Shown: one piece after another, positions 1 to 64,000 of the stretch | Numbering within the stretch: the first letter of the stretch is position 1 | How the letters are laid out: each line of letters begins with the position of its first letter | Origin: a bacterium CG_4_9_14_3_um_filter_65_15 | GTDB lineage: Bacteria; Krumholzibacteriota; Krumholzibacteriia; LZORAL124-64-63 | Direction of reading: 5' to 3' | Assembly: GCA_002790835.1 (NCBI GenBank) | Contig: PFVX01000079.1 | Coordinates: 3,130 to 67,129 of the forward strand | Length of the DNA: 64,000 nt | Program-made: the position numbers and the translations under genes | Notes under the pieces: generated by a model | What the model was told of the DNA's origin: nothing | Database searches by the model: none | The model's input: only the letters and a program-made list of their open reading frames with translations

Positions 1-401
1 TGGCCAAGGATGAGGCCGGTCATAAGGCCTACTTGATGCAGATCCGGGACGACCTGTTGCGCGAGCAGTCCATCGACGTCCTGCCCGAGGTGGATGCCGA
101 GCACGTCACCAATGTGCGGAGTGTTTTCGAGAACGCCATGACCTCGGTGAATGATCCCTACAACTTCGAGCTCGAGGAACTGGAGATCATCAAGGGCGCC
201 ATGGACGTCGAGCGGCGGGGTTATCACATGTACGCCGACGGCGCCGCCGAGATGACCTCTCCCCGTGCGCGCCAGCTTTTTGAGCACCTGGCCGGTGAAG
301 AGCAGAACCACTTCATCCTGCTCAAGAACACCTTCGACTTCATGTCCGATCCCGAGGGCTTCCAGTCCTTCGACGGCCAGCCCATGCTGGACGGCGGCTA
401 G
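1..401 (+). CDS. Ferritin-like / rubrerythrin-family domain protein, 5'-partial (the reading frame is open from the window edge)
   Basis: The frame has no stop from nt 3. The translation contains an EEQNHF motif (an E-x-x-H diiron-type ligand) and is acidic and helical in character. It ends with TAG at 399-401. Confidence 0.5.
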   Translation, partial: AKDEAGHKAYLMQIRDDLLREQSIDVLPEVDAEHVTNVRSVFENAMTSVNDPYNFELEELEIIKGAMDVERRGYHMYADGAAEMTSPRARQLFEHLAGEEQNHFILLKNTFDFMSDPEGFQSFDGQPMLDGG

Positions 402-404
402 ACC

Positions 405-1442
405 TTGGTCGAATCCGAGCGTCGAGACTTCTTCCGCCGCGTCGTCGCCATGTCTCCCATGGCGACGGGCGGCAACCTTCCCTATCGCCGACTTTGCCGC
501 GAGTATGGTGCCGTAAGGACCTGCAGTGAAATGGTCCTGGCGCACAAGCTCGTCAAGGGCGGCGAGCGGACCCTGCTGCGTCACCACCCCGAGGAAACCG
601 ATTTCGGCGTCCAGCTTGCGGGGAAACACCCCGAAGTGATGGCCGAGGCGGCGGTGATCGGCGTCGAATCCGGCGCGGCCTTCATCGACCTGAATTTCGG
701 TTGCCCCATCGATCTGGTCGTCCGCAAGGGGATGGGAGCCGCCCTCCTGCGCCGCCCGACCAAACTGGTCGAGGTGGTCGCCGCCGTGCGCGAGGCCGTG
801 GACGTTCCCCTGTCCGTCAAGATCCGGCTGGGGTATTCCCAGAAGGAGCTCAATTGCGTGCAGGTGGCCCTGCGGGTCGAAGAGGCCGGGGCCGATGCCA
901 TCGGGATCCACGGTCGGACCCGCAACCAGCGCTACCGGATGAGCGCGGACTGGGCACTCATCGACGAGGTTGCCCGCGCGGTCTCCTTGCCGGTCCTCGG
1001 CAACGGCGACCTTCTGACCTGCTGGGATCTGGAGCGCCGGCGCCGGGAGACCTGCGTGGAATCCTTCCTGGTGGCCCGCGGCGCCCTGGTCAAACCCTGG
1101 GTTTTCGCCGAACTGCACGAGGGCCGTCCGCTGGATCCCCAGCCGGTGGAGCGCTGGAGCATGATGCGTCGCTACCTCGATCTGGCCCGCGAACACTTCG
1201 GGGACGACGAGCAGGGCATGACCCGGGTGCGCCGTTTCTTTCTGTGGCACCTGGGGTTCTGGAACCGCTATTACCCCTGGCAGGAAGAGGATTTCCTGCG
1301 GACGGCGCCGGAATCGCTGTTGCAGGCCCGCAACCCGCACCCCCCGGATGATCCGCAATGGCAGCTCCTGGCCAGCGCCGAGGAAGCAGACCACGAACGG
1401 ATCTGGGAGCGCCTGCTGGCGGGGGAGCACCCGGTAGTTTGA
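405..1442 (+). CDS. dus: tRNA-dihydrouridine synthase (Dus family, TIM-barrel flavoenzyme)
   Basis: 345 aa. The N-terminal AMSPMATGGNLPYRRLCREYGA sequence and the FGCP...VKIRLG...GIHGRT pattern are typical of DusB/DusC. Confidence 0.85.
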   Translation: MVESERRDFFRRVVAMSPMATGGNLPYRRLCREYGAVRTCSEMVLAHKLVKGGERTLLRHHPEETDFGVQLAGKHPEVMAEAAVIGVESGAAFIDLNFGCPIDLVVRKGMGAALLRRPTKLVEVVAAVREAVDVPLSVKIRLGYSQKELNCVQVALRVEEAGADAIGIHGRTRNQRYRMSADWALIDEVARAVSLPVLGNGDLLTCWDLERRRRETCVESFLVARGALVKPWVFAELHEGRPLDPQPVERWSMMRRYLDLAREHFGDDEQGMTRVRRFFLWHLGFWNRYYPWQEEDFLRTAPESLLQARNPHPPDDPQWQLLASAEEADHERIWERLLAGEHPVV

Positions 1443-1542
1443 CCGTGCGCCGGGCAGGATTTTCCTTGGCCCGTGCTGGGGCATCAATCATTATCTTGCC
1501 GGCAACCGCTGGACGAGCCGCTCAGGCGAAGGGAGTGTGGGC

Positions 1543-2118
1543 ATGCGAATCTACACCCGAACCGGAGACCAGGGACAGACATCCCTGGGTGACGGCACTC
1601 GCTTGCCCAAGTCGGCGCCCCGGATCGATCTCTACGGGGATATCGACGAACTGAACAGCGTCCTGGGCTGTTGTCTGTCCGTGCTGCCGGCGGAGCAGGA
1701 GGGGACTCTGGCCACCCTGCATGCCGCGCTGCTGGAAATCCAGGATCAACTCTTCGCCTTGGGCATGGTGATCGCCGACCCGGGTCGCTGCCGGGCCGGT
1801 CAGAACCAGGAGCAGGCCTCTTTCCCTGTGAAACGGCTGGAGGATCTCATCGACGGTCTGGACCGCGACCTGCCTCCCCTGAAGAATTTTATCCTGCCCG
1901 GCGGAACTTCCGCCTCGGGATTCCTGCACCTCGCGCGGACGGTCTGCCGTCGCTGCGAACGCAAGGCCGTGGCCCTGGCCGCCGACGAGCCCGTGCCCGC
2001 CTCCGCGGTCATCTTCCTCAATCGCCTCAGCGATTTCCTGTTCACCGCCGCCCGGTCCGCCAACCTCGCGGCGCGGGTGGACGACGTTCCCTGGGCCCCG
2101 AACGGGCAGGACGATTGA
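1543..2118 (+). CDS. PduO-type ATP:cob(I)alamin adenosyltransferase
   Basis: The translation MRIYTRTGDQGQTSLGDG...IDLYGDIDELNSVLG...ILPGGTSASGFLHLARTVCRRCER matches PduO/MMAB-type adenosyltransferases. A GGGAG ribosome-binding site lies 7 nt upstream of the ATG at 1543. The ORF track starts earlier, at a GTG at 1537. Confidence 0.85.
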   Translation: MRIYTRTGDQGQTSLGDGTRLPKSAPRIDLYGDIDELNSVLGCCLSVLPAEQEGTLATLHAALLEIQDQLFALGMVIADPGRCRAGQNQEQASFPVKRLEDLIDGLDRDLPPLKNFILPGGTSASGFLHLARTVCRRCERKAVALAADEPVPASAVIFLNRLSDFLFTAARSANLAARVDDVPWAPNGQDD

Positions 2119-2742
2119 GTGTTCGGTCTGCTTTTTTCCTCGTTTTCGCTGAATAAACCCGACCCGGCAGAGGTATCACCCCTGCAAACGGAGGAACGGG
2201 ATGGTGACCGCCGGGACATCAAGCTTTTTCTGGCGGGCCAGGACCGGGGATTCGAGGACCTGATGAACAGATATCGCCAGAGCGCCTACGGCATTGCCCT
2301 GGGGCTGACCGGCAACCACGACGATGCCATGGACGCCGTCCAGAGGGCGTTCATCAGCGTCCATCGTTCCCTGCCGCGGTTTCGGCTCGCTGAACCCTTC
2401 TTTCCCTGGTTGTACCGGATCGTCCGCAACGCGGCCTTGAATCAACGACGCAACGAAGGGCGCCACCGGGGTGACGTGCCCCTGGAATGGGTGAGGCAGG
2501 GCGACGGGCGGCCCGATCCGCTGCAACAGACCGAGGCGGAGGATTTGCGCCGTCGCTTGTGGGAGGGCATCGGGGAATTGCCGCCGGCCCAGCGGGAGGT
2601 CTTCCTCCTGTACCATTTCCAGGGCCTGAAGTACCGCCGCATCGCCGACACCCTGGGGATTCCCATCGGGACGGTCATGTCGCGCCTGCACAACGCCCGC
2701 CTGCAGTTGCGCCAAGCCATGGGCCTGGAGTCGGAATCATGA
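2119..2742 (+). CDS. ECF-subfamily RNA polymerase sigma-70 factor
   Basis: Region-2 and region-4 sequences are present (LMNRYRQSAYGIALGLTGNHDDAMDAVQRAFISV; REVFLLYHFQGLKYRRIADTLGIPIGTVMSRLHNAR). The GTG start at 2119 is uncertain. The stop overlaps the next start (ATGA). Confidence 0.85.
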   Translation: MFGLLFSSFSLNKPDPAEVSPLQTEERDGDRRDIKLFLAGQDRGFEDLMNRYRQSAYGIALGLTGNHDDAMDAVQRAFISVHRSLPRFRLAEPFFPWLYRIVRNAALNQRRNEGRHRGDVPLEWVRQGDGRPDPLQQTEAEDLRRRLWEGIGELPPAQREVFLLYHFQGLKYRRIADTLGIPIGTVMSRLHNARLQLRQAMGLESES

Positions 2743-3197
2743 ACAACAGCCGGCAGAACCGCGAAGACGACGCCTTGCTCAGCGCCTATGTCGATGGGGA
2801 ACTCGGCCCGCAGGAGGCCGATGCCGTCGAGAAGCGCTTGGCGGAGGACGAACGAGCCCGCCTGCTCGTGGAGCAGCTCCGGCGGATGAAAGAGATCACC
2901 GGAGCCATGCGCATCAAGGACCCGCCCCGGGAGGAGTGGGAAAGGTTCTGGCAGGTCCACTACAACCGTGTGGAACGGTCCCTGGGCTGGCTGCTGTTCG
3001 CCACGGGAGGGCTTGTGGTGCTCGCGTGGGCGGCCTTGTCCCTGATCAACGCCATCTGGAACAGCACCGCACTGCCCGCCCTGGTCCGCTGGGGATCCGT
3101 GGCGGCGGTGGCGGGTGTGGTCGTCCTGCTGGTCTCGGTCGTGCGGGAGCGCTGGCACGTCCGACGGACCACGCGCTACAAGGACATCGCCCGCTGA
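2739..3197 (+). CDS. Anti-sigma factor (single-pass membrane protein with an N-terminal anti-sigma domain)
   Basis: The ATG at 2739 overlaps the sigma-factor stop (ATGA). The translation carries the LSAYVDGEL motif typical of RsrA/ChrR-like anti-sigma N-termini, plus one central transmembrane helix (LLFATGGLVVLAWAALSL...VAAVAGVVVLLVSVV). Confidence 0.7.
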   Translation: MNNSRQNREDDALLSAYVDGELGPQEADAVEKRLAEDERARLLVEQLRRMKEITGAMRIKDPPREEWERFWQVHYNRVERSLGWLLFATGGLVVLAWAALSLINAIWNSTALPALVRWGSVAAVAGVVVLLVSVVRERWHVRRTTRYKDIAR

Positions 3198-3208
3198 AAG
3201 GAAGATCC

Positions 3209-3550
3209 ATGGAAGACGACAATCGCGACATGATGGTGGTCACTACCGAAACGATTCCCGGCAAGCGCATTACCCGGACGGTGGGTCTGGTACGGGGGAA
3301 CACCATCCGCGCCCGGCACATCGGGCACGACATCATGGCCGGCCTGAAAAACATGGTCGGCGGCGAGATCAGCGATTACACCAAGATGATCGCCGAGTGC
3401 CGCGAGGAAGCCCTCGATCGCATGGTGGACCAGGCGCGCGCCAACGGCGCCAACGCCGTGGTCGGGGTGCGTTTCGCCACCAGCGAAATGATGGAGCACG
3501 CAGCCGAGCTGCTGGCCTACGGCACGGCGGTGGTGGTCGAGGACCAATAG
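3209..3550 (+). CDS. YbjQ/UPF0145 (DUF74) family protein
   Basis: 113 aa. MEDDNRDMMVVTTETIPGKRITRTVGLVRGNTIRARHIGHDIMAGLKNMVGGEISDYTKMIAECREEA...AVVGVRF is classic YbjQ. Confidence 0.8.
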   Translation: MEDDNRDMMVVTTETIPGKRITRTVGLVRGNTIRARHIGHDIMAGLKNMVGGEISDYTKMIAECREEALDRMVDQARANGANAVVGVRFATSEMMEHAAELLAYGTAVVVEDQ

Positions 3551-3587
3551 CCGCGCCGTCATGCGTGGCCAATAGGACAAAAAGAAA

Positions 3588-3618
3588 AGAGGACGCACGA
3601 ACGGCGTCCTCTTTTTCT
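3588..3618. terminator. Bidirectional intrinsic terminator hairpin
   Basis: A 9-bp stem (agaggacgc / gcgtcctct) with a 7-nt loop. It is followed by TTTTTCT on the + strand and preceded by an A-run that gives a U-tract on the - strand. It sits between the convergent ybjQ-like and ferredoxin genes. Confidence 0.7.
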
Positions 3619-3651
3619 CATCGGTCGCAGGAAAACGAGGGGCCCGAAAGC

Positions 3652-3831
3652 CTACTCGTCGACCATGCTGATGGCTTCCTCGGGACAGGCGTCCACGCAG
3701 GCTTCGCAATCAATACACTCATCGGAGTTGACTACGGCCTTGCCCTCGACCATGGAGATGACCTCGGTGGGGCAGGCGTCCACGCAATCTTCACAACCGG
3801 CACACTTGGCTTCGTCGACCTTGGCGGGCAT
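3652..3831 (-). CDS. 2x[4Fe-4S] ferredoxin
   Basis: 59 aa carrying two CxxCxxCxxxCP motifs (CAGCEDCVDACP; CIDCEACVDACP). The start is taken at the MPAKV methionine. Confidence 0.8.
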   Translation of the reverse strand: MPAKVDEAKCAGCEDCVDACPTEVISMVEGKAVVNSDECIDCEACVDACPEEAISMVDE

Positions 3832-3970
3832 TGCTCTTCCTCCTGAGACATGGTGCAGGCGCCGCATCGTGCGGCAAACTGGGAGAAAGGTAAGTCATGA
3901 TAGAGCGATGTCAAATCGACAATGATTCTCATGAAACAGACAACTGATTGACCATATGGAGATTACCGAA

Positions 3971-4426
3971 TCACCCGTTGGAGCCCGCAGCCATTTTCCG
4001 CAGGTGGGAGAGTTCGGGCCCGGCGTCGCGGAAGAATAGCGGCGGCAGGCACAGCACCAGCAGACCGAAATCGCGCAACAGAAGGGTGATCCCGACCGCG
4101 TGGCCGCCGTCGGTATGGAAGCAACCACAGCTGATGTCCAGCCCGCGAACCAGGGCGCTGGCGATGGCGACGATGAAGATTACCGTGAGCACCGCCGCCA
4201 ACATTGCCGCACCTCGACGCAGGACACCGAACACCAGGGCGAGCCCCACGATCAGTTCGAGGATCGGCAGGCCGTGGGCCATGGGATGCAGGAGGGCGTA
4301 GGGGACCAGGTGATAATGGTCGATGGCCGCGGCAAAAGCCCCGGGCTTCTGCAGCTTGTCCAGGCAGGCGAAAAGAAAGATTCCCCCGGTCACCAGACGA
4401 CAGCCGAAGCCCACCCAGCGCATCAT
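3971..4426 (-). CDS. MauE/DoxX-like integral membrane protein
   Basis: 151 aa with 4 predicted transmembrane helices and the DISCGCF motif typical of the methylamine-utilisation MauE family. The start overlaps the upstream rhodanese stop. Confidence 0.65.
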   Translation of the reverse strand: MMRWVGFGCRLVTGGIFLFACLDKLQKPGAFAAAIDHYHLVPYALLHPMAHGLPILELIVGLALVFGVLRRGAAMLAAVLTVIFIVAIASALVRGLDISCGCFHTDGGHAVGITLLLRDFGLLVLCLPPLFFRDAGPELSHLRKMAAGSNG

Positions 4427-4932
4427 GGCCCGGACTCCCCGGTCAAAGGGGCGCCGGCTGCCCGCCAGGCCTCGAGTCCGCCCGAAAGGATCTCCAGGTC
4501 GACGTATCCCCGAGCCTTCAGGCGGGCGGCGATGGACGAAGCCAGGGACAGGTTTCCGTCCCCGAACAGGATCAGCGGGTCTTCGGGAGTGATGAAATCG
4601 AAGAGGTCCAGCAGGTCGTCGTCGAAGCTGTCCTGCCGGATGGGAACCGAACCCGGGATGGTCGGGGTTGCGCCGATCGGGCCGGGCCTCGTGTCGACGA
4701 ACAGATGGGTGCCGGCGTCGTAAAGGGCGACGGCCTGCTTCGTCGCGATCAAGGGGGCGTCCAGTTCCAGCTTGTAGAAGGTCGGGTCCGCGCTCAGGGG
4801 AAGGCGGTCGGGCCGCAAGGCCCAGCTGACCGCGGTCACGGCCAGGACGATGACCGACAGGGCGCAGGCCTCCATCAACGGCCTGCGCAGGTTCAATTTC
4901 CCCGGGGGTGAGGTCGCGGCCGAAGCTCCCAT
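4423..4932 (-). CDS. Membrane-anchored rhodanese-domain sulfurtransferase
   Basis: One N-terminal transmembrane helix followed by a single rhodanese fold (VALYDAGTHLFVDTRPGP...ILFGDGNLSLASSIAARLKARGYVDLEILSGGLEAW). An alternative start at 4875 is possible. Confidence 0.65.
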   Translation of the reverse strand: MGASAATSPPGKLNLRRPLMEACALSVIVLAVTAVSWALRPDRLPLSADPTFYKLELDAPLIATKQAVALYDAGTHLFVDTRPGPIGATPTIPGSVPIRQDSFDDDLLDLFDFITPEDPLILFGDGNLSLASSIAARLKARGYVDLEILSGGLEAWRAAGAPLTGESGP

Positions 4933-4939
4933 GCCGGCG

Positions 4940-5947
4940 CTACATCCTGACCATGTAGGTCACCGGAACGATGATCTCGGGCATCGCCTTCAGGTCGGTC
5001 TTGATGGTGATGGAGCCCTGGATGCGCCCCTTGGTGTGGATGGCGCGGGGGTCGTCCGCACCGATGGGCGAGCCCGTGATGGGGATGGCATAGGCCCCGT
5101 TGGGAATGGTGATGGTCTTGCCGATTGTCAACTCGGACAGATCGGTGGTCACGCTGAGAATCTTGAAGGCGTCTTGGTCGTGGAAAGGCTTCAGGCGGAG
5201 GTTGACCTGGAACTGGGGCTGGAACCGGAAACTCACCCGCCGCGGCATGACCTCGATGGGGCTGAAGACCTGGGCGTTGATGTCGAGATCCACCGTCGGC
5301 ATTCCCTTGACGTTGGTTTCCACGCGCACGATGTCGTGATGGTTGCCGGGTTCCATATCGGCGGGACGGGTGACCACGAGTTCGGCCCGCGACGGGTTGC
5401 CGTCGACATGGTTCCGGGCCTCGACCTGGAAAAACTGCTGCATGGTGCGGTCGGCCTTGATCTCCAGGTCATGGCCCTCCATGGCGGTGAAGTTCACCAC
5501 CTGGGATTCGCTCTCTCCCTGCAACGACCGCAGAAAGGCGACCCGGCGATCCGGGGTGATGTCCAGCAGGGAGTGGATGTTTGCGGTCAGCACCAGATTC
5601 GCCACCGACGACATTGGGTCATTCGAATGGATCTTGATGGCCTTGATGACTGTTCCGGTGAAGTTCTTGCTGTTGAACTGGATTTCCAGGGGCGCGGATT
5701 CACCGGGGAGGATCTCCTTGACCTTCATCTCGGGGATGGTGCAGCCACAGTCGGGGACCACGTCGGAGATGATCAAAAGGCCGCCGCCGTCGTTGCGGAT
5801 GGTCGCGGTGAAGGTCCGGGTCTCTTCCTGCATCATGTCCCCGAAGTCGTAGGTGGGGGGATCCACGACGATGCTCTGGGCAATGGCGGAAGAACCCGGC
5901 GAAACCGACAGGGCGAGCAGGACGAACAGGATGGCGATTCTGCGCAT
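4940..5947 (-). CDS. Secreted DUF1573-domain protein with a C-terminal extension of about 250 aa
   Basis: Signal peptide MRRIAILFVLLALSVSPGSSAIA. The DUF1573-like core is YDFGDM...TFTATIRNDGGGLLIISDVVPDCGCTIP. The start at 5947 has a GAAAGG ribosome-binding site. Confidence 0.6.
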   Translation of the reverse strand: MRRIAILFVLLALSVSPGSSAIAQSIVVDPPTYDFGDMMQEETRTFTATIRNDGGGLLIISDVVPDCGCTIPEMKVKEILPGESAPLEIQFNSKNFTGTVIKAIKIHSNDPMSSVANLVLTANIHSLLDITPDRRVAFLRSLQGESESQVVNFTAMEGHDLEIKADRTMQQFFQVEARNHVDGNPSRAELVVTRPADMEPGNHHDIVRVETNVKGMPTVDLDINAQVFSPIEVMPRRVSFRFQPQFQVNLRLKPFHDQDAFKILSVTTDLSELTIGKTITIPNGAYAIPITGSPIGADDPRAIHTKGRIQGSITIKTDLKAMPEIIVPVTYMVRM

Positions 5948-6183
5948 GACGGACCTTTCTGACCTCGATCGAGACGGGAGTGGCGAAGCCGCTGCAGCGG
6001 CAGGGCGAGGAAACAATCGCCGAATCCCGAAGTTCCCTTCCACAGTTTGATAATGTTGGGTAATTTCAGTCGCGTGGCAAGTAATCTTGGCCTGCGGCGG
6101 CTTCGGGGAGGCGATTTTCCCGGTTCTTGCTAAAATAAGATCGAACCAGACCAATATGTTTTCCCGAGCCCGGAGGTTTAATC

Positions 6184-7122
6184 ATGTCCGAGAGGATTTT
6201 CCATTCCGTGACCGAGTTGATCGGAGGAACCCCTCTGGTCCGCATCAACCACCTGACCGACGGGGCCGCCGACCTGGTGGTCAAACTCGAGTCGCTCAAT
6301 CCCATGTCCAGTGTCAAGGATCGCATCGGTCTGGCCATGATCGAGGCTGCGGAGAAGGACGGCCGGCTCAAACCGGGCGGCGAGATCATCGAACCGACGA
6401 GCGGAAATACGGGCATCGCCCTGGCCTTCATCGGCGCCGCCCGCGGTTACAAGGTGACCCTGGTCATGCCCGAAAGCATGTCCAAGGAGCGCCGGATCGT
6501 CATGCGGGCCCTGGGCGCCAACCTCGTGTTGACTCCTGCGTCCGAAGGCCTCAAGGGAACCATCGCCAAGGCGAAGCAGATGGCGGCCGAGAATCCGGAC
6601 GCCTTCATGCCCGACCAGTTCGCCAATCCCGCCAATCCCGAGGTCCACGCCCGGACCACCGCCGAGGAGATCTGGGCCGATACCGACGGGCGCGTGGATG
6701 TCTTTGTCGCCGGCATCGGCACCGGGGGCACCTTTACCGGGGTGGCGCGTCGGTTGCGCGAGCTCAACCCCGACCTGCTGGCGGTCGCCGTGGAGCCCGA
6801 GGGTTCGCCGGTGTTGTCGGGAGGGCAGCCGGGGCCGCACAAGATCCAGGGCATCGGGGGCGGCTTCGTGCCGGAAATCCTGGACACGAGCCTGATTTCG
6901 GAGATCATCAAGGTGGGCGACGAGGAGGCCATGGAGATGGCCAGGCGGGCGGCGCTCGAAGAAGGCCTGCTGGTGGGGATCAGTTCGGGAGCGGCCCTGG
7001 TGGCCGGTTGCCGGCTGGCCGCGCGGCCGGACATGGCCGCCAAGCGGATCGTGGCCATCATTCCGTCCTTCGGTGAACGCTACCTTTCGTCCGATCTGTT
7101 CTCCGTTTATCGAGACGAGTGA
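6184..7122 (+). CDS. cysK: Cysteine synthase A (O-acetylserine sulfhydrylase)
   Basis: 312 aa. The PLP lysine motif SVKDRIG, the [10 protein letters not shown] sequence and the GIGTGGT loop are present. A GGAGG ribosome-binding site is upstream. Confidence 0.92.
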
Positions 7123-7125
7123 TTC

Positions 7126-8052
7126 ATGAATTCCGCCCAGAACAGCAGCTGGCTGCGCCGCCTGACCGCGGAACTCGTGGCCTCCTACCGGGAGCAGGGC
7201 GGGGTCAACATCATGGGCGATCGCCAGCTGCCGGCCCAGAAGGAGATCGTCCGCCTGCTGGAGGATCTGCAGGCCCTGGTGTTTCCCGGGTACCACGGGC
7301 AGGTCCTGCCCCGGGAGGCCGACCTGGAATTCCTGGTGGGCTCCCGTTTGGAGACCCTGGCTCGCGAACTGACCACCGTGATCAGCCAGACCCTGCGCTT
7401 CTGCTGGCACTCGGGTTGCCGCTGCTCGGAGCTGTGGGGCTCCACGGAGAATCAGGCGCCGGGAACCGAAGCCTTCGAGGCGGCGGCCCGGAGGGTGACC
7501 ACCCAGTACCTGGAACAGCTGCCCGGGATCCGCACCCTCCTGAATACCGACGTCCAGGCGGCCTTCGTGGGCGATCCGGCGGCGACGAACACCGAGGAGA
7601 TCATCCTCTGCTACCCTGGCATCACCGCCATCCTGGTGCACCGGTTGGCCCACCCGCTCTATGAGCTGGGCGTGCCCCTGTTGCCGCGCATCATGAGCGA
7701 GTGGGCTCATCACAGTTCGGGCGTGGACATCCACCCGGGCGCGCGCATCGGGCCGCACTTCTTCATCGACCACGGCACCGGTGTGGTGATCGGCGAGACC
7801 ACCGCGATCGGCGCGCACGTGAAGATCTATCAGGGGGTCACCCTGGGCGCCCTCAGCTTTCCCCGCAACCCCGACGGTACCCTCGTCAAGGGCGGGAAGC
7901 GGCACCCCACCATCGGCGACCGGGTGACGATCTACGCCAACGCCACCATCCTGGGCGGCGAGACGGTGATCGGTGATGGGGCGGTGATCGGCGGGGGCAT
8001 GTGGATCACCGATTCGGTGTCGGCGGGGGCGAAGGTGCTGAATTCCCGGTAA
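7126..8052 (+). CDS. cysE: Serine O-acetyltransferase (left-handed beta-helix), long N-terminal form
   Basis: Hexapeptide repeats and the DIHPGARIGPHFFIDHGTGVVIGETTAIG sequence. It lies immediately downstream of cysK. Confidence 0.88.
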   Translation: MNSAQNSSWLRRLTAELVASYREQGGVNIMGDRQLPAQKEIVRLLEDLQALVFPGYHGQVLPREADLEFLVGSRLETLARELTTVISQTLRFCWHSGCRCSELWGSTENQAPGTEAFEAAARRVTTQYLEQLPGIRTLLNTDVQAAFVGDPAATNTEEIILCYPGITAILVHRLAHPLYELGVPLLPRIMSEWAHHSSGVDIHPGARIGPHFFIDHGTGVVIGETTAIGAHVKIYQGVTLGALSFPRNPDGTLVKGGKRHPTIGDRVTIYANATILGGETVIGDGAVIGGGMWITDSVSAGAKVLNSR

Positions 8053-8282
8053 AAGACGGGTCGGTGCCCCGCGCCGGGTTGGGAAAAATGGGATGTCGAT
8101 CGTCGCGCCACGTGGAGGCGGCATTCCGCGAGAACCTGAAGTGGGGCATCCTGACTAAGGGGAACTATTTCGGGAGGCTGTTGTCAACCCTTTACCCCTG
8201 CTCGAATACCCCCTCCAAATGACCGGAATTTTCTCGGGTGAATGTTCGCACCTTGGGAAATCCTGCCTGAGAGTTGGTTATT

Positions 8283-10019
8283 ATGAAATCCCTTCACCCC
8301 GCAGTGTTGCTGCTGTTATTGGCCATTACCGCCACCGTGGCCGCAGGTGATGCCCCGGTGAACCGCCAGGTAAACCGGGAGTTGCACGAGGCGGCCAAAG
8401 GCGCGCCCCTGAATCTGGCTGACCTGGTCTTTGCCCTCAACCCCCGCTTGGGCCTGGGCTTTCCTTCCCAGAATGTGGACAACTACTACGTGTTCCCGCT
8501 GTGCGGCATGGGGCTGGTTCGCCTGACTTTGCTCTGGAGTAATTATGAGCCGTCCAGAGGGCAGTATGATTGGAGCGGGTTGGACAACAAGGTCCGGGTC
8601 CTGCAGGACCTCGGGATCGACATCTTCATGACGTTGCAGTCGGATGCCGATTGGGGCGTCGAACCATCGGATTTCCTGGCGGCCAACCACCCCCCCGCCG
8701 ACATGGCCGACTGGACCACATTCATGACGCACCTGGTGCAGCGCTACAACGGTGACGGCGTGGACGACTTGCCGGGCCTGCTCCGCCCGGTGCGCTATTA
8801 CCAGTTGGCCAACGAATGGCCTTCCCCGCAAAACATCCACGGCGGCTGGACCGGCACCATCGACCAGCTGATCGAATTCTTCAACGCTTCCTACGCTGCG
8901 GTCAAGGCCGCCGATCCCTCCGCCACGGTCGTCCTCGGCGGCATCCCTTCCATCGGGCTTGACGCCATGGTGCTCAACGCCGGGCAAGGTAACTACGTGG
9001 CCAGGCAATCGTACAACGAGACGGTCAAGGATTCCCTGACCGTCGCGATCGCCCAGGATCCCCGCATCGCCGAGGCGGTGGCCGTCCGAGAGCGCGTGCT
9101 GGCCGAAAGCCTTTACGACATGGTGGATCTTCACATGTACGGTCCGGTGGAATTCAACCAGTACCGGATCAGCCGCATCCGCCAGAACGTCGGTGACGTG
9201 CCCCTGGTCTCCTCCGAATGCGGCGGGCCGAATCTGGCCTACGATCCGGTCATCACCCCCGAAGAACACTTCCAGACCGCCATGGACATGAATCTCGACG
9301 CCCTGTCCCGAGGCCTGGTCTACACCATGTGGTTGTCCATGTTCGGACAGGAATACGTTCCCGGCATCGGCCCCACCTGGGGCAACTCCCAGCTTCAGCC
9401 CATCGACAAGAACCAGCAACCTACCGGGGGATTCTGGGCCTATCACCTGCTGGCGGCCATGTTGGACGGAATGGACAGCGTGGAAAAACCCGGCCCCGGC
9501 ATCTACATCATCCACCGGTATGACCAGCCCAACATCCATGTGGCCTGGCGGACGGACGCCAACACCACCTACCAGCTCCCGTCCACCGTCCATGCCCAGA
9601 AAATGATCGTGGTCACTTCTGCCCGGCTTGGCACGTACCAATTAGAACCCGTGCCTGCGAACGGGTTGTTGCAACTCACCGGTCCTTTGCCCATCGTGGT
9701 CAGCGAGATCCTTCCCGGAGGCGTCTCCGGAGATTCCGGCCCTCCGCACCCCACCGTGGCCCTCGGCCAGGTCTGCAACTTCCCCAACCCCTTCAACCCC
9801 GCCATGGAAATCCGATTCGTGCTGGGGGAGGACAGCCGGGTTCAGGTCGAAATATTCAACCTGAGGGGACAAAGGATCGCCACGTTGCTGGACAACGAGT
9901 TGCCGGCCGGACCCCACGGTGTTGTGTGGCACGCCGGGCAACAGCCATCGGGGACCTACTTCTACCGCATCACCGCGGCAGGAAACATCACAACCGGGCG
10001 CTGCGAGCTGGTGAAATGA
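8283..10019 (+). CDS. Secreted clan GH-A (TIM-barrel, GH5/GH42-like) glycoside hydrolase with a T9SS/Por-type C-terminal sorting domain
   Basis: Signal peptide MKSLHPAVLLLLLAITATVAA. W..YEPSRGQYDWSGLD, the ANEW acid/base-like motif and SSECGGP (nucleophile region) are present. The C-terminus CNFPNPFNPAMEIRFVL...YFYRI resembles the Por_Secre_tail / FlgD-Ig-like motif. An alternative start at 8274 is possible. Confidence 0.6.
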   Translation: MKSLHPAVLLLLLAITATVAAGDAPVNRQVNRELHEAAKGAPLNLADLVFALNPRLGLGFPSQNVDNYYVFPLCGMGLVRLTLLWSNYEPSRGQYDWSGLDNKVRVLQDLGIDIFMTLQSDADWGVEPSDFLAANHPPADMADWTTFMTHLVQRYNGDGVDDLPGLLRPVRYYQLANEWPSPQNIHGGWTGTIDQLIEFFNASYAAVKAADPSATVVLGGIPSIGLDAMVLNAGQGNYVARQSYNETVKDSLTVAIAQDPRIAEAVAVRERVLAESLYDMVDLHMYGPVEFNQYRISRIRQNVGDVPLVSSECGGPNLAYDPVITPEEHFQTAMDMNLDALSRGLVYTMWLSMFGQEYVPGIGPTWGNSQLQPIDKNQQPTGGFWAYHLLAAMLDGMDSVEKPGPGIYIIHRYDQPNIHVAWRTDANTTYQLPSTVHAQKMIVVTSARLGTYQLEPVPANGLLQLTGPLPIVVSEILPGGVSGDSGPPHPTVALGQVCNFPNPFNPAMEIRFVLGEDSRVQVEIFNLRGQRIATLLDNELPAGPHGVVWHAGQQPSGTYFYRITAAGNITTGRCELVK

Positions 10020-10160
10020 CCGGGATCAGCAGGTCAACCGCCAGAGTTTCGGCGGCCTTGATGCCGCCCGCATAGCCGGCACCTTCCCCGGCAGGATAGA
10101 GGCCCCTGGTGTTGACGCGCTGCAGGTCGGACTCGTTGCGGTTGATGCGCAGCGGCGACG
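9988..10160 (-). pseudogene. 3'-terminal remnant of a COG2509-type FAD-dependent dehydrogenase gene
   Basis: The minus-strand frame encodes ...RVNTRGLYPAGEGAGYAGGIKAAETLAVDLLIPVISPARSARL*, the conserved C-terminal GLYPAGEGAGYAGGI signature. The upstream portion of that frame (through the inverted repeat and gatD) is nonsense with no start. About 450 aa of the gene are missing. Confidence 0.5.
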
Positions 10161-10222
10161 AGGTGCGCGATTCCATCGCCGGAACTGGCAATCGGGGAAG
10201 ATCGAGTTCAACGATCCTGGTA

Positions 10223-10318
10223 CTGGAAGTAGGCCTCCGTCGGCCCTTTGCGAATAATCCGCAGCCGCGCAGCGGCGAGGACATTTCGCAAAGGGCCGAC
10301 GGAGGCCTACTTCCAGTG
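10223..10318. repeat. Perfect 33-bp inverted repeat (two arms separated by a 30-nt loop), predicted to form a long hairpin
   Basis: ACTGGAAGTAGGCCTCCGTCGGCCCTTTGCGAA ... TTCGCAAAGGGCCGACGGAGGCCTACTTCCAGT. The right arm overlaps the last codons and stop of gatD. Coordinates are +/-1. Confidence 0.9.
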
Positions 10319-11698
10319 GGAGGAGATGAACTCGTCCACCTCCGGAATCCCCCCCTGGAACACCAGGTACCCGTTATGGGGCTCCCGCTCGGTGGTCTCG
10401 CCGTTGACGGGGGAGAGCATGATGCGCTGGACCTCGTCATGGTCCCGGCTCTGGCCCAGGGCCCAGCCCAGCTTCACGTAGGCCACCTCCGGCAGCATGT
10501 TCGCCGCCGGGACCACGCCCAGTTCCATGATCTCCCGCCCGGTCTCGTACACGTACATCTGCACGTAGCCCCACAGGGTCTGGACCGTCATGTAGACGTG
10601 CACGCCGGCGTCGCGGGCGCGTTGCAGGGCCGGGTACAGGGGCTTGTTCACGTGGCCGAGGCCGGTGCCGGCGATGATGATGCCCTTGTATCCGTTGTCG
10701 ATCAGGGAGTCGATGATGTCGGGCTTCATGTTGGGGTAGTAGTAGACCAGGGACACCCGGTCGTCGAAGACGTCGATCAGGGTGACCTGGCCGTCGTCGC
10801 GCCGCCGGTTGTAGTCGGTGCGGAACGGCGTGACCCCGCTTCCGTCGATCTTGCCCAGGGGGATGTCGCTGAGGGTGCGGAAGGTCGAGCGATAGCTGGA
10901 GTGCATCTTGCGCACGCGGGTGCCCCGGTGCAGCAGGCCGTACTCGTCGCTGGTGGGCCCGAACATGCAGACCATGACCTCGGCGATGTCGCTGGTGGCG
11001 GCGGTGCGGGTGGCGTTGATGAGGTTGATGGCCGCGTCCGAACTGGGGCGGTCGCTGCTGCGCTGGCTGCCCACCATGACGATGGGCACCGAAGGATCCT
11101 GCACCATGAAGCTGAGCGCGGCTGCGGTGTGGTGCATGGTGTCGGTGCCGTGCCCGACCACGATGCCGGTCACGCCGCCGGCAATCTCCCGGGCGATGGC
11201 GCGTGCGGTGCCGATCCACTGCTCCGGACCCATGTTCTCGCTGAACACGCCGTACAGCTTCTCGGTCTCCATGTTGCAGATGTCCGCCAGCTCCGGCACC
11301 GAACCGTACAGCTCGCCGGGGCTGAAGGCGGGAATCACCGCACCGGTGCGGTAGTCGAGGCGGCTGGCGATGGTGCCGCCGGTGCCCAGCAGCTTGACCC
11401 GCGGCTTGCCGGGGTCCACAGGGAATGCCTTCTCGGGGATCTGGTAATTGGCGACCTTGCGGCCGAGCACGCTGATGGATTCGACGGTGTCGCAGCGGAC
11501 GCCGATGTTGTATCCGGTGTCCAGCTTCAACACGATGTGCAGTGCGTCGGCGGTTTCGCTGCGCGGCAGGATGAGCCCGGAAAAATCGCCGCGGTTCGTG
11601 TGCAGTGTGACCTGGCTCCAAACCGGGGCCTCTTCCCGCTGCAACAGATCCAGGGTGGGGATGCGGTAGCCTTTGAAGTCTGCGGCGGTTTGGCTCAC
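10307..11698 (-). CDS. gatD: Glu-tRNA(Gln) amidotransferase subunit D (archaeal type; N-terminal domain plus a type-I L-asparaginase domain)
   Basis: 463 aa with a GTG start overlapping the gatE stop. The asparaginase motifs VKLLGTGGTIAS and GIVVGHGTDTM are present. An N-terminal domain of about 100 aa precedes the asparaginase fold, as in GatD. It is adjacent to gatE. Confidence 0.8.
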   Translation of the reverse strand: MSQTAADFKGYRIPTLDLLQREEAPVWSQVTLHTNRGDFSGLILPRSETADALHIVLKLDTGYNIGVRCDTVESISVLGRKVANYQIPEKAFPVDPGKPRVKLLGTGGTIASRLDYRTGAVIPAFSPGELYGSVPELADICNMETEKLYGVFSENMGPEQWIGTARAIAREIAGGVTGIVVGHGTDTMHHTAAALSFMVQDPSVPIVMVGSQRSSDRPSSDAAINLINATRTAATSDIAEVMVCMFGPTSDEYGLLHRGTRVRKMHSSYRSTFRTLSDIPLGKIDGSGVTPFRTDYNRRRDDGQVTLIDVFDDRVSLVYYYPNMKPDIIDSLIDNGYKGIIIAGTGLGHVNKPLYPALQRARDAGVHVYMTVQTLWGYVQMYVYETGREIMELGVVPAANMLPEVAYVKLGWALGQSRDHDEVQRIMLSPVNGETTEREPHNGYLVFQGGIPEVDEFISSHWK

Positions 11699-13632
11699 GA
11701 CGTGCGCTCCCGGTTGCGGCCCTTGATCCAGCTGCGGACGGTGCGTCCGGGCACCCGCCCCAGCACACCCGGCATCACCCGGCCCATCAGGACCAGGTCA
11801 CGCTGCAGGGGGCTCTCAGGCAGTTCACCCGCGGGAATCGCCTGCAGAAGGTCTTCGACCGCGGCGCGGGCCTTTTCCCGGGGCCACGGCTCCAGCGGCT
11901 CGGATTCGGCGCTCCAGACACCCTCGGGAATCAGGTCTCCCGAGACCAGTTTGCGCACCGTATCGGCCCACCAGGGGCCGGCGGCGGCCGTCTGCAGGGG
12001 CCGCGGGCAGGATCGATCCAGCAGCAGGGAGGCGAGCTGGCTGGCGGTAAGGGCGGGGGTGTCGGACTCCTGCAGGATGGGCAGCAGGGCGGCGAAAAGA
12101 TCCCAGGCCCGGTGGCGACCGAGTCGGGCGGCCAGGTCGGGCCCCACGCCGGCCGTGCGGGCGATGTCTTCCCGCTTCCAGGGTGTCAGGGGAAGGCTGT
12201 CGTGGATATGTTCCAGCCGCTCGTCGCTCAGGCCGATGGGCGGCAGGTCGGTGTCCGGATACATGCGGTCGGCTCCCGGCAGCACCCGTTCGAAACCGTT
12301 GGTGCCGTCGTCCAGTGCCTGGCGGGTTTCCTCAGGCACGCCGACGAAGGCCTCACGGGCGCGAATGAGCACTTCGCTGACCGCGGTGGCGGCGTCCCGC
12401 TCGGAGCCCCAGACGAGGATGATGGGCACTTCGGGGCCGACGCGGCAGGTCTTGGCCACCCGCTCCCATTCACCGCTGCTGAGGGTGGGGACGTCCTGGG
12501 TGGACATCACCAGGTTGGGCAAGGTGTCCAGGCAGGCGATCACCCGGATGCGGTCGCTGAATTCCTTGAGAAAGCCCGTGCGGGGCTGGGTCTGCACCTG
12601 CAGCAATCCCTGGAAACCGGGCAGGGGCACGGCCATCACCGTGGCGCCCTTCTCCACGGCCTTGCCGATGAAGCGGCAGGCGGTGCCGCGCACGGCCGAG
12701 GTGACGTCGTTTCCGCCCTGGGGCAGGTATCCGGGTTTTGCGCCCCGATGTTCCAGTTCCCGGGCGATGGCCACGAGGGTGCGCTGACGCAGGGCCTCGT
12801 TGTGGGTCAACCGGGGGATGGCGCGCAGGCAGGGCACGCCCTTGATCTCGATGCGCGTGCCGCCGGTGACCGAGACGTTGACGTCCTGCCGGGCGGCGCC
12901 GCTGCCGGTGCGCACCAGACCGGTGGCCCGCACCAGGTGGCGCAGGACCTGGCCCACGGCCATCGCTTCGCGGGGGGTCGTCATGTCCGGGTCCGTCACC
13001 GACTCGATGAGCGGCATGCCCAGCCGGTCGGTGCGGTAGGTGCGCACGTGGCCCGCATCGGATACCTCACGGCAGGAATCCTCTTCGATGCTCAACTGGC
13101 GGATGTGGATCGACTTTTCGCCGCAGGGAATGTCGCCGTCGGTGCCGATGATGGCGGTGCGCTGGAATCCGGTGGGAATGCTGCCGTCCAGGTATTGCTT
13201 GCGGGTGATGTGGACCTCGCTGACCACGTTGCAACCCAAAAGCATGGTGATGGCGATGCTGATGTCCAGGGCCTGGTCGTCCATCTCGAAGGGCGGGGCG
13301 TCGTCCATCTCGTAGGTGCAGACGGTGTCCTTGTTCAGATGGTAGATGATGTCCTTGCGGGTCTTGAATTCCATCAGCGCCGTGCCGTCGTACTCGCCCA
13401 TTTCCGAGAGGGTGGGGCGCATGTGCCGCAGCACCTCGGCCTGGTGCTCGCCCTGGTTGTAAACCCCGGCGGGACACCGGCAGAAGAGCTTGCGGCGGGT
13501 CAGGAGCTGCTGGTGGATTTCCAGACCGCAGCGGAAGCCCAGATCGGCGTATTCGGCGTCCGATAGCGTCCCGAACAGGGGCAACGGGCCGCCTAGCCAG
13601 GAGTCGCTGAAGGCGGAGTGATCTCGTTCCAT
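11695..13632 (-). CDS. gatE: Glu-tRNA(Gln) amidotransferase subunit E (archaeal type, GatB-like)
   Basis: 645 aa from the ATG at 13632 (GGAAG ribosome-binding site). YADLGFRCGLEIHQQLLTRRKLFCRCP is the GatE/GatB cradle-domain signature. It also has an internal insertion domain and a C-terminal YqeY-like helical tail. Confidence 0.8.
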   Translation of the reverse strand: MERDHSAFSDSWLGGPLPLFGTLSDAEYADLGFRCGLEIHQQLLTRRKLFCRCPAGVYNQGEHQAEVLRHMRPTLSEMGEYDGTALMEFKTRKDIIYHLNKDTVCTYEMDDAPPFEMDDQALDISIAITMLLGCNVVSEVHITRKQYLDGSIPTGFQRTAIIGTDGDIPCGEKSIHIRQLSIEEDSCREVSDAGHVRTYRTDRLGMPLIESVTDPDMTTPREAMAVGQVLRHLVRATGLVRTGSGAARQDVNVSVTGGTRIEIKGVPCLRAIPRLTHNEALRQRTLVAIARELEHRGAKPGYLPQGGNDVTSAVRGTACRFIGKAVEKGATVMAVPLPGFQGLLQVQTQPRTGFLKEFSDRIRVIACLDTLPNLVMSTQDVPTLSSGEWERVAKTCRVGPEVPIILVWGSERDAATAVSEVLIRAREAFVGVPEETRQALDDGTNGFERVLPGADRMYPDTDLPPIGLSDERLEHIHDSLPLTPWKREDIARTAGVGPDLAARLGRHRAWDLFAALLPILQESDTPALTASQLASLLLDRSCPRPLQTAAAGPWWADTVRKLVSGDLIPEGVWSAESEPLEPWPREKARAAVEDLLQAIPAGELPESPLQRDLVLMGRVMPGVLGRVPGRTVRSWIKGRNRERTS

Positions 13633-13676
13633 GGTTACTTCCGCGCTCGGGTGGAGATGGCGTCCGGCCCAAGATA

Positions 13677-13692
13677 TTGACCCCGTGGTCAA
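13677..13692. promoter_or_regulatory. Candidate Rex operator (16-bp palindrome TTGACC-CCGT-GGTCAA) in the gatE / rex divergent region. A second partial TGTGAA half-site lies at about 13770-13790.
   Basis: Perfect 6-bp inverted arms with a 4-nt spacer, matching the TTGnnn-n4-nnnCAA architecture of Rex boxes. It lies 140 nt upstream of rex, next to a TTGACG-17-TATTCT promoter-like element (13732-13760). Confidence 0.4.
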
Positions 13693-13831
13693 AGCTCCAG
13701 GAATAGTTGGCTCTGCGGCGGAATTGCCATCTTGACGAGAGATTTCCCGTCGGATATTCTGAATGTGAATCTGGTAACATTCCCAGGCCCACTGCCAGGG
13801 CAATCTGTTTATACCTTAACGAGGTGATGTT

Positions 13832-14554
13832 GTGGTGCGTAAGAAGCGCAGAGGTTGCGATGTCCCCGAGGCGACCATTCATCGCCTTCCCCTGTACCTG
13901 GAGAAACTCAAGTTGTTGCAGGCCATCGGGGTGGAAGACGTCTCCAGCCGCCAGTTGGCCGAATCCCTGGATATCAAGGCGAGCCAGTTGCGGCACGATT
14001 TTCATTATTTCGGCGGCTTCAGCCGGCCCGGCCGGCCCTATCAAGTCGAAAAATTGGTGCCGGCCCTGGAACAGATCATCGGGATCGACGAACCGGTGCC
14101 GACCATCATCGTCGGAGCCGGCCACCTGGGCCAGGCCCTGGCCAATTATCAAAATCTGGGCCTGCAGGGTTTCCCCCTCCACGGCATTTTCGACGTCAAC
14201 CCGCGTCTGATCGGGCTGGAAATCCGCGGGCAGGCCATCCGGGACCTGGCGGATATGCCGGACATCGTCAAGCGTGACCACATCCTGATGGGGATCATCA
14301 CCGTGCCGGCGGCCAACGCCCAGCAGGTCGCCGACCGCATGGTCGAGGCCGGCATCGTGGGGATCTTCAACTTTGCGCCGACGGATCTGAAAGTGCCCGA
14401 AGGGGTTGTGGTGCGGAACGAGCGCATGGCCGTGGGCATCATGGCCCTGAGCTTCAAGGTCAAGTGCATCCTGGAATCCCGGTTGTCCGAGTCACCAGCG
14501 GATGAGGTCGGCGCCCCAGGTAAAACCACTGCCGAAGGCGAGGGTGACGACTAG
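13832..14554 (+). CDS. rex: Redox-sensing transcriptional repressor Rex
   Basis: The wHTH N-terminus IHRLPLYLEKLKLL...VSSRQLAESLDIKASQLRHDF and the Rossmann motif IIVGAGHLGQALANY are present. GTG start with a GAGGTGA ribosome-binding site. The 3' end overlaps the convergent fabH remnant. Confidence 0.85.
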   Translation: MVRKKRRGCDVPEATIHRLPLYLEKLKLLQAIGVEDVSSRQLAESLDIKASQLRHDFHYFGGFSRPGRPYQVEKLVPALEQIIGIDEPVPTIIVGAGHLGQALANYQNLGLQGFPLHGIFDVNPRLIGLEIRGQAIRDLADMPDIVKRDHILMGIITVPAANAQQVADRMVEAGIVGIFNFAPTDLKVPEGVVVRNERMAVGIMALSFKVKCILESRLSESPADEVGAPGKTTAEGEGDD

Positions 14555-15332
14555 GTTTCCCGGCTGGATGCGCCCGGCGGCGACCGCCTCGCTCAATGCG
14601 ATGGGGATGGTCGCCGCCGTCGTGTTTCCGTAGCGTTCGATGTTGCTGACCACCTTCTGCGCCGGCAGGCCCATGCGCGATCCCACAGCCTCGGTGATGC
14701 GCTGATTGGCCTGATGGGGCACCCGCAGATCCACCTCGTCGATGGTGTGCCCACCCCGTTCCAGGACCTCGTTGACGGCCTCGCAAAAACGCCGGGTGGC
14801 GTGCTTGAACACCAGCTCGCCGTCCATGGTGGGATAGTGCCGCCCCTGCTCGATCAGCCCCGGGGTGACGCGCTCCCGCACCACCGCGGTGGGAACTTCC
14901 AACCAGACGTCCTTGGCGAAGCGGCCCTGGCTGTGCAGGACCGAGGCCAGGACACCTCGGTCCTCCTCGGTGGCCTGAACGACCACGGCGCCGGCGGTCT
15001 TCAGCCCCAACAGTTCCTCGATGAAAACCCCGTTGCCGGGAAAGAAACAGTCGGGGTTCAAGGCGGCATAGATCACCAGGTCGATTTCCGACTTGTCGAT
15101 CCCCGCAGCGGCGATGGCGGCCGTGGCGGCGATGGCGGCCTTGGCCCCCAATTCGGCCCCCGATTCGGTGGACCAGCCGTTCTCATCGAGGGTGACCCCA
15201 CCGGCGTTCGCGGATCCCGCTGCGCTGGGAGATCCACTCGTCCGAGGTCTCCATCCATGGGGTCATCTCTTCGTTGGCGACGACACGCTCGGGAACATAG
15301 AATCCCGTCCCGGTGATGGCCGCTCTGGTCAT
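14492..15332 (-). pseudogene. fabH: fabH (3-oxoacyl-ACP synthase III) pseudogene with a frameshift and an internal deletion
   Basis: The N-terminal frame [44 protein letters not shown] then shifts by +1 in the G-run near 15196-15199. The downstream frame continues ...ENGWSTESGAELGAKAAIAATAAIAAAGIDKSEIDLVIYA...HQANQRI...GNTTAATIP...GSGFTWGADLIRW. Compared with E. coli FabH, about 58 aa spanning the catalytic Cys112 region (CPAFDVAAACAGF...IIFGDG) are missing at about nt 14995. Confidence 0.75.
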
Positions 15333-15348
15333 GGTCACGCCCCCGTGC

Positions 15349-16056
15349 TCAACGATGGACGGCGATGGCGCCTCGTAACTGCTTGCCGTGGGCCTGGATG
15401 AAGGCCTGGGCGGCGCCACGGTCGGGGAAGTATCCGATGCGGACCCGGTAGATCATGGCGCCATCGGCTGTGCTGCTGACCTTGACCCGGGCATCCCAAT
15501 CGAATTTCTGGAGCCGCAGGGCCTCACGGTCCGCGTTGGCCGCGTCGCCGTAGGAACCGGTCTGCACCAGATAGGGTCCGCTGGCCTCCGGTTGCACCTC
15601 GGGCAGGGGCTTGGTGGCGGGCTTCTCCCGGGCCGGCTCGGGGGCGGGCGGTGTGGTCCGGGGTGACGGCGTGGTCGCCGGGGCTGTTTCCTGCTGACCG
15701 CCGGAGGGTTTTTCCGGGGTCAGCTCCTGGGCGATGTGCTGCATCTCCACCTGACCCGAGCGGGGTTGGGCGGGGTGGTCGGCGTCGGTGTCCAGCGTGT
15801 CGGCGATGCCCAGATCCACTGCCAGGGAATCGAGGTCGTCGGCAGGGACGGTGATCACCGAGCGGTTCTCGCCGATTCCGGTGGGGCGGCCACCTCCCGG
15901 CTGTCGAAACAGCAGGAAGGCCGCCACCATGGCGACGAACAAGGCGAGCCAGATCGCGCGGGGGGTACCGCGCCGCTGATTGCGTCCGGCGGAGGGGCGG
16001 TGCCCTGTCTGAAGCAGCTGATCATCCTTGCGCGCCATGGGGTCCTTCCTGGCCAA
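15349..16056 (-). CDS. SPOR-domain protein (membrane-anchored, Pro/Thr-rich linker, C-terminal peptidoglycan-binding SPOR domain)
   Basis: One transmembrane helix ([17 protein letters not shown]) and a C-terminus [24 protein letters not shown]...[10 protein letters not shown]. An alternative start at 16038 is possible. Confidence 0.7.
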
Positions 16057-17494
16057 GGGAGGTGCGGGGAAACAGGAGGCTGAACACGATCGTGGCCAGC
16101 AGCGAGAGCACGAATCCGGGGATCATCTCGTAGAGCTGGCCCTTGAGAACGGGGATGTTGTACCACGCGATGACGGTCACGGTTCCGGTGATGAGGCCGG
16201 CGAGCACCCCGGCACGGCTGGTGCCCTGCCAGCGCAGGGACAGCAGCAGCGGTGGGCCGAAGGCGGCGCCCAACCCCGCCCAGGCATAGAGCACCATGTC
16301 GTAGACGAAATCGTGGGCGCCCCAGGCGAGGCCGAAGGCGACCGCGCCCACCAGCAGGGTGGACCAACGCCCCAGGGCGACGAGGGAGGCCTGGGAGGCA
16401 TCGGGATTGATCAGGCGCCGGTAGATGTCCTCGCTCACCGCGCTCGCCACCGAGAGCAGCTGGCTGTCGGCGGTGGACATCATGGCGGCGATGGCCCCGA
16501 CGATCATCACCACGGCCAGACCCTCGGGCATGAAGTGGCTGGCCATCATCGGCATGAGCTGTTCCTGGTCGGGGATCAACTGGCCCGGTCCCATGGCGCC
16601 CGGCCCGAACCAGGCCAGACCCGTCAGCCCGATGAGGATGGCGCCGAAGAACGCGATCAAGGCCCAGCCGATGGCGATGATGCCCCCCTTTTTGATCTCG
16701 TCGGAGGAGGTGATGGCCATGAAGCGCAGCACGAGATGGGGCTGACCCATATAGCCCAGGCCGATGGCCAGGCTGCCCAGCACGCCGCTGACCGCCGCCC
16801 AGGTGGTGCTTCCGGGGGTCAGGTCCAGATACTGGCCGCCCAGTGGCGCCAGCTTGGCCATCATTCCGCCGGTTCCGCCCAGCTCGACCAGCACCACCAG
16901 GGGCAGGACCGCCAGGGTGAAGAGCATGATGATGCCCTGGATCAGGTCGGTCCAGCACACCGCGAGCAGGCCGCCGGCCGCGGTGTAGAAGAGCACCAGC
17001 ACCGCGCCGATGAGCATGCCCGCCAGGGGCGGGATGTCGAGGTAGTAGTTCAGGACCTTGCCCGCGGCCAGGAACTGGGCCGCCACGTAGAAGGTGAAGA
17101 AGAAGAGGATGATCGCCGTGGCCACCAGACGCAGGGTGTGGCTGTGATCGTCGTGGCGGGCTTCGAAGTAGTCGGCCAGGGTCAGGGCCTGCAACGCGGC
17201 GGTTTCGACGCGCAACCGGCGGGCCACCACGAACCAGCTGAAGGCGATGCCCGTGCAGCATCCCACTCCGACCCAGAGGGTGCCCGCGCCGGTGGCGAAG
17301 GCCAGACCGGGTAAGCCGATGAGCAGCCAGGCCGATTCCCCGCTGGCCCGCTCGCTGAAGGCGGCCACCCAGGGGCCGAGGCTCCGGTTGGCCAGGAGGT
17401 AGTCGTCCAGGGTCCGGTTGCGACGCGCCGAGTAGACCCCGACCGCCAGGATCAGCACGCTGTAGACGATCATGCCCAGGATAAGGGAATCCAC
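16022..17494 (-). CDS. Sodium:solute symporter family (SSF; PutP/PanF-like) transporter
   Basis: 490 aa with about 13 transmembrane helices. The N-terminus DYLLANRSLGPWV...SGESAWLLIGLPG is typical of SSF. Confidence 0.8.
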   Translation of the reverse strand: MDSLILGMIVYSVLILAVGVYSARRNRTLDDYLLANRSLGPWVAAFSERASGESAWLLIGLPGLAFATGAGTLWVGVGCCTGIAFSWFVVARRLRVETAALQALTLADYFEARHDDHSHTLRLVATAIILFFFTFYVAAQFLAAGKVLNYYLDIPPLAGMLIGAVLVLFYTAAGGLLAVCWTDLIQGIIMLFTLAVLPLVVLVELGGTGGMMAKLAPLGGQYLDLTPGSTTWAAVSGVLGSLAIGLGYMGQPHLVLRFMAITSSDEIKKGGIIAIGWALIAFFGAILIGLTGLAWFGPGAMGPGQLIPDQEQLMPMMASHFMPEGLAVVMIVGAIAAMMSTADSQLLSVASAVSEDIYRRLINPDASQASLVALGRWSTLLVGAVAFGLAWGAHDFVYDMVLYAWAGLGAAFGPPLLLSLRWQGTSRAGVLAGLITGTVTVIAWYNIPVLKGQLYEMIPGFVLSLLATIVFSLLFPRTSLGQEGPHGAQG

Positions 17495-17653
17495 CGGACC
17501 TCATTCGTTGCGGCCGCAAACAGGGAAATTTCACCGAGGAGGATCATAAGAGGCTCCTGCAGGACAATCAACCGCCAACATCCTCGGCCCGCTAATCACC
17601 ACCTAATCACTTTTGTTTCTTGGACTTTCGTGACGCGGGGGTCGCTCCGTTCC

Positions 17654-17682
17654 TTGAAGTCCACCCGGCTTGCTGGTAGAAT
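17654..17682 (+). promoter_or_regulatory. Sigma70-like promoter (TTGAAG-17-TAGAAT) upstream of the HMG-CoA synthase operon
   Basis: The hexamers are spaced 17 nt apart. An AAGGAGAGG ribosome-binding site precedes the ATG at 17734. A tandem CTAATCAC CAC CTAATCAC direct repeat lies about 60 nt further upstream. Confidence 0.45.
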
Positions 17683-17733
17683 CCCCGTCTTGACGTTCGG
17701 GCCGCGACGGACTCTGAGCAAAGGAGAGGCAGC

Positions 17734-18783
17734 ATGCACGGGATTGTCGGCTACGGCGCATATGTGCCGCGCTTCAGGATCAAGGCTGAGCAGATCGCCA
17801 ACCAGTGGGGCGCCGATGCGGACGCCTTCAAGAAGGGGCTGCTGCTGGAGGAGAAAACAGTCCCGGGGCCGGACGAGGACACCATCACCATCAGCGTGGC
17901 GGCGGCCCGGGATGCGGTGACCCGCGCGGGAATCGATCCCCAACTCATCGGAGCCTGCTACATCGGGTCCGAAAGCCATCCCTACGCGGTCAAGCCCTCG
18001 GGTACGGTGCTGATCGACGCCCTGGGGATCGGCCCCGATTGCCATGTGGCCGATTTCGAGTTCGCCTGCAAGGCGGGCACCGAGGCCATGTACGTGGCCT
18101 ACTCCCACGTCAAATCCGGCGAGATGCCCTACGCCCTGGGCATCGGGGCGGACACCAGCCAGGGCGCGCCCGGTGACGCCCTGGAGTACACCGCGTCGGC
18201 CGGTGGCTCGGCCTTCGTCATGGGCAGCGAGGGTGTGGTCGCCGAGATCCTCCACACCTACTCCTTCACTTCCGACACGCCGGATTTCTGGCGCCGAGAG
18301 GGGGAGTTCTATCCTCGGCACGCCGGACGTTTCACCGGGGAGCCCGCCTACTTCCATCACGTGCTCAGCTCGTGCCAAGGGATCCTCGACCGCAGCGGCA
18401 TGAAACCCGAGGACTTCCGCTACGCCGTTTTCCACATGCCCAACGGCAAGTTTCCCCTGCGGGCGGGCAAGACCATGGGCTTCACCAAGGAACAGCTCGA
18501 ACAAGGCTGGGTGGTGAACCTCATGGGCAACACCTACAGCGGTTCGTCGCCTACGGGCCTGGCGGCCTGCCTGGACGAGGCCAAGCCGGGCGATAACATC
18601 CTGATCACTTCCTTCGGCAGCGGCGCCGGTTCGGATTCCTTCATCCTGCGGGCGACCGATCGTCTGCCCGAGGTGCAGGGCCTGGCGCCCAAGGTGCGCG
18701 ACCAGCTGGCCGACCGCCGCATCCATCTGGATTACGGCAAGTACGTGGCATACCGCGGCAAGATCCGCATGAACGAGGTCTAG
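17734..18783 (+). CDS. Hydroxymethylglutaryl-CoA synthase (archaeal/UPF0219 type)
   Basis: 349 aa. [16 protein letters not shown]...[13 protein letters not shown] (catalytic Cys)...[10 protein letters not shown]...[11 protein letters not shown]. Confidence 0.85.
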
Positions 18784-18797
18784 AAAGGGGGCGGAAC

Positions 18798-19955
18798 ATG
18801 AGAGACGTAGCTGTCATCGGCACCGGCCTGACGAACTTCGGCGAACTCTGGGACATCCCCCTGCGCGACCTGTTCGCCATGGCGGCGGCCGACTGTCTGG
18901 AAGACGCGGGGGTGGAGCGCAGCCAGATCCAATCCGCGTACATCGGCTGCATGGCCAGCGGGATGTTCGTGGCCCAGGAACACCTGGCCTCCATCCTGAC
19001 CGATTACGCGGGCCTGGGGGGCATCGCCGCAACCCGGGTGGAATCGGCCTGCGCCTCCGGTGGTGCGGCTTTCCGCGCGGCCTACCTGGAGGTGGCCAGC
19101 GGGGCGAGCGATTTCGTGCTGGCAGGCGGGGTGGAGAAGATGAACGACGGCGCCGACGCCACCGTGTGTCTGGCCGCCGCCGCGGACCAGGAGTACGAGG
19201 TCTTCCACGGGGTGACCTTCCCCGGCCTGTACGCCATGATCGCCCGGGCGCACATGGCGAAATACGGCACCACGCCCGAACAGATGGCCGCCGTGGCGGT
19301 CAAGAACCACGCCAACGGGGCCCTCAACCCCAAGGCCCAGTTTCCGCGGGAGATCACCCTGCAAACGGTGCTGGGTGCGGTCCGGGTGGCAGAGCCGCTG
19401 GGATTGTTCGACTGCTCGCCCGTGACCGACGGTGGAGCCTGCGTGCTCCTGGCGCCGGTGGAGGTGGCCCGGAAGCTGGGCAAACCCATCGTGAAGATCA
19501 TCGGATCGGGGCATGCCACCGATGCCATCGCCCTGCACGATCGGGCCGATTATTCCACCATACCGGTGGTCGGTCTGGCGGCCCAGCGGGCCTTCGCCCA
19601 GGCGGGACTCGGAATCAAGGACATCGATTTCGCCGAGGTCCACGACTGCTTCACCATCGCCGAGATCGTTTGCAGCGAGGAGCTGGGCGCCTTCGAACGC
19701 GGGCAGGGCGGCCCGGCCGCCGCCGCGGGCGAGACGGCCCGGGACGGTTCGTTCCCCATCAACACGTCGGGCGGTCTGAAGAGCAAGGGCCATCCGGTGG
19801 GGGCCACGGGAATCGCGCAGATCTGCGAGATCCACAGCCAGCTCACGGGCCGGGCCGGAGGGCGCCAGCTGAAGAACCCGCGCCGTGGCCTGGCGCAGAA
19901 CATGGGCGGTTCCGGCGGCAGCTGCACCGTGCACATCCTGGAGGTGGAGTCATGA
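18798..19955 (+). CDS. Thiolase (acetyl-CoA C-acetyltransferase, SCP-x/archaeal type)
   Basis: 385 aa. [12 protein letters not shown] (active Cys) and the C-terminal [17 protein letters not shown]...[13 protein letters not shown]. Confidence 0.85.
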
Positions 19956-20347
19956 TCACCCCGCGCTATCATCGGGAAATCCCCCAGCGTTACCGGCTCG
20001 AGGCCGGCAAGTGCACGGCCTGCGGCGAGATCCATTTTCCTCCGCGCGCGGTGTGCCGCAAGTGCGCAGGCCGCGAAATGGAAACCATCGCCCTACCGCG
20101 GCGGGGCAAGGTCCTGACCCACACCACCGTGTGGATTCCGCCCGCACAGTTCGAAGAACAGAAGCCATACGTGAACGCAGTGGTTGAATTGGAAAACGGT
20201 GTCAAGTTGACCTGCATGGTTTGCGAGGCTCCGCCGGACGAGGTCACCATCGGCACCGAGGTCGAACTGGTCTTTCGCCGTCTGCAACACGGACCGGCCT
20301 GGGAAGTCATTCAGTACGGGTACAAGGCCCGGGTCATAAAGGCGTAA
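19952..20347 (+). CDS. DUF35 (Zn-ribbon plus OB-fold) acyl-CoA-associated scaffold protein
   Basis: 131 aa. C4 zinc ribbon [20 protein letters not shown] followed by an OB fold. The ATG overlaps the thiolase stop (ATGA). Confidence 0.8.
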
Positions 20348-20351
20348 TGGC

Positions 20352-21056
20352 ATGGGCAAGGGCAGGTACAAGGGCCGCCGCGCGGCGGCCTTTGTCTTCG
20401 ATCTGGACGGAACGCTGATCGATTCGGGTGAGGACATCGCCCGGTCGGCGAATTTCGTGCGCGGTCATTTCTCCCTGCCCGAACTGCCGTTGCCGACGGT
20501 GATCGGTTTCGTCGGGGACGGCGTGGAGATGCTGATGCGCCGCGCCCTGGGGCACGAAACCAAAAGCGGAAATCCCGATCTGCCCGTGGCCCCGGAGCGT
20601 CTGCAGGATGCCCTCTCCGTCTTTCGCGACCACTACGGTCGCCACCTGCTCGATCATACCCGCCTTTATCCGGGGGTCCTGGAGGTGCTCATGCGCTTCC
20701 GCGCCTTTCCCCTGCTGCTGGCCACCAACAAGCCACGCGAATTCACCGACCCGATCCTGGCCGGCCTGGGTATTCGCGACGCCTTTGCCCGCATCATCGC
20801 CGGCGACGAGACTCCCGCCCGCAAACCGGATCCCGAGCATTTGCGCCGGGTCCTGGAGGGGACCCCCGTGGCCTGCGAGGAAGTCGTGGTGGTGGGGGAC
20901 AGCCCCAACGACATCGCCGCCGCTCACGGCCTCGGCGCCGTGGCCGTTGGCTGCACCTATGGTCTGGTGGAGCCGGGCCGGATCCGGGTGGCCGGGCCGG
21001 ATCTGCTGATTGACAGCATCGGGGAGCTGTCGGCCCTATTCCCATCCAGAGCTTAA
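20352..21056 (+). CDS. HAD-superfamily hydrolase (phosphoglycolate phosphatase-like)
   Basis: Motif I FVFDLDGTLIDS, motif III K (ATNKP) and motif IV VVVGDSPNDIAAA. Confidence 0.8.
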   Translation: MGKGRYKGRRAAAFVFDLDGTLIDSGEDIARSANFVRGHFSLPELPLPTVIGFVGDGVEMLMRRALGHETKSGNPDLPVAPERLQDALSVFRDHYGRHLLDHTRLYPGVLEVLMRFRAFPLLLATNKPREFTDPILAGLGIRDAFARIIAGDETPARKPDPEHLRRVLEGTPVACEEVVVVGDSPNDIAAAHGLGAVAVGCTYGLVEPGRIRVAGPDLLIDSIGELSALFPSRA

Positions 21057-21225
21057 CTCATTGAAATTGTTATAAATAAACGATTTTGAATACGGGTTTA
21101 TCACTTATTGAAAAATAAATTCAATTTCATCTTTAATGTTACCCCATTAATCAGGTATGCTTTCTTACGCAATCGTGTCGGTGGGGAATTGGCGGTGGGG
21201 CTTCTCAACTTCCGGAGAGATTTCG
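21057..21225 (+). promoter_or_regulatory. AT-rich regulatory island (about 25% GC over about 110 nt) upstream of the desaturase-led lipid cluster
   Basis: ttgaaattgttataaataaacgattttgaatacgggtttatcacttattgaaaaataaattcaatttcatctttaatg. The GC content contrasts sharply with the flanking DNA (about 68% GC). It contains repeated ATTGAAA / AAATAAA words. A GGAGAG ribosome-binding site precedes the ATG at 21226. Confidence 0.5.
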
Positions 21226-22167
21226 ATGCGGAATGAGGCGGCCTATTTGGCGAATCCTGAGGGGTCTCGGCTCATCCGGGCGATTACCCATCTGGTGGTG
21301 TGGTTGCCCGCTGCGGGCGCCCTTGCCGGCTTGGGATTAGCCCTGACGCGGGGTGTCAGCGGCTACGCGTGGGTTTCCCTGTTGGTGATGTATGTGCTGA
21401 CGGTCACCGGTGTCGAACTGGGGCTGCACCGCTACGTTTCCCACCACGCCTTTCGGGCGCATCCGGTGGTGGAATTCTTCCTGGTGACATTCGGCTCCAT
21501 GGCCGCCCAGGGGGGACCGCTCTACTGGGCGTCGACCCATCGCCGCCATCACGCCTTTTCCGATCGCCCGGGCGACCCGCATTCCCCGCACCTCAGCGGT
21601 GGGGGGCCGCGCGGTTGCCTGACGGGAATGCTGCACGCGCACATGGGATGGTTGTTCCAGCCGGTGCATTCGGATTGGCTGCGCTACGTTCCCGACCTGA
21701 TCAAGGATTCGCGGTTGTTCACCCTGCACAGGTTGTATTTTCTCTGGATCGCGCTGGGCGTGTTGCTTCCGGCGGCCGTGGGTTTGATCTGGACACAAAG
21801 CTTGTATGGCGCGCTGGAAGGCCTCTTGTGGGGCGGATTGGGGAGGATCTTCCTGGTGCATCATGCCGTGTGGGGAGTCAATTCCCTGTGCCACGTGTTC
21901 GGCAGCCGACCCTTCGCCACCCGGGAACAAAGCCGCAACCTGGCCTGGATGGCCCTGCCTTCCCTGGGCGGAGCCTGGCACAACAACCACCACGCCTTTC
22001 CCCGCACGGCCGACAACCGGCTGCGCTGGTGGCAGTTCGATTTCTGCGGCATGGTCGCGCGGATCCTGGAGCGCACGGGACTGATCCGGGACGTCCACTA
22101 TGCCGATCCCGAATCCTTCGTTGCCGTCCCCTCGTCTCAAAAACCACCTGTGGCTATGGAGGGATGA
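21226..22167 (+). CDS. Membrane fatty-acid desaturase (stearoyl-CoA/acyl-lipid delta-9-type family), paralog 1
   Basis: Three histidine boxes HRYVSHH, HRRHH and HNNHH, with 4 transmembrane helices. The ORF track starts earlier (21157), but 21226 has the ribosome-binding site. Confidence 0.8.
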   Translation: MRNEAAYLANPEGSRLIRAITHLVVWLPAAGALAGLGLALTRGVSGYAWVSLLVMYVLTVTGVELGLHRYVSHHAFRAHPVVEFFLVTFGSMAAQGGPLYWASTHRRHHAFSDRPGDPHSPHLSGGGPRGCLTGMLHAHMGWLFQPVHSDWLRYVPDLIKDSRLFTLHRLYFLWIALGVLLPAAVGLIWTQSLYGALEGLLWGGLGRIFLVHHAVWGVNSLCHVFGSRPFATREQSRNLAWMALPSLGGAWHNNHHAFPRTADNRLRWWQFDFCGMVARILERTGLIRDVHYADPESFVAVPSSQKPPVAMEG

Positions 22168-22168
22168 C

Positions 22169-23164
22169 ATGACCAACCCCGACCTCGCCGTCCCCTTGGA
22201 CGACACCCCTTACACCGTTGCCGGCTCCGCCGAACGCCGCCGGTTGCGCCTCATTGCCGGCGCCGTCGTGGTGGTGCCGCTGCTCGGCACGCTCCTGGCG
22301 GTGTGGCTCGCGGTAACAGGGGGCCTCGGCGCCCTGGAGATCTGGTCCTTCGCCATCGGTTATGCGCTGACCCTGATGGGCATCACCGTGGGGTTCCACC
22401 GGCACTTCGCCCATCGTTCCTTCCTCGCCGGACCGGCGATGCGGGTGGTGCTGGCAACCCTGGGTTCCATGGCCGGGCAAGGCCCACTCATCTGGTGGGT
22501 GGCCACCCACCGGCGGCATCACCGCTTGAGCGATCGCGACGGCGATCCCCATTCCCCGCAACTCGCTTCCGGGCGGGGTCCGCTGCGGGCTCTCAAGGGA
22601 TTCTGGCAGGGGCACATCGCCTGGATGTTCTCCGACCGCATCAGCAACTGGAGCCTGTTTGCCCGCGACATGCTGGGGGACCGGCTGGTGGTGCGGATGC
22701 ATCAACTCTACTTCCCGATCTTCCTGCTGGGGATCATCCTGCCGGCGGCGATCGGCGGCCTCGTGACCGGTACCTGGAACGGGGTCCTGATGGGTTTCCT
22801 GTGGGGCGGACTGGTCAGGATCTTCGCCGTCGACCACGTGCTGTGGTGCGTGGGTTCGATCTGCCACATGATCGGTTTGCGCCCCTTCCGGGCGCGCACG
22901 CGCGATCACAGCACCAACAACCTGGCGGTGGCCTTTTTCGGTTTCGGCGAAGGCCTGCAGAACAACCATCACGCCTTTCCTCGCGACGCCTACCACGGTT
23001 TTCGCTGGTACGAGCCCGACCTGGGCGCCGGGACCATCCGGCTGCTGAGCCGGGTGGGACTGGTCTGGGACGTGGTGGCGACTCCGTCCCACGCCTGGAA
23101 ACTGGCCGAGGACCGCAACCGGGAAAATCCCGACCGGGCGGACCGCAGGCAGGGCGCGGCTTGA
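22169..23164 (+). CDS. Membrane fatty-acid desaturase, paralog 2 (tandem duplicate)
   Basis: HRHFAH, HRRHH and HNNHH boxes. The ATG lies 1 nt after the stop of paralog 1. The two proteins are clearly homologous but diverged. Confidence 0.8.
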   Translation: MTNPDLAVPLDDTPYTVAGSAERRRLRLIAGAVVVVPLLGTLLAVWLAVTGGLGALEIWSFAIGYALTLMGITVGFHRHFAHRSFLAGPAMRVVLATLGSMAGQGPLIWWVATHRRHHRLSDRDGDPHSPQLASGRGPLRALKGFWQGHIAWMFSDRISNWSLFARDMLGDRLVVRMHQLYFPIFLLGIILPAAIGGLVTGTWNGVLMGFLWGGLVRIFAVDHVLWCVGSICHMIGLRPFRARTRDHSTNNLAVAFFGFGEGLQNNHHAFPRDAYHGFRWYEPDLGAGTIRLLSRVGLVWDVVATPSHAWKLAEDRNRENPDRADRRQGAA

Positions 23165-23199
23165 GCGACACCTCCCAAGGACCGAATGGAGAATGACTG

Positions 23200-23538
23200 A
23201 TGTGGAAGAAAATGTTGACCCTGGTGGGCCTGAAGCCCCGGACATCGGACGTGGTCTTTGCGCGTCCCCCGGCCAATGAGCAGGAGGTCCGGGCGGGCCT
23301 GACGGCCGCGGTGGCCAAACGGGCCGGGCTGGATGCGGGCGGACTGGATCCCGAGCGCACCTTCGCCCAGCTGGGCTTCGATTCCCTGCAGGCCATGAAA
23401 TTCACCGGAAACCTTGAGAAGGATCTGGGTCTCGAGCTCGACCCCACCCTGATGTGGGATCATCCCACGGTCGCCAAGTTGACCGCCTACCTGACCGAGC
23501 GTCTGGACTTTGCCGCCGGGCGGAGGTCCATCGCGTGA
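23200..23538 (+). CDS. Acyl carrier protein-like (phosphopantetheine attachment DSL motif)
   Basis: LGFDSLQAMKF with flanking helices. The stop overlaps the fatty acyl-AMP ligase GTG start (GTGA). An alternative start at 23212 is possible. Confidence 0.65.
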   Translation: MWKKMLTLVGLKPRTSDVVFARPPANEQEVRAGLTAAVAKRAGLDAGGLDPERTFAQLGFDSLQAMKFTGNLEKDLGLELDPTLMWDHPTVAKLTAYLTERLDFAAGRRSIA

Positions 23539-25307
23539 AGGAACCTGCCGCCGTGTCCGGTCTTCAGGTCGGTGCCTCCGACCTGGGAGAGGTCCTGAGG
23601 CTGAGGTCGGAGGCCCACGGCGATCGATTGGCCTGCGCTTTCCTGCGCGACGGGGTGGACATCGCCGATTCCTGGACCTACGGCGAGTTGGACGCCCGGG
23701 CGCGCGCCATTGCCGCCCGGTTGCAGGGCCAGTTTGCTCCCGGGGACCGGCTCGTGCTGCTGTATCCGCCGGGGTTGGACTTCGTGGCGGCATTTTTCGG
23801 GTGTCTCTATGCCGGGATGATTGCGGTGCCGGCCTATCCTCCCCGTCGGGGCAAGGAGGACGTGCGAATCGTGGCCCTGGCGCATGATTGCCGTCCGGCG
23901 GGATTCCTGTCCGTGGCCGCGGGAGTGGAGGATCTCGAGGTTCTGCAGACGGCCCTGGGCGCGGGCGAGGGCGGGGTGGTGGCCACCGACGTCATCGGCG
24001 CGGACCATGCCGGAGATTTCAACCTTCGGGCCATCGACCCCGGCGCGGTGGCTTTTCTCCAGTACACGTCCGGCAGCACCGCCGCCCCCAAGGGGGTCAT
24101 GGTCACCCATGCCAACATGATGGCCAACGAATTCGCCATCCAGGCGGTGATGGAGCACGACGAGTCCCTGGTCGCCCTGGGTTGGCTGCCGGTCTTTCAC
24201 GACATGGGGCTGCTGGGCAACCTGCTGCAGCCCCTGTTTGTCGGCGGCAGCAGCATCCTGATTCCACCGTTGACCTTCCTCAAGCGTCCGCTCTGCTGGT
24301 TGGAAGCGGTGTCGAAATACGGGGCGACCTCCAGCGGGGGTCCCAACTTCGCCTTCGATCTCTGCGCCCGCCTGGCCGAGGCCCAGGGAGTGCCCAAGGG
24401 CTTGGATCTTTCCAGCTGGACGGTGGCCTACGTGGGAGCCGAACCCGTCCGCCCCGACACCCTGCGCCGCTTCGCTGCGGCCTTCAAGGGGGCCGGCTTC
24501 CGGTCGGAGGCCTACTTTCCCTGCTACGGCATGGCCGAAAGCACCCTGATCGCCACCGGCGGACCCAAGGCCCGCCCACCGGTACTTCCCCGCATCAGCA
24601 CCCGGGCCCTGCTCGAGGGGCGGGGTGAGACGCGACGGCTGCCGGGGCCGGGTTCGCGCCGGATCACCGGCTGCGGACACGCCGTTCCGCAGCACACCGT
24701 TCTGGTGGTCGACCCGGAAACCCGCGAGCCCAGCGCCGACGGGTCGGTGGGAGAAATCTGGATATCCGGCCCCAGTGTCGCGATCGGCTACTACCGCAAC
24801 CCGGAGGCCACCGAGGAGATCTTTGCCGTGCGGACAACCGACGGCCGGGGGCCTTTCCTGCGCACCGGCGACCTGGGCTTTGCCCGGGACGGGGAGTTTT
24901 TCATCACCGGTCGCTTGAAGGATATGCTGGTCATCCGGGGGCAGAACCACTACCCCAGCGACATCGAGTTGACCGTCGAGGGGGCGCACCCGGGTCTGCA
25001 GCCCAATGCGAGCGCCGCGTTTTCCACCGAGGTCGACGGCGCAGAAAGGCTCGTGGTCGCGGTGGAGATCTCCCGGATGCTGTATCAGCAGCTGGCCCGC
25101 GGCGGCGACGGCTCCGGGGAATTGCCCCTCGATGAGTTGGTCGCGGCCGTCCGCGAAAAAGTCATGGAGATCCACGAAATTCCCGTCCATCAGCTGGCGA
25201 TCCTCAAGCCGGGCGGTGTGCCCCGCACATCCAGCGGCAAGATCAGGCGCGCCGAGTGCCGGCGCCTGCACGGCGAACGAAAGCTGACCGCCCTTGCTGT
25301 CGCCTGA
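23535..25307 (+). CDS. Fatty acyl-AMP ligase (FAAL, FadD32-like adenylating enzyme)
   Basis: FLQYTSGSTAAPKGVMVTHANMMAN (FAAL-type A3 motif), YGMAESTL, the ISGPSVAIGYY...GDLGF...GRLKDMLVIRGQNHYP motifs and the C-terminal SSGKIRR. Confidence 0.8.
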   Translation: MKEPAAVSGLQVGASDLGEVLRLRSEAHGDRLACAFLRDGVDIADSWTYGELDARARAIAARLQGQFAPGDRLVLLYPPGLDFVAAFFGCLYAGMIAVPAYPPRRGKEDVRIVALAHDCRPAGFLSVAAGVEDLEVLQTALGAGEGGVVATDVIGADHAGDFNLRAIDPGAVAFLQYTSGSTAAPKGVMVTHANMMANEFAIQAVMEHDESLVALGWLPVFHDMGLLGNLLQPLFVGGSSILIPPLTFLKRPLCWLEAVSKYGATSSGGPNFAFDLCARLAEAQGVPKGLDLSSWTVAYVGAEPVRPDTLRRFAAAFKGAGFRSEAYFPCYGMAESTLIATGGPKARPPVLPRISTRALLEGRGETRRLPGPGSRRITGCGHAVPQHTVLVVDPETREPSADGSVGEIWISGPSVAIGYYRNPEATEEIFAVRTTDGRGPFLRTGDLGFARDGEFFITGRLKDMLVIRGQNHYPSDIELTVEGAHPGLQPNASAAFSTEVDGAERLVVAVEISRMLYQQLARGGDGSGELPLDELVAAVREKVMEIHEIPVHQLAILKPGGVPRTSSGKIRRAECRRLHGERKLTALAVA

Positions 25308-26436
25308 AGCAGCCCCTGTTCCTCCCGCAACGGGCAGCTACGCCGTGCGGCGCTTTCGGCCCGCCGACCAGCCCGCCCTGATCGCCTTGCTGGGTGACGT
25401 GTGGGGCGAAGATTTCGCCCGCCTCATGGAGCGGATCTGGAGCTGGAAGTACGACCGCAACCCCCACAATCCTCCGGGCGGGCACAACTCCATGGTCTTG
25501 ACCTGGGCGGAAGAGCCGGTGGGCTTTCTGGGCATGATGTCGGCCAACCTGAAGGTGGCCGACCAGGTCGTGCCCCTGGCCTGGGGATCGGAACTGGCCG
25601 TGCATCCCCGGCATCGGGGCGAAGGCTACCGGGTTATCGTGAACATCGGCACCGACGCGGAAAAGCTCATCGCGGGAACGGCCCGCACGCGGGATCTGGC
25701 CGGACTGCCCCTGGGCTTCGGCGCCTTCGATATCACCCGCATGATCAGCCACAAGCTGATCCTGCGGCCACGGCGATTCCTGGCAGCCAAGGCCGGAGGG
25801 GGGTGGGCGGCGGCGCTGGGAGCTCCGCTGGTGGGTTGGGCGGTCGCCTTGGCGCAGAAGCTCGGGCCCGGACGCCGGACTCCGGCCGTGGAATTGGAGG
25901 AAGTCGAGGACTTCGGACCGGAGTTCGATATCCTGTGGGAGAATGTGGCGCCGGGTTACCCGCTGATCCCGGTGCGGGACCGGGCCTTCCTGCAGTGGCG
26001 TTTCCGGGAGTGCCCGATTCGCGACCACACCGTGCTGGCGGTCCGCAGACTGGGAGTCCTGCACGGTTACGTCGTCTACAGGTTGGAAGGTGAACCGGGA
26101 TTGCGCCGGGCCTACATCGTGGATATGCTGGCCGGCCGGGACGATGCCGCTACCTGGGACCTGCTGCTGGGGGGTGTCGAGGCTCATTGCCGCGCAGCCG
26201 GCGCGGACATCCTGACCTTTACCATGTCCGCATCGTGGGATCTGGGCACTTCCCTGCGCCGGCGCGGATACCTTTTCCGTTCGCCACGGGCCTGGATCAC
26301 GGGCCACACCGGTTGCAAACCGGAGTATGCCCATCTGCGAGAGGGCCTGGAGCACAGCACAGGCCTGGTGATGACCCGGGCCGACACGGACCTGGACTTC
26401 AACTACTGGGGGTTGCGCGATGAAGGCCGGGAGTAA
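25294..26436 (+). CDS. GNAT-fold (FemAB / Acetyltransf_6-like, two-lobed) N-acyltransferase, putative
   Basis: 380 aa. Two GNAT-like halves (RFRPADQPALIALLGDVWGEDFA...; ...FLQWRFRE...AYIVDMLA). The TTG start is uncertain. It overlaps both neighbouring genes. Confidence 0.45.
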   Translation: MLSPEAAPVPPATGSYAVRRFRPADQPALIALLGDVWGEDFARLMERIWSWKYDRNPHNPPGGHNSMVLTWAEEPVGFLGMMSANLKVADQVVPLAWGSELAVHPRHRGEGYRVIVNIGTDAEKLIAGTARTRDLAGLPLGFGAFDITRMISHKLILRPRRFLAAKAGGGWAAALGAPLVGWAVALAQKLGPGRRTPAVELEEVEDFGPEFDILWENVAPGYPLIPVRDRAFLQWRFRECPIRDHTVLAVRRLGVLHGYVVYRLEGEPGLRRAYIVDMLAGRDDAATWDLLLGGVEAHCRAAGADILTFTMSASWDLGTSLRRRGYLFRSPRAWITGHTGCKPEYAHLREGLEHSTGLVMTRADTDLDFNYWGLRDEGRE

Positions 26437-27304
26437 CCCAACGCCTCGGCCGGTGGCCTTCGTCCACATCCCCAAGGCGGCCGGCACCACACTGCACGGG
26501 ATCCTTGCGCGCCAGTATCCGGCGGCTCACACGCTGATCCTGGACGTTCAGCGCCCCGAGTACCGCCGGAATCTGGACGGCATCACCGAGCAGCAATGGG
26601 CGTCGGCCCTCTGTCTGCGGGGCCACATGCCCTTCGGCATGCACCGCCGAACGGAACGGGAATTCGCCTACGTCACCGTGCTTCGCGATCCGGTCACCCG
26701 CATCATTTCCAAGTACCGCAACCTGCAGCGCCGGCCCGAGCGGGCGCGGGAGATGGCCTTCCCGCCCGATCGCCTGGAAACGCTGGAGGACTTCATCGCC
26801 CTGCAGGGCGAACGCAACGCCCTGAATTTCCAGACGCGAATGCTGGCGGGTTGGGTCGAACCCGACGCCCCCCTGTTTCCCTATGCGCAGCCCCTGCCGG
26901 ATGAAGCGCTGGATCTGGCCAAGGCCAACATCGAAAAGCACTTCGCCGTGGTGGGGCTGCAGGAACGCTTCGCCGAATCGGTGGCCCTGATGCAGCTTGC
27001 GCTGGGGTGGCGGCAAGTGGGGATTCCGCGGCGCAACGCCGCCCCCGCTGCGGCGGACCGGTACGATTTGGCCGTGCACGATGAGATCCGGAAACTCAAC
27101 CATCTGGACCAGGCCCTGGTGGCTTATGCGGCCAAGCGGCTGGATGAGCAGATCGCCGCCGAGGGGGAGGATTTTGAGCGCGCCTTGCAGGGGATCAAGA
27201 GCCGGAGTCGGGTCGCGGACAACCTGCAGAACTTGGTCCGCGGCTCGGGTCTGAGGCGCGTCGGTTCCCTGGTCAGGAAATGGCGCGTCAGAACTTCCGG
27301 GTGA
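26420..27304 (+). CDS. Sulfotransferase (carbohydrate/Stf-like family, PAPS-dependent)
   Basis: The 5'-PSB motif FVHIPKAAGTT and the 3'-PB motif TVLRDPVTRIISKYR are present. Confidence 0.6.
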   Translation: MKAGSNPTPRPVAFVHIPKAAGTTLHGILARQYPAAHTLILDVQRPEYRRNLDGITEQQWASALCLRGHMPFGMHRRTEREFAYVTVLRDPVTRIISKYRNLQRRPERAREMAFPPDRLETLEDFIALQGERNALNFQTRMLAGWVEPDAPLFPYAQPLPDEALDLAKANIEKHFAVVGLQERFAESVALMQLALGWRQVGIPRRNAAPAAADRYDLAVHDEIRKLNHLDQALVAYAAKRLDEQIAAEGEDFERALQGIKSRSRVADNLQNLVRGSGLRRVGSLVRKWRVRTSG

Positions 27305-28493
27305 TCGTCACGACGGAATAACCTTCCCGGTTTCCCATCATGAGACCCTCGCCGGCCAGGCCGGGATTCAACGCTGCGGTGTCGTTGTAGGTCAGGTCGA
27401 CCGTCAAGGGTCCATGCCGCCAGGCCAGTCCGAGCGACAAGGGAGTGGCCACCGAAATGTTGAGAATCGATTCCTTGTCGTCCAGCCCCTCGCCGGTGGC
27501 CGCGAAAGCCTTGCGCTCGATTTCTTCGTGGTGGCGCAGGTATTGGGCCGCCATTCTCACGGTCAAGCATTCCATCAGGTCCGATTCCAACCCCAAACGT
27601 CCCCGGATCTGGTGGAAGTCCTGCGCGCTCGCGTCCCAGACAGCTTCCTGGGTGCTTCCTTCCCGCAGCGCCCAGTTCTGACTTCCTCGACGATACTCGC
27701 CGCTGATGATGATCAAGGCGCCATCGGGCCTGTAGAGGTTCACGCCCAACCCGAGGGTTGTCACGGCGGCATCCTGATCCGCCGGGTCCCCCAGGAGATC
27801 CGAGTAGTACCCTCCCTGGCGGCGGGTCCGGGAGAGCACGGGCACCAGGGTCAAGTCCTCGCCGAGTCGTCCGCGCAAGCGGAGCCTCAAGCCGTATGAC
27901 TTCCAGGTATCGGAGGATACGCCGCCGGCGGTGTGAGGGAAATCGGTCATGGTGTTGATGATCTCGCCGGCCAGTTCGGCCTCCCAGACATCGTTCAACC
28001 GCCGACCGAGACCGAGACCGTAGGTATGGAAGTACTGGCCGTCGACGACGATGTCGCCGCCGGAGACGGCGCGGAATTTCCCGAAGGTGGTGAAGCGGCC
28101 CGCCACGCCCAGGCGCCAGGCACCGAGGCGACGGCTGTAGAGCAGGGCGAAGGCCCCGTCATCGTCGGCCTTGTCCAGGTGGTCCTGGAAATAGAAGGCG
28201 ACCGTGCCGGCATTGCCGGTGCCGTTCAACCGCACATGGGCCCCGCCACCGTGCCCCAGCCAGCCCATGGCGCTGAGAGCCCGGTCCTTGTTGTGCACGA
28301 CATCCCCTGGCTCCAGGACGAGCCGATCGGGGTAGCGCTCCAGGCTGGCGTACCACTGCAGGACGTTTGCGGAGTCCAGGAAGTAGGCGCCGTCCCCGCC
28401 GAGGGCCACCGAGCGCGCGGTACCGGCGTCGGCGGAAGGGGCGCCCATCAGGATGAAACCGCAAAGGAGCAGGAAGAATCGGGTTTGGCGCAT
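27288..28493 (-). CDS. Outer-membrane beta-barrel protein (porin-like), signal-peptide bearing
   Basis: Signal peptide MRQTRFFLLLCGFILMGAPSADA. Alternating amphipathic strands (YGLRLRLRGRLG...). The C-terminal residue is aromatic (...TITRKF). Its 3' end overlaps the sulfotransferase 3' end. Confidence 0.55.
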   Translation of the reverse strand: MRQTRFFLLLCGFILMGAPSADAGTARSVALGGDGAYFLDSANVLQWYASLERYPDRLVLEPGDVVHNKDRALSAMGWLGHGGGAHVRLNGTGNAGTVAFYFQDHLDKADDDGAFALLYSRRLGAWRLGVAGRFTTFGKFRAVSGGDIVVDGQYFHTYGLGLGRRLNDVWEAELAGEIINTMTDFPHTAGGVSSDTWKSYGLRLRLRGRLGEDLTLVPVLSRTRRQGGYYSDLLGDPADQDAAVTTLGLGVNLYRPDGALIIISGEYRRGSQNWALREGSTQEAVWDASAQDFHQIRGRLGLESDLMECLTVRMAAQYLRHHEEIERKAFAATGEGLDDKESILNISVATPLSLGLAWRHGPLTVDLTYNDTAALNPGLAGEGLMMGNREGYSVVTITRKF

Positions 28494-28665
28494 CGTAGGG
28501 TTCCGTATCCGGGGTCTTGGTTAAAGGTTCGATTGGCGCTGATCCTGATGGTTTGCCGATACCGCGTCAATGGCAAAACCGGAGTCGGCTGGGTTTGGCT
28601 ACGGTCGAGGGTGTGTGGTAGACTGCCGGTGATGCGACAGAATCCGTCCACCCCGGAGAACACCC

Positions 28666-30429
28666 ATGCCTGCTTCCGACCTGCCTCTCCATCCCTGGCC
28701 GTTGTCCCGCCTCCTGGAACGCATCGAGCGGGAATGGGGCCTGCGGCGACAGATTTTCGGGCTCACGGCCCGGCGGTTTTTCCCCGTTCCCGGGGACGTG
28801 GACCTGATCTGGACGGGTGACGGATTGACGGCGGCCACTCCCGTGGGACCGGCGGCCGGCCCGCACACCCAGCTGGCGCAGAACATCGCGCTGGGCTGGT
28901 TGGTCGGCGGGCGCAGCTTCGAGCTGAAGACCGTCCAGGTGCTGGACGAGCTCGAAATTCCGCGGCCCTGTATCGACATGGAAGCGGTGGGCTACAACGT
29001 GGAGTGGAGCCAGGAACTTCCCTTGCCCCTCTCGTTGCGGGAGTACGTGAAGGCCTGGGTCCTGCTGGCGGTGCTGCGGCGGTGGGAACCCGTGCGCGAG
29101 GTGCTGGGCAACCCCGGCGAACATCTCTTCGAACTGTCGGTGGGGTACGACCTGCCCGGAATCCAGACCCCGGTCATGGACGCCTTCATCCACGGTCTGA
29201 CCCACGCCGAGGGGATGATCGATGAGCTGCGCGGGGAGATCGGCGGCGCTTTCGGCGGGCTGCGCGATATTCCGATTCCCGGCCGCATCGTGCAAACGGC
29301 CACCCTGAGCACCTTCCACGGTTGTCCGAGCGATCAGATCGAAGGCATCGTGCGTCACCTGATGAGCGCCCACGACCTCGACGTCACCGTCAAGCTGAAT
29401 CCCACCTTGCTGGGCCGCGAGACCGTGGCCGGGATCCTTCATGATCACCTCGGCTTCAGGGATGTCGACCCGGCGCCGGAGGCTTTCGCCGCCGATCTCC
29501 AGTTTGCGCAGGCCGTGGCGATGATCGAACGGCTGCGTGGCTTTGCCGCGGATTGCGGCCGCCGGTTCGGGATCAAACTGACCAACACCCTGGTGGTGAA
29601 GAACGCGCGCGGTGTCATGCCCGGAGAGACGATGTACCTCAGCGGGCGGCCGCTGCACATGCTGGCGATCACCCTTCTGGACCAGTTGCACCGGGCGTTG
29701 CCGGGGGTGCTGCGCGTGGGGCCGCAGGACGATGCGCCCGTGTCGGTGGCATTCAGCGCCGGAGTGGACAAGGACAACCTGATCGAAACGGTGGGCCTGG
29801 GGTTGCGCCCGGTGACCATCTGCAGCGACCTGTTGCGGCCCGGAGGTTACGGACGCATGGCCCAGGGGCTGCGCAAGCTGGCGCGGCACATGGCCGCCGA
29901 GGGTCATGCCGATCTTTCGGCCCTGCAGGGTGGTGCTCATGAACGGGCGCTGGCGGCGGGGCATCCCGACGCCGTGGCCGCCTACGCCGCGGCCCTGGCT
30001 GACCCGGCCACGGCGGCGCGTTACGGCGCGGAGGGCGATCTGCGGCCACCGCGCCAGGTCGATCACGTGCTGGAGATGTTCGATTGTGTGGCATGCACGA
30101 ACTGCGTGACCGTCTGCCCCAACGACGCCTTCCTGACCGTGCCCACGCCCGCCGGCGGCGATCTTTCCGCCCGGGAGCAGTACCTGGTGCTGGCGGAACT
30201 GTGCAACGACTGCGGGAACTGCACGACCTTCTGCCCGGAAATCGGGTCGCCGCAAGTGATCAAGCCGCGGCTCTACACCCAGCCGCAGGTGTGGCAGGCG
30301 CGGGGCCGCGATGGTTTCCTGTTGGAACCGGGCGCAAACGGGCCGACGGTGCGAGGAGAAGGCGAGGCCGCGGCCCGGCTGCAAAAGATGCTGGCCGGCG
30401 ATGCCCTGCCGCTGTCCCTGGACGAATAA
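28666..30429 (+). CDS. Dihydroorotate/dihydropyrimidine-dehydrogenase-family FMN oxidoreductase with a C-terminal 2x[4Fe-4S] domain
   Basis: The PyrD-like N-terminus PVGPAAGPHTQLAQNIALGW...RPCIDMEAVGYNVEW and the C-terminal CVACTNCVTVCP...CNDCGNCTTFCP are present. A GGAGA ribosome-binding site is upstream. Confidence 0.5.
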   Translation: MPASDLPLHPWPLSRLLERIEREWGLRRQIFGLTARRFFPVPGDVDLIWTGDGLTAATPVGPAAGPHTQLAQNIALGWLVGGRSFELKTVQVLDELEIPRPCIDMEAVGYNVEWSQELPLPLSLREYVKAWVLLAVLRRWEPVREVLGNPGEHLFELSVGYDLPGIQTPVMDAFIHGLTHAEGMIDELRGEIGGAFGGLRDIPIPGRIVQTATLSTFHGCPSDQIEGIVRHLMSAHDLDVTVKLNPTLLGRETVAGILHDHLGFRDVDPAPEAFAADLQFAQAVAMIERLRGFAADCGRRFGIKLTNTLVVKNARGVMPGETMYLSGRPLHMLAITLLDQLHRALPGVLRVGPQDDAPVSVAFSAGVDKDNLIETVGLGLRPVTICSDLLRPGGYGRMAQGLRKLARHMAAEGHADLSALQGGAHERALAAGHPDAVAAYAAALADPATAARYGAEGDLRPPRQVDHVLEMFDCVACTNCVTVCPNDAFLTVPTPAGGDLSAREQYLVLAELCNDCGNCTTFCPEIGSPQVIKPRLYTQPQVWQARGRDGFLLEPGANGPTVRGEGEAAARLQKMLAGDALPLSLDE

Positions 30430-30459
30430 TCGATCCAGCGCTTGGGGCCGTTTCCGGCT

Positions 30460-30945
30460 TCAGGCGTCATCCGGCAGTGAACGCAAACAGCTCGCCAGGG
30501 CCTGGTGCACCGAGGCGATGGTGTAGGGGTCGTCGGGGTCGTCCGGACGGCCCGGTCGGTCGAAATGGGGTTTTTCGTCATAGTCACGGCCCCAGCGCGC
30601 ATCCACCACGCGGACCAGTTCGGCCAGGGATTCTTCCTGCGCCAGGATGGGTTCCAGGAACGCCCGCAACAGGGCCGATGGTGCGCCGAAATGGCGGGCC
30701 ACCAGGGGCTGGTGCGAATCCAGCCGGGACAGGATCGTCCGCTGCAGGCTACCTTCGGGGTCGCGCAGGCACGTGTCCAGGAGCTCACGGACGGCGAAGA
30801 TGGTCTGGTCGTGGGCCGCGACGGGCGAGGCGCCCTTGAGGACGTCCCCGGCGGCGCGCAACAGGGCTTCGTCGGGGCTTGCCTCGCGTCCGCGCAGGAT
30901 TTCCCGGTCGTCCGGAAGCTTTGGTGTGTCCTTGTCCTTTTGCAT
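30460..30945 (-). CDS. Hypothetical protein (acidic, helical)
   Basis: 161-aa ORF with codon usage like its neighbours. No motif was recognised. Confidence 0.4.
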   Translation of the reverse strand: MQKDKDTPKLPDDREILRGREASPDEALLRAAGDVLKGASPVAAHDQTIFAVRELLDTCLRDPEGSLQRTILSRLDSHQPLVARHFGAPSALLRAFLEPILAQEESLAELVRVVDARWGRDYDEKPHFDRPGRPDDPDDPYTIASVHQALASCLRSLPDDA

Positions 30946-31010
30946 GGTGTTAGCATACCAGAATCATCCCGGGAATTCCCGGGATGTCTGCTGGAACACG
31001 CGGAGAATCG

Positions 31011-31757
31011 ATGAACCAAGCGAATGCCGAACCCCTCGCCAACCTGGCCGCAGGAAAGCCGGCCGACAGCGGCCAGTTCCTTCTGGGGCGCCGCCTCCGC
31101 CTGGTCGAGCCCCTGCTGGGCGAAGCCAGGGAGCACCTGGTGGATTTCGGCTGCGGCAACGGCGCCCAGACCCGGTTGTTCGCCCCTCTTTTTGCACGCA
31201 CCACGGGGGTGGACGTGGATCCGGTGTTTCTGGCGGAATTTCAGGCCCAGATTGTTGCCGACGGCGTGCAGGATCGCACCCGGGCCTGTGAACTCGTCGA
31301 CGGGCGCATTCCCCTGGATGACGCCTGCGCCGACGTGGTGACTTCGTTCACCGTGCTCGAGCACGTTCCCGACGAAGCGGCCGCCCTGGCGGAGATGCGG
31401 CGGGTGCTGCGCCCGGGAGGCCGGATGATCATCAGTGTTCCGAATCGCTGGTGGCTGTTCGAAACCCACGGCGCCGATCTTCCCCTGTTGCCCTGGAACC
31501 GGGTGCCCCTGGTCAGCTGGTGGCCCAAGCGTCTGCATGATCGCTGGGCTCGGGCGCGGATCTACCGACGGCGGGAAATCGTTGCGATGGTGTCCGCGGC
31601 GGGATTCACCCTCACCGGATCATGGCGTGCGACCGCACCCATGGACATGATCAAGTGGGCACCCTTGCGCCGGGTGGTGCGCGGAGTGTTCTTCGGACGC
31701 GACCGTGCCGTCCTTCCTGTTCTGGCCACCGAGGTCCTGGTCTGTGCTGAAAGGTAA
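31011..31757 (+). CDS. Class I SAM-dependent methyltransferase
   Basis: Motif I VDFGCGNG and motif post-II LRPGGRMIISVPN. A GGAGA ribosome-binding site precedes 31011. The ORF track starts at 30984. Confidence 0.75.
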   Translation: MNQANAEPLANLAAGKPADSGQFLLGRRLRLVEPLLGEAREHLVDFGCGNGAQTRLFAPLFARTTGVDVDPVFLAEFQAQIVADGVQDRTRACELVDGRIPLDDACADVVTSFTVLEHVPDEAAALAEMRRVLRPGGRMIISVPNRWWLFETHGADLPLLPWNRVPLVSWWPKRLHDRWARARIYRRREIVAMVSAAGFTLTGSWRATAPMDMIKWAPLRRVVRGVFFGRDRAVLPVLATEVLVCAER

Positions 31758-31761
31758 ACCG

Positions 31762-33876
31762 ATGTCCAAACTCGTTAAGATGATGGGGGCGCTGGGTCTG
31801 ACGCTGGGAATCCTGGCGGGATGTTCCGGAGGGCCCAAGCCCCCCAAGGCGGCGATCAAGCCCCACGAATTGACCGCACACGGTGATGTCCGCATCGACA
31901 ATTACTACTGGCTCAATCAGCGGGACGATCCCGAGGTGCTGGACTACCTGCAGGCGGAAAACGTGTACCTCGCTGCAGTGATGGACCACACCAGTGGCCT
32001 GCAGGACAAACTGGTGGAGGAGATGAAGGGCCGCATCAAGCAGGACGACTCCTCGGCGCCGTATTTCGAGAAGGGCTTCTGGTACTACACGCGCTACGTT
32101 CCGGGCGGGGAATATCCCCTGCATTGTCGGCGCCGGGGTTCCCTGCATGCGCCCGAAGAGGTCATGCTCGACGGCAATGCCATGGGCAAGGATCTGGGGT
32201 ATTTCTCCCTGCGCGGGGCCCGGATCAGCCCCGACACCAGGCTCGTTGTCTATGGTGTGGACACGGTCGGCCGGCGTTTCTACGACCTGCATGTGAGGGA
32301 TCTTGCCTCGGGCGCCGACCTTCCCGATGTGATCGGGCAGGTCACCGGCAACGTGGTCTGGGCCCTGGACAACCGCACCCTCTTCTACACCCGCCAGGAT
32401 CCGGAAACCCTGCGCTCCTTCCAGGTCCTGCGCCATGAGCTGGGCACCGATGCGGCGGGGGATGTGCTGGTCTTCCAGGAGGACGACGACACTTTCGAAT
32501 GCAGCGTGGGCCGCACCAAGAGCGATCGCTACCTGCTGATCGAGAGCAACCAGACCCTCAGCAGCGAAACCCGCATCCTCGAGGCGGACGACCCACGGGG
32601 TGCGTTCCGCGTCTTTCAGCCGCGGCGGCGCAACCTGGAGTACCATGTCGACCACCAGGGAGACCGCTTCCTCATCCGCACCAACCTCGACGCGGCCAAC
32701 TTTCGTCTGATGGAATGTCCCCTGGACCGGACGGATTTCGTGGCCTGGCACGAGGTGGTCCCTCACCGCCAGGACGTGTTGCTGGAGGATCTGGCCGTCT
32801 TCGCGGATTGGATCGCACTCGAAGAGCGCACCGGCGGGTTGACGCAGATCCGAGTCATGGCGGGCGATGGTTCCTTCGACGAGCACATCGCCTTCGATGA
32901 TTCCACCTGGGCGACCTGGATCGACGTCAACCCGGAGATGGGATCCCGCGTCCTGCGTTACGGCTACACGTCCCTGACCACTCCGCGCACCACCTACGAT
33001 TGGAATCTCGATACCGGCGAGCGCACTCTGGTCAAGCAGGACGAAATTCCGGGTGGCTTCGACCCGGCCGACTATCGCTCGGAGTACCTGATGGTCACGG
33101 CGCGGGACGGCGTGGAAGTTCCGGTGTCGTTGGTGTATCGCCGGGGCTTTTCGCCCGACGGCACGCACCCCTTGCTGCTTTACGGTTACGGCTCCTACGG
33201 CATCAGCATGAACGCGCATTTCAATTCGTCGGTGCTCAGCCTGCTGGACCGCGGGTTCGTCTACGCCATCGCCCATGTCCGCGGTGGGCAGGAGATGGGG
33301 CGCAACTGGTACGAGGACGGTAAGTTGTTGCACAAGATGAACACCTTCACCGATTTCATCGATTGTGGCCGGGGCCTCGTCGACCGCAAATACGCGGCCC
33401 CGGACAAGCTGTTCGCCATGGGCGGTTCGGCGGGCGGTCTGCTCATGGGAGCGGTGGTGAATATGGCACCCGAACTGTGGCGGGGGGTGGTCGCCCACGT
33501 GCCTTTCGTCGACGTGGTCACGACCATGTTGGACGAGTCCATTCCCTTGACCACCGGCGAGTACGACGAGTGGGGCAACCCGCACCAGAAGGACTCCTAC
33601 GATTACATGCTGAGCTACTCGCCGTACGACCAGGTGATCCCGCAGGATTACCCGGCGCTGCTGGTCACCACCGGCCTGCATGATAGTCAGGTGCAGTACT
33701 TCGAACCGGCCAAGTGGGTGGCGAAGCTGCGGGCGGTCAAGACCGACCGGAACCCCCTTCTGATGAAGACCAACATGGAGGCGGGGCACGGCGGCGCATC
33801 GGGCCGTTTCCGGCGCCTGAACGAGACGGCCCTGAGCTACTCATTCATGCTGGACCAATTGGATTGGAAGGAATAA
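31762..33876 (+). CDS. ptrB: Oligopeptidase B (protease II, S9A prolyl-oligopeptidase family), lipoprotein
   Basis: Lipobox LGILAGCSG. Beta-propeller N-terminus (DNYYWLNQRDDPEVLDYLQAEN). Catalytic GGSAGG serine motif and a C-terminal HG. Confidence 0.88.
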   Translation: MSKLVKMMGALGLTLGILAGCSGGPKPPKAAIKPHELTAHGDVRIDNYYWLNQRDDPEVLDYLQAENVYLAAVMDHTSGLQDKLVEEMKGRIKQDDSSAPYFEKGFWYYTRYVPGGEYPLHCRRRGSLHAPEEVMLDGNAMGKDLGYFSLRGARISPDTRLVVYGVDTVGRRFYDLHVRDLASGADLPDVIGQVTGNVVWALDNRTLFYTRQDPETLRSFQVLRHELGTDAAGDVLVFQEDDDTFECSVGRTKSDRYLLIESNQTLSSETRILEADDPRGAFRVFQPRRRNLEYHVDHQGDRFLIRTNLDAANFRLMECPLDRTDFVAWHEVVPHRQDVLLEDLAVFADWIALEERTGGLTQIRVMAGDGSFDEHIAFDDSTWATWIDVNPEMGSRVLRYGYTSLTTPRTTYDWNLDTGERTLVKQDEIPGGFDPADYRSEYLMVTARDGVEVPVSLVYRRGFSPDGTHPLLLYGYGSYGISMNAHFNSSVLSLLDRGFVYAIAHVRGGQEMGRNWYEDGKLLHKMNTFTDFIDCGRGLVDRKYAAPDKLFAMGGSAGGLLMGAVVNMAPELWRGVVAHVPFVDVVTTMLDESIPLTTGEYDEWGNPHQKDSYDYMLSYSPYDQVIPQDYPALLVTTGLHDSQVQYFEPAKWVAKLRAVKTDRNPLLMKTNMEAGHGGASGRFRRLNETALSYSFMLDQLDWKE

Positions 33877-33879
33877 ACG

Positions 33880-34571
33880 ATGGCTCAAGACTTGAACGCG
33901 GTGGTCACGCACCGAATCGAGATCGCATCAGGCCTCATCATCCTGCGGACAAGCTGATCCGACGCGCCTACAGCATCGCTTCGTCCCCTGCGGAAGCAGG
34001 CCATCTCGAATTCTATATCACACTGGTGCCGTCCGGGGCCCCGACTCCGCGGCTGTTCGCCCTGCAACCGGGCGACCGGGTTTGGTTGGGCAAGAAGATC
34101 AGCGGGATCTTCACCCTGGAGAAGGTCCAGGAGGGTCATCACCTGGTTCTGGTGGGCACGGGCACGGGGCTGGCGCCCTACATGAGCGTGCTGCGCAGCG
34201 AACTGGAGTGCCGGCTGGACCATCACACGGTGGTGTTGCTGGGGGCGAGGCATTCGTGGGATCTGGGCTACCGCGGCGAACTCATCGCCATGCAACGATT
34301 CTGCCGGACCTTCCACTACGCTCCCATCATCAGTCGGCCCGACGAGGAGCACGTGCCCTGGGCGGGGCAGACGGGCTACGTCCAGGACCTATGGGACCGG
34401 GGGCTGGTCGCCGAGGCCATCGGGTATGACCCCACAACCGACAACACCCAGATCCTGTTGTGCGGCAATCCCGGCATGATCGAGGGCATGATCACGCGGC
34501 TCGAGAAAGACGGGTTCGGCGAAGGGGACGCCGGGAGCCCGGGGCAGATCCACGCGGAGAAGTTCTGGTAA
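33880..34571 (+). pseudogene. fpr: Ferredoxin-NADP+ reductase (Fpr/FNR family) gene with an internal deletion and frameshift
   Basis: The frame MAQDLNAVVTHRIEIASGLIILRTS* (33880-33957) matches the Fpr N-terminus. The rest (...DKLIRRAYSIASSP...HLVLVGTGTGLAPY...LLCGNPGMIEGM...) continues in another frame from about 33935. About 24 aa, including the FAD-binding AGQF region, are missing relative to Azotobacter/E. coli Fpr. Confidence 0.7.
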
Positions 34572-34602
34572 CTCCGCGGTTGCTGTTCTCGGGGCCGACG
34601 GG

Positions 34603-37600
34603 TTACGGATTCAGGAGCCGCAACAGCTCCCGCACCTCGTAGCCGGCCGCTTTGGCCTTTTGCAACAGCACCGAGCGGGCGTCAAGCAGGGCCACGAAAT
34701 CGACATCCGATTCGTGGGCCAGAGCTGCGGACGTCACCACCTGCAACCAATCATCGAGCCGCTCGGCGGAGAGATAGACTGTTTGCTCGTGCGTGTTGAT
34801 TCCCAGCAATTCCGCCGCCGCCGGGTCGGTCAGGATGTCCGCCAACCAGGAAATTTTTCCCTCAGCCAGGAAACGATAACTGTCTGCATGAGCGGCCAGC
34901 AGGCGAGCAGAAGCCGTGGCCATGGCCGCGGCGTGATCGTGCCCCAGCCAATCCTTCAGGATCGCTCCCATGTCCTCGGTGACCAGGTCCCGGCCCGGTC
35001 CATCCAGGCCGATCTTTTCTGAGCCGGTTGTGCCCAACAGTTCGGCCAGGTAGATGACCTGCAGGCAACGGCTGTGGGGGAGGTTCTCCAGCAGCGCTAT
35101 CAGCTCGGTTCTGGAGCCGCGCCCCAGGCCGACGGGGATCTTCATTCGGGGCAAGGCGCGCAGGTGGGTGGCCAGGGTTACCAGGTTTTCCGGCAGATCG
35201 CGGGGAACCTTGGCGGGCTCCGGTTTCTGGTCGGTGGCTCCGGCGTATTCCAGCCACGCCAGGATCTCCGGCGTCATCCACGTGCGCACCCGGGACAGGA
35301 CCGGATCCAGCTCGCGCCGCAACAATTCCCGTCGCAGGTCCGGTGCACCGCGGCCCTGCAGGGAGTCTGCCAGGTCCGCCCAGCGGCCGGGGTCGCCGTC
35401 CAGGAGGGTCATCTGGATGAAGGCCCGGTACTGGTAACCGTGCAGGTCGGTGTGCAGGCCCTGTTCGCACAGTTCGCGTCCGCCTCGCAGGTATTGCAGG
35501 CCGTCGGCGTGGTCGGTCAGGGCGTACCAGGAAGTGCCGGAGCAATCCAGGCCGAGGGCGCCGGCCAGGGTGACGCTTTGCAGGTCGGGATGGTCGGCGC
35601 TGCCGCGGTTGATGGCGGTGGAGGTGCGGATGCGCCCTGCGGTCCCGTCGTAGGCGTTGTTGTAGATGACCAGGACCCGCTCGGTTCCCGATCCGTTGAC
35701 GAAGGCGAAGACGTTCTCGTCCACCCAGCCGCCTTCGCTTTCGAAATCGAAGAGCGCGAAGTTCTCGGACCCGCTGAACAGGTGGCGCCGGCGCAGCAGC
35801 GGAAAGATCGCGCGCTCGTGCCGGTCGACCATCTCCCGGTCGATCTTTTCGTCCCAGTAGGCCCGGCGGTATTCCATGCCGTATTTCTCGGTGAAGCCCT
35901 CGATCTGGCCGTGCCCGATCATGGGCAGACCGGGCAGGGTGGCCAGCAACACCATGCACCCGAAGTACTTGTCGCCGCGACCGAACTGCTCGACGGCCGT
36001 GCGCTCGTCGGGATTGTTCATGAAGTTGACGAAGCGCTGCAGGATGCCGGGACTGAATTCCAGCACGTTCTTGAGGGTCTGCCTGTACTTCTGGTTGTCC
36101 TCCATCTTGAGCATGTTCATGAAGGCCGAGTTGTAGACGCGGTGCATGCCGAGGGTGCGGACGAAGTAACCCTCCATGAGCCAGAACGCCTCGGCCAGCA
36201 GCAGGGTGTCGGGCGCCTCGGCGGCCACGCGGTCGACGACCTCCCGCCAGAACTCCGCCGGGAAGACCCGGTCGAACTCCTCGCGTGACATGCCGTGTTC
36301 GGCGCGAGAAGGGATGGCGCCGGCGTCGCCGGGCGCAGGGAACCACAGCCGCTGGAAGTGCTTCTTGGCCAAGGTCATGGCCGCGTCGAAACGGATGATG
36401 GGGAAGCGGCGGGCCACGTCCAGAATCACCCGGATGACCGCCTCGCGCACTTGGGGCAACAGGAAGTTGAGCTGGGCGGTGTCGTTCCAGGGCATGCTGG
36501 TTCCGTCGTTGCCGTGGTAGATGTATCGGACCCGACCGGTGTTGTCGTCGCGTCGCTCGAAGACCACCGCGGCGTCGCGCTTGTCCCAGTAGCCGTCCTC
36601 CAGTCGCACCGACACGCCGGGCGATCCGCACAGATCCTCGCAGCCGAAGCGGTAGGCGGGATAGGGCGGATGATCCAGTTGCAGGAAATACTCCGGATGT
36701 TCCACCACCCAGCGGCTGTCGATCCCCATGTGGTTGGGCACCATGTCGCTGGCCAGGCGGATGCCGCGGCGGCCGGCGCGTTCGCTCAGGTTCCGCCAGG
36801 CCTCCTCGCCGCCCAGATCGGAGGCGATGGCGTAGTCGGCCAGGGAGTAGGCGCTGGCGGCCGCGTCGGGATTGCCCAGCCATTGCTTGATGGTACGCGA
36901 GGCGGCCGAGCGTTCCCATAACCCGATGAGCCACAATCCGTTGATCCCCCAGTGGGCCAGGCGGTCCAGCTCCTCGTCCGGGATGTCGGCGAGGGTTCGC
37001 AGCGGTCGTCCGTACCACTTGGAGAGCTGATCCAACCAGACGGAGACGCTCTTGGCCATGAGCACGACATTGGCCATCCAGTCGGCGTCGCGGCTGAAGG
37101 CCTCGGGTTCGTCACGCGCCGGCCCCGGGCCGAACTCCAGCACGGGCGCGGGCCCCGGCTCGCCCCCGCGGGCGACATCGACTTCCTGCAACACGTCCAG
37201 GGCGAACTGCAGCCTCTCGCGCAACTCGTCCGGCAGCAGGTGGGCCCAGTGATCCCGGATCCAGGCGAGCTGGCCGGCCAGGGAGTCGGGGCTCGCCAGC
37301 AGCGGAGCACGCAGCAGGTGCGGCAGCGAAACGCCCTCGGTGCCGACGACCTCGAACTCGGTCAGGTACTTTTCCAGCCCGGTCACGAAGGGCAGGTACG
37401 AGACCCGGCGGCGCAGCTCCCCGTCGTGGAACAGGTGCTCGGCCTCCGCCGCGGCGGGGTTGTTGACGTTCAGGAACAACAGGAACATTTCCAGCGCGGC
37501 GAGGTCCCGCCCGTTGAGGTCGTCCAGGGCGCCGGCAAGGAACTGTTCGCCGGTCAGGTCCGCGCGCTTGACCTCCAGGGGCGGGAACAGGTCGACGAAG

Positions 37601-37956
37601 GTCGTCATGACGGCGTCGACCGCGTCGGGTCCCAGCCGCTGGGTGGCCCACTGGCGACAGCGGCTCAGGCCGCCGGGGTTCTCGATGCGGAAATAGCGCA
37701 GGGCGACCCACTTCAGCACCTGATTCAGGGTGCGCAGGGCGAGAAGCGTTTCGGCGTGGGTGGGCGGCCGGCCGGCCGTCTTGCGGCCGGCATCGTCGTT
37801 GACCGCCGCGGCCAGTTTGCGGATGGCGTACGCCGCCGCTCCGTCCTGCTCCTTTCCCGGAACCAGGGAGGCGATGCCGTACCGCAGCCAGGCCTGATCC
37901 GCCAGGGGAAAGTCGAACACGAAATACTTTGGCGCAGAACGAGTTGGGTCCGCCAT
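34603..37956 (-). CDS. Large multidomain GH13 (alpha-amylase family) glycoside hydrolase
   Basis: The GH13 conserved regions DMVPNHMG, IIRFDAAMTLAKKH (catalytic Asp), EAFW and NNPDERT are present. The start ATG at 37956 is uncertain (an alternative is at 38007). The ORF-track ORF extends to 39426 only as antisense of the neighbouring gene. Confidence 0.7.
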   Translation of the reverse strand: MADPTRSAPKYFVFDFPLADQAWLRYGIASLVPGKEQDGAAAYAIRKLAAAVNDDAGRKTAGRPPTHAETLLALRTLNQVLKWVALRYFRIENPGGLSRCRQWATQRLGPDAVDAVMTTFVDLFPPLEVKRADLTGEQFLAGALDDLNGRDLAALEMFLLFLNVNNPAAAEAEHLFHDGELRRRVSYLPFVTGLEKYLTEFEVVGTEGVSLPHLLRAPLLASPDSLAGQLAWIRDHWAHLLPDELRERLQFALDVLQEVDVARGGEPGPAPVLEFGPGPARDEPEAFSRDADWMANVVLMAKSVSVWLDQLSKWYGRPLRTLADIPDEELDRLAHWGINGLWLIGLWERSAASRTIKQWLGNPDAAASAYSLADYAIASDLGGEEAWRNLSERAGRRGIRLASDMVPNHMGIDSRWVVEHPEYFLQLDHPPYPAYRFGCEDLCGSPGVSVRLEDGYWDKRDAAVVFERRDDNTGRVRYIYHGNDGTSMPWNDTAQLNFLLPQVREAVIRVILDVARRFPIIRFDAAMTLAKKHFQRLWFPAPGDAGAIPSRAEHGMSREEFDRVFPAEFWREVVDRVAAEAPDTLLLAEAFWLMEGYFVRTLGMHRVYNSAFMNMLKMEDNQKYRQTLKNVLEFSPGILQRFVNFMNNPDERTAVEQFGRGDKYFGCMVLLATLPGLPMIGHGQIEGFTEKYGMEYRRAYWDEKIDREMVDRHERAIFPLLRRRHLFSGSENFALFDFESEGGWVDENVFAFVNGSGTERVLVIYNNAYDGTAGRIRTSTAINRGSADHPDLQSVTLAGALGLDCSGTSWYALTDHADGLQYLRGGRELCEQGLHTDLHGYQYRAFIQMTLLDGDPGRWADLADSLQGRGAPDLRRELLRRELDPVLSRVRTWMTPEILAWLEYAGATDQKPEPAKVPRDLPENLVTLATHLRALPRMKIPVGLGRGSRTELIALLENLPHSRCLQVIYLAELLGTTGSEKIGLDGPGRDLVTEDMGAILKDWLGHDHAAAMATASARLLAAHADSYRFLAEGKISWLADILTDPAAAELLGINTHEQTVYLSAERLDDWLQVVTSAALAHESDVDFVALLDARSVLLQKAKAAGYEVRELLRLLNP

Positions 37957-38055
37957 GGAACAAAGATCCCTTCGGTCGTGCTTCCCTCGAGAGGTCGCAT
38001 CCATTATCGTTGGGTTTTCGCAGATGGCAAGATCACACTGGGCAAGGAGCGCGTC

Positions 38056-39846
38056 GTGAAGAAGATGATCCGGATCGGCAACGCCGGGGGATATTGGGGC
38101 GATGACATGGATGCCTTGCGCCGACAGCTCGTCGGCGGCCCTCTCGACTACATCACCATGGATTTTTTGGCCGAGATCACCATGTCGATCCTGCGCAAGC
38201 AACAGCTGCAGAATCCCGAGCTCGGCTACGCCCGCGATTTCCTGACCCAGCTGGAAACCTGCCTGCCCCTGATCGTCGAGAAGAAAGTGCGGGTCATCAA
38301 CAATGCCGGCGGCATGAATCCGGTCGGGCTGGGCCGGAAGATCCGTGCCATGGCACGCCGCATGGAGCTGGACCTGAAAGTGGGCGTGGTCTACGGGGAC
38401 GACATCAGCAATCGTCTGTACGAATTGACGGCCGCGGGTGAGAAGTTCACCAACATGGAGACCGGCGAAGCCTTCACCGGAGTGCGCAACCGCGTCACCT
38501 CGGCCAACGTGTATCTGGGGGCCGAACCGGTGGTCGCGGCCCTCGACGCCGGGTGCGACATCATCGTCACCGGTCGGGTCACCGACACCGGGATCACCCT
38601 GGCGCCCATGATCCACGAATTCGGCTGGTCCATGACCGACTGGGACAAGATGGCGGCGGGGATTATCGCCGGCCACATCATCGAGTGCGGCGCCCAGGGC
38701 AGCGGGGGAAACATCACCGACTGGCAGGAAGTCCCCTCCTTCGACAACATGGGCTATCCCATCATCGAGATGCAGCGCGACGGCGATTTCCGCGTCACCA
38801 AGCACAAGCGCACCGGCGGCCTGGTGAGCGAGAAATCCGTCAAGGAGCAGCTCGTCTACGAGATGGGGGATCCGGGGCAGTACATTTCGCCGGACGGGGT
38901 GGCGTTCTTCAACACCATCGAGGTCAAGCAGGACGGAAAGGACCGGGTACGGGTCAGCGGTGCGCGCGGCGGACCGGCGCCCTCCTCGTTCAAGGTGTCG
39001 ATGGCCTTTCAGGACGGCTGGAAAGCGGAGGGGGAGATTCTGCTCTGCGGACCGAACATCGAGGACAAGGCCGAAACGGTGGCGGAAACATTCTGGCGCA
39101 AGGTGGGCCACGAGTTCGAAGACACCGCCACCGCAATGGTGGGTGCGGGCTCCATCTGGCCGGATCGGCTCGCCGATTACAGCCCCCACGAGATCTTCCT
39201 GCGCTTCGGGGTCCGCGACCACGACGTGTCCAAGGTCCAGGATTTCGGTAAGACCCTGCCGGCCATGATCCTGGCCGGGCCTTCGGGCATGGCGGCCAGC
39301 ACCCGGGGGCGCCCCCGGCCTCAGCAGGTGGTCTCCTACTGGCCGGCTCTCATGCGCCGCGACGGAGTCTCGGCCAAGGTGCTGACCCTGGGCACGGACT
39401 GCAGCGAGAAGTTCCAGGAGATCCACTTTCCGGTGCGCGGCGAGGTTGATGAGCCCGTGGCCAACCGGATCAGCCGGCGGCCTGTCCGTCGCGATTGGCC
39501 GGCCTCGACAACCGAGGTGCCCCTGAGCCGATTGTGTTACGCGAGGAGCGGGGACAAGGGGGATACCTGCAACATCGGCGTCCTGGCCCGTTCTCCCGGG
39601 GCCTACGAATGGCTGCGGGGATTTCTGACGGCGGGCCGGATCAAGCGTTACTTCGGGGCCAAGGTGCGGGGCAAGGTCACGCGCTACGAACTCGACAACC
39701 TCCAGGGTTTGAACTTCCTGCTGGCCGGGGCCCTCGGTGGTGGCGGAACCACCAGCCTGCTGGTCGATCCCCAGGGAAAAACCATGAGCCAGGCTCTCTT
39801 GCAGATGAAGGTCCGGGCGCCGCGCGCCCTGCTCAGAGGGTTGTGA
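38056..39846 (+). CDS. AtuA-like (acyclic terpene utilisation; DUF1446 plus DUF4387) protein
   Basis: MIRIGNAGGYWGDD...DYITMDFLAEITMSIL...IVTGRVTDTGI, and the C-terminal LCYARSGDKGDTCNIGVLARS. The GTG start has an AAGGAG ribosome-binding site 6 nt upstream. Confidence 0.7.
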   Translation: MKKMIRIGNAGGYWGDDMDALRRQLVGGPLDYITMDFLAEITMSILRKQQLQNPELGYARDFLTQLETCLPLIVEKKVRVINNAGGMNPVGLGRKIRAMARRMELDLKVGVVYGDDISNRLYELTAAGEKFTNMETGEAFTGVRNRVTSANVYLGAEPVVAALDAGCDIIVTGRVTDTGITLAPMIHEFGWSMTDWDKMAAGIIAGHIIECGAQGSGGNITDWQEVPSFDNMGYPIIEMQRDGDFRVTKHKRTGGLVSEKSVKEQLVYEMGDPGQYISPDGVAFFNTIEVKQDGKDRVRVSGARGGPAPSSFKVSMAFQDGWKAEGEILLCGPNIEDKAETVAETFWRKVGHEFEDTATAMVGAGSIWPDRLADYSPHEIFLRFGVRDHDVSKVQDFGKTLPAMILAGPSGMAASTRGRPRPQQVVSYWPALMRRDGVSAKVLTLGTDCSEKFQEIHFPVRGEVDEPVANRISRRPVRRDWPASTTEVPLSRLCYARSGDKGDTCNIGVLARSPGAYEWLRGFLTAGRIKRYFGAKVRGKVTRYELDNLQGLNFLLAGALGGGGTTSLLVDPQGKTMSQALLQMKVRAPRALLRGL

Positions 39847-39871
39847 AAATCAAAAAATTCCACATAATAAC

Positions 39872-39900
39872 TTGAATTCAGCGTTTCATTGGGGTATAAG
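39872..39900 (+). promoter_or_regulatory. Sigma70-like promoter TTGAAT-17-TATAAG in an AT-rich intergenic region
   Basis: cttgaattcagcgtttcattggggtataag. It lies 85 nt upstream of the secreted-protein gene, with a GGAGGT ribosome-binding site at 39975. Confidence 0.5.
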
Positions 39901-39985
39901 TTAAGGGAATTCCATCCTGGGAATCGCCCGCCCGGGAGGAAGCAACGTGCCGCACAACCCTGCCTTTATTCTCCGGAGGTACTCC

Positions 39986-40678
39986 ATGAAGCGCTTTGCC
40001 CTCGTTACCGCCCTCCTGCTCGTGGCCCTGGGCGCCCAGACCGTGGTGGCCGCGGTCGCCCCCACCATCTACGACATCCAGAACGGTGTGTACGCCGCCG
40101 GCGACACCCTGACCGTGACCGGGACCGTCGTTGCTGTCCGTTACAACGGCATCTGGGTGGCCGAGGCTCCCTTCGGCGCCTACAACGGGATCTGGGTCTA
40201 CATGGGTTCGACCACCAACGTGCCCGGTGATATCGTCGATGTGACCGGAGTCTATTCCGAGTACTACGGCCTGACGGAGTTGGCCGCCATCACCGACGGT
40301 GTGGTCACAACCGGAACCGGCCCCGTGCCCGCCCCCACCGTGCTGGACGCAGCCACCCTTACGGCCGATCCCGAGCCCTGGGAAAGCTGCGCCGTCACCA
40401 TTTCCGACGGCATGCACGTCACCGAGACCAGCGATGTCCTGGGCCATGGTTACTGGACCTGCCAGATGACCAACGGCACCGTGGTCAACTTCGACGACTA
40501 TTTCTACGATGACACCACCGTGCTCCTGGGCCAGTGCTACAACAACGCCACCGGGATCTGGGAGTACACCTGGAGCGCATTCCGCATGGAACCCTACGTG
40601 GACGGGTATCCCCTGGTGGACTGCGTGGTGGATGACCAAGAGGTCAGCTTCGGCGACGTGAAGTCCCTGTTCCGTTAG
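39986..40678 (+). CDS. Secreted hypothetical protein (Thr/Gly/Val-rich beta-rich domain)
   Basis: Signal peptide MKRFALVTALLLVALGAQTVVAA. No motif recognised. Confidence 0.5.
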   Translation: MKRFALVTALLLVALGAQTVVAAVAPTIYDIQNGVYAAGDTLTVTGTVVAVRYNGIWVAEAPFGAYNGIWVYMGSTTNVPGDIVDVTGVYSEYYGLTELAAITDGVVTTGTGPVPAPTVLDAATLTADPEPWESCAVTISDGMHVTETSDVLGHGYWTCQMTNGTVVNFDDYFYDDTTVLLGQCYNNATGIWEYTWSAFRMEPYVDGYPLVDCVVDDQEVSFGDVKSLFR

Positions 40679-40817
40679 GATCCGCCCTTGCGACGGATGG
40701 AGGCCCGGCCCTCGTGGTCGGGCCTTCTTCTTGCCGAGGGCTTTGCCGGGCGGCGGAGAGATTTCCTGTTGAGTCCTCAGCGGCGACCCTTCAGAATCCG
40801 GCCCCGAAAGGGGAATC

Positions 40818-41507
40818 ATGCCGCCCGTCGCATTTCTGATCGTCCTGATCGCCATTGCCGCATTCGGGATCTACTCCTGGCGCCAGGACCAGAAGCGCCG
40901 GGAGGCCTTGATAGCCTGGGCCGCGGGCCGCCGCTGGCGCTTTATGCGGCATGGAATCACCGGCCTGGGCTCCCGGTATCCCGGGATCAAACTCTTCGAT
41001 CGAGGACATTCCCGGAGCAACGGCAACGCCGTCAACGGCGAGATGAACGGACACCCCGTGCTGTGCCTGGACTACAAGTACGTCACGGGCCACGGCAAGA
41101 ATCGCTCCACCCATCGCTTCGGCGTGGCGATTCTGGAAACGGGTTTCCCGACCATCCCGCTGCAGATCCGCCGGGAGAATCCCCTCGACAAGGTGGGCGA
41201 GTTCTTCGGCCGAGACGACATCGATTTCGAATCGGCGGAGTTCAGCCGCCGCTTCCACGTCACCTCCGCCGACCCCAAGTGGGCCTATGACGTCATCCAT
41301 GCCCGGACCATGGAATACCTGATGGATGCCCCCTCCGTGGCCATCGAATTCGGCATGGGCGAGATTGCCGTCTATCGCAGCGGCCGCAACGCGCCCTCGG
41401 ATCACGAGACGTGCCTGGTGGTGGCGCGCAAGTTGCTGGACGCGGTGCCGGATTACGTCGTCAAGCAGATGCGGGGGGATCCCGCCAGAGGATTCGAGCG
41501 GACCTGA
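40818..41507 (+). CDS. Membrane-anchored hypothetical protein (one N-terminal transmembrane helix), upstream partner of LemA
   Basis: MPPVAFLIVLIAIAAFGIYSW then a soluble domain. It sits directly upstream of lemA. Confidence 0.45.
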   Translation: MPPVAFLIVLIAIAAFGIYSWRQDQKRREALIAWAAGRRWRFMRHGITGLGSRYPGIKLFDRGHSRSNGNAVNGEMNGHPVLCLDYKYVTGHGKNRSTHRFGVAILETGFPTIPLQIRRENPLDKVGEFFGRDDIDFESAEFSRRFHVTSADPKWAYDVIHARTMEYLMDAPSVAIEFGMGEIAVYRSGRNAPSDHETCLVVARKLLDAVPDYVVKQMRGDPARGFERT

Positions 41508-41564
41508 CCCAGGGGGATCTTTCCGGCCGTGTCGGGATGACAATCATAACCCGAAAGGAATCCC

Positions 41565-42137
41565 ATGCTCGCATACGTGTTGATCGCCTCGGCGGTGGTG
41601 CTGATCTGGGCGGCGCTGAACTACAACCTGCTGGTGCGCATCCGGCAGCAGGTCGCCGAATCCTGGTCCAACATCGACACCGAACTCAAGCGCCGGTACG
41701 ACCTGATCCCCAACCTTGTCGAGGCGGTCAAGGGTTATGCCTCCCACGAGCGCACGACCCTCGAGGCGGTGGTCGCCGCCAGGGATCGTGCCCGCAACAG
41801 CACGGGGTCGCCCGCCAGCCAGGCCGCCGACGAGAAGTCCCTGGTGGAAAGCATGCAGAAACTGCTGGCGGTTGCCGAGGCCTATCCCGACCTTAAGGCC
41901 AGCGAGAATTTTCTGGCCCTGCAGCTGGAACTGGCCAACACGGAGGACCGGATCCAGGCGGCCCGTCGGTTCTACAACGCCAACGTGCGCGACCTGAACA
42001 CCCGCATCGAGGTCTTTCCCTCGAACCTCATCGCGTCCCTGTTCCACTTCCGTCCCGCCGAGTTCTTCGAAGTGGAATCGGCGGTCGTGCGCAAGGTCGT
42101 CGACGTATCGTTCAATCCCGCCGGAGACGAAGCATGA
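41565..42137 (+). CDS. lemA: LemA family protein
   Basis: One N-terminal transmembrane helix, then NYNLLVRIRQQVAESWSNIDTELKRRYDLIPNLV...LQLELANTEDRIQAARRFYNANVRDLNTRIEVFPSN. Confidence 0.85.
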   Translation: MLAYVLIASAVVLIWAALNYNLLVRIRQQVAESWSNIDTELKRRYDLIPNLVEAVKGYASHERTTLEAVVAARDRARNSTGSPASQAADEKSLVESMQKLLAVAEAYPDLKASENFLALQLELANTEDRIQAARRFYNANVRDLNTRIEVFPSNLIASLFHFRPAEFFEVESAVVRKVVDVSFNPAGDEA

Positions 42138-44080
42138 CCCGACACTGGCCCTTTTACACCCCCTTCGCCCGCAAGGCCGAGGAGTTCGTCGTCGATGCCG
42201 GACTTGCCCGCGAGGCGGGCCTGCAGGAATGGGCGAAGGCCTTCCAGCTGGGCACCGCCGGCTACCGCGACCTGCTGGACCCCGAGAACCTGTTCAATCT
42301 CTCGGTGCCTTTCAACGCCCTGACCATGGCGGTGGTGCTGGCCGCGAGGGCCGACCTGGCGGTCGAGCACGGGCTGGCCTCCCTGCACGTGGGCGGCGAG
42401 GTCCGGCCCCACACGCAGGAATTCATCGACCTGGCGGCGCGCATCTACGCGGCCCGGGGCATCACCGTGCATCTGCGGCCCGAGGGCGTGCGCACCACGC
42501 CGATCTGGCTTTCGTCCTTCGGCGTCTTTCACCGGGAACTGGACGGGGGGGAGAACTTCACCGCCAGCCACAGCCAGAGCTACAAAGGCGGTTGGAAACC
42601 CATGGACGCCAGCGGGGGACAGCTGCTGGAAATGGCCGGTCAGGTGGCCGACCGGGTCCGCACCCTGGTGGATACGGCCCTGCGCGACGGACTGGCCATC
42701 AATCTGGCGTCCTCCCATGACGACCTGATCCGGCGCGATTTCGACCCTTTGGCGGCCTATGTCGATTACCTGCGACTGGTCGTGCCCCCGACCCTGCTGG
42801 CCGGGTTGCCGGCGGCCTTCGACGCGGGATTTCGGGCGGGATTCTGCACCGAAGGGGGCTCCATGGGGGCCGCGGCCAACGCGATCTTCGGGGCCCTGGA
42901 GATCCCGGTGGGGGAGGATGAGCCCGTCTTCCTGACCCACGAACAGGAGAATACCGGTTACCACGGCATCGGGATCTTTGAGGGCGTGAATTACGGCGTC
43001 GACCCGGGCAAATGGCAGGTCTACAAGAACGTGGGCGCCCAGGAGCTGCTGGCCGCAGGGCGCTGCCACGTGTTCTTCATCTGGGATCCGGACGGTGACC
43101 GCTTCAACATGGTGACGGTTGCCCCGGTCGACCTGGCGCAGACCGCGGAGGCCGCCGGCCTGGAAGTCGATCCCCTGGACGACGACCGCTGCCTGGTGTT
43201 CTTCAAACCGAACCAGATCTACTTCATGCTCACCGGTCTGAAGATCGACTCCCTGCGCGCGGCGGGCGAGCTCGACCGCTACGACTGGATCGTGGCCACG
43301 ACCTTTCCCACCAGCCTGAGCATCGGGGAGATGGCCCAGAGGGAAGGCGGCCTGAAGACCTTCCGGGTACCGGTGGGGTTCAAGCACTTCGCCGCCCTGG
43401 TGCGGGATCTCGAAGGGCAGATCGCTACGGGCCGCCCGAACTGTGCGGCCACCGACGTGACGAGGCAGACCACCGAATTCGGTCCGCGGCCCCGCTTGCT
43501 GATGATGGCCGAGGAGAGCGGCGGCGCGGCCCTGGGGCCGCCCGAACCGATCAGCAGCTGCTCGGGCGCCCGCACGAGCCTGGCGCCCAAGGAGAAGGAC
43601 GGCATGCAGATCGGGGTCATGGCCCTGTGCCTGGCCGCGCGCCTGCATCGCGACGGGGGCAGTTTCGCCGGTTACTACCTGGAGTTGCTGGATCGCTGCG
43701 GCACGAGCTACCGCTTCTACGAGCGCAAGGACGTGACCCTGTTCGACGAGTCCCTGCAGGGTGAGGCCCGGAGCACGGCCCATGCCGCGGGCAACCGCCG
43801 CAAGGAAGCCACCGTGGCCTGGTTTTCCGCACTGGAGAAGATGACGCCCGCTGAAGCGACCCGGCACCTGGTCGCGGCGCTGCCGGACGGGGTCGAGCTG
43901 CCGCCGTTGCGGCGCGCCTTCGGTGCCGGGGACGGCACCTACCTCGAATTCGACGGGCAGTGGTTCGAACTGCGGGCTTCGGGCACCGACGCGGTGTTGC
44001 GGTACTACATGGAAGGCCGTGATCGGGATCAGGTATCGGCCCTCAACACCGCTTTTACCCAGCTGGAAATCGAGGGTTAG
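42134..44080 (+). CDS. Alpha-D-phosphohexomutase-family (phosphoglucomutase/phosphomannomutase-like) protein
   Basis: The TASHSQ phosphoserine-loop-like motif is present. The protein is 648 aa. The call is moderate. Its start overlaps the lemA stop. Confidence 0.45.
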   Translation: MTRHWPFYTPFARKAEEFVVDAGLAREAGLQEWAKAFQLGTAGYRDLLDPENLFNLSVPFNALTMAVVLAARADLAVEHGLASLHVGGEVRPHTQEFIDLAARIYAARGITVHLRPEGVRTTPIWLSSFGVFHRELDGGENFTASHSQSYKGGWKPMDASGGQLLEMAGQVADRVRTLVDTALRDGLAINLASSHDDLIRRDFDPLAAYVDYLRLVVPPTLLAGLPAAFDAGFRAGFCTEGGSMGAAANAIFGALEIPVGEDEPVFLTHEQENTGYHGIGIFEGVNYGVDPGKWQVYKNVGAQELLAAGRCHVFFIWDPDGDRFNMVTVAPVDLAQTAEAAGLEVDPLDDDRCLVFFKPNQIYFMLTGLKIDSLRAAGELDRYDWIVATTFPTSLSIGEMAQREGGLKTFRVPVGFKHFAALVRDLEGQIATGRPNCAATDVTRQTTEFGPRPRLLMMAEESGGAALGPPEPISSCSGARTSLAPKEKDGMQIGVMALCLAARLHRDGGSFAGYYLELLDRCGTSYRFYERKDVTLFDESLQGEARSTAHAAGNRRKEATVAWFSALEKMTPAEATRHLVAALPDGVELPPLRRAFGAGDGTYLEFDGQWFELRASGTDAVLRYYMEGRDRDQVSALNTAFTQLEIEG

Positions 44081-44095
44081 ATCCCGGGTCCTATC

Positions 44096-44129
44096 GCAGC
44101 GGCCGCCTCCCGTGGGAAGCGGCCGCTGC
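44096..44129. terminator. GC-rich hairpin (11-bp perfect stem GCAGCGGCCGC / GCGGCCGCTGC, extendable to about 16 bp) between convergent genes
   Basis: Seen directly in the sequence. There is no clear U-tract, so it may be a bidirectional terminator or an RNA-stability element. Confidence 0.5.
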
Positions 44130-44156
44130 TTGGCGCTTGGGGGGTGCCCATGGCGC

Positions 44157-45947
44157 TTATTTCAGGGTGTAACACTCGGCGTCGATGATGCGGGCGGCGA
44201 TGGCGTCGTGCAGCTTGGCCCGGTTGACCGGGTCGTGCTTGGCCAGACGCCGCAGTCCGGCCACGTAGGTCCGCAACTCGTCGCCCTCCACCGTGGCCGC
44301 AAGCACGTTGCGCGCCAGGATCCCGACCTTGTCCATGGCCTCGTGCACGTACAGCGTCAGCATGTCGGCCATGGCCAGGGCGCTGTCCCCGCCGTCTGCG
44401 GCGGACTTCTTGAGCGTCCGCAGCCAACCGCTCTCGCAGGCGTAGGTCTGCATGATGATGTCGGCGCAGTCCGCGAGGACTTCCTGCTGGTTCTTCAGGT
44501 CCTGGCCGAACTTCTGGGCGGCCAGGCCAAGCACGGCCAGCACGACCTTCTTCATGTTGGCGATGAGCTTGCCTTCCTCTTCCATGAACTCCGGTTCGCC
44601 CGGTTCGCTGAACGACGGCAGGCCGGTCAGCTCCTGGGCCACCGCCTGGGCCGCCTGCAGGAAGGGCAACTCGCCGGTCATGGCCTTCTTCATGATCATG
44701 CCGGGGATGATCATCCGGTTGATCTCGTTGGTGCCCTCGAAGATGCGGTTGACCCGCTCGTCGCGGTAGTACCGCTCCAGGGGGTACTCCTGGCAGTAGC
44801 CGTAGCCGCCGAGCATCTGCACGCCCTCTTCGGCCGCCAGGGCCATGGCCTCGGTGGCGAAGACCTTGATCATGGAGCACTCGATGGAAAAGTCCTCGAC
44901 CTTTTGGATGCTCTGGTAGTCGAAGTCCGCTGCGCTCTTGTCCAGGGTGGCGATGGCGTCGTCGAGCAGGCCGGCGGTACGGTAGACCATGGACTCGGCC
45001 ACGAAGGTGTGGGCGGTCACCTCGGCGATCTTGCGGCGGATCAGACCGAAGTTGCACAGGGGCTGGCCGAACTGGTGCCGTTGTTTGGTGTAGGGCACGG
45101 TGTGTTTCAGGACGAGCTTGCAGCCGCCCACGGTGCTGGCGCCCAGCTTGAAACGGCCCACGTTGAGGATGTTGAAGGCGATGCGATGGCCTTTGCCGAC
45201 CTCGCCGAGTAGGTTCTCCACCGGGACCTTGACGTCTTCGAGGGTGATGGCGCAGGTGGAGGAGCCCTTGAACCCCATCTTCTTCTCTTCGGCTCCGATG
45301 GTCACGCCCTCGGCGCCGAGGTCGACGATGAAGCCGGTGAACTTGTCGCCGTCGATCTTGGCGAACAGGATCACCATCTCCGCGTAGCCGGCGTTGGAGA
45401 TGTACTGCTTGGTCCCGTTGAGAACGTAGTGCTTGCCGTCGTCGGTCAGCTTGGCGGTGGTGGCCGCGGCCAGGGCGTCGCTACCGCTGCCGGGTTCGGT
45501 CAGGGCGTAGCAGGTCAGCAGGTCGGCCGTGGCCAGGCGCGGCAGGTAATGCTTCTTCTGCTCCTCGGTGCCGAAGTACACGATGGGCAGGGTGCCGATA
45601 CCCGACTGGGCGCCGTGGGTGACGGCGAAGCTGCCGCTTTCGGCCATCTTCTCGCTGATCAGCATGATGGTGGCCTTGTCCGAACCCATCCCGCCGTAGG
45701 CCTCGGGGATGTCGGCCATGAGCAGACCCATCTCCGCGGCCTTTTTCAGCAAATCCTTGCCCAGCATGGTGTTGCCCTTGTACTCGAGCTCTTCCCGCAC
45801 CGGTTCGATGGTCCGGATGACGAAGTCCTCGACGGTCTGGGCGAACATGCGCTGGTTCTCGCTGAAATCCTCGGGAGTGAACACGTCCTGGGGAGCGGTC
45901 TCGCGCAGGAGGAATTCGCCGCCGGTGGGGTTCTTCTGGTCTGCCAT
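44157..45947 (-). CDS. Acyl-CoA dehydrogenase (long FadE-type with a C-terminal helical extension)
   Basis: YALTEPGSGSD...the catalytic region...ERYYRDERVNRIFEGTNEINRMII. An AAGGAG ribosome-binding site is 8 nt upstream of the ATG at 45947. Confidence 0.85.
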   Translation of the reverse strand: MADQKNPTGGEFLLRETAPQDVFTPEDFSENQRMFAQTVEDFVIRTIEPVREELEYKGNTMLGKDLLKKAAEMGLLMADIPEAYGGMGSDKATIMLISEKMAESGSFAVTHGAQSGIGTLPIVYFGTEEQKKHYLPRLATADLLTCYALTEPGSGSDALAAATTAKLTDDGKHYVLNGTKQYISNAGYAEMVILFAKIDGDKFTGFIVDLGAEGVTIGAEEKKMGFKGSSTCAITLEDVKVPVENLLGEVGKGHRIAFNILNVGRFKLGASTVGGCKLVLKHTVPYTKQRHQFGQPLCNFGLIRRKIAEVTAHTFVAESMVYRTAGLLDDAIATLDKSAADFDYQSIQKVEDFSIECSMIKVFATEAMALAAEEGVQMLGGYGYCQEYPLERYYRDERVNRIFEGTNEINRMIIPGMIMKKAMTGELPFLQAAQAVAQELTGLPSFSEPGEPEFMEEEGKLIANMKKVVLAVLGLAAQKFGQDLKNQQEVLADCADIIMQTYACESGWLRTLKKSAADGGDSALAMADMLTLYVHEAMDKVGILARNVLAATVEGDELRTYVAGLRRLAKHDPVNRAKLHDAIAARIIDAECYTLK

Positions 45948-45988
45948 GGTCTCTGCTCCTTGACTGCATGCGGGCCGTCGGGCCCGGT

Positions 45989-47173
45989 TTAGATCGCTGC
46001 GAAAACGCCGGCGGCTCCCATGCCCGTCCCGATGCACATGGTCACCAGGGCGTACTTTCCGCCGCGTCGGTTCATCTCGTTCAGGGCACTGACGGTCAAC
46101 TTGGCGCCGGTGCAGCCCAGGGGGTGGCCCAGGGCGATCGCCCCGCCGTTGGGGTTCAGGCGCTTGTCCTGTGGGTCGAGCCCCAGGCGCCCGCACACGG
46201 CCAGGCTTTGGGCCGCGAAGGCCTCGTTCAACTCGATGACGTCCATCTGGTCGAGACGCAGGCCCGTGGAGGCCATGACCTTGGGAATCGCCGCCACCGG
46301 ACCGATGCCCATGATGTCCGGTTCCACACCCGCCACGGCGTAGCCCACGAAACGGGCCAGGGGCTTGACGCCCAGTTCCGCGGCGAGTTCAGGGGTTCCG
46401 AGCAGCACCGCGGCCGCACCGTCGCTCATCTGGCTGCTGTTGCCGGCGGTCACGGTGCCACTCAGTTTGAATGCGGGGCGGAGCTTGGCCAGGGCCGCGA
46501 GGGTGGTATCGGCACGCGGGCCTTCATCCACGAGGAATTCCACTTCCCGGGTGATGGGGCGTCCCTTGGCGTCGGTGCCCGGCAGCTGGGCCATGACGGG
46601 GGTGATCTCCTCGGCAAAGCGTCCCTCGGTGATGGCCGCGGACGCCTTCATGTGGCTGGAATAGGAGAATTCGTCCTGGGCCTCGCGGGAGATGCCGTCG
46701 CTGACCACGAGGTTCTCGGCCGTGATGCCCATGTTGGTCAGGTACTGGGGAAACTCGGCCGCCAGGGTCGGGTTGGGCAGGTAGCGCAGACCGCCCATGG
46801 GAACCATCGTCATGGTCTCGACGCCGCCGGCGATGACGCAATCGGCCTGGCCGGTCATGATCTGGCGGGCGGCGATGTCGATGGTCTGCAGCCCCGAGCT
46901 GCAGAACCGGTTCACGGTCATGCCGGGTACGGTCACCGGCAGGCCGGCCAGCAGCGCGATGTTGCGGCCCACGTTCATGCCCTGTTCGCCCTCGGGCATG
47001 GCGCAGCCCATGATCACATCCCCGATGCGGGAGAGGTCCAGACCCGGAACCCGGGTCAAAAGATCCCGGACCACGGCGGCGCCCAGGTCGTCCGACCGGG
47101 TGTGACGCAGGCTCCCCTTGAGGGCCCTGCCCACGGCGGTGCGGCGGGCGGCGATGACAACGACTTCCTTCAT
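45989..47173 (-). CDS. fadA: 3-ketoacyl-CoA thiolase (acetyl-CoA C-acyltransferase)
   Basis: [10 protein letters not shown] (Cys), ...NEAFAAQ..., [11 protein letters not shown]. Confidence 0.88.
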
Positions 47174-47191
47174 CCTCTTCTCCTTTGTCCG

Positions 47192-49564
47192 CTAGTTCCG
47201 CAGGGGTTTGCCCGTTTTCAGGATGTATTCCATGCGCTCGAGGGTCTTGCGCTCGCCGAGCAGGCGCATGAACGCCTCGCGTTCCAGGTCCAGCATGTGC
47301 TTTTCGGTCACCGTGGTGCCGGGCGGCACCGCTCCGCCGCTGATGATGCCGGCCAGGGCCATGCCGATCTTGCGGTCGTGCGTGCTGATGTAGCCGCCCT
47401 GCTCCATGTTGAACAGCACGGACTCGGCCAGGCCGAGACCCGCGGTGCCCATGACGGGGATGGCTTCGTCCGGGACGGGGGAGACGGAGTTGCTCTGGGC
47501 CAGGGCGAGGGCCAGGTCCTTGGCGTCGGCGGTCAGGTGGTCGCGGTTCATGGACCAGGAGTCGCCGGGGCGCAGGAAGCCCAGCTCGACCGCCTCTTCG
47601 CAGCTGGTGGCCACCTTGGCCGTGCCGATGGTCTCGAAGGTGCGGCGGAAGGCCGGTTGCAGGTCCTTCTTGTCCGTCAGCAACGCCACGTTGCGCTGGT
47701 AAAGGCGCAGGCAACCGCCGCCGGCGGGGATCACGCCCGCGCCGAATTCGACCAGGCCGATGTAGGTCTCGGCGGCGCAGCGCACGGCGTTGGCGCCCAT
47801 GGTCATCTCGCAGCCTCCGCCCAGGGCCATGCCCGAAGGCGCGCTCACCACCGGCACGCCGCAGTGTTCCAGGCGTCCGGTCGCGGTCTGGAAGGCGTGG
47901 ATGATGAGGTTGATGTCTTCCCAGTTGCCCTCGACGGCCTCCATCATCAGCATCATCAGGTTGGCGCCGACGGAGAAGTTGTCCGCGTCGTTGGCCACCA
48001 CCAGGGCGCGCCAGTTCCGCTCGGCCTCCGTGCAGGCGGTCATGACCATGTTCAGGGTGTCCTGGCCGATGGCGTTCATCTTGGAATGGAATTCCAGGCC
48101 CAGCACGCCGTCGCCCAGATCGACGAGGGAGGCGCCGGGGTTGCTCCGCACTTCCTTTTCGCCGCGGCGCAGGACTTCGAAGCGGACGGCCCGCTCGTCG
48201 CCGGGCACCGGCGCAAACACGCCCGGCTCGGCGGTGGGACTCTCCAGGATTCCGTCGGTGGTGCGGTAGATGGATTCGGCGCCGCTCTCGTACAGGGCGT
48301 CCACCCAGGCGGGCAGGGGCAGGGCGTCGGCGCGCATGCGCTCGACGACCTTGCGGAAGCCCAGGGTCTCCCAGGTCTGGAACGGGCCCTGCTTCCAGTT
48401 GAATCCCCAGCACACGGCCTGATCGATCTGCACGGCCTGGTCGCAGATCTCGCCCAGCCGCATGGCGCTGTAGGAGAAGGTTGCGGCCAGCATCTTCCAG
48501 ATGGCTTGGCCGGCCTTGCCCTTGCCGAAGGCCAGCATGCGCAGGGCCTCGGCCTTGTCCTCGATGCTCTTGGCCGCGGCCAGTTCACCGAAGGAGGCCT
48601 TCTGGGTTTCGCGGTACTCCAGGGCTTCGAGGTCCAGGGTGTGGAAGACCTTCTTGCCGTCCACCTTTTCCATCTTGTAGAAACCGGAGCCGGATTTGCG
48701 GCCCAGCAGGCCCTTGGTGATCATGGCGCGCAGGTAGTCGGGCACCTGGAAGATGTCGCGGGCCTCGTCGTCGGGAATCAGGGGCAGGATGTTGTCGGCC
48801 ACGTGGACGAAGGTGTCCAGGCCCACCAGGTCGGCCAGCTTGAAGGTGGCGGTCTTGGGGCGGCCGATGGCCGGACCGGTCAGGGCGTCGACCTCCTCGA
48901 TGGTCAGTCCCATCTCGTCCATGACCTTCACCGTGGCCATCATGGCGTGAACGCCGATGCGGTTGGCCACGAAGTTGGGGGTGTCCTTGCCCGGCACGAT
49001 GCCCTTGCCCAGACGGGTGCGGGCGAAGTCGGCCACGAAATCGGCGATGTCCGGGTCGGTTTCGGCGGTGGGGATCAGTTCGAAGAGCTTCATGTAACGG
49101 GGCGGGTTGAAGAAGTGAGTGCCCAGGAAGCGGGGCCGCAGATCTTCCGGCAACACCGAAGCCATCTCGCCGAGGGACAGGCCGCTGGTGTTGCTGCTGA
49201 AGATCGCCTCGGGGCCGATGTGCGGCGCTGCGTTCTGCAGGACGATCTTCTTGATCTTCATGTCCTCCTTGACCACCTCGATGACCCAATCGGCCTCCTT
49301 CAGGCGCGGCAGGTCGTCTTCGAAGTTGCCGATCTCGATCAGGGCCATGCGGCCGGCCGAGAACAGGGGGGAGGGCTTGGTCTTCTTGAGGGCCCCCACG
49401 GCCCCGGCGGCCACGGCGTTGCGGGAGGCCGGGTCATCCCCCGCACCGGGCGGGACGATGTCCAGCACCAGGGACGGGATCCCGGCGTTGGCGAAGTGGG
49501 CGGCGATGGCGCTGCCCATGACGCCCGATCCGAGCACGGCGACTTTCTTGATCTGCCTGCGCAT
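47192..49564 (-). CDS. Bifunctional 3-hydroxyacyl-CoA dehydrogenase (N-terminal) / enoyl-CoA hydratase (C-terminal)
   Basis: The N-terminal NAD fold VAVLGSGVMGSAIAAHFA and the 3HCDH core are followed by a crotonase-fold C-terminal half. Confidence 0.85.
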   Translation of the reverse strand: MRRQIKKVAVLGSGVMGSAIAAHFANAGIPSLVLDIVPPGAGDDPASRNAVAAGAVGALKKTKPSPLFSAGRMALIEIGNFEDDLPRLKEADWVIEVVKEDMKIKKIVLQNAAPHIGPEAIFSSNTSGLSLGEMASVLPEDLRPRFLGTHFFNPPRYMKLFELIPTAETDPDIADFVADFARTRLGKGIVPGKDTPNFVANRIGVHAMMATVKVMDEMGLTIEEVDALTGPAIGRPKTATFKLADLVGLDTFVHVADNILPLIPDDEARDIFQVPDYLRAMITKGLLGRKSGSGFYKMEKVDGKKVFHTLDLEALEYRETQKASFGELAAAKSIEDKAEALRMLAFGKGKAGQAIWKMLAATFSYSAMRLGEICDQAVQIDQAVCWGFNWKQGPFQTWETLGFRKVVERMRADALPLPAWVDALYESGAESIYRTTDGILESPTAEPGVFAPVPGDERAVRFEVLRRGEKEVRSNPGASLVDLGDGVLGLEFHSKMNAIGQDTLNMVMTACTEAERNWRALVVANDADNFSVGANLMMLMMEAVEGNWEDINLIIHAFQTATGRLEHCGVPVVSAPSGMALGGGCEMTMGANAVRCAAETYIGLVEFGAGVIPAGGGCLRLYQRNVALLTDKKDLQPAFRRTFETIGTAKVATSCEEAVELGFLRPGDSWSMNRDHLTADAKDLALALAQSNSVSPVPDEAIPVMGTAGLGLAESVLFNMEQGGYISTHDRKIGMALAGIISGGAVPPGTTVTEKHMLDLEREAFMRLLGERKTLERMEYILKTGKPLRN

Positions 49565-49630
49565 GCCATCCGCCTTTCATCGCGGGCCCGGCAGGATTTG
49601 GCGGGCCGGAGAGGGTGTGGGATCTGGAAA

Positions 49631-49647
49631 ATGAATAGGTATTCAGT
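49631..49647. promoter_or_regulatory. FadR (YsiA)-type operator-like palindrome ATGAATAGGTATTCAGT upstream of the beta-oxidation operon
   Basis: TGAATA-GG-TATTCA is a perfect inverted repeat. It resembles the Bacillus FadR box ATGAATGAnTAnTCATTCAT. It lies in the AT-richer divergent region between the fad operon and the TetR gene. Confidence 0.5.
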
Positions 49648-49789
49648 ACCATAAACTCTTTCGGCAAATCTGTCAATAGGTTTACGAAAAACTCGACAAT
49701 GGTCTTGTTTTCCTTAATGAAAGGCTTTATGATCCGATAAGATCCTTGCGAAATTTTGGCAACCCCCTTCGCCGGGGCCCGCGGAAACA

Positions 49790-50401
49790 ATGAATGGATA
49801 TTCACCGATGGCACGACGCAGCAGTGAAGACAAGAAGGAGCGCATCCTGGATGCGGCCACGGTGGAGATCGCCCGACACGGATATCACCAAACCACCGTA
49901 GCGGTCATCGCGCGGCGCGCCGGCGTGGCCGACGGCACCATCTACCTGTATTTCAAGAACAAGGAAGAGATTCTGGTCTCGCTCTTCGAGCGGGCCCTGG
50001 GCCGGTTCATCGCCAAGGGTCAGGAGCAACTGGAGGGGATGACCGGTGCGGCGGACAAGCTGCGAGCCATCGTCGATCTGCATCTGACCCTCGTGGGCCA
50101 GGACCGCGACCTGGCCATCATCACCCAGGTCGAGCTGCGTCACAGCCTGCATTTTCTGGAAGAGCTGTCCCGGGCCCAGGTGGGGGGATACCTGGCCATC
50201 ATCGCTCAGGTCATCGCCGAGGGCGTGGCATCCGGCCAGTTTCGCGCAGACCTGGATCCCGTGCTGGCGGGCAAGGCCGTGTTCGGCGTGCTGGACGAGA
50301 TGGCCACCGACTGGGTGCTCTCGCGCCGCAACACGCGGCTGGAAGCGAAGGCGCCGGAGGTGACGGAGCTGGTGTTGGGGATGGTTGCCAGCGGCGGTTG
50401 A
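49790..50401 (+). CDS. TetR-family transcriptional regulator (FadR/YsiA-like)
   Basis: HTH RILDAATVEIARHGYHQTTVAVIARRAGVADGTIYLYFKNKEEIL. It is divergent from the fad operon. An alternative start at 49808 is possible. Confidence 0.85.
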   Translation: MNGYSPMARRSSEDKKERILDAATVEIARHGYHQTTVAVIARRAGVADGTIYLYFKNKEEILVSLFERALGRFIAKGQEQLEGMTGAADKLRAIVDLHLTLVGQDRDLAIITQVELRHSLHFLEELSRAQVGGYLAIIAQVIAEGVASGQFRADLDPVLAGKAVFGVLDEMATDWVLSRRNTRLEAKAPEVTELVLGMVASGG

Positions 50402-50487
50402 ATCGCGTCCATTACCGATTGTAATTTCCTGCGATGATTTGATTCAGGATGCAAAAACTGCCACCCATGTGCCGTTTTCCGGCCGTC

Positions 50488-52416
50488 CTACATGGCCGGG
50501 ACCGGCAAGATCACCCTGATCGTCGTTCCCTCGCCGGGCGTGCTGTCCACCGCGAGAAATCCGTCGTGGCTGCGCACGATCCCCTGCACCGAACTCATCC
50601 CCAGGCCGCGCCCGGTGAACTTGGTGCTGAAGAACGGTTCGACCACCCGGTCTGCCGTGGCGGCATCCATGCCGCAGCCGTCGTCGGAGACTTCCAGGCA
50701 GACGAAGGCGGCGGGCGTCGACCCTGTTCCCGGATTTTCCAGATCGGCGACCAGAGGGTCGTCGGCCGCGACCCTGCGAGTTGCGATGCCGATCCGTCCC
50801 GATTTTTCGCCGATGGCCTCGCGGGCGTTGTTGACCAGGTTGAGGACCACCTGCTGCATCTGGCCGGGGTCCGCCCGTAGCACAGGCAGGTCTTCGGCCA
50901 GGTCGATGGTGAGGGTCGCGTGTTTGCCGCCGGAAATTTCCACCAGGTCGATCATGTTCCGGATCAGCGGGGTCAGGGCGACCTCCCGGGCGTCGAGGTT
51001 GGCCGAACCCGAATAGGCCAACATTTGCCGGCAGAGCTTGGCTGCCCTGCTGCCGGCTTCCTCGATGACTGCGAGGTGCTTGTGGAGGTCGTCGGGTCGG
51101 CCGACGTCTTCGTGGGCCAGGGAGGCGTGACCCAGGATGGCGGTCAGCAGGTTGTTGAAGCGATGGGCGATGCCTCCGGACAGCACGCCGAGACTTTCCA
51201 GGCGTTGGGTATGCTCCATATTCAAGGCCTGATCGGCCCTCTCCTGTTCGCGGAGCACCTGGGAGGTCACATCCTGGACCGTGCCCAGGGACCGCAGAGG
51301 TTTTCCCTCGCTGTCCCGTTCGGTTTGACAGCGTTCATGGACATGGCGGACCTGCTGGCTGCCGTCTGCGTCCCGCAGCAGCAAACGGTGCCGGATATTG
51401 TACGGAGCGTCCTGTTCGATATGGGCGGTGTAGGCCGCATTGACCCGCACACGGTCGTCCGGATGGATCGTGTCGAGGAAAGCCTCGTAGGAGGCGCCGA
51501 ATTTCTCGGAGTCGATCCCGAAGATCCGGTAGACCTCGTCCGACCACCACAAATTGTTTCCCCGCAAATCGAGTTCCCAACTGCCGATCCTGGCCAAGCG
51601 TTGGGCGGCCTGCAGGTTGCATTGCAGCCGTTTGAGTTCGGAGATGTCGGTCATGGCCAGGATAACCCGGCTCCAGTCCTCCGACGCGGTGGGAAAGAGG
51701 ATGAACGACAGGAGCACGTCCACGGGCGATCCGTCGGATCGTCGCACCTGGCCTTCGATGGCTGCTCGGGAAGATCCCTGGGCCAGTTGCGCGATCCCCT
51801 CGGCGAAGGTGGGATAGTCCGCTTCGTCGAAGACTTCGCCGAGGCCCAGCAGGGCGGTTTCCCGGTTCGGGATCCGACCGAGTGCGAGGGCGGCCCGGTT
51901 GACGTCCAGAATTCGCACCCGTGCGGCGCATTCCCTCAGGAGATCCGGATGGGACAGGAGATGGGCACGCAGGTCCGTGACGGCCCTTTGCTGGAGATCG
52001 TCAACGATTTCCTTGACCCCCGAGAGATCTTCCTCCCACAGGGGCACCGGCGACATATCGAACAGGGAGTGGTTCCGCTCTGCCGTGTCCAGGCACTGGA
52101 CCAGGATATGGTCCGACTGCTGCCAACGGATTGGTCGGCAACGGACTTCGACCGGGATTGCGGCCCCATCCTTGTGCCGCAGATCGGTCCGGCACGGCGA
52201 TGGTCCCGCCGCAACCGCGACGGCAGAGGCAGAGGGGAGAGCGAGGTCGGGAAAAAGGTCGGCGCTGGGGCGGCCCGGCAGCTCGCCCGGTTCATATCCG
52301 GACAGGCCACACAGACGCGCATTGACGAAAACGATGGACCCGTCCGCGCCCACGAGGCACACCGCTTCGGTGGAATGGGCAACGATGATATCCAGCAGAT
52401 CCCGGTCCGGATCCAT
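50488..52416 (-). CDS. Multi-PAS sensor histidine kinase
   Basis: Three PAS-like segments. The HisKA H-box is LSGGIAHRFNNLL. The HATPase_c N, G1 and G2 boxes are LVNNAREA, DDGCGM and GRGLGMS. Confidence 0.85.
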   Translation of the reverse strand: MDPDRDLLDIIVAHSTEAVCLVGADGSIVFVNARLCGLSGYEPGELPGRPSADLFPDLALPSASAVAVAAGPSPCRTDLRHKDGAAIPVEVRCRPIRWQQSDHILVQCLDTAERNHSLFDMSPVPLWEEDLSGVKEIVDDLQQRAVTDLRAHLLSHPDLLRECAARVRILDVNRAALALGRIPNRETALLGLGEVFDEADYPTFAEGIAQLAQGSSRAAIEGQVRRSDGSPVDVLLSFILFPTASEDWSRVILAMTDISELKRLQCNLQAAQRLARIGSWELDLRGNNLWWSDEVYRIFGIDSEKFGASYEAFLDTIHPDDRVRVNAAYTAHIEQDAPYNIRHRLLLRDADGSQQVRHVHERCQTERDSEGKPLRSLGTVQDVTSQVLREQERADQALNMEHTQRLESLGVLSGGIAHRFNNLLTAILGHASLAHEDVGRPDDLHKHLAVIEEAGSRAAKLCRQMLAYSGSANLDAREVALTPLIRNMIDLVEISGGKHATLTIDLAEDLPVLRADPGQMQQVVLNLVNNAREAIGEKSGRIGIATRRVAADDPLVADLENPGTGSTPAAFVCLEVSDDGCGMDAATADRVVEPFFSTKFTGRGLGMSSVQGIVRSHDGFLAVDSTPGEGTTIRVILPVPAM

Positions 52417-52511
52417 GCCGCCCCCAAGGTCGGAGGAAAGGATTATGATATTTCTTTACCCCATATCCGGAGGAACTTCAAGACAATCCCCTTTCAATTT
52501 CGAGCCGGCCA

Positions 52512-52820
52512 TCAGGCCACGACGACCTCGTAGCCTTCGAAATCCGGATGCCCGAGATACGTGCCTTCGGGGGCGCGGGATTTTCCGTGGGCGGCCCGGA
52601 ACTCCTCCGACTCGGTCCAGGCCAAGAAGGCTTCGCGGGAATCCCAGGTGGAATGGGAGATGAAAAGCGTGCCGCCGCCATCGAGCTCGGGGCCGCGCAG
52701 CAACTGGAAGGTCTGGAAACCCGGAACGGAGTCGAGACGGGACTCGCGGGTGCGCCAAACCTCTGCGAAACCGTCCTCGAATCCGGCGGCGATGCGGAAC
52801 CTGTTCATGGCGATATACAT
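52512..52820 (-). CDS. Antibiotic-biosynthesis-monooxygenase (ABM) domain protein
   Basis: 102 aa. MYIAMNRFRIAAGFEDGFAEVWRTRESRLDSVPGFQTFQLLRG... is a ferredoxin-like ABM fold. Confidence 0.7.
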   Translation of the reverse strand: MYIAMNRFRIAAGFEDGFAEVWRTRESRLDSVPGFQTFQLLRGPELDGGGTLFISHSTWDSREAFLAWTESEEFRAAHGKSRAPEGTYLGHPDFEGYEVVVA

Positions 52821-53024
52821 GATTGCAACTCCTTGATGGGGTGGCGATAACCATCGTCCGCCATGATAAGTGGGGAAAGGGAAGCCGGCACCCGGCCATG
52901 GATGATAAAAAAATAACAAAACTCCCTGGCCAACTTGCTTCCACGGCCTGGACGGACGATTTTCCCTACGCAGGCGGATGTGGTAGCCTGTGCCGAACCC
53001 GACCTGGCTGAAAGTGATGGTCCC

Positions 53025-54922
53025 ATGCCCGCTGCCGACAACAACTCTCGAACTTTCTCTCTGGGAGAGTTTCCCGTTCCGGACCCGGAAGCCTGGCGCA
53101 CCGAGGTCGAACGGCTGCTCAAGGGCGCGCCCTTCGAGAAAGCCATGCTCACCCGGACCCTCGAGGGCATCACCCTGGAGCCCATGCCCACGGCCCGCGA
53201 TACCGTCGATTTGCCCTGGCTGGGTTCGCTTCCCGGGCAGCAACCGTTCGTGCGCGGGTCGCGCTCCGGCGGATACCACGAGGCCCCGTGGCTCATCGCC
53301 CAGGAAATCCGGCTCCCTCTGCCGACCGAAGTGAACGCCGCCCTGCGCCACGACCTGGGCCGGGGGCAGACGGCCGTGAACCTGGTCCTGGATGCGACCG
53401 GCCGGGCCGGGATCGCCGTGGAGGATCTGCAGCCCTGTCTGGCCGGCGTGGATCTGCAGGGGATACCCGTGATGTTGGACGCTGGCCCAGCCTCCCGCGC
53501 TGCGGCTGCCGAGCTGGCCGAGCTTTGGAAACAAGCGGGGGTGGACCTTTCTTCGGCCACCGCCTACCTGGGTTGCGACCCGGTGGCCGGTCTGGCCCAG
53601 GAGGGCGGCTTGCCCCAGCCTGCCGAGCGGCTTTACGACCAGCTCGCGGAATTGACCCGCTGGGCCGCCGCGGCACCGCAGGTGCGGACCCTGCCCGTGC
53701 GGGAGACCGTCTGGCACGACGGGGGCGCCGACCACGCCCTCTCCCTGGGGCTGACCCTGGCCGGAGCGGCCCATGCGTTGCGGGAGATGGAACAGCGCGG
53801 CATCGATCTGCAGGAGGCGGTGGGCCGGATCCATTTCCATGTCTGCGTCGACGCCGATTTCTTCATGTCCCTGACCAAGTTGCGGGCCCTGCGCCTGCTG
53901 TGGAGCCGGATGCAGTCGGCCGCGGGCCTCGATCCCCAGGCCGCCTGGATCCACGCGCGCACCAGCCGGCGCATGGCGTCGTTTCTGGAGCCGTATCCCA
54001 ACCTGCTGCGGGGCACCACCGCGGCCATGTCCGCCGTGCTGGGCGGCGTCGAAAGCCTGCACGTCGATCCCTTCGCTGCCCCAGCAGCGGGTCAGCCGGA
54101 TGAGTTCGGCCGGCACCTGGCCCGCAACGTGCAACTGATCCTGGCCCACGAATGCCACCTGGGCCAGGTCACCGATCCGGCCGGGGGCGCCTGGCATCCG
54201 GAGAAGCTCACCGCCGACCTCGCGGCCCGGGCCTGGGAACATGTGCGGGCGGTGGAGCAGGCCGGAGGCGTCATCCCCGCCCTGCGCAGCGGATTGATCC
54301 AGGAAAAGGTCTCCGCGGCCGCTGCCGAACGTCGCCGGCGGCTGTCCACCGGGAGGGACGCCATGGTGGGCGTGAACCGGTATTGCGATCCTGGCACCAT
54401 CCTAGCCAAGCCCTCACCTGCGGATCTGGTGGACACCCCGCCGGAGTCGCAGATGGTTGATCCGATCCGCGCGCGGCGGGACGCCGAACCGTTCGAAGCC
54501 ATCCGGCGGCGGGTGTTGTCCGGTGGCGAGCGGCCGGCCACGCGGGTCGGGTGCATCTGTCTGGGGGACCCCGCCCGCTACATGCCCCGGCTGGATTTCG
54601 TGCGGGGATTTTTTCAGGCGGGTGGCTTCACCGTGGTTCTCGGTGATTTCGCCGAGGCCCCGGATGATGCGGCCCGGCTGGCCGAGCAGGCGAACGCCTC
54701 GACCCTGGTCATCACCGGGCTGGACGAGACCTATGCCGAACAAGCCGCCGCGCTGGCCGGTCTGCTGAAGAAGATGGGTCCGCAGCCGCGAGTTCTGCTG
54801 GCCGGCCAACCCGGCCCACGGGAAGAAGAGTGGCGAACCGCCGGGGTGGACGAATTCCTGCACGCCGGCAGCGACATGCTCGATGTGCTGGCTCGAACGG
54901 CCGCCGGCACGGAGGTTTCGTC

Positions 54923-54926
<4 letters not shown>
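53025..54926 (+). CDS. mutA: Methylmalonyl-CoA mutase small (beta, non-catalytic) subunit
   Basis: Overall MCM-family similarity without a catalytic B12 domain. It is translationally coupled (ATGA) to mutB. Confidence 0.7.
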
Positions 54927-57081
<2,155 letters not shown>

Positions 57082-57085
<4 letters not shown>

Positions 57086-58227
57086 CGCGCAAACCCGGTC
57101 GCGACCCCGACAAGCCCTCCGCCCTGCACGTGCGCAAGGGTGTCACCGGGGGTCACGACGGCCTGCCCGGCAACTCCGCCAGGGAGCGCCTCGGAGGCAA
57201 GGGTGGAAACGGTTCGCCGCCTCCCATCCTGTCCGTCGCGGATTACATCGACGGCGTGCGGGCCGGGGACCGGGTGATCCTCGGTCGGGCCATCACCCTT
57301 ATCGAGTCGGGGGTGCCGGCGCACCAGGCGTTGGCCCAGGAAGTCCTCACCGGGCTGCTGCCGCATCGCGTCGAGGCGGTGCGGGTGGGCATCACCGGGG
57401 TGCCCGGCGCGGGCAAGAGCACCCTCATCGAGGCGCTGGGGCTGCACCTGATCTCCCAGGGGCACCAGGTCGCCGTCACCGCCGTCGACCCCAGCAGCAG
57501 CCTGAGCGGCGGGAGCATCCTGGGCGACAAGACCCGCATGGAGAAGCTCGCCGCAGCGCCCGAGGCCTTCATCCGTCCGTCACCTGCCAGCGGTACGCTG
57601 GGTGGGGTGGCACGCAAGACCCGCGAGACCATCGTGCTGTTCGAGGCCGCTGGCTATGACGTGGTCCTGGTAGAGACCGTGGGGGTGGGCCAGAGCGAGG
57701 CGGTGGTCCGCTCCATGGTGGATTTCTTCATGCTGGTGCTGCTGGCCGGAGCCGGTGACGAGCTGCAGGGCATCAAGAAGGGCGTCATGGAGCTGGCCGA
57801 CGTCATCGTCATCAACAAGGCCGACGGGGCCGGGCGGACGGCCGCCGAGGCCGCGCGCGCCGAGTTCGAACGGGTGCTGCATTATCTGCGTCCGGCCACT
57901 TCCGGCTGGGAGACCCGCGCGGTGCTCAGCTCCGCCCTCAGGGGCGAGGGCGTGGCCGACCTGTGGGACGGGATCATGGAATTCATGGCCGCCGGCCTCG
58001 CCTCGGGCACCCTGGCCGAGCGGCGCTCCTCCCAGGAGCGCGCCTGGCTGCACGCATTGGTGCGCGAAGGATTGGAAGTCATCTTCAACGGGCACCCGGG
58101 GGTTCGCGAAAAGATGACCGAGCTGGAAAACGACGTGGCCGCAGGGCGGTTGCCCGCCACCGCGGCCGCGCAGTTGCTCCTCGATTACTTTTCCTCGGGC
58201 CGGAAGCCTAACGATACAGGCTCTTGA
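57082..58227 (+). CDS. meaB: Methylmalonyl-CoA mutase-associated GTPase MeaB/ArgK
   Basis: P-loop [16 protein letters not shown], ...[15 protein letters not shown]. It overlaps the mutB stop (ATGA). Confidence 0.88.
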
Positions 58228-58559
58228 TCTTGCCCCAGGCCTGCGGTTCGTCGGCCACGCTGAGCGCGCCGCACACGATATCCCCGAAGACGATCGATTT
58301 TCCGCCGCCGGTCTTGGCCGGGAAGGTGAACATGTCCTCCCAGCCGCTGCCCTCTGCGGGGCGGGGGCTGGCGGACCTGCAGGACTACTACCGGATGCTG
58401 TCCGGGTCTGCGCACCCCGACCGGGCCTTGGCCCTGGCCCGGGCCCAGCGGCACATGATCGCGGGCGAGGGTGCGGCTGCGGCCGGAGGATTGGATAGCG
58501 GATTTCCCGGTTTCTGGGCCGGCTTCGTGCTCAGCGGGAACGGGTCCGCCGGTCCCTGA
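58212..58559 (+). pseudogene. C-terminal remnant of a CHAT (caspase-like) domain gene
   Basis: ..[10 protein letters not shown].. resembles the CHAT catalytic-Cys region (LVVLSACETA). ..VLAGKVNMSSQPLPSAGRGLADLQDYYRML.. resembles [29 protein letters not shown]. ..GFWAGFVLSGNG resembles HPYYWAPFVLIG. The frame is open only from 58212, and the N-terminal His-containing half is absent. Confidence 0.45.
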
Positions 58560-58656
58560 CCATTGGTCCCCGCCTACCGGGGATTTGGTGTCCGGGCGCA
58601 TGTCCTGTTACATTGCCGCGAAACCATCGGCCAAAATTCCCTGTCTCGAGGATGCC

Positions 58657-60261
<1,605 letters not shown>

Positions 60262-60411
60262 AATTTTTGTAAGGCCAATCCGTTTCCCCAAACAGGGCAT
60301 ACGTGTGCGTCGAGCAGGAGCAGCCAGGTCCTATCCGGCTCGCACAATCCCCGGGAGATGCCGAAGTGAAGGTGGGGGAATCGGGGCCGTCCTCAGGGGC
60401 TGCCCCGTATT

Positions 60412-61695
60412 TTATGCTGCGGGGTCGATGGGTTCGGGGATCGTCACGGCAGCCAGGGCCGCGTCGACATCCTTGAGGCCGTTGCCGGTGACCAGGACGG
60501 CGACCGCTTCGGTGCCTTTGATCAGGCCCTGGTCGCGCGCCGCGATGATGCCCGCCAGACCGGCCGCGCCGCTGGGCTCGGCGAACACCCCGGCCAAGCG
60601 TGCCAGCTGCCCGATGGCTTCGGTGATGGCCTCGTCCGGCACTGCGAGGAACGCTCCGCCGGTGCGGCTGACGTAGCGCCAGGCTTTCACCCGGTTGCGC
60701 GGGATGCCCACGCTGATGGAATCGGCGAGGGTCTGGGGCACGATACTCGGCACCGCAGCGAGAATTCCCGGGCCGCTCAGGGTGGCCGGGTCTCGGCGGC
60801 AGTCCCGCCAGGCGGAGGCCAGGGGGGCGGCGCCGGCGGCCTGGACGCCGATCACGCGCGGAAGGCGGTCGATGATCCGGAGGTGATGGAGTTCGAGCAG
60901 ACCCTTGGCCACCGAGGAGACGATGCAGCCGTCGCCCACCGGCACCATCACCACATCGGGCAGGGCGCCGGGGCAGTCGCGTACGAGCTCCAGGATGGCG
61001 GTCTTCTTGCCCTCGACCAGCAGCGGGTTGTGGGCGCAGTTGCGACTGTACCATCCGTGCTGTTCGATGCGGCGCAGGGAGAGGTCGAAGGTCTGGTCGT
61101 AGGTGCCGTCGACCCGTACCAGATCGCTGCCGTGGACCAGCAACTGGGCCAGCTTGGCGCGGGGAGCCGCCGCAGGCACGAAGATCGAAGCCTTCAACCC
61201 CGCGCGAGCCGCCATGACCGCCAGGGAGGCTGCGGCGTTGCCCGTCGAGGCGCAGGCGATGTGATCGATGCCCAGCTGCACGGCCCGCGCGATGGCGACC
61301 GCGGCTGCCCGGTCCTTCAGGCTGCCCGAAGGCAGCCGGGTGTCGTCCTTGAGAATCAGCGCAGCCAGACCCAGGTGCTGCGCCAGACGCGGCGCAGTCA
61401 GAGGCGCCAGGCCCGCCACGTCCCAGCCGGGATGCCGGGCCTCGGGCTGCACGGGCAGCTGGTCGGCGAACCGCCACAGTCCCGACACGGGTCCCGAAGC
61501 GAACCATCTTGAGTCGGCACGCGCCTTGGCGGCCAGGTCGTCCAGGTCGTACTCGACGTCGAGGATGCCGTCGACGCCGCAGTCGGCACACACGAAGCCG
61601 GCGTAATCGATGGGGTAGACGCGATTGCAGACCACGCAGCGGCAACCCGTCCACAACGGGTTCGAAGTGACGACCGGAAGCGGCAAGGCACCCAC
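60412..61695 (-). CDS. thrC: Threonine synthase (PLP fold-type II) with an N-terminal zinc-ribbon
   Basis: CRCVVCNRVYP...FVCADCG ribbon, then the PLP motif PSGSLKDRAAAVAIARAVQLGIDHIACASTGNAAAS. The GTG start at about 61695 is uncertain. The 5' end is within 2 nt of the upstream stop. Confidence 0.7.
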   Translation of the reverse strand: MGALPLPVVTSNPLWTGCRCVVCNRVYPIDYAGFVCADCGVDGILDVEYDLDDLAAKARADSRWFASGPVSGLWRFADQLPVQPEARHPGWDVAGLAPLTAPRLAQHLGLAALILKDDTRLPSGSLKDRAAAVAIARAVQLGIDHIACASTGNAAASLAVMAARAGLKASIFVPAAAPRAKLAQLLVHGSDLVRVDGTYDQTFDLSLRRIEQHGWYSRNCAHNPLLVEGKKTAILELVRDCPGALPDVVMVPVGDGCIVSSVAKGLLELHHLRIIDRLPRVIGVQAAGAAPLASAWRDCRRDPATLSGPGILAAVPSIVPQTLADSISVGIPRNRVKAWRYVSRTGGAFLAVPDEAITEAIGQLARLAGVFAEPSGAAGLAGIIAARDQGLIKGTEAVAVLVTGNGLKDVDAALAAVTIPEPIDPAA

Positions 61696-61697
61696 CG

Positions 61698-62675
61698 CTA
61701 CATGGTCAGGGCCATGAGGCCCTTGGCGGTGTGCAGCCGGTTCTCGGCCTGGTCCCAGACCACCGACTGGGGGCCGTCGATCACCGCGTCGGTGACCTCC
61801 TGCCCACGGGTGGCCGGCAGCGGGTGCATGTAGATGGCCTCGGGGGAGGCCAGGCCCATGCGCCGCTCGTCGCAGATCCAGTCGGGATACTTCTCGATGT
61901 GCTTCACGGCGGCCTCGCGGTCGGGCTCGTGCACCAGGCAGCCCCAGCTCTTGGGGTAGACGATGTGTGCGCCCTCGAAGGCGTCGTCCATGTTGTCGGT
62001 CGTGGCGAACTTCCCACCGGCGGCGACGGCGTTGGCCTCGGCCTGGGCCATGATTTCGGGCTGGAGCTTGAACTCGGGGGGATGGGCCAGGGTCACGTCG
62101 AGCCCGAAGCGGGTCATCAACAGGATCTCGCTGTGCGGGACGCTGATGGGGCGCACGTAGCTGGGGGCGTAGGTCCAGCTCACGGTGATCTTGCGGCCGC
62201 GCAGGTCGCCCTGGAACTTCTCGCGGATGGTCATCAGGTCGGCCAGCGCCTGGCAGGGATGGTACAGGTCGCACTGGGCGTTGATCACCGGAACCCGACT
62301 CATGCCGGCTACCTTGCGGATGAAGCTGTTGCCCAGGCCCCAGTCGCAGTTGCGAATGGTGATGCCGTGACCCATGCGGCTGAACACGCGCGCGGTGTCC
62401 TCGGCGGTTTCGCCGTGGCTGATCTGCAGCTTGCCGGGGGCCAGGTCGTGAGCGTGGCCGCCGAGCTGGGTCATGCCCGCCTCGAAGGAGTTGCGCGTGC
62501 GTGTGCTCTGCTCGAAGAACAACATGAACAGGGTCTTGTCGCGCAGCAGGGCGTGGGGCTCGTCCCGGTAGAATTTGCGCTTGAGGTCCCAGCTGGTCTG
62601 CAAGGCCAGTTCGAGTTCACTGGTCGACCATTCCTGGGTGGTGATGAAATGGCGGCCCTGGAGGGGTTTGCTCAT
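61698..62675 (-). CDS. Ornithine/aspartate carbamoyltransferase-family protein
   Basis: The carbamoyl-phosphate motif FEQSTRTR and HPCQALADL, HPLP are present. 326 aa. An AAGAGG ribosome-binding site is upstream. Confidence 0.65.
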   Translation of the reverse strand: MSKPLQGRHFITTQEWSTSELELALQTSWDLKRKFYRDEPHALLRDKTLFMLFFEQSTRTRNSFEAGMTQLGGHAHDLAPGKLQISHGETAEDTARVFSRMGHGITIRNCDWGLGNSFIRKVAGMSRVPVINAQCDLYHPCQALADLMTIREKFQGDLRGRKITVSWTYAPSYVRPISVPHSEILLMTRFGLDVTLAHPPEFKLQPEIMAQAEANAVAAGGKFATTDNMDDAFEGAHIVYPKSWGCLVHEPDREAAVKHIEKYPDWICDERRMGLASPEAIYMHPLPATRGQEVTDAVIDGPQSVVWDQAENRLHTAKGLMALTM

Positions 62676-62822
62676 GGTTCGGCCTCTTGGTTGACAGTCC
62701 ATACTCGTTTCCCGTAACGGGCAATGGTACGCCTTGGGCGGCCCGGAGGCCAAGGAGGGAATGACAAAAAACGTGGACCCGGCCAAAGCCGGGTCCACAT
62801 CGGGCGAGAGCGAGAGGCCAGG

Positions 62823-63449
62823 TTAGCGGTAGGAGGCCTTGAGCGCTCCCCAGCTGGTGGCGTCGTCGGCCACGCTGCCGCAGTTGTCGTTGTGGTCACC
62901 GAGGCCGCTGAAATCGTCGACGGCGGCGAAGCTCCACTCGATGCAGGGGTCGAACAGATCGTCGATGATCGTGTCGCCGCTGCAGACGCTGGCCAGGCGG
63001 CGCAGGGAATGATTCTGGGTGGAACCGTCGACACAGGACCAGTAGTTGCCCGGATCCTGGCCCACGCGGCCCACGCTATCGACGGGCAAGCCGCCGCCGG
63101 TCAAGACCAGGGCGTCGTTGCCGCTGAAGGAAATGCCCGCGTCGGTCAGGTCGGCAAGCGCCGTCAGGGCGGGGCCGGCCAGGGAGTTGGCGACCACGTA
63201 CACGCCGCCCGAGGGCAGGTTGACCGCAGGAAGGTTCACGGACCCGGCCGGGCTCGCTGCGCCGTTGGGGTAGCGTACGATGGCGTAGTTGGACAGCAGG
63301 ACCGCATCGGCGGTGCCGTTGAAAATTTCCAGGGCCTGGTTGTCGCCGGACCCTTCGACGTATTCGGAGATGAGCAGGTCGGACGTTTGGGCCAGTGCCG
63401 AACCGGCCAGAAGCAGGAACAGGCCGAGCACCGTTAGCGATTTCATCAT
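62823..63449 (-). CDS. Secreted lamin-tail-domain (LTD) protein
   Basis: Signal peptide MMKSLTVLGLFLLLAGSALA, followed by LLISEYVEGSGDNQALEIFNGT (LTD signature). Confidence 0.6.
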   Translation of the reverse strand: MMKSLTVLGLFLLLAGSALAQTSDLLISEYVEGSGDNQALEIFNGTADAVLLSNYAIVRYPNGAASPAGSVNLPAVNLPSGGVYVVANSLAGPALTALADLTDAGISFSGNDALVLTGGGLPVDSVGRVGQDPGNYWSCVDGSTQNHSLRRLASVCSGDTIIDDLFDPCIEWSFAAVDDFSGLGDHNDNCGSVADDATSWGALKASYR

Positions 63450-63588
63450 AGAACCCCTGATTCGGTTGAGGCCATACCAGACCGTCGGCAGGTGCCCCCT
63501 GCCAAGGACCAGGAATCCCATAGCATTCATCCTGGGCGATTATGAGATTATATCAAAACAATGCCATTTCTGTCAAACACAATCGCCC

Positions 63589-64000
63589 TCAAGACGACCG
63601 GGAAACCCACACGCCGGGCAAGGCGGCGTAGGCGGCGCAAGCCTCGACGACGTGCTCGACGGGACAGTGCTCGTTGGCCCGGTGAGCCTGTTCCTCGGGG
63701 CCGGGGCCCAGGCCGATGCACGGCACATGGTGCAGACCCATGATGCTGACGCCGTTGGTGCTGAAGTTCCAGCTGGCGATTTCCGGTTCGCGTCCCAGGG
63801 CCTGGGTGAAGGCGTCGACCGCGGCGCCCAGCACGGGATGATCCTCGTCCAGCAACCAGGTGGGGTAGTACTTGTCCATGGGGTAGACCAGTCCGGTCCA
63901 GCCCGGTTCGCGGTAGGTCAGGGTGAAGACCTCGGCCTCGACACCGGCGGCGGCCAGGGCCAGCTCGACCTCCTGCAGGGCGGACTCGCGGGTCTCGCGG
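63589..64000 (-). CDS. M20-family metallopeptidase/deacylase (ArgE/DapE/YgeY-like), 5'-partial (continues beyond the window)
   Basis: The C-terminal domain ...NGVSIMGLHHVPCIGLGPGPEEQAHRANEHCPVEHVVEACAAYAAL is present. The frame remains open to nt 64000. Confidence 0.6.
   Translation of the reverse strand, partial: RETRESALQEVELALAAAGVEAEVFTLTYREPGWTGLVYPMDKYYPTWLLDEDHPVLGAAVDAFTQALGREPEIASWNFSTNGVSIMGLHHVPCIGLGPGPEEQAHRANEHCPVEHVVEACAAYAALPGVWVSRSS

Follow-up and report, generated by a model that had tools for sequence, protein, structure and literature searches.

A probably native gatE-gatD operon of a Krumholzibacteriota bacterium, predicted to encode a GatDE-type amidotransferase

Introduction

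The amidotransferase GatDE is treated as archaeal in the literature (PMC2330236, PMC2811023, PMC8007984, PMC9499178) and has been called an "archaeal signature protein" (PMC2330236). Our literature search found no paper on a bacterial GatDE clade, and reviews up to 2022 describe the enzyme as confined to archaea. What, then, is a gatE-gatD pair doing in a 64-kb stretch of DNA (hereafter the window) from the bacterium CG_4_9_14_3_um_filter_65_15?

The original prediction had taken the two genes for an archaeal-type operon inserted by horizontal transfer. Our analysis leads us to a different view of their arrival: the genes likely form a gatE-gatD operon that is native to a Krumholzibacteriota bacterium, has been inherited vertically and would encode a working GatDE-type tRNA-dependent amidotransferase.

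Results

Identity and layout of the two genes

Both open reading frames lie on the minus strand exactly where they had been predicted (Table 1). The gatE-gatD junction reads ACG TCG TGA, with the GTG of gatD inside it, and this overlap is predicted to couple the translation of the two genes. Upstream of gatE, the CTGGAG-TATCTT block is kept in the window and in three related loci (L001, L003 and L007), which makes it a candidate promoter of gatED.

Table 1. Features of the gatE-gatD locus, with positions counted from the first letter of the window
Feature	Position	Strand	Remarks
Cargo gene, glycoside-hydrolase-like protein with type IX secretion sorting tail	8274-10019	+	weak Pfam matches
Remnant of COG2509-type FAD-dependent protein gene	9991-10203	-	71-residue translation
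Long inverted repeat	10215-10324	.	arms 10215-10254 and 10285-10324, 40 nt, 93% complementary
gatD CDS	10307-11698	-	463 aa; GTG start, TAG stop
gatE stop/gatD start overlap GTGA	11695-11698	-	4 nt, read from junction sequence
gatE CDS	11695-13632	-	645 aa; ATG at 13632, TGA stop 11695-11697
GGAAG, Shine-Dalgarno-like (RBS-like) sequence of gatE	13638-13642	-	about 5-6 nt 5' of ATG
Promoter-like element of gatED operon (CTGGAG, 18 nt, TATCTT)	13671-13700	-	conserved block
Promoter-like site facing rex (TTGACG, 17 nt, TATTCT)	13732-13760	+	predicted
Rex-like operator TGTTACCAGATTCACA	13764-13779	+	single occurrence in window
rex, redox-sensing repressor, divergent from gatED	13832-14554	+	NF003995 221 bits, cut-off 126

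In profile searches, GatE scored 469.6 bits against NF003107 (cut-off 456) and 389.6 bits against TIGR00134 (cut-off 319.55), the family-model match spanning only profile positions 3-504 of 630, and GatD scored 501.6 bits against TIGR02153 (cut-off 324). GatB models gave at most 126 bits on the window GatE, with cut-offs of at least 315 (338 for the top GatB model, which reached 126). The pair is not GatB together with an ordinary asparaginase.

Pfam finds GatB_N in GatE, and GatD_N ahead of Asparaginase and Asparaginase_C in GatD. For both proteins the best solved structures are the Pyrococcus abyssi and Methanothermobacter thermautotrophicus GatDE complexes (PDB 1zq1_C at E=5e-95 for GatE, 1zq1_A at E=7e-121 for GatD), and the predicted structure of GatE has GatE of 1zq1 and 2d6f as its top matches. 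With both proteins above the NCBI curated cut-offs and all the catalytic residues that we checked in place, the window proteins are confirmed, at the level of sequence, as genuine GatE and GatD.

Active sites and domains

GatE is made up of a cradle (kinase/transamidase), an AspRS-like insertion, a helical domain and a divergent YqeY-like tail. By alignment, its Mg ligands H40, E183 and E210 are the counterparts of His15, Glu157 and Glu184 of M. thermautotrophicus GatE, which are essential there (PMC2330236). The original prediction had proposed a look at the conservation of the kinase site, and the three ligands proved invariant in 50 homologues, and none of the main bacterial groups sampled lacks them.

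The window GatE has the AspRS-like (GAD) insertion domain by which GatE can be told from GatB. Its Pfam match is weak (E=0.03); the alignment with archaeal GatE runs continuously across the region, the predicted model matches AspRS structures, and PF02938 is detected in Ignavibacteria-type homologues.

The C-terminal tail gave no Pfam match even at E<=10. A profile built from 16 GatE C-termini matched GatE of 2d6f (4e-7) and residues 562-629 of 1zq1 (7e-4), as well as GatB 3h0l residues 284-477 (2.5e-3) and YqeY 1ng6 (0.02). As the region is also modelled as all-helical, with block-mean pLDDT mostly 86-95, the C-terminal helical domain and the YqeY-like tail are retained, the tail of Krumholzibacteriota GatE being shortened and below Pfam detection.

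The tail of archaeal GatE carries a GxxAxGx motif (PMC2811023), whose GxxAxG has been implicated in tRNA discrimination (PMC2811023). This motif is absent from every bacterial GatE sampled, while its AxG part is present in Asgard and Pyrococcus GatE. At the other end, the window GatE has a conserved N-terminal extension of about 25 residues, in which W12, L13, P18 and G21 are invariant.

GatD consists of the GatD N-terminal domain, a type I asparaginase (the ammonia-releasing subunit) and a C-terminal extension of about 22 residues. In an alignment with P. abyssi GatD, the catalytic positions fall on T109 (in GTGGTIASR), T185 and D186 (in HGTDTM) and K264 (in RVRKMHSS), all four of them conserved across 71 GatD proteins of bacteria; judged by this alignment, the threonine nucleophile and the Thr-Asp-Lys triad of type I asparaginases are present. 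The C-terminal extension is shared with Asgard-type GatD (P0125 of locus L082, P0126 and P0162) and absent from the Thermococcus, Thermoplasmata and Bathyarchaeia representatives.

Comparison with known amidotransferases

Archaeal GatDE (M. thermautotrophicus 2d6f, P. abyssi 1zq1) has the same two subunits, the same domain architecture, and the same Mg ligands and Thr/Asp/Lys catalytic residues as the window pair, at about 35-36% identity for GatE and about 44-45% for GatD against archaeal representatives. It differs in its host, in the extensions and tail described above, and in its substrate, which in the window bacterium would be a U1-A72 rather than an A1-U72 tRNA.

Asgard-archaeal GatDE (Sigynarchaeota locus L082 and archaeal locus L086) shares the gatE-gatD order and, in L082, the GatD extension; in GatD trees these are the nearest archaeal neighbours. 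Identity to the window is 35% for GatE and 45-46% for GatD. Unlike the window GatE, Asgard GatE keeps Pfam-detectable GAD and GatB_Yqey domains along with the AxG of the tail, and GatD of L086, unlike that of the window, is fused to archease.

In bacterial GatCAB, GatB is the paralogue of GatE, with a homologous cradle domain and YqeY tail and the same overall chemistry (PMC2330236). GatB lacks the insertion domain that the window GatE has, and ammonia is released by the amidase GatA, whereas GatDE uses the asparaginase-type GatD and has no GatC. The window contains neither gatA nor gatC, and neither a GatB paralogue nor a tRNA-Gln gene was found in the 1.35 Mb of sequence examined.

The operon is probably native to its genome

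The surroundings of the pair had been described as bacterial, and they are: the window also encodes an ECF sigma factor, a SPOR protein, a FabH-like enzyme, a TetR regulator, a type IX secretion tail and a histidine kinase. The original prediction also suggested comparing the composition of the operon with that of its flanks. In this comparison the GC, GC3 and codon usage of gatE and gatD stayed inside the range spanned by the rest of the genes in the window.

Other Krumholzibacteriota genomes keep the order rex, gatE-gatD, cysE-cysK. In loci L001, L003, L007 and L008 of this phylum, the genes for a thiolase, an HMGCS-like protein, an SSF symporter, SPOR and fabH-like proteins and Rex lie on one side of the pair, and cysE and cysK on the other; this synteny on both sides is kept at 63-86% GatE identity. 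It is common for related bacteria to have the pair in this setting, a finding that had been named beforehand as speaking against the original prediction.

That prediction had an insertion bounded on one side by an inverted repeat and an orphaned gene stub. Both elements are real. The repeat would fold as RNA at -101.7 kcal/mol (z=-14.9), giving the gatED transcript a hairpin at its 3' end; its right arm covers the last five gatD codons and the stop codon, no T-run follows it, and terminator prediction made no call at the site. The local arrangement around it recurs on independently assembled contigs. The stub, indeed the 3' part of an FAD-dependent gene, aligns with the FAD protein VP0956 (PDB 3nlc_A, E=2.8e-10) over residues 486-528 of 549 and has no Pfam or NCBIfam match.

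In L001, cysE directly follows gatD, with neither the inverted repeat nor the cargo gene, so the variable piece is a slot downstream of gatD (8053-10306 in the window), and the scar belongs to that slot. In the window it holds the repeat, the stub and the secreted-protein gene, which matched Por_Secre_tail at 23 bits (cut-off 27) and Glyco_hydro_42 at 21.1 bits (cut-off 21). In L003 it holds a peptidase-like ORF with an HEXXH motif and a GNAT-like ORF, the latter read from sequence. The FAD-gene remnant sits in the slot and is not a member of the operon.

On the other side, the original prediction had placed the boundary at a Rex-box-like palindrome. The palindrome is there, but it does not stand as a transfer boundary, since it is placed for the divergent rex promoter: it lies just downstream of the -10 of the rex-facing promoter-like site, about 64 nt upstream of the -35 of the gatED element. 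The motif TGTTAC-N4-TT(G/C)ACA recurs in L001, L003, L004, L005 and L007. The rex product has Put_DNA-bind_N and CoA_binding domains, and the gene is a conserved neighbour in Krumholzibacteriota, adjoining gatE in L001 and L003-L008. The palindrome is best read as the predicted operator of rex, which would make it an element of rex autoregulation.

A newly arrived archaeal island could still be imagined here, as repeat, stub and palindrome all exist and the family is archaeal in the literature. Yet composition, codon usage and synteny are those of a resident operon, the scar lies in the downstream slot, the palindrome agrees with a rex operator, the closest homologues come from bacteria (see below), and there is no tRNA gene near the operon and no integrase among its neighbours. 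We regard recent insertion as extremely improbable. The features of a recently acquired island (deviant composition, absence in relatives, mobility or tRNA genes at the borders) are not seen, and in our reading the repeat, stub and palindrome are unrelated to the acquisition of the operon.

GatDE is widespread in uncultured bacteria

A genome scan yielded at least 589 relatives. The best 80 of these all come from bacteria (Krumholzibacteriota, Ignavibacteria, Aminicenantes, Phycisphaerae and others); together with the bacterial host contig, this shows that GatDE is not restricted to archaea. The bacterial carriers seen are all metagenome-assembled genomes, including complete bacterial chromosomes of 3.8-4.2 Mb, a further sign that the operon is resident, and their distribution across unrelated phyla is patchy. 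GatE and GatD are long-resident genes common to hundreds of uncultured bacterial species.

In every locus with both genes on the contig gatE precedes gatD, directly adjacent in most, and one protein, P0122, is a natural GatE-GatD fusion. Gene order, overlap and fusion suggest that the two subunits are obligate partners.

Evolutionary origin

In neighbour-joining trees built from cluster representatives, most of them without a taxon label, bacterial GatD is monophyletic (93.5% and 92% of bootstrap replicates in two GatD trees) and nested within archaeal GatD, its partners in 71-80% of replicates being Asgard-type sequences. With asparaginases as the root, none of 200 replicates recovered archaea as a clade that left bacteria out. 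In the main bacterial clade, GatD proteins share 77% identity on average (67% at the least), compared with 38% among the archaeal representatives.

The gatE-then-gatD order pointed out in the original prediction is real. It is not a bacterial inversion, as the nearest archaeal relatives have it too: the genes are adjacent in L082 and overlap by 4 nt in L086. The nested bacterial clade and its Asgard-type neighbours, which share both the order and the GatD extension, would fit one old transfer of the operon from an archaeon to a bacterium. The operon would have entered bacteria once, long ago, from an Asgard-type archaeon that already had gatE ahead of gatD, and would then have diversified in several bacterial phyla, most of them uncultured, and probably passed from one to another.

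According to a proposal from earlier phylogenetics, the universal ancestor already had GatDE (PMC9499178, citing Sheppard and Soll 2008), and some branches inside the bacterial clade are deep (P0121, P0123 and P0178), as expected if the genes had survived in a few bacterial phyla without any archaeal transfer. Such a vertical relic seems very unlikely to us: asparaginase outgroups never root on the bacterial stem (0/200 replicates), bacteria and Asgard-type sequences group in 79.5% of replicates, the spread over phyla is patchy, and GatD of the main clade is very shallow compared with that of archaea.

Discussion

The most likely function of the window pair, judging by its family and conserved residues, is that of a Glu-tRNA(Gln) amidotransferase. 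If it works as the archaeal enzyme does, a GatD dimer would use its threonine nucleophile to hydrolyse free Asn or Gln, and the ammonia would pass through an internal tunnel to GatE. GatE would bind Glu-tRNA(Gln), the product of a non-discriminating GluRS, activate the side chain of its glutamate by phosphorylation with Mg-ATP and amidate the activated glutamate to give Gln-tRNA(Gln). Archaeal GatDE reads A1-U72, while bacterial tRNA(Gln) is U1-A72 (PMC2330236), so the substrate of a bacterial GatDE must differ in one identity element.

Not every copy seems to be active. Two deep bacterial lineages carry apparently dead GatDE copies, which means that loss or change of function occurs in the bacterial clade. 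In some lineages the copies with dead active sites adjoin asnA, and tail-less forms exist in the GatE of L081 and the fusion P0122. These observations, along with the lost tail motif and shortened Krumholzibacteriota tail, could point to a pair that no longer acts on tRNA and serves as a regulated asparaginase/glutaminase or amidates some other carboxylate.

For the window pair we find this improbable. Its lineage keeps all catalytic residues of both subunits, as well as the insertion, helical and tail domains, for which no role is known other than binding tRNA and GluRS. Archaeal GatD has no glutaminase activity unless Glu-tRNA(Gln) is present (PMC2330236), and the very strong purifying selection on GatD across phyla fits an essential role in translation.

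If the pair is an amidotransferase, it might be a second, specialised one beside GatCAB, either with an archaea-like division of labour (GatDE for Gln, GatCAB for Asn) or as a condition-specific backup. Such a division is the rule in archaea without AsnRS (PMC2330236, PMC2943598), a Glu-specific enzyme would be expected, since the insertion domain that is retained is predicted to keep AspRS out, and with rex as a conserved neighbour, expression might be conditional. On the other hand, GatCAB of bacteria normally performs both reactions, which would make GatDE redundant, and the Rex-like operator is placed for the rex promoter. We consider this arrangement possible, if rather doubtful.

A bolder proposal, which we put forward only tentatively and hold to be unlikely as a whole, is that the bacterial clade was acquired once as an Asgard-type gatE-gatD operon and that, in several uncultured phyla (Krumholzibacteriota, relatives of Ignavibacteria, Aminicenantes, Phycisphaerae and others), GatDE is the main or only route to Gln-tRNA(Gln), having displaced GatCAB and GlnRS, with a tail retuned to bacterial tRNA(Gln). 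Were it true, the status of GatDE as an archaeal signature would be overturned, and the argument from GatDE/tRNA(Gln) co-evolution for a pathway locked inside archaea would fall as well.

Identity of the gene pair

Two minus-strand ORFs lie in the window at exactly the positions (10307–13632) where the original prediction had placed an archaeal-type gatE–gatD operon, and they share a 4-nt GTGA overlap. Against the NCBI curated GatE models, the first protein scores 469.6 and 389.6 bits (cut-offs of 456 and 319.55, respectively), whereas the GatB models all stay below their cut-offs (at most 126 bits against at least 315). The second protein reaches 501.6 bits with the GatD model TIGR02153 (cut-off 324) and carries the Pfam domains GatD_N, Asparaginase and Asparaginase_C. 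For both proteins, the closest solved structures are the archaeal GatDE complexes 1zq1 (P. abyssi) and 2d6f (M. thermautotrophicus). It is correct to speak of an archaeal-type enzyme in bacteria. By every sequence-based family criterion, except for the GxxAxG tail motif and the restriction to archaea, the pair is GatDE, and we regard both family assignments as firm.

Features of the window discussed in the text (positions in nucleotides)
Feature	Position	Strand	Remarks
gatE	11695–13632	−	ORF, 645 aa, ATG start at 13632
gatD	10307–11698	−	ORF, 463 aa, GTG start
GGAAG site	6 nt upstream of gatE ATG	−	sequence reading
Promoter-like block of gatED	13671–13700	−	(C/T)TGGAG, 18 nt, TATC(T/A)T; conserved, separate from the rex-facing site
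Rex-like palindrome	13764–13779		just downstream of the −10 of the site facing divergent rex
Inverted repeat arms	10215–10254 and 10285–10324		fold −101.7 kcal/mol, z = −14.9
Variable slot	8053–10306		glycoside-hydrolase-like gene and stub
HMG-CoA-synthase-like/FabH-like and thiolase genes	17734–19955	+	adjacent genes; thiolase of Thiolase_C_1 type
Long ORF	34603–39426	−	1607 aa, weak alpha-amylase match only
Long ORF	36952–39846	+	964 aa
CysRS	58471–60261	+	

The catalytic residues of the pair are conserved. The GatE Mg ligands H40, E183 and E210 are invariant among the homologues compared; in M. thermautotrophicus, mutating the equivalent residues abolishes activity (PMC2330236). The GatD nucleophile T109, together with T185, D186 and K264, is kept across 71 bacterial sequences. 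[quoted passage not shown] Its last 165 residues gave no Pfam match; a profile built from GatE C-termini matches the helical and tail regions of GatE, residues 284–477 of GatB, and YqeY, and a structure model predicts the C-terminal region to be confidently helical.

One homologue, P0122, encoded outside the window on a Logan contig of 12,837 bp, is a single 943-aa polypeptide joining GatE to GatD. It consists of GatE residues 1–474 (cradle and insertion, without the helical and tail domains) and a complete GatD with 61% identity to that of the window. This may be either a natural subunit fusion or a frameshift artefact. As read from the genes, then, the subunits are coupled through the 4-nt overlap and, in the P0122 lineage, apparently fused.

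The operon is resident in its genome

The original prediction also held that the operon is a horizontally inserted island, flanked on one side by an inverted repeat and the stub of an FAD-dependent dehydrogenase gene and on the other by a Rex-box-like palindrome. All of these elements are real, as are the ORFs and their family scores, so the observation itself is confirmed in full. The insertion is not. The deviant composition expected of an insert is missing: gatE and gatD have a GC3 of 0.84 and 0.90, respectively (0.75–0.92 in other window genes), and the codon-usage distances of the pair (0.083 and 0.101) fall within the span of 24 other window genes (0.043–0.129).

The closest relatives, at 63–86% GatE identity, bear either the label Krumholzibacteriota or an automatic label that is unreliable. 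In four related loci (L001, L003, L007 and L008), the wider neighbourhood is kept: thiolase, HMGCS-like gene, SSF symporter, SPOR, FabH-like gene, rex, gatE–gatD, cysE and cysK, with the first two retained in L001 only. Krumholzibacteriota relatives thus carry the same pair in the same context. Native composition, conserved synteny, the location of the repeat and stub in a variable slot and that of the palindrome beside rex lead us to reject an inserted island, and in this genome the gatE–gatD pair is ordinary and resident. Across phyla, clustering of the flanking ORFs revealed nothing conserved beyond gatE and gatD, and synthetase genes were not linked to them.

Two further regions of the window deserve mention. 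The adjacent HMG-CoA-synthase-like/FabH-like and thiolase genes resemble the archaeal acetoacetyl-CoA thiolase/HMGCS arrangement, and both are 86–90% identical in L001. At 34603–39846, opposite strands carry two very long candidate ORFs that overlap, both with coding-like GC3.

The slot between gatD and cysE holds different cargo in different Krumholzibacteriota genomes. In L001 it is empty, with a gap of about 15 nt, and in L003 (13291–15940) it holds a GNAT-like and a peptidase-like ORF. The glycoside-hydrolase-like gene in the window has a weak Pfam match to a type IX secretion tail; the long ORF of L003 has a similar C-terminal end, which we read from its sequence as another type IX-like tail. 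Since the slot content differs among L001, L003 and the window, the repeat and stub mark turnover downstream of gatD and not the arrival of gatED.

[quoted passage not shown] The left hairpin arm repeats, in inverted orientation, the final 18 nt of gatD and the 22 nt that follow, and it adjoins the truncated gene. The hairpin therefore looks like a foldback scar of a deletion that removed most of the FAD-protein gene. We also considered an intrinsic terminator and rejected it, as no T-run follows the hairpin. The exact window GatD is found on seven contigs from separate assemblies. In the three of these places that were displayed (one on ERZ17912254 NODE_11, a contig of 261,912 bp), an ORF of the stub's size and the convergent gene of 578 aa recur; the arrangement is therefore no assembly artefact.

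The intergenic region between rex and gatE contains two divergent promoter-like sites. The one facing rex, which together with the palindrome occupies 13731–13779, reads TTGACG, 17 nt, TATTCT, and its −35 corresponds to a CGTCAAG block conserved in relatives. The motif TGTTAC-N4-TT(G/C)ACA is also found beside rex in five related loci. We read the palindrome as a putative operator for rex autoregulation.

Other routes to Gln-tRNA(Gln)

Pfam scans of 42 window ORFs, which make up most of the predicted genes, revealed no GatA, GatB, GatC, GlnRS, AsnRS or GluRS; CysRS was the only aminoacyl-tRNA synthetase among them. Rfam and tRNA scans of the window gave no matches. A tRNA-Gln gene was found neither in the window nor in 60 of the related loci, and the 1.35 Mb of sequence examined contained no GatB paralogue.

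Distribution and origin of bacterial GatDE

A scan of genome collections revealed at least 589 encoded relatives, the best 80 of which all come from bacterial metagenome-assembled genomes. The carriers are labelled Krumholzibacteriota, Ignavibacteria/Melioribacteraceae, Aminicenantes, KSB1, Phycisphaerae/Planctomycetes, Cloacimonetes, Myxococcota and Bacteroidota, and some are complete chromosomes of 3.8–4.2 Mb. Complete carrier genomes include OY970271.1, CP070718.1, OY820579.1 and OY760517.1, besides a 3.84-Mb contig that encodes P0011. None of the carriers seen is cultured: the top 120 matches to a Melioribacter-like GatE are all metagenomes or metagenome-assembled genomes, with no named isolate.

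In every locus whose contig reaches both genes, gatE precedes gatD. This order had been predicted, and it is present, but it is not an inversion peculiar to bacteria, since in the archaeal loci L082 and L086 gatD also directly follows gatE (in L086 with a 4-nt overlap, as in the window). On L086, a contig where fibrillarin, Nop5 and L37ae genes lie nearby, GatD (8001–9821) is fused at its C-terminus to an archease domain.

For phylogenetic placement, cluster representatives at 50% identity were searched exhaustively for GatD, which gave 490 clusters at E ≤ 1e-30. Neighbour-joining trees unite all GatD sequences with a bacterial genomic context in one clade, with bootstrap support of 93.5% (unrooted) or 92% (two asparaginase outgroups). 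The clade takes in the main group as well as P0121 (locus L081), P0178 (through its cluster member P0425, locus L085) and P0123 (locus L083, a short contig with the same gatD–asnA layout as L085).

Its neighbours, with 71–80% support, are P0125, P0126, P0127 and P0162. P0125 comes from a Sigynarchaeota archaeon, and the closest relatives of its partner GatE belong to Hod-, Prometh-/Loki- and Hermodarchaeota. A cluster member of P0162 is encoded in archaeal surroundings, among the genes for fibrillarin, Nop5 and the ribosomal protein L37ae. With asparaginase rooting, archaea excluding bacteria were monophyletic in 0 of 200 bootstrap replicates, in distance-based trees with sparse taxon labels whose outgroup attachment may reflect long-branch attraction. 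In these trees, the bacterial clade lies beside Asgard-type sequences.

Asgard-type GatD shares a C-terminal extension with bacterial GatD (REPxNGYLxFQGGxPEV in the bacterial form), whereas representatives from Thermococcus, Thermoplasmata and Bathyarchaeia lack it. The most economical history would be a single old transfer of a ready-made gatE–gatD operon from an Asgard-type archaeon. Mean GatD identity is 77% in the main bacterial clade and 38% among archaeal representatives; such shallowness suggests that the protein is strongly constrained, that it later spread among bacterial phyla, or both.

Divergent lineages and the tRNA substrate

In one deep bacterial lineage (L085, 5671–12657, and L083, 502–3829), GatD has lost both the nucleophilic threonine and the HGTDT motif; the corresponding stretches of P0123 are GAGGALASR and TGVATM, and P0178 is similar. 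L085 GatE has lost the Mg-binding His motif (AVVIRQPL instead of GLEIHQQL). In both loci asnA (aspartate–ammonia ligase) follows gatD. These pairs may be pseudo-enzymes or have a changed function.

The first base pair read by archaeal GatDE is A1-U72, but that of bacterial tRNA(Gln) is U1-A72 (PMC2330236). The GxxAxG motif of the archaeal GatE tail, implicated in tRNA discrimination (PMC2811023), is absent from every bacterial GatE sampled, and the Krumholzibacteriota tail has deletions. All three differences could matter for function. GatE of L081 (8057–9922), from a sister bacterial lineage, apparently lacks the final part of the YqeY-like tail with its MGxVMxxxRGR motif; LPS heptosyltransferase and two-component genes lie near it. 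A bacterial signature VRTG, against archaeal V(K/R)RG, in the loop beside the first tRNA base pair was proposed from a small alignment and dropped, because in a wider sample Ignavibacteria-type GatE reads VRRG and Asgard GatE VKKV.

By analogy, we infer that the bacterial enzyme works like archaeal GatDE. GatD would free ammonia from Asn or Gln, the ammonia would be channelled to GatE, and GatE would phosphorylate and then amidate Glu-tRNA(Gln).

Significance

GatDE has been described as exclusively archaeal (PMC2330236, 2008; PMC2811023, 2009; PMC8007984, 2021; PMC9499178, 2022). Reviews up to 2022 build arguments about the last universal ancestor on this restriction; from it they also claim that glutaminyl-tRNA synthetase never entered archaea because GatDE and archaeal tRNA(Gln) had co-evolved. 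We found no discussion of bacterial GatDE in the literature searched, whose incomplete coverage makes this absence of evidence only, and the bacterial clade appears uncharacterised. The NCBI and JGI annotation pipelines already name the bacterial proteins GatE and GatD.

In one respect the window is ordinary, as its genes are resident and correctly named by the NCBI pipeline. The significance lies in the clade and hinges on whether these phyla use GatDE in place of GatCAB or GlnRS. That hundreds of bacterial species carry a well-conserved GatDE, catalytically intact as judged by its residues, shows the enzyme to be capable of crossing domains. The clade offers a natural experiment in the re-adaptation of an amidotransferase to a tRNA whose first base pair is reversed. 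When the metabolism of these uncultured phyla is reconstructed, GatCAB and GlnRS should not be the only enzymes counted towards glutamine decoding.

What the first reader, a model, noticed from the sequence alone, without database searches (positions are those of the whole stretch)
10223..10318. 33-bp perfect inverted repeat (96-nt hairpin) straddling the gatD stop codon
Perfect complementary arms this long are rare in coding-dense DNA. This one overlaps the last four codons and stop of gatD and abuts the nonsense 5' side of a truncated gene remnant.

It could be any of:
- a strong bidirectional terminator or RNA-stabilising stem
- a MITE or recombination scar marking the gatDE insertion boundary
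- an assembly artefact (chimeric hairpin)

The 30-nt loop is itself GC-rich and partly self-complementary (CGCAGCCGCGCAGCGGCG).
Basis: seen in the sequence. Interest (0 to 1): 0.55.

Follow-up and report, generated by a model that had tools for sequence, protein, structure and literature searches.

The report
Conserved-cap palindrome after gatD stop
The perfect 33-bp hairpin at the end of gatD is real and is one copy of an uncatalogued family of gene-end hairpins: each copy has its own long stem, but all share a nearly invariant 25-base cap that also turns up sporadically in unrelated bacterial phyla.

Summary
The perfect arms are 10222-10254 and 10285-10317, with a 30-nt spacer (RNA -97 kcal/mol, z about -14). 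It is the only such repeat in the window. It is not an assembly artefact, because seven other assemblies carry it identically.

Relatives with 90-92% identical GatD have a hairpin at the same place. Their 41-nt apex is identical, but their stems differ and still pair.

The 25-nt core is TGTCCTCGCCGC-NNN-GCGGCTGCGG. It forms a mini-hairpin with a bulged U and a U·C mismatch. It caps long, locus-specific, 97% Watson-Crick stems after other genes in Krumholzibacteriota-like contigs. In all 9 distinct loci examined it is sense to the upstream gene. Convergent genes each have their own copy. It also occurs sporadically in sphingomonads, Rhizobiales, a Clostridiales MAG and others. It is absent from Rfam, the searched phage and plasmid collections, and the literature.

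The distal arm is an inverted copy of the gatD 3' end. Immediately beyond it lies a truncated FAD-dehydrogenase gene, and gene content there differs between lineages.

Best reading: a REP-like dispersed "capped palindrome", transcribed as the 3'-end hairpin of the gatED mRNA, with arms kept perfect by template switching. Its function is inferred, not shown.

The parts
10285..10317 (-). Proximal arm, the 5' arm on the gatD sense strand; 33 nt, perfect. It contains the gatD stop TAG (10307-10309), the last two codons (W, K) and 2 nt of the His codon, then 22 nt of 3' UTR.
10255..10284 (-). Apex (30-nt spacer). On the minus strand it reads A-TGTCCTCGCCGCTGCGCGGCTGCGG-ATTA-T. It forms a mini-hairpin with a 5-bp apical helix, a UGC triloop, a bulged U, a U·C mismatch and a 2x2 internal loop.
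   Evidence: Identical in orthologous loci L007, L009, L011 and L022.
10259..10283 (-). 25-nt conserved core (CORE), TGTCCTCGCCGC-TGC-GCGGCTGCGG. It is the only copy in the window.
   Evidence: A covariance model of the core scores 51.2 bits here; the next best hit scores 11.6 bits. Exact core matches: 13 loci among GTDB genome representatives and 34 metagenome loci.
10222..10254 (-). Distal arm, the 3' arm on the gatD sense strand; 33 nt. It is an exact inverted copy of the 22-nt 3' UTR plus TAG plus the last codons of gatD.
10203..10221 (-). Decayed outer part of the distal arm. It is an imperfect inverted copy of gatD codons D-E-F-I-S-S-H, including the exact 8-mer CGAGTTCA. It ends at the junction with the FAD-gene fragment.
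   Evidence: p about 0.03. L011 and L022 show the same decay.
10318..10336 (-). gatD coding sequence that pairs imperfectly with 10203-10221. It forms the outer part of the ancestral palindrome and is held in place by coding constraint.
10307..11698 (-). gatD, Glu-tRNA(Gln) amidotransferase subunit D, 463 aa.
   Evidence: GatD_N, Asparaginase, Asparaginase_C; 100% identical cluster P0001
11695..13632 (-). gatE (GatB_N catalytic domain). It overlaps the gatD start by 4 nt. The start follows the 645-aa gene call in relatives.
9988..10176 (-). 3' fragment of an FAD-dependent dehydrogenase gene (COG2509 / PF21688 type), corresponding to about the last 60 of ~540 residues. It is called as a 62-aa ORF. 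Weak homology continues upstream to about 10203.
8274..10019 (+). Secreted-protein gene with a type IX secretion C-terminal sorting domain, convergent on the hairpin. Together with the FAD fragment it makes up the ~2.1-kb segment that lies between the hairpin and the Hexapep gene in this window but is absent in L007.

Best explanation
The hairpin is one vertically inherited copy of a dispersed, REP-like family of 'capped palindromes'.

Anatomy. Each member has a nearly invariant apical module, A-UGUCCUC-[short GC helix, UNC triloop]-CUGCGG-AUUA. This module has a fixed bulged U and a fixed U·C mismatch. It sits on top of a 24-42-bp, almost perfectly paired stem whose sequence is specific to each locus.

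Proposed role. The element lies 18-90 nt after a stop codon and in the sense orientation. I therefore infer that it is transcribed as the 3'-terminal stem-loop of the upstream mRNA, here gatE-gatD. In this reading the long helix blocks 3'-exonucleases and/or ends transcription without a U-tract. The conserved asymmetric apex would be the part recognised by a specific factor, whether a protein or a nucleic acid.

How the arms stay perfect. I infer a DNA-level process of intrastrand template switching or fold-back copying at the palindrome. This copies changes from one arm to the other, and it once copied about 30 nt of the gatD 3' coding end into the distal arm.

Side effect. The palindrome makes the DNA just distal to it a rearrangement hot spot. 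That is where the truncated FAD-dehydrogenase gene and the secreted-protein gene were joined on.

Shown: the anatomy, family membership, conservation and covariation, the orientation bias, the inverted copy of coding sequence, and the variable neighbourhood.

Inferred: transcription of the element, its terminator or stabiliser role, factor binding at the apex, and the template-switch mechanism.
For: 1. The element is real and reproducible. Six other assemblies are identical over 361 nt, and L033 is identical over the ~165 nt compared.

2. Orthologous loci carry the same apex on different stems.
- L007, L009, L011 and L022 have GatD 90-92% identical to the window's. Their fourfold-degenerate sites differ by 19-35%.
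- All have a hairpin starting 0-3 nt from the gatD stop, with an identical 41-nt apex (GCGAA-A-CORE-ATTA-TTCGC).
- Their stems differ and remain 24-28 bp paired.

3. Covariation across 16 family members.
- All 24 of 24 basal pairs show changes on both sides.
- 97% of cells are paired, against 62.5% in shuffles and about 41% when the partner columns are slid.
- The covariation score is 0.852 against 0.189 in shuffles.

4. Diverged copies keep the architecture.
- The apical helix changes in a compensatory way: CGCCGC/GCGGCUG becomes CGCCC/GGGCUG or CGGCC/GGCCUG.
- UGUCCUC, CUGCGG, the bulge and the mismatch stay unchanged.
- The predicted fold is identical.

5. Orientation follows transcription.
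- All 9 distinct Krumholzibacteriota-like loci have the core sense to a gene ending 18-55 nt upstream.
- Over all taxa the count is about 18 sense against 4-5 antisense.
- In L052 and L058 two convergent genes each have their own sense-oriented hairpin.

6. Stems reach into the upstream coding sequence in several members.
- Window: 11 nt perfect plus about 19 nt decayed.
- L058a: 7 codons plus TAG.
- L052b: 6 codons plus TGA.
- This requires templated inverted copying of DNA.

7. Stem mispairs are 5 G·U against 5 A·C among 390 pairs. This fits maintenance at the DNA level rather than RNA wobble tolerance.

8. Quasipalindrome template switching that perfects inverted repeats is an established mechanism (PMC7202029).

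9. The neighbourhood is unstable.
- Six lineages show five different gene arrangements just distal to the hairpin.
- In L008 the breakpoint lies inside the distal arm.
- The FAD gene is cut at the end of the decayed arm.
Against: - There are no transcript data, so the terminator or stabiliser role is untested.
- No U-tract follows the stem. More distant GatD lineages use ordinary U-tract terminators after gatD, so a special element is not obviously needed.
- Stems of 33-45 bp are far longer than RNA function requires and would be RNase III substrates.
- The equal G·U and A·C counts give no sign of selection on the sense-strand RNA, although there are only 10 mispairs.
- The sporadic cross-phylum distribution of an identical 22-nt core points to mobility or horizontal spread rather than a host function. 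So does its embedding in REP-like mosaics in sphingomonads and Rhizobiales.
- A few copies are antisense or inside operons: L036, L040, L017 and the hisF-upstream family.
- No binding factor or mobilising enzyme has been identified.
Confidence: 0.45

Rival explanations
1. A purely selfish, REP/REPIN-like DNA element. In this reading the 25-nt imperfect palindrome with its extrahelical base is recognised as a single-stranded DNA hairpin. The recognising enzyme would be a trans-acting HUH/tyrosine transposase of the RAYT or IS200/IS605 type, or another enzyme. That enzyme would seed or move the cap. Gene-end location and transcription would be incidental.
For: - The family is dispersed and low-copy, and its distribution across unrelated phyla is patchy.
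- Several contigs end within about 140 nt of a core copy, as at other repeats: L015, L018, L025, L027, L030 and L037.
- In sphingomonads the core is one exchangeable apex of a multi-copy composite palindromic element. Plasmid copies of that element have other apices.
- The inner stems of one subfamily share CATACAAA..CCCCGGG between unrelated loci.
- The G·U to A·C ratio in stems is 5:5.
- The element is associated with rearrangements.
- Published REP superfamilies are also mostly downstream of genes. The CGTC/TGTC-tagged class lacks a known transposase (PMC3733652).
Against: - Orientation tracks transcription rather than a single replication direction. Adjacent convergent genes carry oppositely oriented copies about 50-140 nt apart.
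- Stems are locus-specific, so the unit that would move is only about 25-41 nt, and no target-site duplication is seen.
- At gatD and at the S8-peptidase locus the element is inherited vertically.
- The core was not found in viral contigs, phages or plasmids.
- No transposase has been linked to it.
Confidence: 0.3
2. A repair scar without function. A strong GC mini-hairpin at a broken or stalled 3' DNA end folded back and primed synthesis. This created an inverted copy of the flank (the stem) and then joined to foreign DNA. The conserved cap would simply be whatever seeded the fold-back. In the boldest form, the cap is a templated addition by a reverse-transcriptase-like system.
For: - The distal arm is an inverted copy of the gatD coding end.
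- A truncated gene is fused at the arm's outer end.
- Gene content distal to the hairpin differs between lineages.
- Back-to-back, oppositely oriented hairpins in L052 and L058 are what a healed two-ended break would give.
- The Mesorhizobium/Shinella copies are flanked by a 37-nt direct duplication of the hisF start.
- The two cores in L025 flank a compositionally foreign gene.
Against: - The apex is identical across lineages whose neutral sites have diverged 19-35%, which implies constraint.
- The decayed outer arm is shared by the window, L011 and L022. The palindrome therefore predates the lineage-specific rearrangements, which lie outside it.
- The orientation bias toward sense is not predicted by this model.
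- No bacterial end-capping system of this kind is known (my own knowledge).
Confidence: 0.12
3. An ordinary, locus-specific bidirectional terminator between gatD and the convergent secreted-protein gene. Its length and perfection would be chance or recent duplication.
For: - It is located between convergent genes and forms a GC-rich stem-loop.
Against: - There is no U-tract on either strand.
- The stem is 33+ bp and the apex is a 30-nt structured unit.
- The same apex recurs at other loci and in other phyla.
- The FAD fragment separates it from the convergent gene by about 200 nt.
Confidence: 0.05
4. An assembly or library artefact, that is, a chimeric hairpin.
For: - Perfect palindromes can arise from fold-back chimeras.
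Against: - Seven other assemblies carry the identical hairpin.
- The adjacent ORF is on record on 28 contigs.
- Orthologous hairpins are present in NCBI and ENA MAGs from other studies.
- The arms are short and embedded in continuous flanking sequence.
Confidence: 0.01

Closest known systems
REP / REPIN / BIME elements, including the GTAG- and CGTC/TGTC-tagged palindromic repeat superfamilies (Di Nocera et al. 2013, PMC3733652; REPINs, PMC3116915)
   Same: - Short GC-rich imperfect palindromes that are dispersed in the genome.
- Mostly found just downstream of coding regions, and probably transcribed as RNA hairpins.
- Sometimes overlap genes.
- Patchy phylogenetic distribution.
- Associated with genome instability.
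- The core starts with TGTC, a variant tag reported for CGTC repeats. One sphingomonad copy has CGTC.
   Different: - In REPs and REPINs the conserved sequence forms the stem and the loop varies. Here the conserved unit is the apex and the long stem is unique to each locus.
- Copy number looks low: 1 in 64 kb, and 1-3 per contig.
- The defining CGTC-REP features are not met by the core: an 8-9-bp stem starting with A/T pairs, a 4-5-nt loop and a CCA tail.
- A core with the same 22 fixed positions occurs across phyla, whereas REP families are lineage-specific.
- No RAYT link is known.
Intrinsic (Rho-independent) terminators and 3' stem-loop mRNA stabilisers
   Same: - A GC-rich stem-loop immediately 3' of a stop codon.
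- Sense orientation relative to the upstream gene.
- One per gene in convergent pairs.
   Different: - No U-tract.
- A helix of about 45 bp instead of 5-15 bp.
- The stop codon and last codons lie inside the stem.
- A sequence-conserved, asymmetric apex.
- More distant GatD lineages use classical terminators at the same place.
Quasipalindrome template-switch mutagenesis and palindrome-driven instability (PMC7202029; PMC5941160 on conservation of perfect inverted repeats)
   Same: - Explains the concerted evolution and perfection of the arms.
- Explains outward extension into coding sequence.
- Explains rearrangements next to the palindrome.
   Different: - It is a mutational mechanism, not an element.
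- It does not explain the conserved cap or the cap's spread.
Integron attC sites
   Same: - Structure is conserved more than sequence.
- Imperfect hairpins with extrahelical bases.
- Located at the 3' ends of genes next to variable gene content.
   Different: - In attC the conserved R/L boxes are at the base and the apex varies, the opposite of what is seen here.
- The RYYYAAC/GTTRRRY motifs are not visible in the arm sequences.
- No cassette array or integrase is seen among the genes annotated around the hairpin.
MITEs
   Same: - Small, non-coding and dispersed.
- Hairpin-forming.
   Different: - No terminal inverted repeats shared by all copies.
- No target-site duplication.
- The mobile unit, if there is one, is only the 25-41-nt cap.

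Membership tests
Intrinsic terminator | GC-rich stem-loop shortly after the stop codon | tested here: met
   The stop codon lies inside the stem.
Intrinsic terminator | Run of U (T) immediately 3' of the stem | tested here: not met
   The sequence after the distal arm on the gatD strand is ACCAGGATCGTTGAAC. The terminator scan finds nothing here. Other family members also lack a T-run.
Intrinsic terminator | Short stem (about 5-20 bp) and small loop (3-8 nt) | tested here: not met
   The basal helix is 33 bp and carries a 30-nt structured apex.
REP / REPIN (RAYT-associated) | Many copies per genome sharing the palindromic stem sequence | tested here: not met
   The arm 33-mer is unique within this 64-kb window; it was not itself searched in the public collections. 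Among the loci recovered by core or GatD searches, only loci orthologous to this window carry the same stem. Only the apex recurs.
REP / REPIN (RAYT-associated) | GTAG (or CGTC) tag at one end of the palindromic unit | tested here: inconclusive
   GTAG is present in both arms, but it derives from the AAG-TAG gene end. The core begins with TGTC, and one copy has CGTC (PMC3733652).
REP / REPIN (RAYT-associated) | Cognate RAYT / IS200-like transposase in the genome | not tested
   Whole genomes could not be scanned. No transposase is among the genes annotated near the hairpin.
CGTC-tagged REP (Di Nocera 2013) | Stem of 8-9 bp beginning with A/T pairs, a 4-5-nt loop and a CCA tail | tested here: not met
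   The core helix is C/G from its first pair, the loop is 3 nt (T-N-C), and the tail is ATTA or G/C-rich flank.
MITE | Terminal inverted repeats conserved among copies, plus a target-site duplication | tested here: not met
   The stems differ at every locus. No direct repeat flanks the window copy.
Integron attC | R''/R' core sites (RYYYAAC / GTTRRRY) at the base of the hairpin and a variable apex | tested here: not met
   By reading the sequences, the arm bases carry no such motif, and the conserved part is the apex. No dedicated pattern search was run.
Any Rfam family | A match to a curated covariance model | tested here: not met
   Only two sub-threshold microRNA-precursor look-alikes matched, at 22-23 bits against gathering thresholds of about 100. 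There was nothing in 15 other loci.
CRISPR repeat | Tandem array of the unit separated by spacers | tested here: not met
   The core occurs 1-3 times per locus, isolated and never as a spaced tandem array.
Capped-palindrome family defined here | Apex A-TGTCCTC-[GC helix, T-N-C loop]-CTGCGG-ATTA with a bulged T and a T·C mismatch | tested here: met
   (51 bits)
Capped-palindrome family defined here | Locus-specific, near-perfect basal stem of at least 24 bp, sense to a gene ending less than 60 nt upstream | tested here: met

The most novel reading that the evidence does not exclude
The 25-nt cap may be a self-contained, horizontally spreading module that creates palindromes. Once it is placed at a DNA 3' end or in a hairpin loop, it would fold back and prime copying of the flank. 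The placing agent would be an unknown enzyme, possibly a templated, reverse-transcriptase-like or HUH-type activity. The result would be a new perfect 'capped' hairpin at a gene end, together with a rearrangement junction. That would be a previously undescribed way of generating gene-end hairpins and genome rearrangements in bacteria across phyla.
Probability: 0.12. Interest if true: 0.9.

Novelty: new variant of a known kind. Interest (0 to 1): 0.62.

Why it matters
If the reading is right, this is an uncatalogued class of gene-end element. It has a sequence-conserved, structurally asymmetric cap on an otherwise free-to-vary long helix, and it is shared by distant phyla.

It would matter in three ways:
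- It gives a concrete, testable candidate for a U-tract-independent 3'-end signal, or a factor-binding hairpin, in a poorly studied phylum (Krumholzibacteriota).
- It is a clean natural example of concerted arm evolution. All 24 of 24 basal pairs covary and 97% of pairs are Watson-Crick, and the palindrome has grown into coding sequence.
- It marks a rearrangement hot spot, which is useful for interpreting synteny breaks and contig ends in MAGs.

The cross-phylum identity of the cap is unexplained. It could point to a new mobile or templated mechanism.

Tried and rejected
- **Assembly artefact.** Rejected because other assemblies carry the identical hairpin.
- **Dispersed 33-mer or MITE.** The arm sequence is unique within the window.
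- **gatDE as an inserted island.** Rejected by the conserved upstream synteny. GatD is 82-92% identical among the 120 best database hits, many named Krumholzibacteriota.
- **Rfam.** No family matched, in the window or in 15 other loci.
- **Literature by sequence.** No paper holds the core sequence on either strand. Keyword searches did not identify the motif.
- **Plasmids and phages.** Searching with the 40-nt apex gave only noise, E of 0.1 or worse.
- **IMG/VR viral contigs.**
  - Exact core: 0 hits.
  - A gapped pattern gave 4 hits. They are unstructured coding matches.
- **CRISPR-repeat idea.** No arrays were found.
- **Small ORF starting at the apex ATG.** The downstream peptide is not conserved between lineages (read). 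The in-frame fusion with the FAD fragment in the window is probably coincidence.
- **Complementarity of the cap to rRNA or tRNA.** I considered this only from memory and found nothing convincing. It was not tested.
- **Hypervariable stems replaced faster than neutral.**
  - Not needed to explain the data.
  - L007, L009 and L022 stems differ by 8-24% in line with fourfold-site divergence.
  - The decayed outer arm is shared by lineages.
  - Neutral drift with concerted arms is therefore sufficient.
- **Pfam and NCBIfam on the 78-aa remnant.** Both found nothing. PDB and the large protein database did identify it.
- **One malformed call.** Bad coordinates gave an error.
Full report
**1. Observation**

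- The window carries a perfect 33-nt inverted repeat at 10222-10254 and 10285-10317, separated by 30 nt.
- Gapless extension gives 40-nt arms at 93% complementarity.
- The RNA fold is -97.6 kcal/mol on the + strand and -95.7 kcal/mol on the - strand (z -13.4 and -14.9). The DNA fold is -54.5 kcal/mol (z -13.8). No shuffle folded as well.
- The 33-mer has no other copy in the 64 kb even with 3 mismatches. No other inverted repeat in the window comes close.
- gatD is 10307-11698 on the minus strand, and gatE lies upstream of it on the same strand. The gatD TAG stop at 10307-10309 lies inside the right arm.

**2. Not an artefact**

- The exact GatD protein is on record in six other JGI assemblies. 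All six contigs are 100% identical to the window over 361 nt spanning the hairpin.
- A seventh contig, L033, is identical over the ~165 nt compared.
- The adjacent 62-aa ORF is on record on 28 contigs.

**3. Surroundings**

- On the gatD strand the order is gatE, gatD, hairpin, then a 3' fragment of an FAD-dependent dehydrogenase gene.
- That fragment aligns to residues 486-528 of the 549-aa protein 3NLC (E 3.8e-10). It also aligns to many PF21688 proteins.
- A convergent secreted-protein gene with a type IX secretion sorting domain follows at 8274-10019.
- The GatD hits place the organism in Krumholzibacteriota.
- In relatives the upstream order SPOR-FabH-Rex-GatE-GatD is conserved. gatDE is therefore not the insert.
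- The DNA distal to the hairpin is what varies:
  - L007 has the Hexapep gene at +145.
  - L011 has an extra 233-aa gene.
  - L008 has a related 231-aa gene and lacks Hexapep and PALP.
  - L022 is unrelated over 3.5 kb.
  - The window has the FAD fragment plus the secreted-protein gene, about 2.1 kb extra.

**4. The key finding**

- Orthologous gatD ends in L007, L009, L011 and L022 carry a hairpin at the same place. These loci have GatD 90-92% identical to the window's, and their fourfold-degenerate sites differ by 19-35%.
- The 41-nt apex GCGAA-A-TGTCCTCGCCGCTGCGCGGCTGCGG-ATTA-TTCGC is identical in all of them.
- The stems differ and still pair:
  - window: GGCCTCCGTCGGCCCTTTGCGAA
  - L007: GGCGGACATACACCCGGGGAGCGAA
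  - L022: GGCGGGCAAACAAAGGCGGAGCGAA
  - L011: TTGCCCGACCCTTCGGTCGCGAA
- In L008 the distal arm is broken by a rearrangement.
- More distant GatD lineages have no such element. L010 and L065 have classical A-stem-U terminators, L012 has another hairpin, and L063/L064 have none. The element was therefore gained in one subclade.

**5. A family**

- The exact 25-mer core gave 13 loci among the genome representatives of 185,579 species. With the triloop left free it gave 34 metagenome loci. A rough hand estimate from base composition puts the chance expectation near 0.01.
- In Krumholzibacteriota-like contigs (GC 0.55-0.66) the core, flanked by A and ATTA, caps stems of 24-42 bp that differ at every locus.
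- The upstream genes include an S8 peptidase (orthologous in L013, L042, L043 and L047, again with different stems), a 2-oxoacid:ferredoxin oxidoreductase subunit, and type IX secretion substrates.
- A covariance model of the core finds one copy in the window, at 51.2 bits. The next best hit scores 11.6 bits.
- In other loci the model finds diverged copies whose apical helix has changed in a compensatory way (CGCCC/GGGCUG, CGGCC/GGCCUG). UGUCCUC, CUGCGG, the bulged U and the U·C mismatch stay fixed, and the predicted fold is the same.
- The triloop consensus is T-N-C.
- On 16 members:
  - All 24 basal pairs show double-sided changes.
  - 97% of cells pair, against 62.5% in shuffles and about 41% when slid.
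  - The covariation score is 0.852 against 0.189.
  - These counts would also arise from DNA-level copying of one arm onto the other, so they show constraint or concerted evolution rather than RNA function as such.

**6. Orientation**

- In all 9 distinct Krumholzibacteriota-like loci the core is sense to a gene that ends 18-55 nt upstream.
- Over all taxa the count is about 18 sense against 4-5 antisense.
- In L052 and L058 two convergent genes each have their own sense-oriented hairpin, only about 50-140 nt apart.
- This argues that orientation follows transcription rather than replication.

**7. DNA-level signs**

- Stem mispairs are 5 G·U, 5 A·C and 2 others among 390 pairs. There is no sense-strand wobble bias.
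- In several members the stem includes the stop codon and up to 7 codons of the upstream gene.
- In the window the distal arm copies gatD's last codons exactly. Beyond the perfect part, 10203-10221 is a decayed inverted copy of codons D-E-F-I-S-S-H, with the exact 8-mer CGAGTTCA (p about 0.03).
- L011 and L022 show the same decayed copy, p 0.02 and 0.04.
- The ancestral palindrome therefore had arms of at least 50 nt that included about 30 nt of coding sequence. That requires templated inverted copying. The inner 23-33 bp have since been kept perfect while the outer distal arm decayed.
- FAD-gene homology appears to reach about 10203. The truncated gene is therefore joined at the outer end of the old arm.
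- Quasipalindrome template switching is an established mechanism that makes imperfect inverted repeats perfect (PMC7202029).

**8. Other phyla**

- **Sphingomonads.** The core is the apex of the central hairpin of a roughly 150-nt composite palindromic repeat. Plasmid copies of the same repeat carry other apices.
- **Rhizobiales.** The core lies in another conserved mosaic after an acyl-CoA dehydrogenase-like gene. The gene identification is by C-terminal motif, from memory.
- **Mesorhizobium and Shinella.** The core lies upstream of hisF, flanked by a 37-nt direct repeat of the hisF start, in antisense orientation.
- **A Clostridiales MAG.**
  - One core sits in the loop of an A/T-rich terminator-like stem.
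  - A second, inverted core sits at the contig end.
  - The two flank a low-GC gene that I read, from its HxHxH motif, as HIT-family.
- **A GC-42% organism.** The core follows a gene I read as secY.
- **Databases.**
  - No Rfam family matches.
  - No paper holds the sequence.
  - There are no true matches in phages, plasmids or IMG/VR.

**9. Interpretation**

- The best-supported reading is a REP-like dispersed "capped palindrome" that is transcribed as the 3'-end hairpin of the upstream mRNA.
- In this reading the conserved asymmetric apex is the recognised part. The arms are kept perfect by intrastrand template switching, and the palindrome makes the adjacent DNA unstable.
- The main rivals are a purely selfish DNA element recognised as an ssDNA hairpin, and a functionless fold-back repair scar.
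- The published kind closest to it is the REP superfamily, especially the CGTC/TGTC-tagged repeats. Those are mostly downstream of genes, predominate in alphaproteobacteria, and have no dedicated transposase (PMC3733652). Their defining features are not met by the core, and the placement of conserved and variable parts is inverted relative to REPs and REPINs.
- I therefore file it as a new variant of a known kind, with function inferred only.

Noticed in passing
window 10307-13632 (-); L001-L012: This bacterial (Krumholzibacteriota) genome encodes the GatD/GatE-type Glu-tRNA(Gln) amidotransferase, which from my own knowledge is normally regarded as archaeal. GatD is 82-92% identical among the 120 best database hits, many named Krumholzibacteriota, and sits in the conserved order SPOR-FabH-Rex-GatE-GatD.
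   Followed up: partly
window 14492-15151 (-) and upstream to about 15350: The FabH-like gene here is called at 219 aa with only the C-terminal domain. Relatives (L007, L008, L011) have 336 aa with both domains. The SPOR-to-FabH interval is about 170 nt shorter here, so the gene may be N-terminally truncated in this population. Its 3' end also overlaps the convergent Rex gene.
   Followed up: no
window 9988-10284 (-): The ATG inside the conserved apex is in frame with the FAD-gene fragment, giving a 98-codon ORF through the distal arm. The peptide downstream of the apex is not conserved in other lineages, so this is probably coincidence.
   Followed up: partly
L025 1-740 (Clostridiales MAG UBA11385, DOFA01000049.1): Two core copies in inverted orientation (4-28 + and 685-709 -) flank a low-GC gene that looks HIT-family by motif. 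Its GC3 is 0.25 against 0.70 for the neighbouring gene. This looks like a foreign cassette bounded by caps. The contig ends at one cap.
   Followed up: partly
L019, L020, L024, L035, L057 (Mesorhizobium, Shinella and related metagenome contigs): Upstream of hisF, the first ~37 nt of hisF are duplicated as a direct repeat around a ~70-nt insert that contains the core in antisense orientation. This creates a short upstream ORF that starts like HisF.
   Followed up: no
L016, L018, L028, L036, L038, L040, L044, L046, L053; L060-L062 (sphingomonads): A multi-hairpin composite repeat of about 150 nt (AATCCTCCCC...GGGGAGGGGGACC...GGTGGAGGGG-apex-CCCCTCCACC...) occurs in several copies per replicon. 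The apex of its central hairpin is exchangeable, and the 25-nt core is one of the variants.
   Followed up: partly
L014 5637-5661 (Zetaproteobacteria MAG): The exact 25-mer lies antisense inside a gene I read as ClpA-like, encoding PQPRSGED. There is no flanking inverted repeat, so this is probably a chance or coding match and not a family member.
   Followed up: no
window 20368-20395 and 44096-44129: Two short GC-rich near-perfect palindromes: ACAAGGGCCGCCGCGCGGCGGCCTTTGT, and GCAGCGGCCGCCTCCC..GGGAAGCGGCCGCTGC. They look like ordinary terminator-type hairpins and are unrelated to the cap family.
   Followed up: no
window 58333-58359 (+): This stretch matches the split pattern TGTCCTC-N-CTGCGG but has no apical helix, and no flanking inverted repeat was listed there. 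I take it as a chance match.
   Followed up: partly
L008/L021/L059 versus L009: These two populations have identical GatD protein (fourfold sites differ by 3.7%) but differ by a rearrangement whose breakpoint lies inside the distal arm of the hairpin. It removed the Hexapep and PALP genes. This is a very recent event at the palindrome.
   Followed up: partly

Follow-up and report, generated by a model that had tools for sequence, protein, structure and literature searches.

Within the 64-kb stretch of DNA analyzed here (the window), the remnant of a fabH gene, encoding the β-ketoacyl-ACP synthase KAS III, lies between a SPOR-domain gene and rex. The features of this locus are as follows:

13832-14554, plus strand: rex (redox-sensing repressor), convergent with fabH
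14492-15332, minus strand: fabH (KAS III) remnant spanning the former ATG through the former stop codon, 89% identical at the amino acid level to the intact 336-aa ortholog P0001 (276 retained columns)
14492-15151, minus strand: C-terminal ORF of 219 aa with a TTG start, the version annotated by gene callers
15183-15332, minus strand: N-terminal fragment ORF of 49 aa, ending early at a TGA brought into frame by the frameshift
15349-16038, minus strand: SPOR-domain gene directly upstream of fabH (16-nt gap), part of a conserved SSF-SPOR-fabH order

Read from 15332 downward, frame A of the remnant (MTRAAITG...SGIRERRW) continues into GHPR and a stop at 15183, and the second frame (VTLDENG...ADLIRW-stop) extends from 15196 down to 14492, where it ends with FGSGFTWGADLIRW-stop. 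A single ORF of about 320-340 codons is not present; the remnant is divided between two ORFs of 49 and 219 aa whose frames differ, and the shorter one is likewise called by gene callers in other assemblies. Removal of one G yields a frame-corrected reading of 279 aa without additional stop codons, an absence which constitutes weak evidence at a G+C content of 66%. The 3′ 63 nt of the remnant overlap the 3′ 63 nt of rex (14492-14554), an overlap shared by the intact fabH and rex of the sister species (L082).

The N- and C-terminal parts of the remnant align end to end with FabH (TIGR00747, NF006829; E. coli structures 1EBL and 1HN9) at 42% identity, and the remnant shares the His and Asn of the catalytic triad as well as the PF08541 domain with the E. 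coli enzyme. It differs from FabH in being split by a +1 frameshift and in lacking 60 residues, which include the nucleophilic Cys and all that PF08545 recognizes. The Cys-His-Asn triad is incomplete: the segment bearing the Cys is deleted, while the codons for His (14714-14716) and Asn (14624-14626) remain. The first-pass annotation had suggested a domain check against PF08545 and PF08541, in which only the C-terminal domain PF08541 is matched (114.6 bits) and PF08545 is not reported; both PF08545 (ACP_syn_III) and PF08541 (ACP_syn_III_C) are present in intact relatives. The FabH family models give a corresponding picture. Against TIGR00747 (cut-off 292.1) the frame-corrected remnant scores 226.5 bits and the 219-aa ORF 170.3, and against NF006829 (cut-off 249) the values are 242.7 and 184.2 bits, respectively. 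The intact ortholog P0001 exceeds both cut-offs (343 bits for TIGR00747, 361 bits for NF006829).

Comparison with intact orthologs reveals three lesions within the gene:

15196-15199, minus strand: G-run with a +1 insertion, TGGGGTC as opposed to TGGGTC in intact orthologs (protein/DNA alignment)
15113-15139, minus strand: three tandem 9-nt units, GCCGCCATC GCCGCCACG GCCGCCATC, as opposed to two in the sister species
14987-14995, minus strand: deletion junction at which a single GCCGGCGCC (Ala-Gly-Ala) is left (ortholog alignment)

Two of these lesions, a frameshift and an in-frame deletion removing the catalytic cysteine, had already been claimed to inactivate fabH twice, and both are found where the first-pass annotation placed them. 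The frame switch, put at about 15196-15199, corresponds to the minus-strand run TGGGGT, whose G residues occupy exactly these positions; the added G turns TGG GTC into TGG GGT C and leads to a stop five codons after the shift. The deletion junction, proposed near 14995, lies within 14987-14995. Sister species sequences contain two 9-mers coding for AGA, GCCGGCGCC ... GCGGGCGCG, which are exactly 60 codons apart, and the lineage's own orthologs place the loss between ...GLKT-AGA and AGA-VVVQAT and set its size at exactly 60 codons, or 180 bp. The previously reported loss of about 58 aa is correct when counted in E. coli numbering, where the deleted segment (...LDIRNQCSGFVYGL...VLFGDGAGA) corresponds approximately to residues 103-160. 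In the alignment to E. coli FabH (PDB 1EBL), residues 6-119 match chain positions 5-109 and residues 112-279 match positions 160-317; the nucleophilic Cys112, whose loss had been claimed, falls inside the gap. The third lesion, absent from the earlier description, is the in-frame gain of one 9-nt unit, GCCGCCATC, which adds 3 aa and is assigned to 15131-15139. This third indel, the exact 60-codon size of the deletion and a presumed repeat-mediated mechanism are what the present analysis adds. All three lesions appear to be of the kind made by strand slippage at repeats.

The frameshift sits in a homopolymer and a 9-nt repeat borders the deletion, so that the length of the G-run could be read as a homopolymer error and the 180-bp gap as an assembly collapse between short repeats. 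Resequencing that restores a single frame had been named as the observation which would speak for such an error. However, all three lesions are present in 11/11 other assemblies of the same organism from ENA (ERZ17912254 and five ERZ272933xx), Logan (SRR5487654, SRR6241617, SRR6050921, and SRR6050960) and JGI (3300009424), with the 4-G run and the deletion junction identical across different runs and assemblers and no restored frame. Judging by contig names, the underlying pipelines include SPAdes-style and MEGAHIT-style assembly in addition to those of Logan and JGI, and the 9-nt repeat is far shorter than the assembler k-mer sizes (contig names: k141, SPAdes). Over up to 20.6 kb, the supporting contigs match the window at 99.76-100% identity, and at least 17 contigs in public assemblies encode the exact 219-aa product; proteins identical to those of the window are also found in the NCBI MAGs GCA_009994375.1 and GCA_002781425.1. 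An internal control is provided by L089, where a private 1-nt deletion splits gatE and occurs in no other assembly. Since this indel is private, assembly-specific indels do occur in these data but do not replicate, which shows what an artefact looks like here. Sequencing error is excluded because the lesions recur in all of the 11 other assemblies, and an artefactual origin of the remnant has a negligible probability. The supporting assemblies represent one near-clonal population sampled repeatedly; they rule out error and are not independent evolutionary replicates.

Among approximately 5.8 billion proteins searched, KAS III homologs number in the thousands, and nearly all of the best 120 have a length of 336-337 aa. 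Four relatives carry an intact 336/337-aa fabH in the same SSF-SPOR-fabH-Rex-GatE-GatD locus. These are a sister species (L082/L083, 91.7% nucleotide identity to the window) and the loci L094 (79.5%), L176 (77.6%), and L177 (74.8%). The neighboring HAD-p167-methyltransferase-prolyl oligopeptidase genes are also common to more distant Krumholzibacteriia MAGs. Judging by this synteny and by the best database matches, the organism most likely belongs to Krumholzibacteriota (FCB superphylum). The first-pass annotation had named as refuting evidence an alignment with closer homologs in which the missing segment is a lineage-specific variation that keeps a Cys-His-Asn triad; the nearest homologs, with 89% amino acid identity over the retained part, instead possess the missing 60 residues including the Cys (...RNQC(S/T)GF...). 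Two hallmarks of a pseudogene, an intact syntenic ortholog in relatives and reproducible disabling lesions, are thereby found for the fabH remnant.

Selective constraint on the remnant was assessed at several levels. The pairwise dN/dS between the remnant and the sister ortholog is 0.17 and not elevated relative to neighboring genes (0.12-0.33). When substitutions are assigned to branches by parsimony with L094 as outgroup, the ratio of synonymous to non-synonymous changes (S:N) in fabH is 16:18 on the window branch as opposed to 18:9 on the sister branch. Four neighboring genes show an S:N of 91:47 on the window branch, which differs from the 16:18 of fabH with a Fisher p of 0.05. Assuming approximately 3.1 non-synonymous sites per synonymous site, these counts translate into an omega of about 0.36 for fabH on the window branch versus about 0.17 for its neighbors. 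At the protein level, 15 changes are window-specific and 6 are sister-specific (p = 0.08). Of the 128 positions at which 118 full-length homologs agree to 95% or more, the remnant deviates from the consensus at 10, whereas intact homologs deviate at a mean of 1.1 and a maximum of 5. Among the departures, T90A, L142V, V264L, and N275D affect sites that are 99-100% conserved, with the window residue found in 0/118 homologs. These data suggest a moderately relaxed constraint on the fabH remnant, the branch-specific relaxation being marginally significant (p = 0.05-0.08). Constraint was probably lost part-way along the branch, with about ten excess replacements since then, although the statistics are modest. 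On this count of excess replacements, the lineage would have lacked a working fabH enzyme for an evolutionarily appreciable period, though the pseudogene appears to be young.

The locus very probably represents a genuine pseudogene, fixed in the population, of the housekeeping-type FabH that is conserved in this lineage. Three events of the replication-slippage type would have struck the gene after the split from the sister species, in which it is intact. The addition of one G to a GGG run would have shifted the frame and led into a stop five codons further on. Misalignment between the two 9-nt direct repeats coding for Ala-Gly-Ala would have caused the 180-bp deletion and thereby taken out the strand-helix element bearing the acyl-accepting cysteine (E. 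coli Cys112), and a 9-nt tandem repeat would have grown from two to three units. By what is established of the Cys-His-Asn mechanism in KAS III enzymes, no product of this locus should be able to form the acyl-enzyme intermediate, and the locus would therefore no longer contribute to the initiation of fatty acid synthesis. Decay of this type is an ordinary kind of gene loss. It resembles other pseudogenes that arise by slipped-strand or microhomology indels in that all three lesions lie in repeats. It is unlike phase-variable homopolymers since the 4-G run is constant in length across assemblies, and for the same reason there is no sign of phase variation. The remnant probably survives because little time has elapsed; it also shares its 3′ end with rex and borders on the SPOR gene at its 5′ end. 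A scan of JGI metagenomes for intermediates with only one of the lesions yielded only distant relatives among the matches listed.

A residual role of the remnant would be conceivable if either the 219-aa C-terminal half or a +1-recoded, Cys-less protein of 279 aa still acted as a non-condensing partner or decarboxylase, by analogy with Cys-less ketosynthase relatives of the KSQ and CLF types. The retention of His and Asn, the corrected frame free of extra stops, the retention of the entire remainder of the gene and a branch omega (about 0.36) below 1 are all compatible with such a role. An omega below 1 is, however, expected anyway if inactivation occurred part-way along the branch, and the 3′ 63 nt are under rex constraint regardless. 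Moreover, the 60 deleted residues belong to the core of the N-terminal thiolase half, so that more than the Cys alone is lost, and T90A, L142V, N275D, and others replace residues that are invariant in 118 homologs. Production of the 279-aa protein would also depend on recoding at a site where no recognizable slippery or stop-stimulated +1 motif is found and where the stop follows five codons past the shift. A programmed +1 frameshift as in prfB is rejected, as the relatives are devoid of any frameshift and inspection of the sequence CGG UGG GGU CAC CCU CGA UGA reveals no cognate +1 re-pairing at the stop codon. Taken together, a continuing use of the remnant is very improbable, and pseudogenization of a housekeeping-type fabH is retained as the preferred reading.

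If this is correct, the organism presumably initiates acyl chains by other means, for which uptake of fatty acids, a FabH-independent route and a second KAS III are candidates. A search of the window for a substitute initiator points to one gene with similarity to KAS III, and a block of lipid-related genes lies further downstream:

17734-18783: archaeal-type HMG-CoA synthase, 349 aa, Pfam label ACP_syn_III_C (KAS III profile E = 8e-13)
21157-27304, plus strand: FAAL/ACP block, with two DesA-family desaturases, a 112-aa carrier protein, a FAAL-like adenylase, a 380-aa GNAT-like protein, and a sulfotransferase, in this order

Apart from the weak match at 17734-18783, no other KAS III was detected in the window with the family profile in six frames, and about 6 kb of additional flank (approximately 70 kb read in total) contains no KAS III or fab genes. 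Likewise, the 64 kb of the window contain no genes for MadA, FabY, or FabB/F. The 349-aa protein is not a spare FabH because it scores 496 bits against TIGR00748 (cut-off 353) and only 61 bits against the fabH model, and its gene is followed by those of the thiolase and DUF35 partners. Its Pfam label reflects a thiolase-fold C-terminal domain common to archaeal-type HMG-CoA synthase (TIGR00748) and KAS III. Within the FAAL/ACP block, the 380-aa GNAT-like protein was considered as a MadA/YiiD-like decarboxylase, which finds no support, as it has neither a YiiD_C Pfam match nor a PDB relative; its 401-aa neighbor was likewise uninformative. β-Oxidation is represented in the window by a cluster for an acyl-CoA dehydrogenase, a thiolase, and a fused 3-hydroxyacyl-CoA dehydrogenase/enoyl-CoA hydratase, to which a YsiA-type TetR regulator belongs; methylmalonyl-CoA mutase genes are also present. 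In view of the β-oxidation cluster with its regulator and the FAAL-ACP pair, the organism handles fatty acids. These genes indicate metabolism of fatty acids and say nothing on the initiation of acyl chains.

A link between the loss of fabH and the FAAL/ACP cluster had been hinted at by the first-pass annotation and is not supported. The 380-aa protein has 10 homologs in the database, and these led to two loci (L180 and L181) with the block at the same place. The sister species comes from samples ERR14790929 and ERR14790934; in ERR14790929 its block is found on L180 (90.5% identity to the window) and its intact fabH on L082 (91.7%), and in the MAG GCA_024763215.1 the block lies on L181 and the intact fabH on L176. 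Since two relatives possess both the block and an intact fabH, the block has no tie to the loss of fabH, and a lineage-specific gain accompanying this loss is rejected; comparison of the loci indicates that the block predates the loss. L094, L177, and the Krumholzibacteriia loci lack the block at the syntenic position; the block has a genome-typical G+C content and no flanking repeats.

Multiple KAS III paralogs are common in bacteria (see also PMC11801535). Loss of the gene at this locus may have been tolerated since another condensing enzyme, for example a second KAS III paralog, takes over initiation, and this has about an even chance of being the case. The roughly ten excess non-synonymous changes, which suggest that some time has been lived without the gene, favor such a substitute. 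Conversely, no other KAS III is encoded in the window or the additional flank, and the strong conservation of fabH at this locus in all relatives examined is the behavior of a housekeeping copy. The alternative that the only KAS III has been lost is put forward more tentatively. In that case initiation would rely on a FabH-independent route (MadA/YiiD, a FabY-like enzyme, or a FabB-like KAS I/II) or on exogenous fatty acids. In P. aeruginosa, FabY serves as the initiator. Bypasses have furthermore been documented in E. coli ΔfabH, for which the malonyl-ACP decarboxylase MadA/YiiD is described (PMC8666670), in P. putida F1, for which FabB-initiated synthesis is described (PMC10869286), and in E. 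faecalis ΔfabH, for which rescue by exogenous fatty acids is described (PMC13372179). The β-oxidation cluster and the FAAL-ACP pair would be in line with a FabH-independent supply of acyl chains. However, the window lacks the MadA, FabY, or FabB/F gene that such a route would use, the FAAL-ACP block stands alongside an intact fabH in two relatives, so that this block is no replacement acquired with the loss, and β-oxidation genes are uninformative as to the incorporation of fatty acids into lipids. It is doubtful, though conceivable, that the decayed gene was the organism's only KAS III and that a free-living, uncultured bacterium, most likely of Krumholzibacteriota, initiates without FabH or uses fatty acids of its community. 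The canonical initiator is absent, naturally or by engineering, from the FabH-less E. coli, P. putida F1, P. aeruginosa, and E. faecalis, and in this respect they are alike to the present case. The present case differs from them in that the pseudogene arose naturally, has become fixed and belongs to an uncultured member of the FCB group (Fibrobacterota-Chlorobiota-Bacteroidota).

The main importance of the finding lies in the correct annotation of these MAGs. In public records, the 219-aa ORF carries the name "3-oxoacyl-ACP synthase" (one cluster member), and metabolic reconstructions would therefore wrongly credit these MAGs with FabH. In addition, the loss of fabH in one lineage and its retention by the sister species would offer a clean natural contrast for FabH-free initiation in the FCB group, which is of interest only if it is true that the full genome has no second KAS III. 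A literature search on Krumholzibacteriota and fatty acids, and on GatDE, returned nothing relevant. With respect to other contents of the window, no Rfam families or tRNAs were detected in its 64 kb, and the organism carries GatDE in addition to the archaeal-type HMG-CoA synthase, thiolase, and DUF35 genes.

The 3′ ends of the convergent genes rex and fabH, the latter here a pseudogene remnant of a KAS III, run into each other, and the neighboring genes include two sets of archaeal type as well as several lipid-related ones. These features lie as follows:

10307–13632, minus strand: gatD and gatE, which pass the archaeal equivalog models
14492–14554, convergent genes: 3′ overlap of rex and fabH, 63 nt
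17734–20347, plus strand: trio of archaeal-type HMG-CoA synthase, thiolase and a DUF35 (zf-ChsH2/OB) protein
21157–27304, plus strand: six-gene block with a FAAL-like adenylase
34603–39846, both strands: long, overlapping ORFs on opposite strands
44157–50401, cluster on the minus strand: beta-oxidation cluster and TetR regulator
52935–57085: two methylmalonyl-CoA mutase genes

The identical 63-nt overlap is found beside the intact fabH of a sister-species contig (L082), and a comparable one of 72 nt occurs at three loci of relatives (L094, L176, and L177). Because of this overlap, the last 21 codons of the fabH remnant remain constrained by rex.

GatDE is generally considered archaeal. Here, both GatD (463 aa; TIGR02153, 501.6 bits against a cut-off of 324) and GatE (645 aa; TIGR00134, 389.6 bits against a cut-off of 319.55) score above the archaeal equivalog thresholds, while the surrounding genome is otherwise bacterial, with SPOR, Rex, an ECF sigma factor and a T9SS sorting tail. 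The pair is kept in the relatives' loci L094, L176, and L177. In one other assembly of the same organism (L089; ENA ERZ27293356), gatE carries a private 1-nt deletion at the site matching position 13414, which breaks the gene into ORFs of 85 and 568 aa. Since every other assembly compared lacks this deletion, it is probably an assembly error, and it served as a control for how reproducibly the fabH lesions recur.

The HMG-CoA synthase trio has the same gene arrangement as the archaeal mevalonate-pathway entry complex, and its proteins share 89–97% amino acid identity with those of L094 and L177. Two genes of the six-gene block code for desaturases of the DesA family; the other four specify a carrier protein of 112 aa, the FAAL-like adenylase, a GNAT-like protein (380 aa; just 10 homologs among 5.8 billion proteins) and a sulfotransferase. 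Its distribution among close relatives is patchy, being present in L180 (from the same sample as the sister-species contig L082) and L181 and absent from L094 and L177.

The beta-oxidation cluster comprises an acyl-CoA dehydrogenase (679 aa), a thiolase and a 3-hydroxyacyl-CoA dehydrogenase/enoyl-CoA hydratase fusion (790 aa), and is followed by a divergent TetR regulator of the YsiA type. As for the overlapping ORFs, the plus-strand one matches AtuA strongly over aa 373–810 (481 bits), and the sole match of the 1607-aa minus-strand ORF is a short alpha-amylase stretch.

Follow-up and report, generated by a model that had tools for sequence, protein, structure and literature searches.

The closest described relative of the gene module considered here is the thiolase/HMG-CoA synthase (HMGCS)/DUF35 complex of Methanothermococcus thermolithotrophicus, for which structures are available (PDB 6ESQ, 6ET9; Voegeli et al., 2018, as presented in PMC12960953). 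Among bacterial homologues, only PhlACB of Pseudomonas and MucABC of Streptococcus have been characterized biochemically, and the phlACB and mucABC genes follow the same order as the genes of the module (PMC12960953). These C-acyltransferases share the homologous three-protein architecture but make no HMG-CoA, and the motifs that discriminate between the two types of complex have been defined, PhlA and MucA lacking the E-C-H-N tetrad, and PhlC and MucB lacking HDxF (PMC12960953). Within the FCB group of bacteria, the MAGs of Candidatus Cloacimonetes encode AACT and HMGS as their only mevalonate genes, alongside a complete MEP pathway (Villanueva et al., 2021; PMC7852524), while the DUF35 protein, the gene order, and the gene neighbors are not treated in that work. 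The bacteria that have at least three enzymes of the mevalonate pathway come for the most part from seven phyla or classes, with Bacteroidetes as the sole FCB lineage, and the text on these bacteria names neither Ignavibacteria, nor Gemmatimonadetes, nor the candidate FCB phyla (PMC6107057).

Here we analyze a 64-kb stretch of DNA from a member of Krumholzibacteriota (the window), in which the same three proteins as in Methanothermococcus are encoded in the same order, with identities of 57, 47, and 40%, and with the motifs and the Zn ribbon shared. Unlike the Methanothermococcus complex, this predicted one belongs to an FCB bacterium, is surrounded by a neighborhood devoid of mevalonate genes, and falls into a separate clade. 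Unlike PhlACB and MucABC, it retains both the tetrad and HDxF.

Proteins of the Module

The HMGCS (positions 17734–18783, plus strand; 349 aa) is of the archaeal type. It passes the cut-offs of two NCBIfam equivalog models, NF003274 (511 bits; cut-off 244) and TIGR00748, “HMG_CoA_syn_Arc” (496 bits; cut-off 353), and scores 111 bits, under the cut-off of 360, with TIGR01835, the model for bacterial HMGS. Its best PDB match is 6ESQ_I (438 bits, 56.7% identity), compared to 203 bits for PhlA; MvaS/MvaE of Staphylococcus and Enterococcus and PksG/CurD share the superfamily and the chemistry with HMGCS, but the scores are only 66–81 bits for MvaS-type structures and 31 bits for CurD. The tetrad (E80, C112, H234, N266) aligns to E82, C114, H238, and N270 in Methanothermococcus numbering, and it is invariant across 158 HMGCS homologues; in the PhlA alignment, the positions of Cys, His, and Asn are occupied by G, Q, and D.

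The second gene (18798–19955, plus strand) encodes an archaeal/SCP-x-related acetoacetyl-CoA thiolase of 385 aa, with the Pfam domains Thiolase_N and Thiolase_C_1, that passes the subfamily model NF004720 (505 bits; cut-off 420) and, at 489 bits, falls short of the 600 bits set for the Methanothermococcus-specific equivalog NF053570. Its PDB matches are 7YVY (344 bits), 6ESQ_A (340 bits), and PhlC (103 bits). It is 46.8% identical to the Methanothermococcus chain, and the CxS, HDxF, and GH motifs (C85-A-S, H282-D-C-F285, G331-H332) align; across 73 bacterial loci these motifs are invariant, save for a single D-to-N replacement of the HDxF aspartate. The third protein, a putative scaffold of 131 aa (19952–20347, plus strand), combines zf-ChsH2 (PF12172) with OB_ChsH2_C (PF01796), formerly DUF35, and possesses all four Cys of the rubredoxin-like Zn ribbon (C21, C24, C35, C38) in addition to the OB fold. 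NCBIfam holds no model for this protein, and its best PDB match is 6ESQ_E (92 bits, 40% identity), with PhlB at 43 bits.

With 40–57% identity to the archaeal chains and all the catalytic motifs intact, the module most likely represents a bona fide HMG-CoA-forming complex, and the archaeal-style set of HMGCS, SCP-x-type thiolase, and DUF35 protein proposed in the earlier note is borne out by the Pfam, NCBIfam, and PDB matches, the family assignments being far above chance. Two of the three proteins are already correctly named at NCBI. The record identical to HMGCS, PIV80661.1, is a “hydroxymethylglutaryl-CoA synthase,” while the one identical to the DUF35 protein, PIV80663.1, is misnamed “transcriptional regulator.” On its own, the module adds little, as the structure of such a complex has been solved and its proteins already carry annotations.

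Gene Order and Distribution

The module is present in at least 583 genome loci, at 71–97% identity, across phyla of the FCB group. Its carriers, among the matches listed, include Krumholzibacteriota, Ignavibacteria, Gemmatimonadota, Fidelibacterota, Calditrichia, and Bacteroidota, with identities between phyla of 71–75%, and Ignavibacterium and Melioribacter are among the genera represented. In a neighbor-joining tree, the HMGCS sequences of the FCB group are monophyletic, and the bacterial sequences form a clade of their own, no more than 64% identical to the archaeal-like ones. As to the gene order, which the earlier note regarded as unusual, HMGCS-thiolase-DUF35 is in fact canonical, being the sole order in 160 of the 160 loci scored (80 bacterial genome loci and the 80 loci from metagenomes with the greatest similarity to the Methanothermococcus enzyme).

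Liu/Atu-Type Neighbors

One recurrent neighbor of the module is AtuA, which is encoded within 10 kb in 27 of the 80 loci and in several arrangements; 26 of the 27 have it on the strand of the module. It adjoins the module on the downstream side in Ignavibacteria, where the minimal conserved set consists of the module, AtuA, and AtuA_Fd, and on the upstream side in one bin each of Krumholzibacteriia, Calditrichia, and “Cytophagia.” Larger assemblies are also found. In a Zixibacteria locus (L167), the module and AtuA are accompanied by an MCC-beta-type carboxyltransferase, a hydratase, a biotin carboxylase, and a BCCP, and in another locus (L042), the order is carboxyltransferase, AtuA, AtuA_Fd, module, an NTP-transferase/hexapeptide gene, and then ECH and ACAD. 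An ECH gene is also located directly or closely 3′ of DUF35 in L040, L046, and L058, the one in L040 being LiuC/AUH-like by PDB comparison. Yet another example is L166, in which two CoA-transferase genes are divergent from a tight operon made up of the module, a carboxyltransferase, an ECH, and a biotin carboxylase. For the ECH, carboxyltransferase, and ACAD neighbors, the NCBIfam assignments are non-specific and PDB comparisons are more telling; by these, the similarity of the ECH proteins to LiuC/AUH is only slightly greater than that to crotonase, and the ACAD proteins are closer to Bcd than to IVD, so part of this context could represent ordinary butyrate or beta-oxidation genes.

In the clade of the window itself, the Liu/Atu link is weak. 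Just two of the 22 Krumholzibacteria-like loci encode AtuA no more than 10 kb from the module, and in the window it is encoded 17.7 kb downstream (38065–39846, plus strand), as a 593-aa protein in which AtuA and AtuA_ferredoxin (PF07287 and PF23544) are fused; neither MCC nor LiuC-type genes are found within the 64 kb. Cross-phylum synteny makes this AtuA a candidate functional partner of the module. An AlphaFold model (pLDDT 82), built on homologue sequences of AtuA, matches citramalate lyase 9EVF_A with an E-value of 2.8e-23 and a TM-score of 0.73, and 9EVF_B with a TM-score of 0.69; as modeled, AtuA is a citramalate-lyase-fold protein. A literature search for the citramalate lyase entries 9ERQ and 9EVF found no associated paper.

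Proposed Fate of HMG-CoA

In the mechanism that we propose, two acetyl-CoA would be joined at Cys85 of the thiolase to acetoacetyl-CoA, in an uphill step, and a third acetyl-CoA would be added at once by the HMG-CoA synthase (Glu80, Cys112, His234, Asn266), the formation of HMG-CoA pulling the thiolase step forward. The Zn-ribbon/OB protein would hold both enzymes together, so that the intermediate could pass between them at a CoA site that they share. Such channeling has been demonstrated for the Methanothermococcus complex, and here we infer it from the levels of identity and the intact motifs. The HMG-CoA produced would then probably feed or join a network of branched-C5 acyl-CoA, interconverting with 3-methylglutaconyl-CoA and leading to 3-methylcrotonyl- and isovaleryl-CoA, with cleavage of the AtuA/citramalate-lyase type as a possible additional or alternative fate.

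Such a route would resemble the myxobacterial MvaS-LiuC path to isovaleryl-CoA. In Myxococcus xanthus, the alternative isovaleryl-CoA pathway comprises MvaS, LiuC, AibA/B, and AibC, and HMG-CoA is converted by a LiuC-type dehydratase (structures 5JBW and 5JBX) on the way to branched C5 acyl-CoA, through a 3-methylglutaconyl-CoA decarboxylase, AibA/B, that has a CoA-transferase fold, and a reductase. The resemblance would lie in the LiuC/AUH-like ECH, the MCC-type subunits, the ACAD, and the CoA_trans pair found near the module in the six FCB and sister loci described above (L040, L042, L046, L058, L166, L167). The differences are that the MvaS of Myxococcus is of the bacterial type and has no DUF35 partner, that AtuA and biotin carboxylase, encoded in the FCB loci, have no place in the myxobacterial scheme, and that the window contains none of the LiuC, MCC, ACAD, or CoA-transferase partners, next to the module or elsewhere.

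On balance, we lean toward an archaeal-type complex that, in this bacterium, supplies HMG-CoA to the branched-C5 acyl-CoA network rather than to the classical mevalonate entry, as, across the FCB group, the module is repeatedly found in operons with Liu/Atu-type genes and never, among the loci examined, with mevalonate genes. A broader proposal, which we put forward tentatively, as possible rather than probable, is that the FCB-wide complex is no mevalonate enzyme at all and instead forms the core of an undescribed HMG-CoA pathway connecting acetyl-CoA and branched C5 units (3-methylglutaconyl-, 3-methylcrotonyl-, and isovaleryl-CoA), for their synthesis or their breakdown. AtuA, predicted to fold like CmlAB, the ADP-binding citramalate lyase, would be its dedicated partner. 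If so, iso-branched lipids or leucine could obtain their primers from this pathway, or else it could bring leucine fermentation to its end and spare a thioester.

The alternative that the module is the entry to a complete mevalonate pathway for isoprenoids, with HMGR, mevalonate kinase, and the later enzymes dispersed elsewhere, has a precedent in Archaea, whose mevalonate genes usually lie scattered. The three proteins are orthologs of those that form the entry complex of the archaeal pathway, and in five archaeal/DPANN-like metagenome loci the same module is adjoined by a class II HMGR, so elsewhere it does serve the mevalonate pathway; MiaA (tRNA dimethylallyltransferase) is encoded directly upstream in 25 Ignavibacteria-type loci, and in this genome the search for HMGR covered the 64-kb window. 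However, the window contains no HMGR or GHMP-kinase motifs, nor do the 10-kb flanks of the module in 80 FCB relatives, regular expressions for HMG-CoA reductase motifs returned nothing credible over 81 sequences, and no mevalonate kinase, downstream GHMP, or IPK is clustered with HMGS, by motif or Pfam, in the window and the flanks, the recurrent neighbors being instead the Liu/Atu-type genes. Two profile searches for HMGR were of limited reach: the profile from the human and P. mevalonii enzymes matched only Pseudomonas and vertebrates and did not extend into Krumholzibacteriota, and the profile from the five module-adjacent class II HMGRs matched DPANN, Thermoplasmata, Acetothermia, and Pseudomonas, with flat scores and again no reach into Krumholzibacteriota. 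As to the MEP pathway, tblastn with E. coli Dxs, Dxr, IspD, IspF, IspG, and IspH as approximate queries gave no matches in the 2.1 Mb of loci, which represent small fractions of the genomes. Also against the mevalonate alternative, bacterial mevalonate genes are mostly clustered, the MEP pathway is present in 58 of 59 phyla (PMC6107057), and in the Cloacimonetes, which share these two enzymes, the MEP pathway is complete and further mevalonate genes are missing (PMC7852524). A literature search found no publication combining Krumholzibacteriota and mevalonate. We consider the complete mevalonate pathway rather unlikely, and the mevalonate route for this module doubtful.

A more speculative alternative, which we regard as quite improbable, is an HMG-CoA cycle, in which the complex and an AtuA/citramalate-lyase-type enzyme would together produce acetoacetate, as in ketogenesis, or operate in reverse as an “HMG-CoA thiolase,” ending the breakdown of leucine or isovalerate with three acetyl-CoA. 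Consistent with it are the minimal set conserved in Ignavibacteria, the citramalate-lyase fold predicted for AtuA, and the arrangements in L166 and L167, in which an MCC-hydratase operon has the module in the place expected of an HMG-CoA lyase, and CoA-transferase genes are close by. On the other hand, the reaction of HMG-CoA synthase is considered irreversible under physiological conditions, a synthase paired with a lyase would amount to net thioester hydrolysis with no evident benefit, and AtuA and the module are not neighbors in the window.

The supply of HMG-CoA to branched C5 metabolism, which we favor, gives the module its wider interest. An HMG-CoA-forming complex is strongly conserved across many FCB phyla, with a complete MEP pathway in Cloacimonetes (PMC7852524) and no mevalonate genes near the module in the loci examined. 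If its product feeds iso-branched lipid or leucine metabolism via AtuA, MCC, and LiuC-type enzymes, then the automatic “mevalonate pathway” calls in reconstructions from metagenomes of these phyla would have to be revised, AtuA, long an orphan family, would acquire a function, and the consequences would extend to the debate over the archaeal-like lipid genes of FCB bacteria.

Secondary Metabolism and the Downstream Genes

The polyketide-starter role suggested in the earlier note does not hold up, and neither does a PksG-type role, as HMGCS retains its tetrad and scores 438 bits with the archaeal enzyme, versus 203 with PhlA and 31 with CurD; more generally, we reject the polyketide readings because the catalytic motifs, the very ones that have disappeared from the PhlACB/MucABC acyltransferases, are all intact. 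Such an acyltransferase, carrying out Friedel-Crafts C-acylation to acetylate a small-molecule acceptor in secondary metabolism, the use for which bacteria are known to have repurposed this complex, would have in its favor the three-protein architecture and gene order shared with PhlA/C/B and MucA/B/C (PMC12960953), along with the PhlA/C/B-type chains that appear as weaker PDB matches. It is contradicted by the motif test, E-C-H-N being retained in HMGCS and HDxF in the thiolase, and the archaeal chains score two to three times higher, the operon contains no type III PKS, NRPS, or other acceptor-forming gene, and the module is housekeeping-like in its conservation over phyla, making this identity extremely improbable. 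Equally hard to credit is a role of HMGCS in beta-branching of the PksG type, or in the supply of starter units, for the lipid cluster at 21157–27304, which encodes two desaturases, an ACP, a fatty acyl-AMP ligase (FAAL), a GNAT-like protein, and a sulfotransferase. The ACP and the FAAL are indeed located 3 kb downstream, on the same strand, an arrangement common to L003 and L004, but the low score with CurD contradicts a PksG-type cassette, the operon has no ECH1/ECH2 pair and no decarboxylating KS, or indeed any ECH or KS, and the other Krumholzibacteria-like loci examined carry the module without the lipid cluster.

The gene following the module (20352–21056, plus strand) encodes a HAD-IA phosphatase, phosphoglycolate-phosphatase-like by Pfam and NCBIfam at scores under the equivalog cut-offs. 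The earlier note took it as a clue to function, which fails, as it follows the module only among the closest relatives of the window (L001–L004, and L081–L086, the latter being contigs with the identical HMGCS). In two related Krumholzibacteriota contigs (L168, L169), the SSF-HAD-Fer4 synteny is found without the module, and the lipid cluster is missing between the HAD and Fer4 genes. The HAD gene, starting 4 nt from the DUF35 stop, is probably co-transcribed with the module, but its proximity is coincidental and it is no conserved partner.

Operon Layout

The HMGCS, thiolase, and DUF35 genes are most likely organized in one operon. As a ribosome-binding sequence (RBS), AGGAGA is found 8 nt 5′ of the HMGCS ATG, and the 14-nt spacer between HMGCS and thiolase genes contains AAGGGGG ahead of the thiolase ATG. 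The ATGA coupling of thiolase and DUF35 reported in the earlier note is confirmed, the stop of the former overlapping the start of the latter at 19952–19955, with GGAGGTGGAG immediately 5′. A consensus scan for promoters found two sites versus 0.6 expected, and the sigma-70-like candidate at 17654–17682 (plus strand) in the 239-bp divergent intergenic region before HMGCS, TTGAAG-17 nt-TAGAAT with an upstream TG, represents a pattern match only. GatD and GatE, also mentioned in the earlier note, are indeed encoded in the window, both upstream of the module, and the GC3 of the HMGCS and thiolase genes (0.86–0.87) is like that of the remaining genes in the window.

Gene calls and public records

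The three adjacent genes that the earlier note described as an archaeal-style module are all recovered on the forward strand of the window (65% G+C), where GC3 above 0.8 marks out the real genes, with exact open reading frames, concordant assignment of the gene families by Pfam and NCBIfam, and the overlap between the second and third genes. The HMG-CoA synthase (HMGCS) gene (17734-18783) matches the archaeal equivalogs NF003274 (511, cut-off 244) and TIGR00748 (496, cut-off 353), the Thiolase_C_1-type thiolase gene (18798-19955) matches NF004720 (505, cut-off 420), and the DUF35 gene (19952-20347) encodes zf-ChsH2 and OB_ChsH2_C domains above the Pfam cut-offs. AGGAGA precedes the HMGCS ATG, and a pattern match places a candidate promoter, a sigma-70-like site, about 50 nt 5' of this gene; the thiolase gene follows after 14 nt with its own purine-rich site, the DUF35 start lies within the thiolase stop (ATGA, 19952-19955), and a HAD phosphatase gene begins 4 nt past the DUF35 gene.

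The module is a further member of a known, structurally solved family, already present in public annotation and widespread in bacteria of the FCB group. The identical HMGCS is found on 22 public contigs, including NCBI GCA_002781425.1 and one 262-kb ENA contig whose genes are ordered as in the window, and the nearest species-level genomes among the matches listed are Candidatus Krumholzibacteriota/-ia MAGs (82-97% identity). The NCBI entries for all three proteins stand under 'bacterium CG17_big_fil_post_rev_8_21_14_2_50_64_8', the HMGCS as 'hydroxymethylglutaryl-CoA synthase' (PIV80661.1), the thiolase as 'acetyl-CoA acetyltransferase' (PIV80662.1), and the DUF35 protein (PIV80663.1/PJA73894.1) as 'transcriptional regulator', a misnaming that will hide the third subunit from automated pathway calls.

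Biochemical assignment

As to biochemical function, each protein finds its top or near-top solved relative among the chains of the Methanothermococcus thermolithotrophicus complex (6ESQ/6ET9), with 438 bits for HMGCS, 340 for the thiolase and 92 for DUF35, versus 203, 103 and 43 bits, respectively, to PhlA, PhlC and PhlB of the bacterial C-acyltransferase, and with global identities to the archaeal chains of 56.7, 46.8, and 40.0%. The HMGCS scores at most 81 bits to bacterial MvaS and 31 bits to the polyketide enzyme CurD, against 438 to its archaeal counterpart, and the polyketide-starter role proposed in the earlier note fails on this comparison. Repurposed acyltransferases, unlike the HMG-CoA-forming complex, are without the E-C-H-N tetrad of the synthase and the HDxF motif of the thiolase (2026 study of streptococcal MucABC; PMC12960953), whereas the proteins of the window keep both, with the tetrad at E80/C112/H234/N266 and the thiolase motifs at C85-A-S, G331-H332 and H282-D-C-F285; the four ribbon cysteines of DUF35 are retained as well. 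The tetrad is unchanged across 158 homologues, and the thiolase motifs are unchanged across 73 bacterial loci, bar one D-to-N replacement. Given these scores, identities and intact motifs, we file the module with the catalytically competent members of the archaeal-type family, and it very probably encodes an HMG-CoA-forming complex of this type. By strong homology, the operon would give rise to a thiolase/HMGCS/DUF35 assembly converting three acetyl-CoA to HMG-CoA, with acetoacetyl-CoA channelled within the complex.

Variation is seen elsewhere in the family. Of 70 bacterial DUF35 homologues, 12 to 15, depending on the position, have lost or exchanged Zn-ribbon cysteines; they are probably the Kapabacteria-type DUF35s of lowest identity to that of the window (33-40%; L026-L028, L031, L033, L037 and similar loci). 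HMGCS and thiolase are intact there, and the ribbon may be dispensable for a scaffold role of DUF35. Among archaeal-like thiolases (loci L087-L166), the residue aligned to Cys85 is G, D, S or E in 15 of 62, and the GH histidine is missing in eight, a pattern that a slipped alignment or a genuine, inactive paralogue could explain.

Distribution and gene order

With one genome scanned for each GTDB species, at least 583 loci with homologues of the module were confirmed. The best 80 of these belong to Krumholzibacteriota and, at 71-75% identity, to Ignavibacteria, Kapabacteria, Gemmatimonadota, Fidelibacterota/Marinimicrobia, Calditrichia and Bacteroidota bins, and all those with enough contig have the order HMGCS-thiolase-DUF35. 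The same order, with the thiolase never first, is found in the 80 metagenome loci nearest the Methanothermococcus HMGCS, Methanococcales- and Methanobacteriales-like low-GC contigs included, so that the order, which had been called unusual, is the one shared by bacterial and archaeal-like loci alike. When a neighbour-joining tree is rooted on PhlA, the HMGCS sequences of the 80 bacterial loci fall into a single clade, whose sister is a small group of four metagenome loci (L131, L132, L155, and L166); the archaeal-like loci are at most 64% identical to the window.

Metabolic context

What the module serves is less certain, and a non-mevalonate context appears to us an evenly balanced proposition. 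In its favour, clustering of open reading frames over the 80 loci, annotation of the recurrent families and targeted tblastn repeatedly associated genes of the Liu/Atu type with the module. One example is AtuA, a protein of citramalate-lyase fold, whose gene is no more than 10 kb from the module in 27 of the 80 loci and shares its strand in 26; it lies directly downstream in Ignavibacteria and directly upstream in a Krumholzibacteriia MAG (L018, 6048-8177), a 'Cytophagia' bin (L042, 7582-9299) and a Calditrichia MAG (L065). The accompanying AtuA_ferredoxin domain is either separate or fused to AtuA. A Zixibacteria locus (L167) presents the order module, two small genes, AtuA (10001-11794), carboxyltransferase, enoyl-CoA hydratase, GIY-YIG, biotin carboxylase and BCCP, and its carboxyltransferase is by sequence of the methylcrotonyl-CoA carboxylase (MCC) type (757 bits to the human and 738 to the Pseudomonas MCC beta subunit, 459 to geranyl-CoA carboxylase, at most 268 to propionyl-CoA carboxylases). 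In the 'Cytophagia' bin a carboxyltransferase gene comes first, followed by AtuA, AtuA_Fd, the module, an NTP-transferase/hexapeptide gene, enoyl-CoA hydratase and acyl-CoA dehydrogenase. A hydratase gene also follows DUF35 immediately or shortly after in L040, L046 and L058; the top solved relative of the L040 enzyme is the uncharacterised family member 3KQF (215 bits), followed by Myxococcus LiuC (5JBW/5JBX, 201) and human methylglutaconyl-CoA hydratase (192), just above crotonase (173). Another example is L166, of the sister clade, where two genes for CoA-transferase subunits diverge from a compact six-gene operon of module, carboxyltransferase, hydratase and biotin carboxylase. Kapabacteria-type loci carry two short-chain (Bcd-like) acyl-CoA dehydrogenase genes close upstream, with the same carboxyltransferase no more than 8 kb away. 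Of these partners the window has AtuA only (38065-39846, forward strand), 17.7 kb downstream. A small GIY-YIG (UPF0213) frame lies inside AtuA clusters of both Ignavibacteria (L070, 14332-14640) and Zixibacteria (L167, 14318-14695), an odd conserved passenger.

The cross-phylum synteny suggests that HMG-CoA from the module would be a node of branched-C5 acyl-CoA metabolism, by way of a LiuC-type dehydratase, an MCC-type enzyme, AtuA, CoA-transferases and short-chain acyl-CoA dehydrogenases, and not the start of the mevalonate pathway. Such a network would resemble the myxobacterial MvaS-LiuC-Aib route, which leads to isovaleryl-CoA. We found no publication giving the AtuA family a biochemical function. 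A profile of nine AtuA sequences matches 9ERQ/9EVF, deposited as 'AtuA family protein / citramalate lyase subunit A (cmlA)', weakly (E 0.0019). The window protein was modelled with AlphaFold (22-sequence alignment, pLDDT 82, pTM 0.85); in a Foldseek comparison the model matches 9EVF_A ('citramalate lyase - ADP - pyruvate complex') with E 2.8e-23 and TM 0.73, and its C-terminal domain matches 9EVF_B with TM 0.69; from these fold matches, the protein is predicted to be a fused CmlA-CmlB-like enzyme with the ADP-binding citramalate lyase fold. Since HMG is a homologue of citramalate, both being 3-hydroxy-3-methyl dicarboxylates, it is reasonable but unproven to propose that AtuA would carry out a C-C lyase-type reaction on HMG-CoA or a relative. 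What merits pursuit is the function of so strongly conserved an 'orphan' module, together with its recurrent AtuA partner.

The alternative, that the module feeds a complete mevalonate pathway whose remaining genes lie elsewhere in the genome, we regard as improbable, and the mevalonate inference of the earlier note is unlikely on context. The annotated genes of the 64-kb window include no mevalonate or MEP gene, and motif scans and tblastn found neither class I nor class II HMG-CoA reductase (HMGR) in the 80 bacterial loci. The same searches detected class II HMGR beside the module in five metagenome loci; the one in L145 corresponds to an NCBI protein labelled 'archaeon', and the sequences related to this HMGR group come from DPANN, Thermoplasmata and Acetothermia. 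Among the matches listed in the homologue searches for HMGR, none was from Krumholzibacteriota. The literature also leans against the full pathway: mevalonate genes are usually clustered and MEP is present in 58 of 59 phyla (PMC6107057), and Cloacimonetes MAGs encode the full MEP pathway and, of the mevalonate route, thiolase and HMGS only (PMC7852524). The five HMGR loci are archaeal/DPANN-like contigs, with the 'degradative'-type gene directly adjoining the module in L133, L139 and L163 and about 0.5 to 2.3 kb away in L145 and L129, a pairing seen in 0 of the 80 bacterial loci. The sole hint of isoprenoid metabolism in any neighbourhood examined is MiaA (tRNA dimethylallyltransferase), whose substrate is DMAPP; in L049 (8974-9894) and a further 24 Ignavibacteria-type loci, its gene and one for a protein-isoaspartate methyltransferase immediately precede the module in the same orientation.

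Neighbours in the window

Upstream of the module are a divergent Na+/solute symporter, a SPOR protein, a split FabH-like gene, Rex and GatE/GatD; downstream, the HAD phosphatase is followed by two fatty-acid desaturases, an ACP, a fatty acyl-AMP ligase, a GNAT-like protein and a sulfotransferase. The HAD neighbour, offered earlier as a functional clue, follows the module solely in its nearest relatives (L001-L004), and two other Krumholzibacteriota contigs (L168 and L169) share the window's symporter-HAD-Fer4-methyltransferase-amylase-AtuA synteny without the module or the lipid cluster. HAD and lipid genes are thus positional neighbours, and we reject them as functional partners. The flanks of other Krumholzibacteria-like loci are unrelated (GAPDH, permeases, patatin/Omp85, AMP-ligase). 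The lipid-type cluster (21157-27304, forward strand), between the HAD and Fer4 genes, shares its first four or more genes with L003 and L004. L168 and L169, although syntenic in other respects, lack the cluster, which therefore looks to have been inserted in one lineage.

The FabH-like gene lies on the reverse strand as two reading frames in different frames (14492-15151 and 15183-15419), the larger apparently without the segment that normally bears the catalytic cysteine; the identical 219-aa call recurs in independent assemblies with the identical HMGCS (L081-L084 and L086), so that the split is not a single-assembly error. GatD (GatD_N and asparaginase domains, 10307-11698) and GatE (GatB_N, 11695-13803), an archaeal-type Glu-tRNA(Gln) amidotransferase on the reverse strand, occupy the same place in L002-L004 and in L081 and L086.
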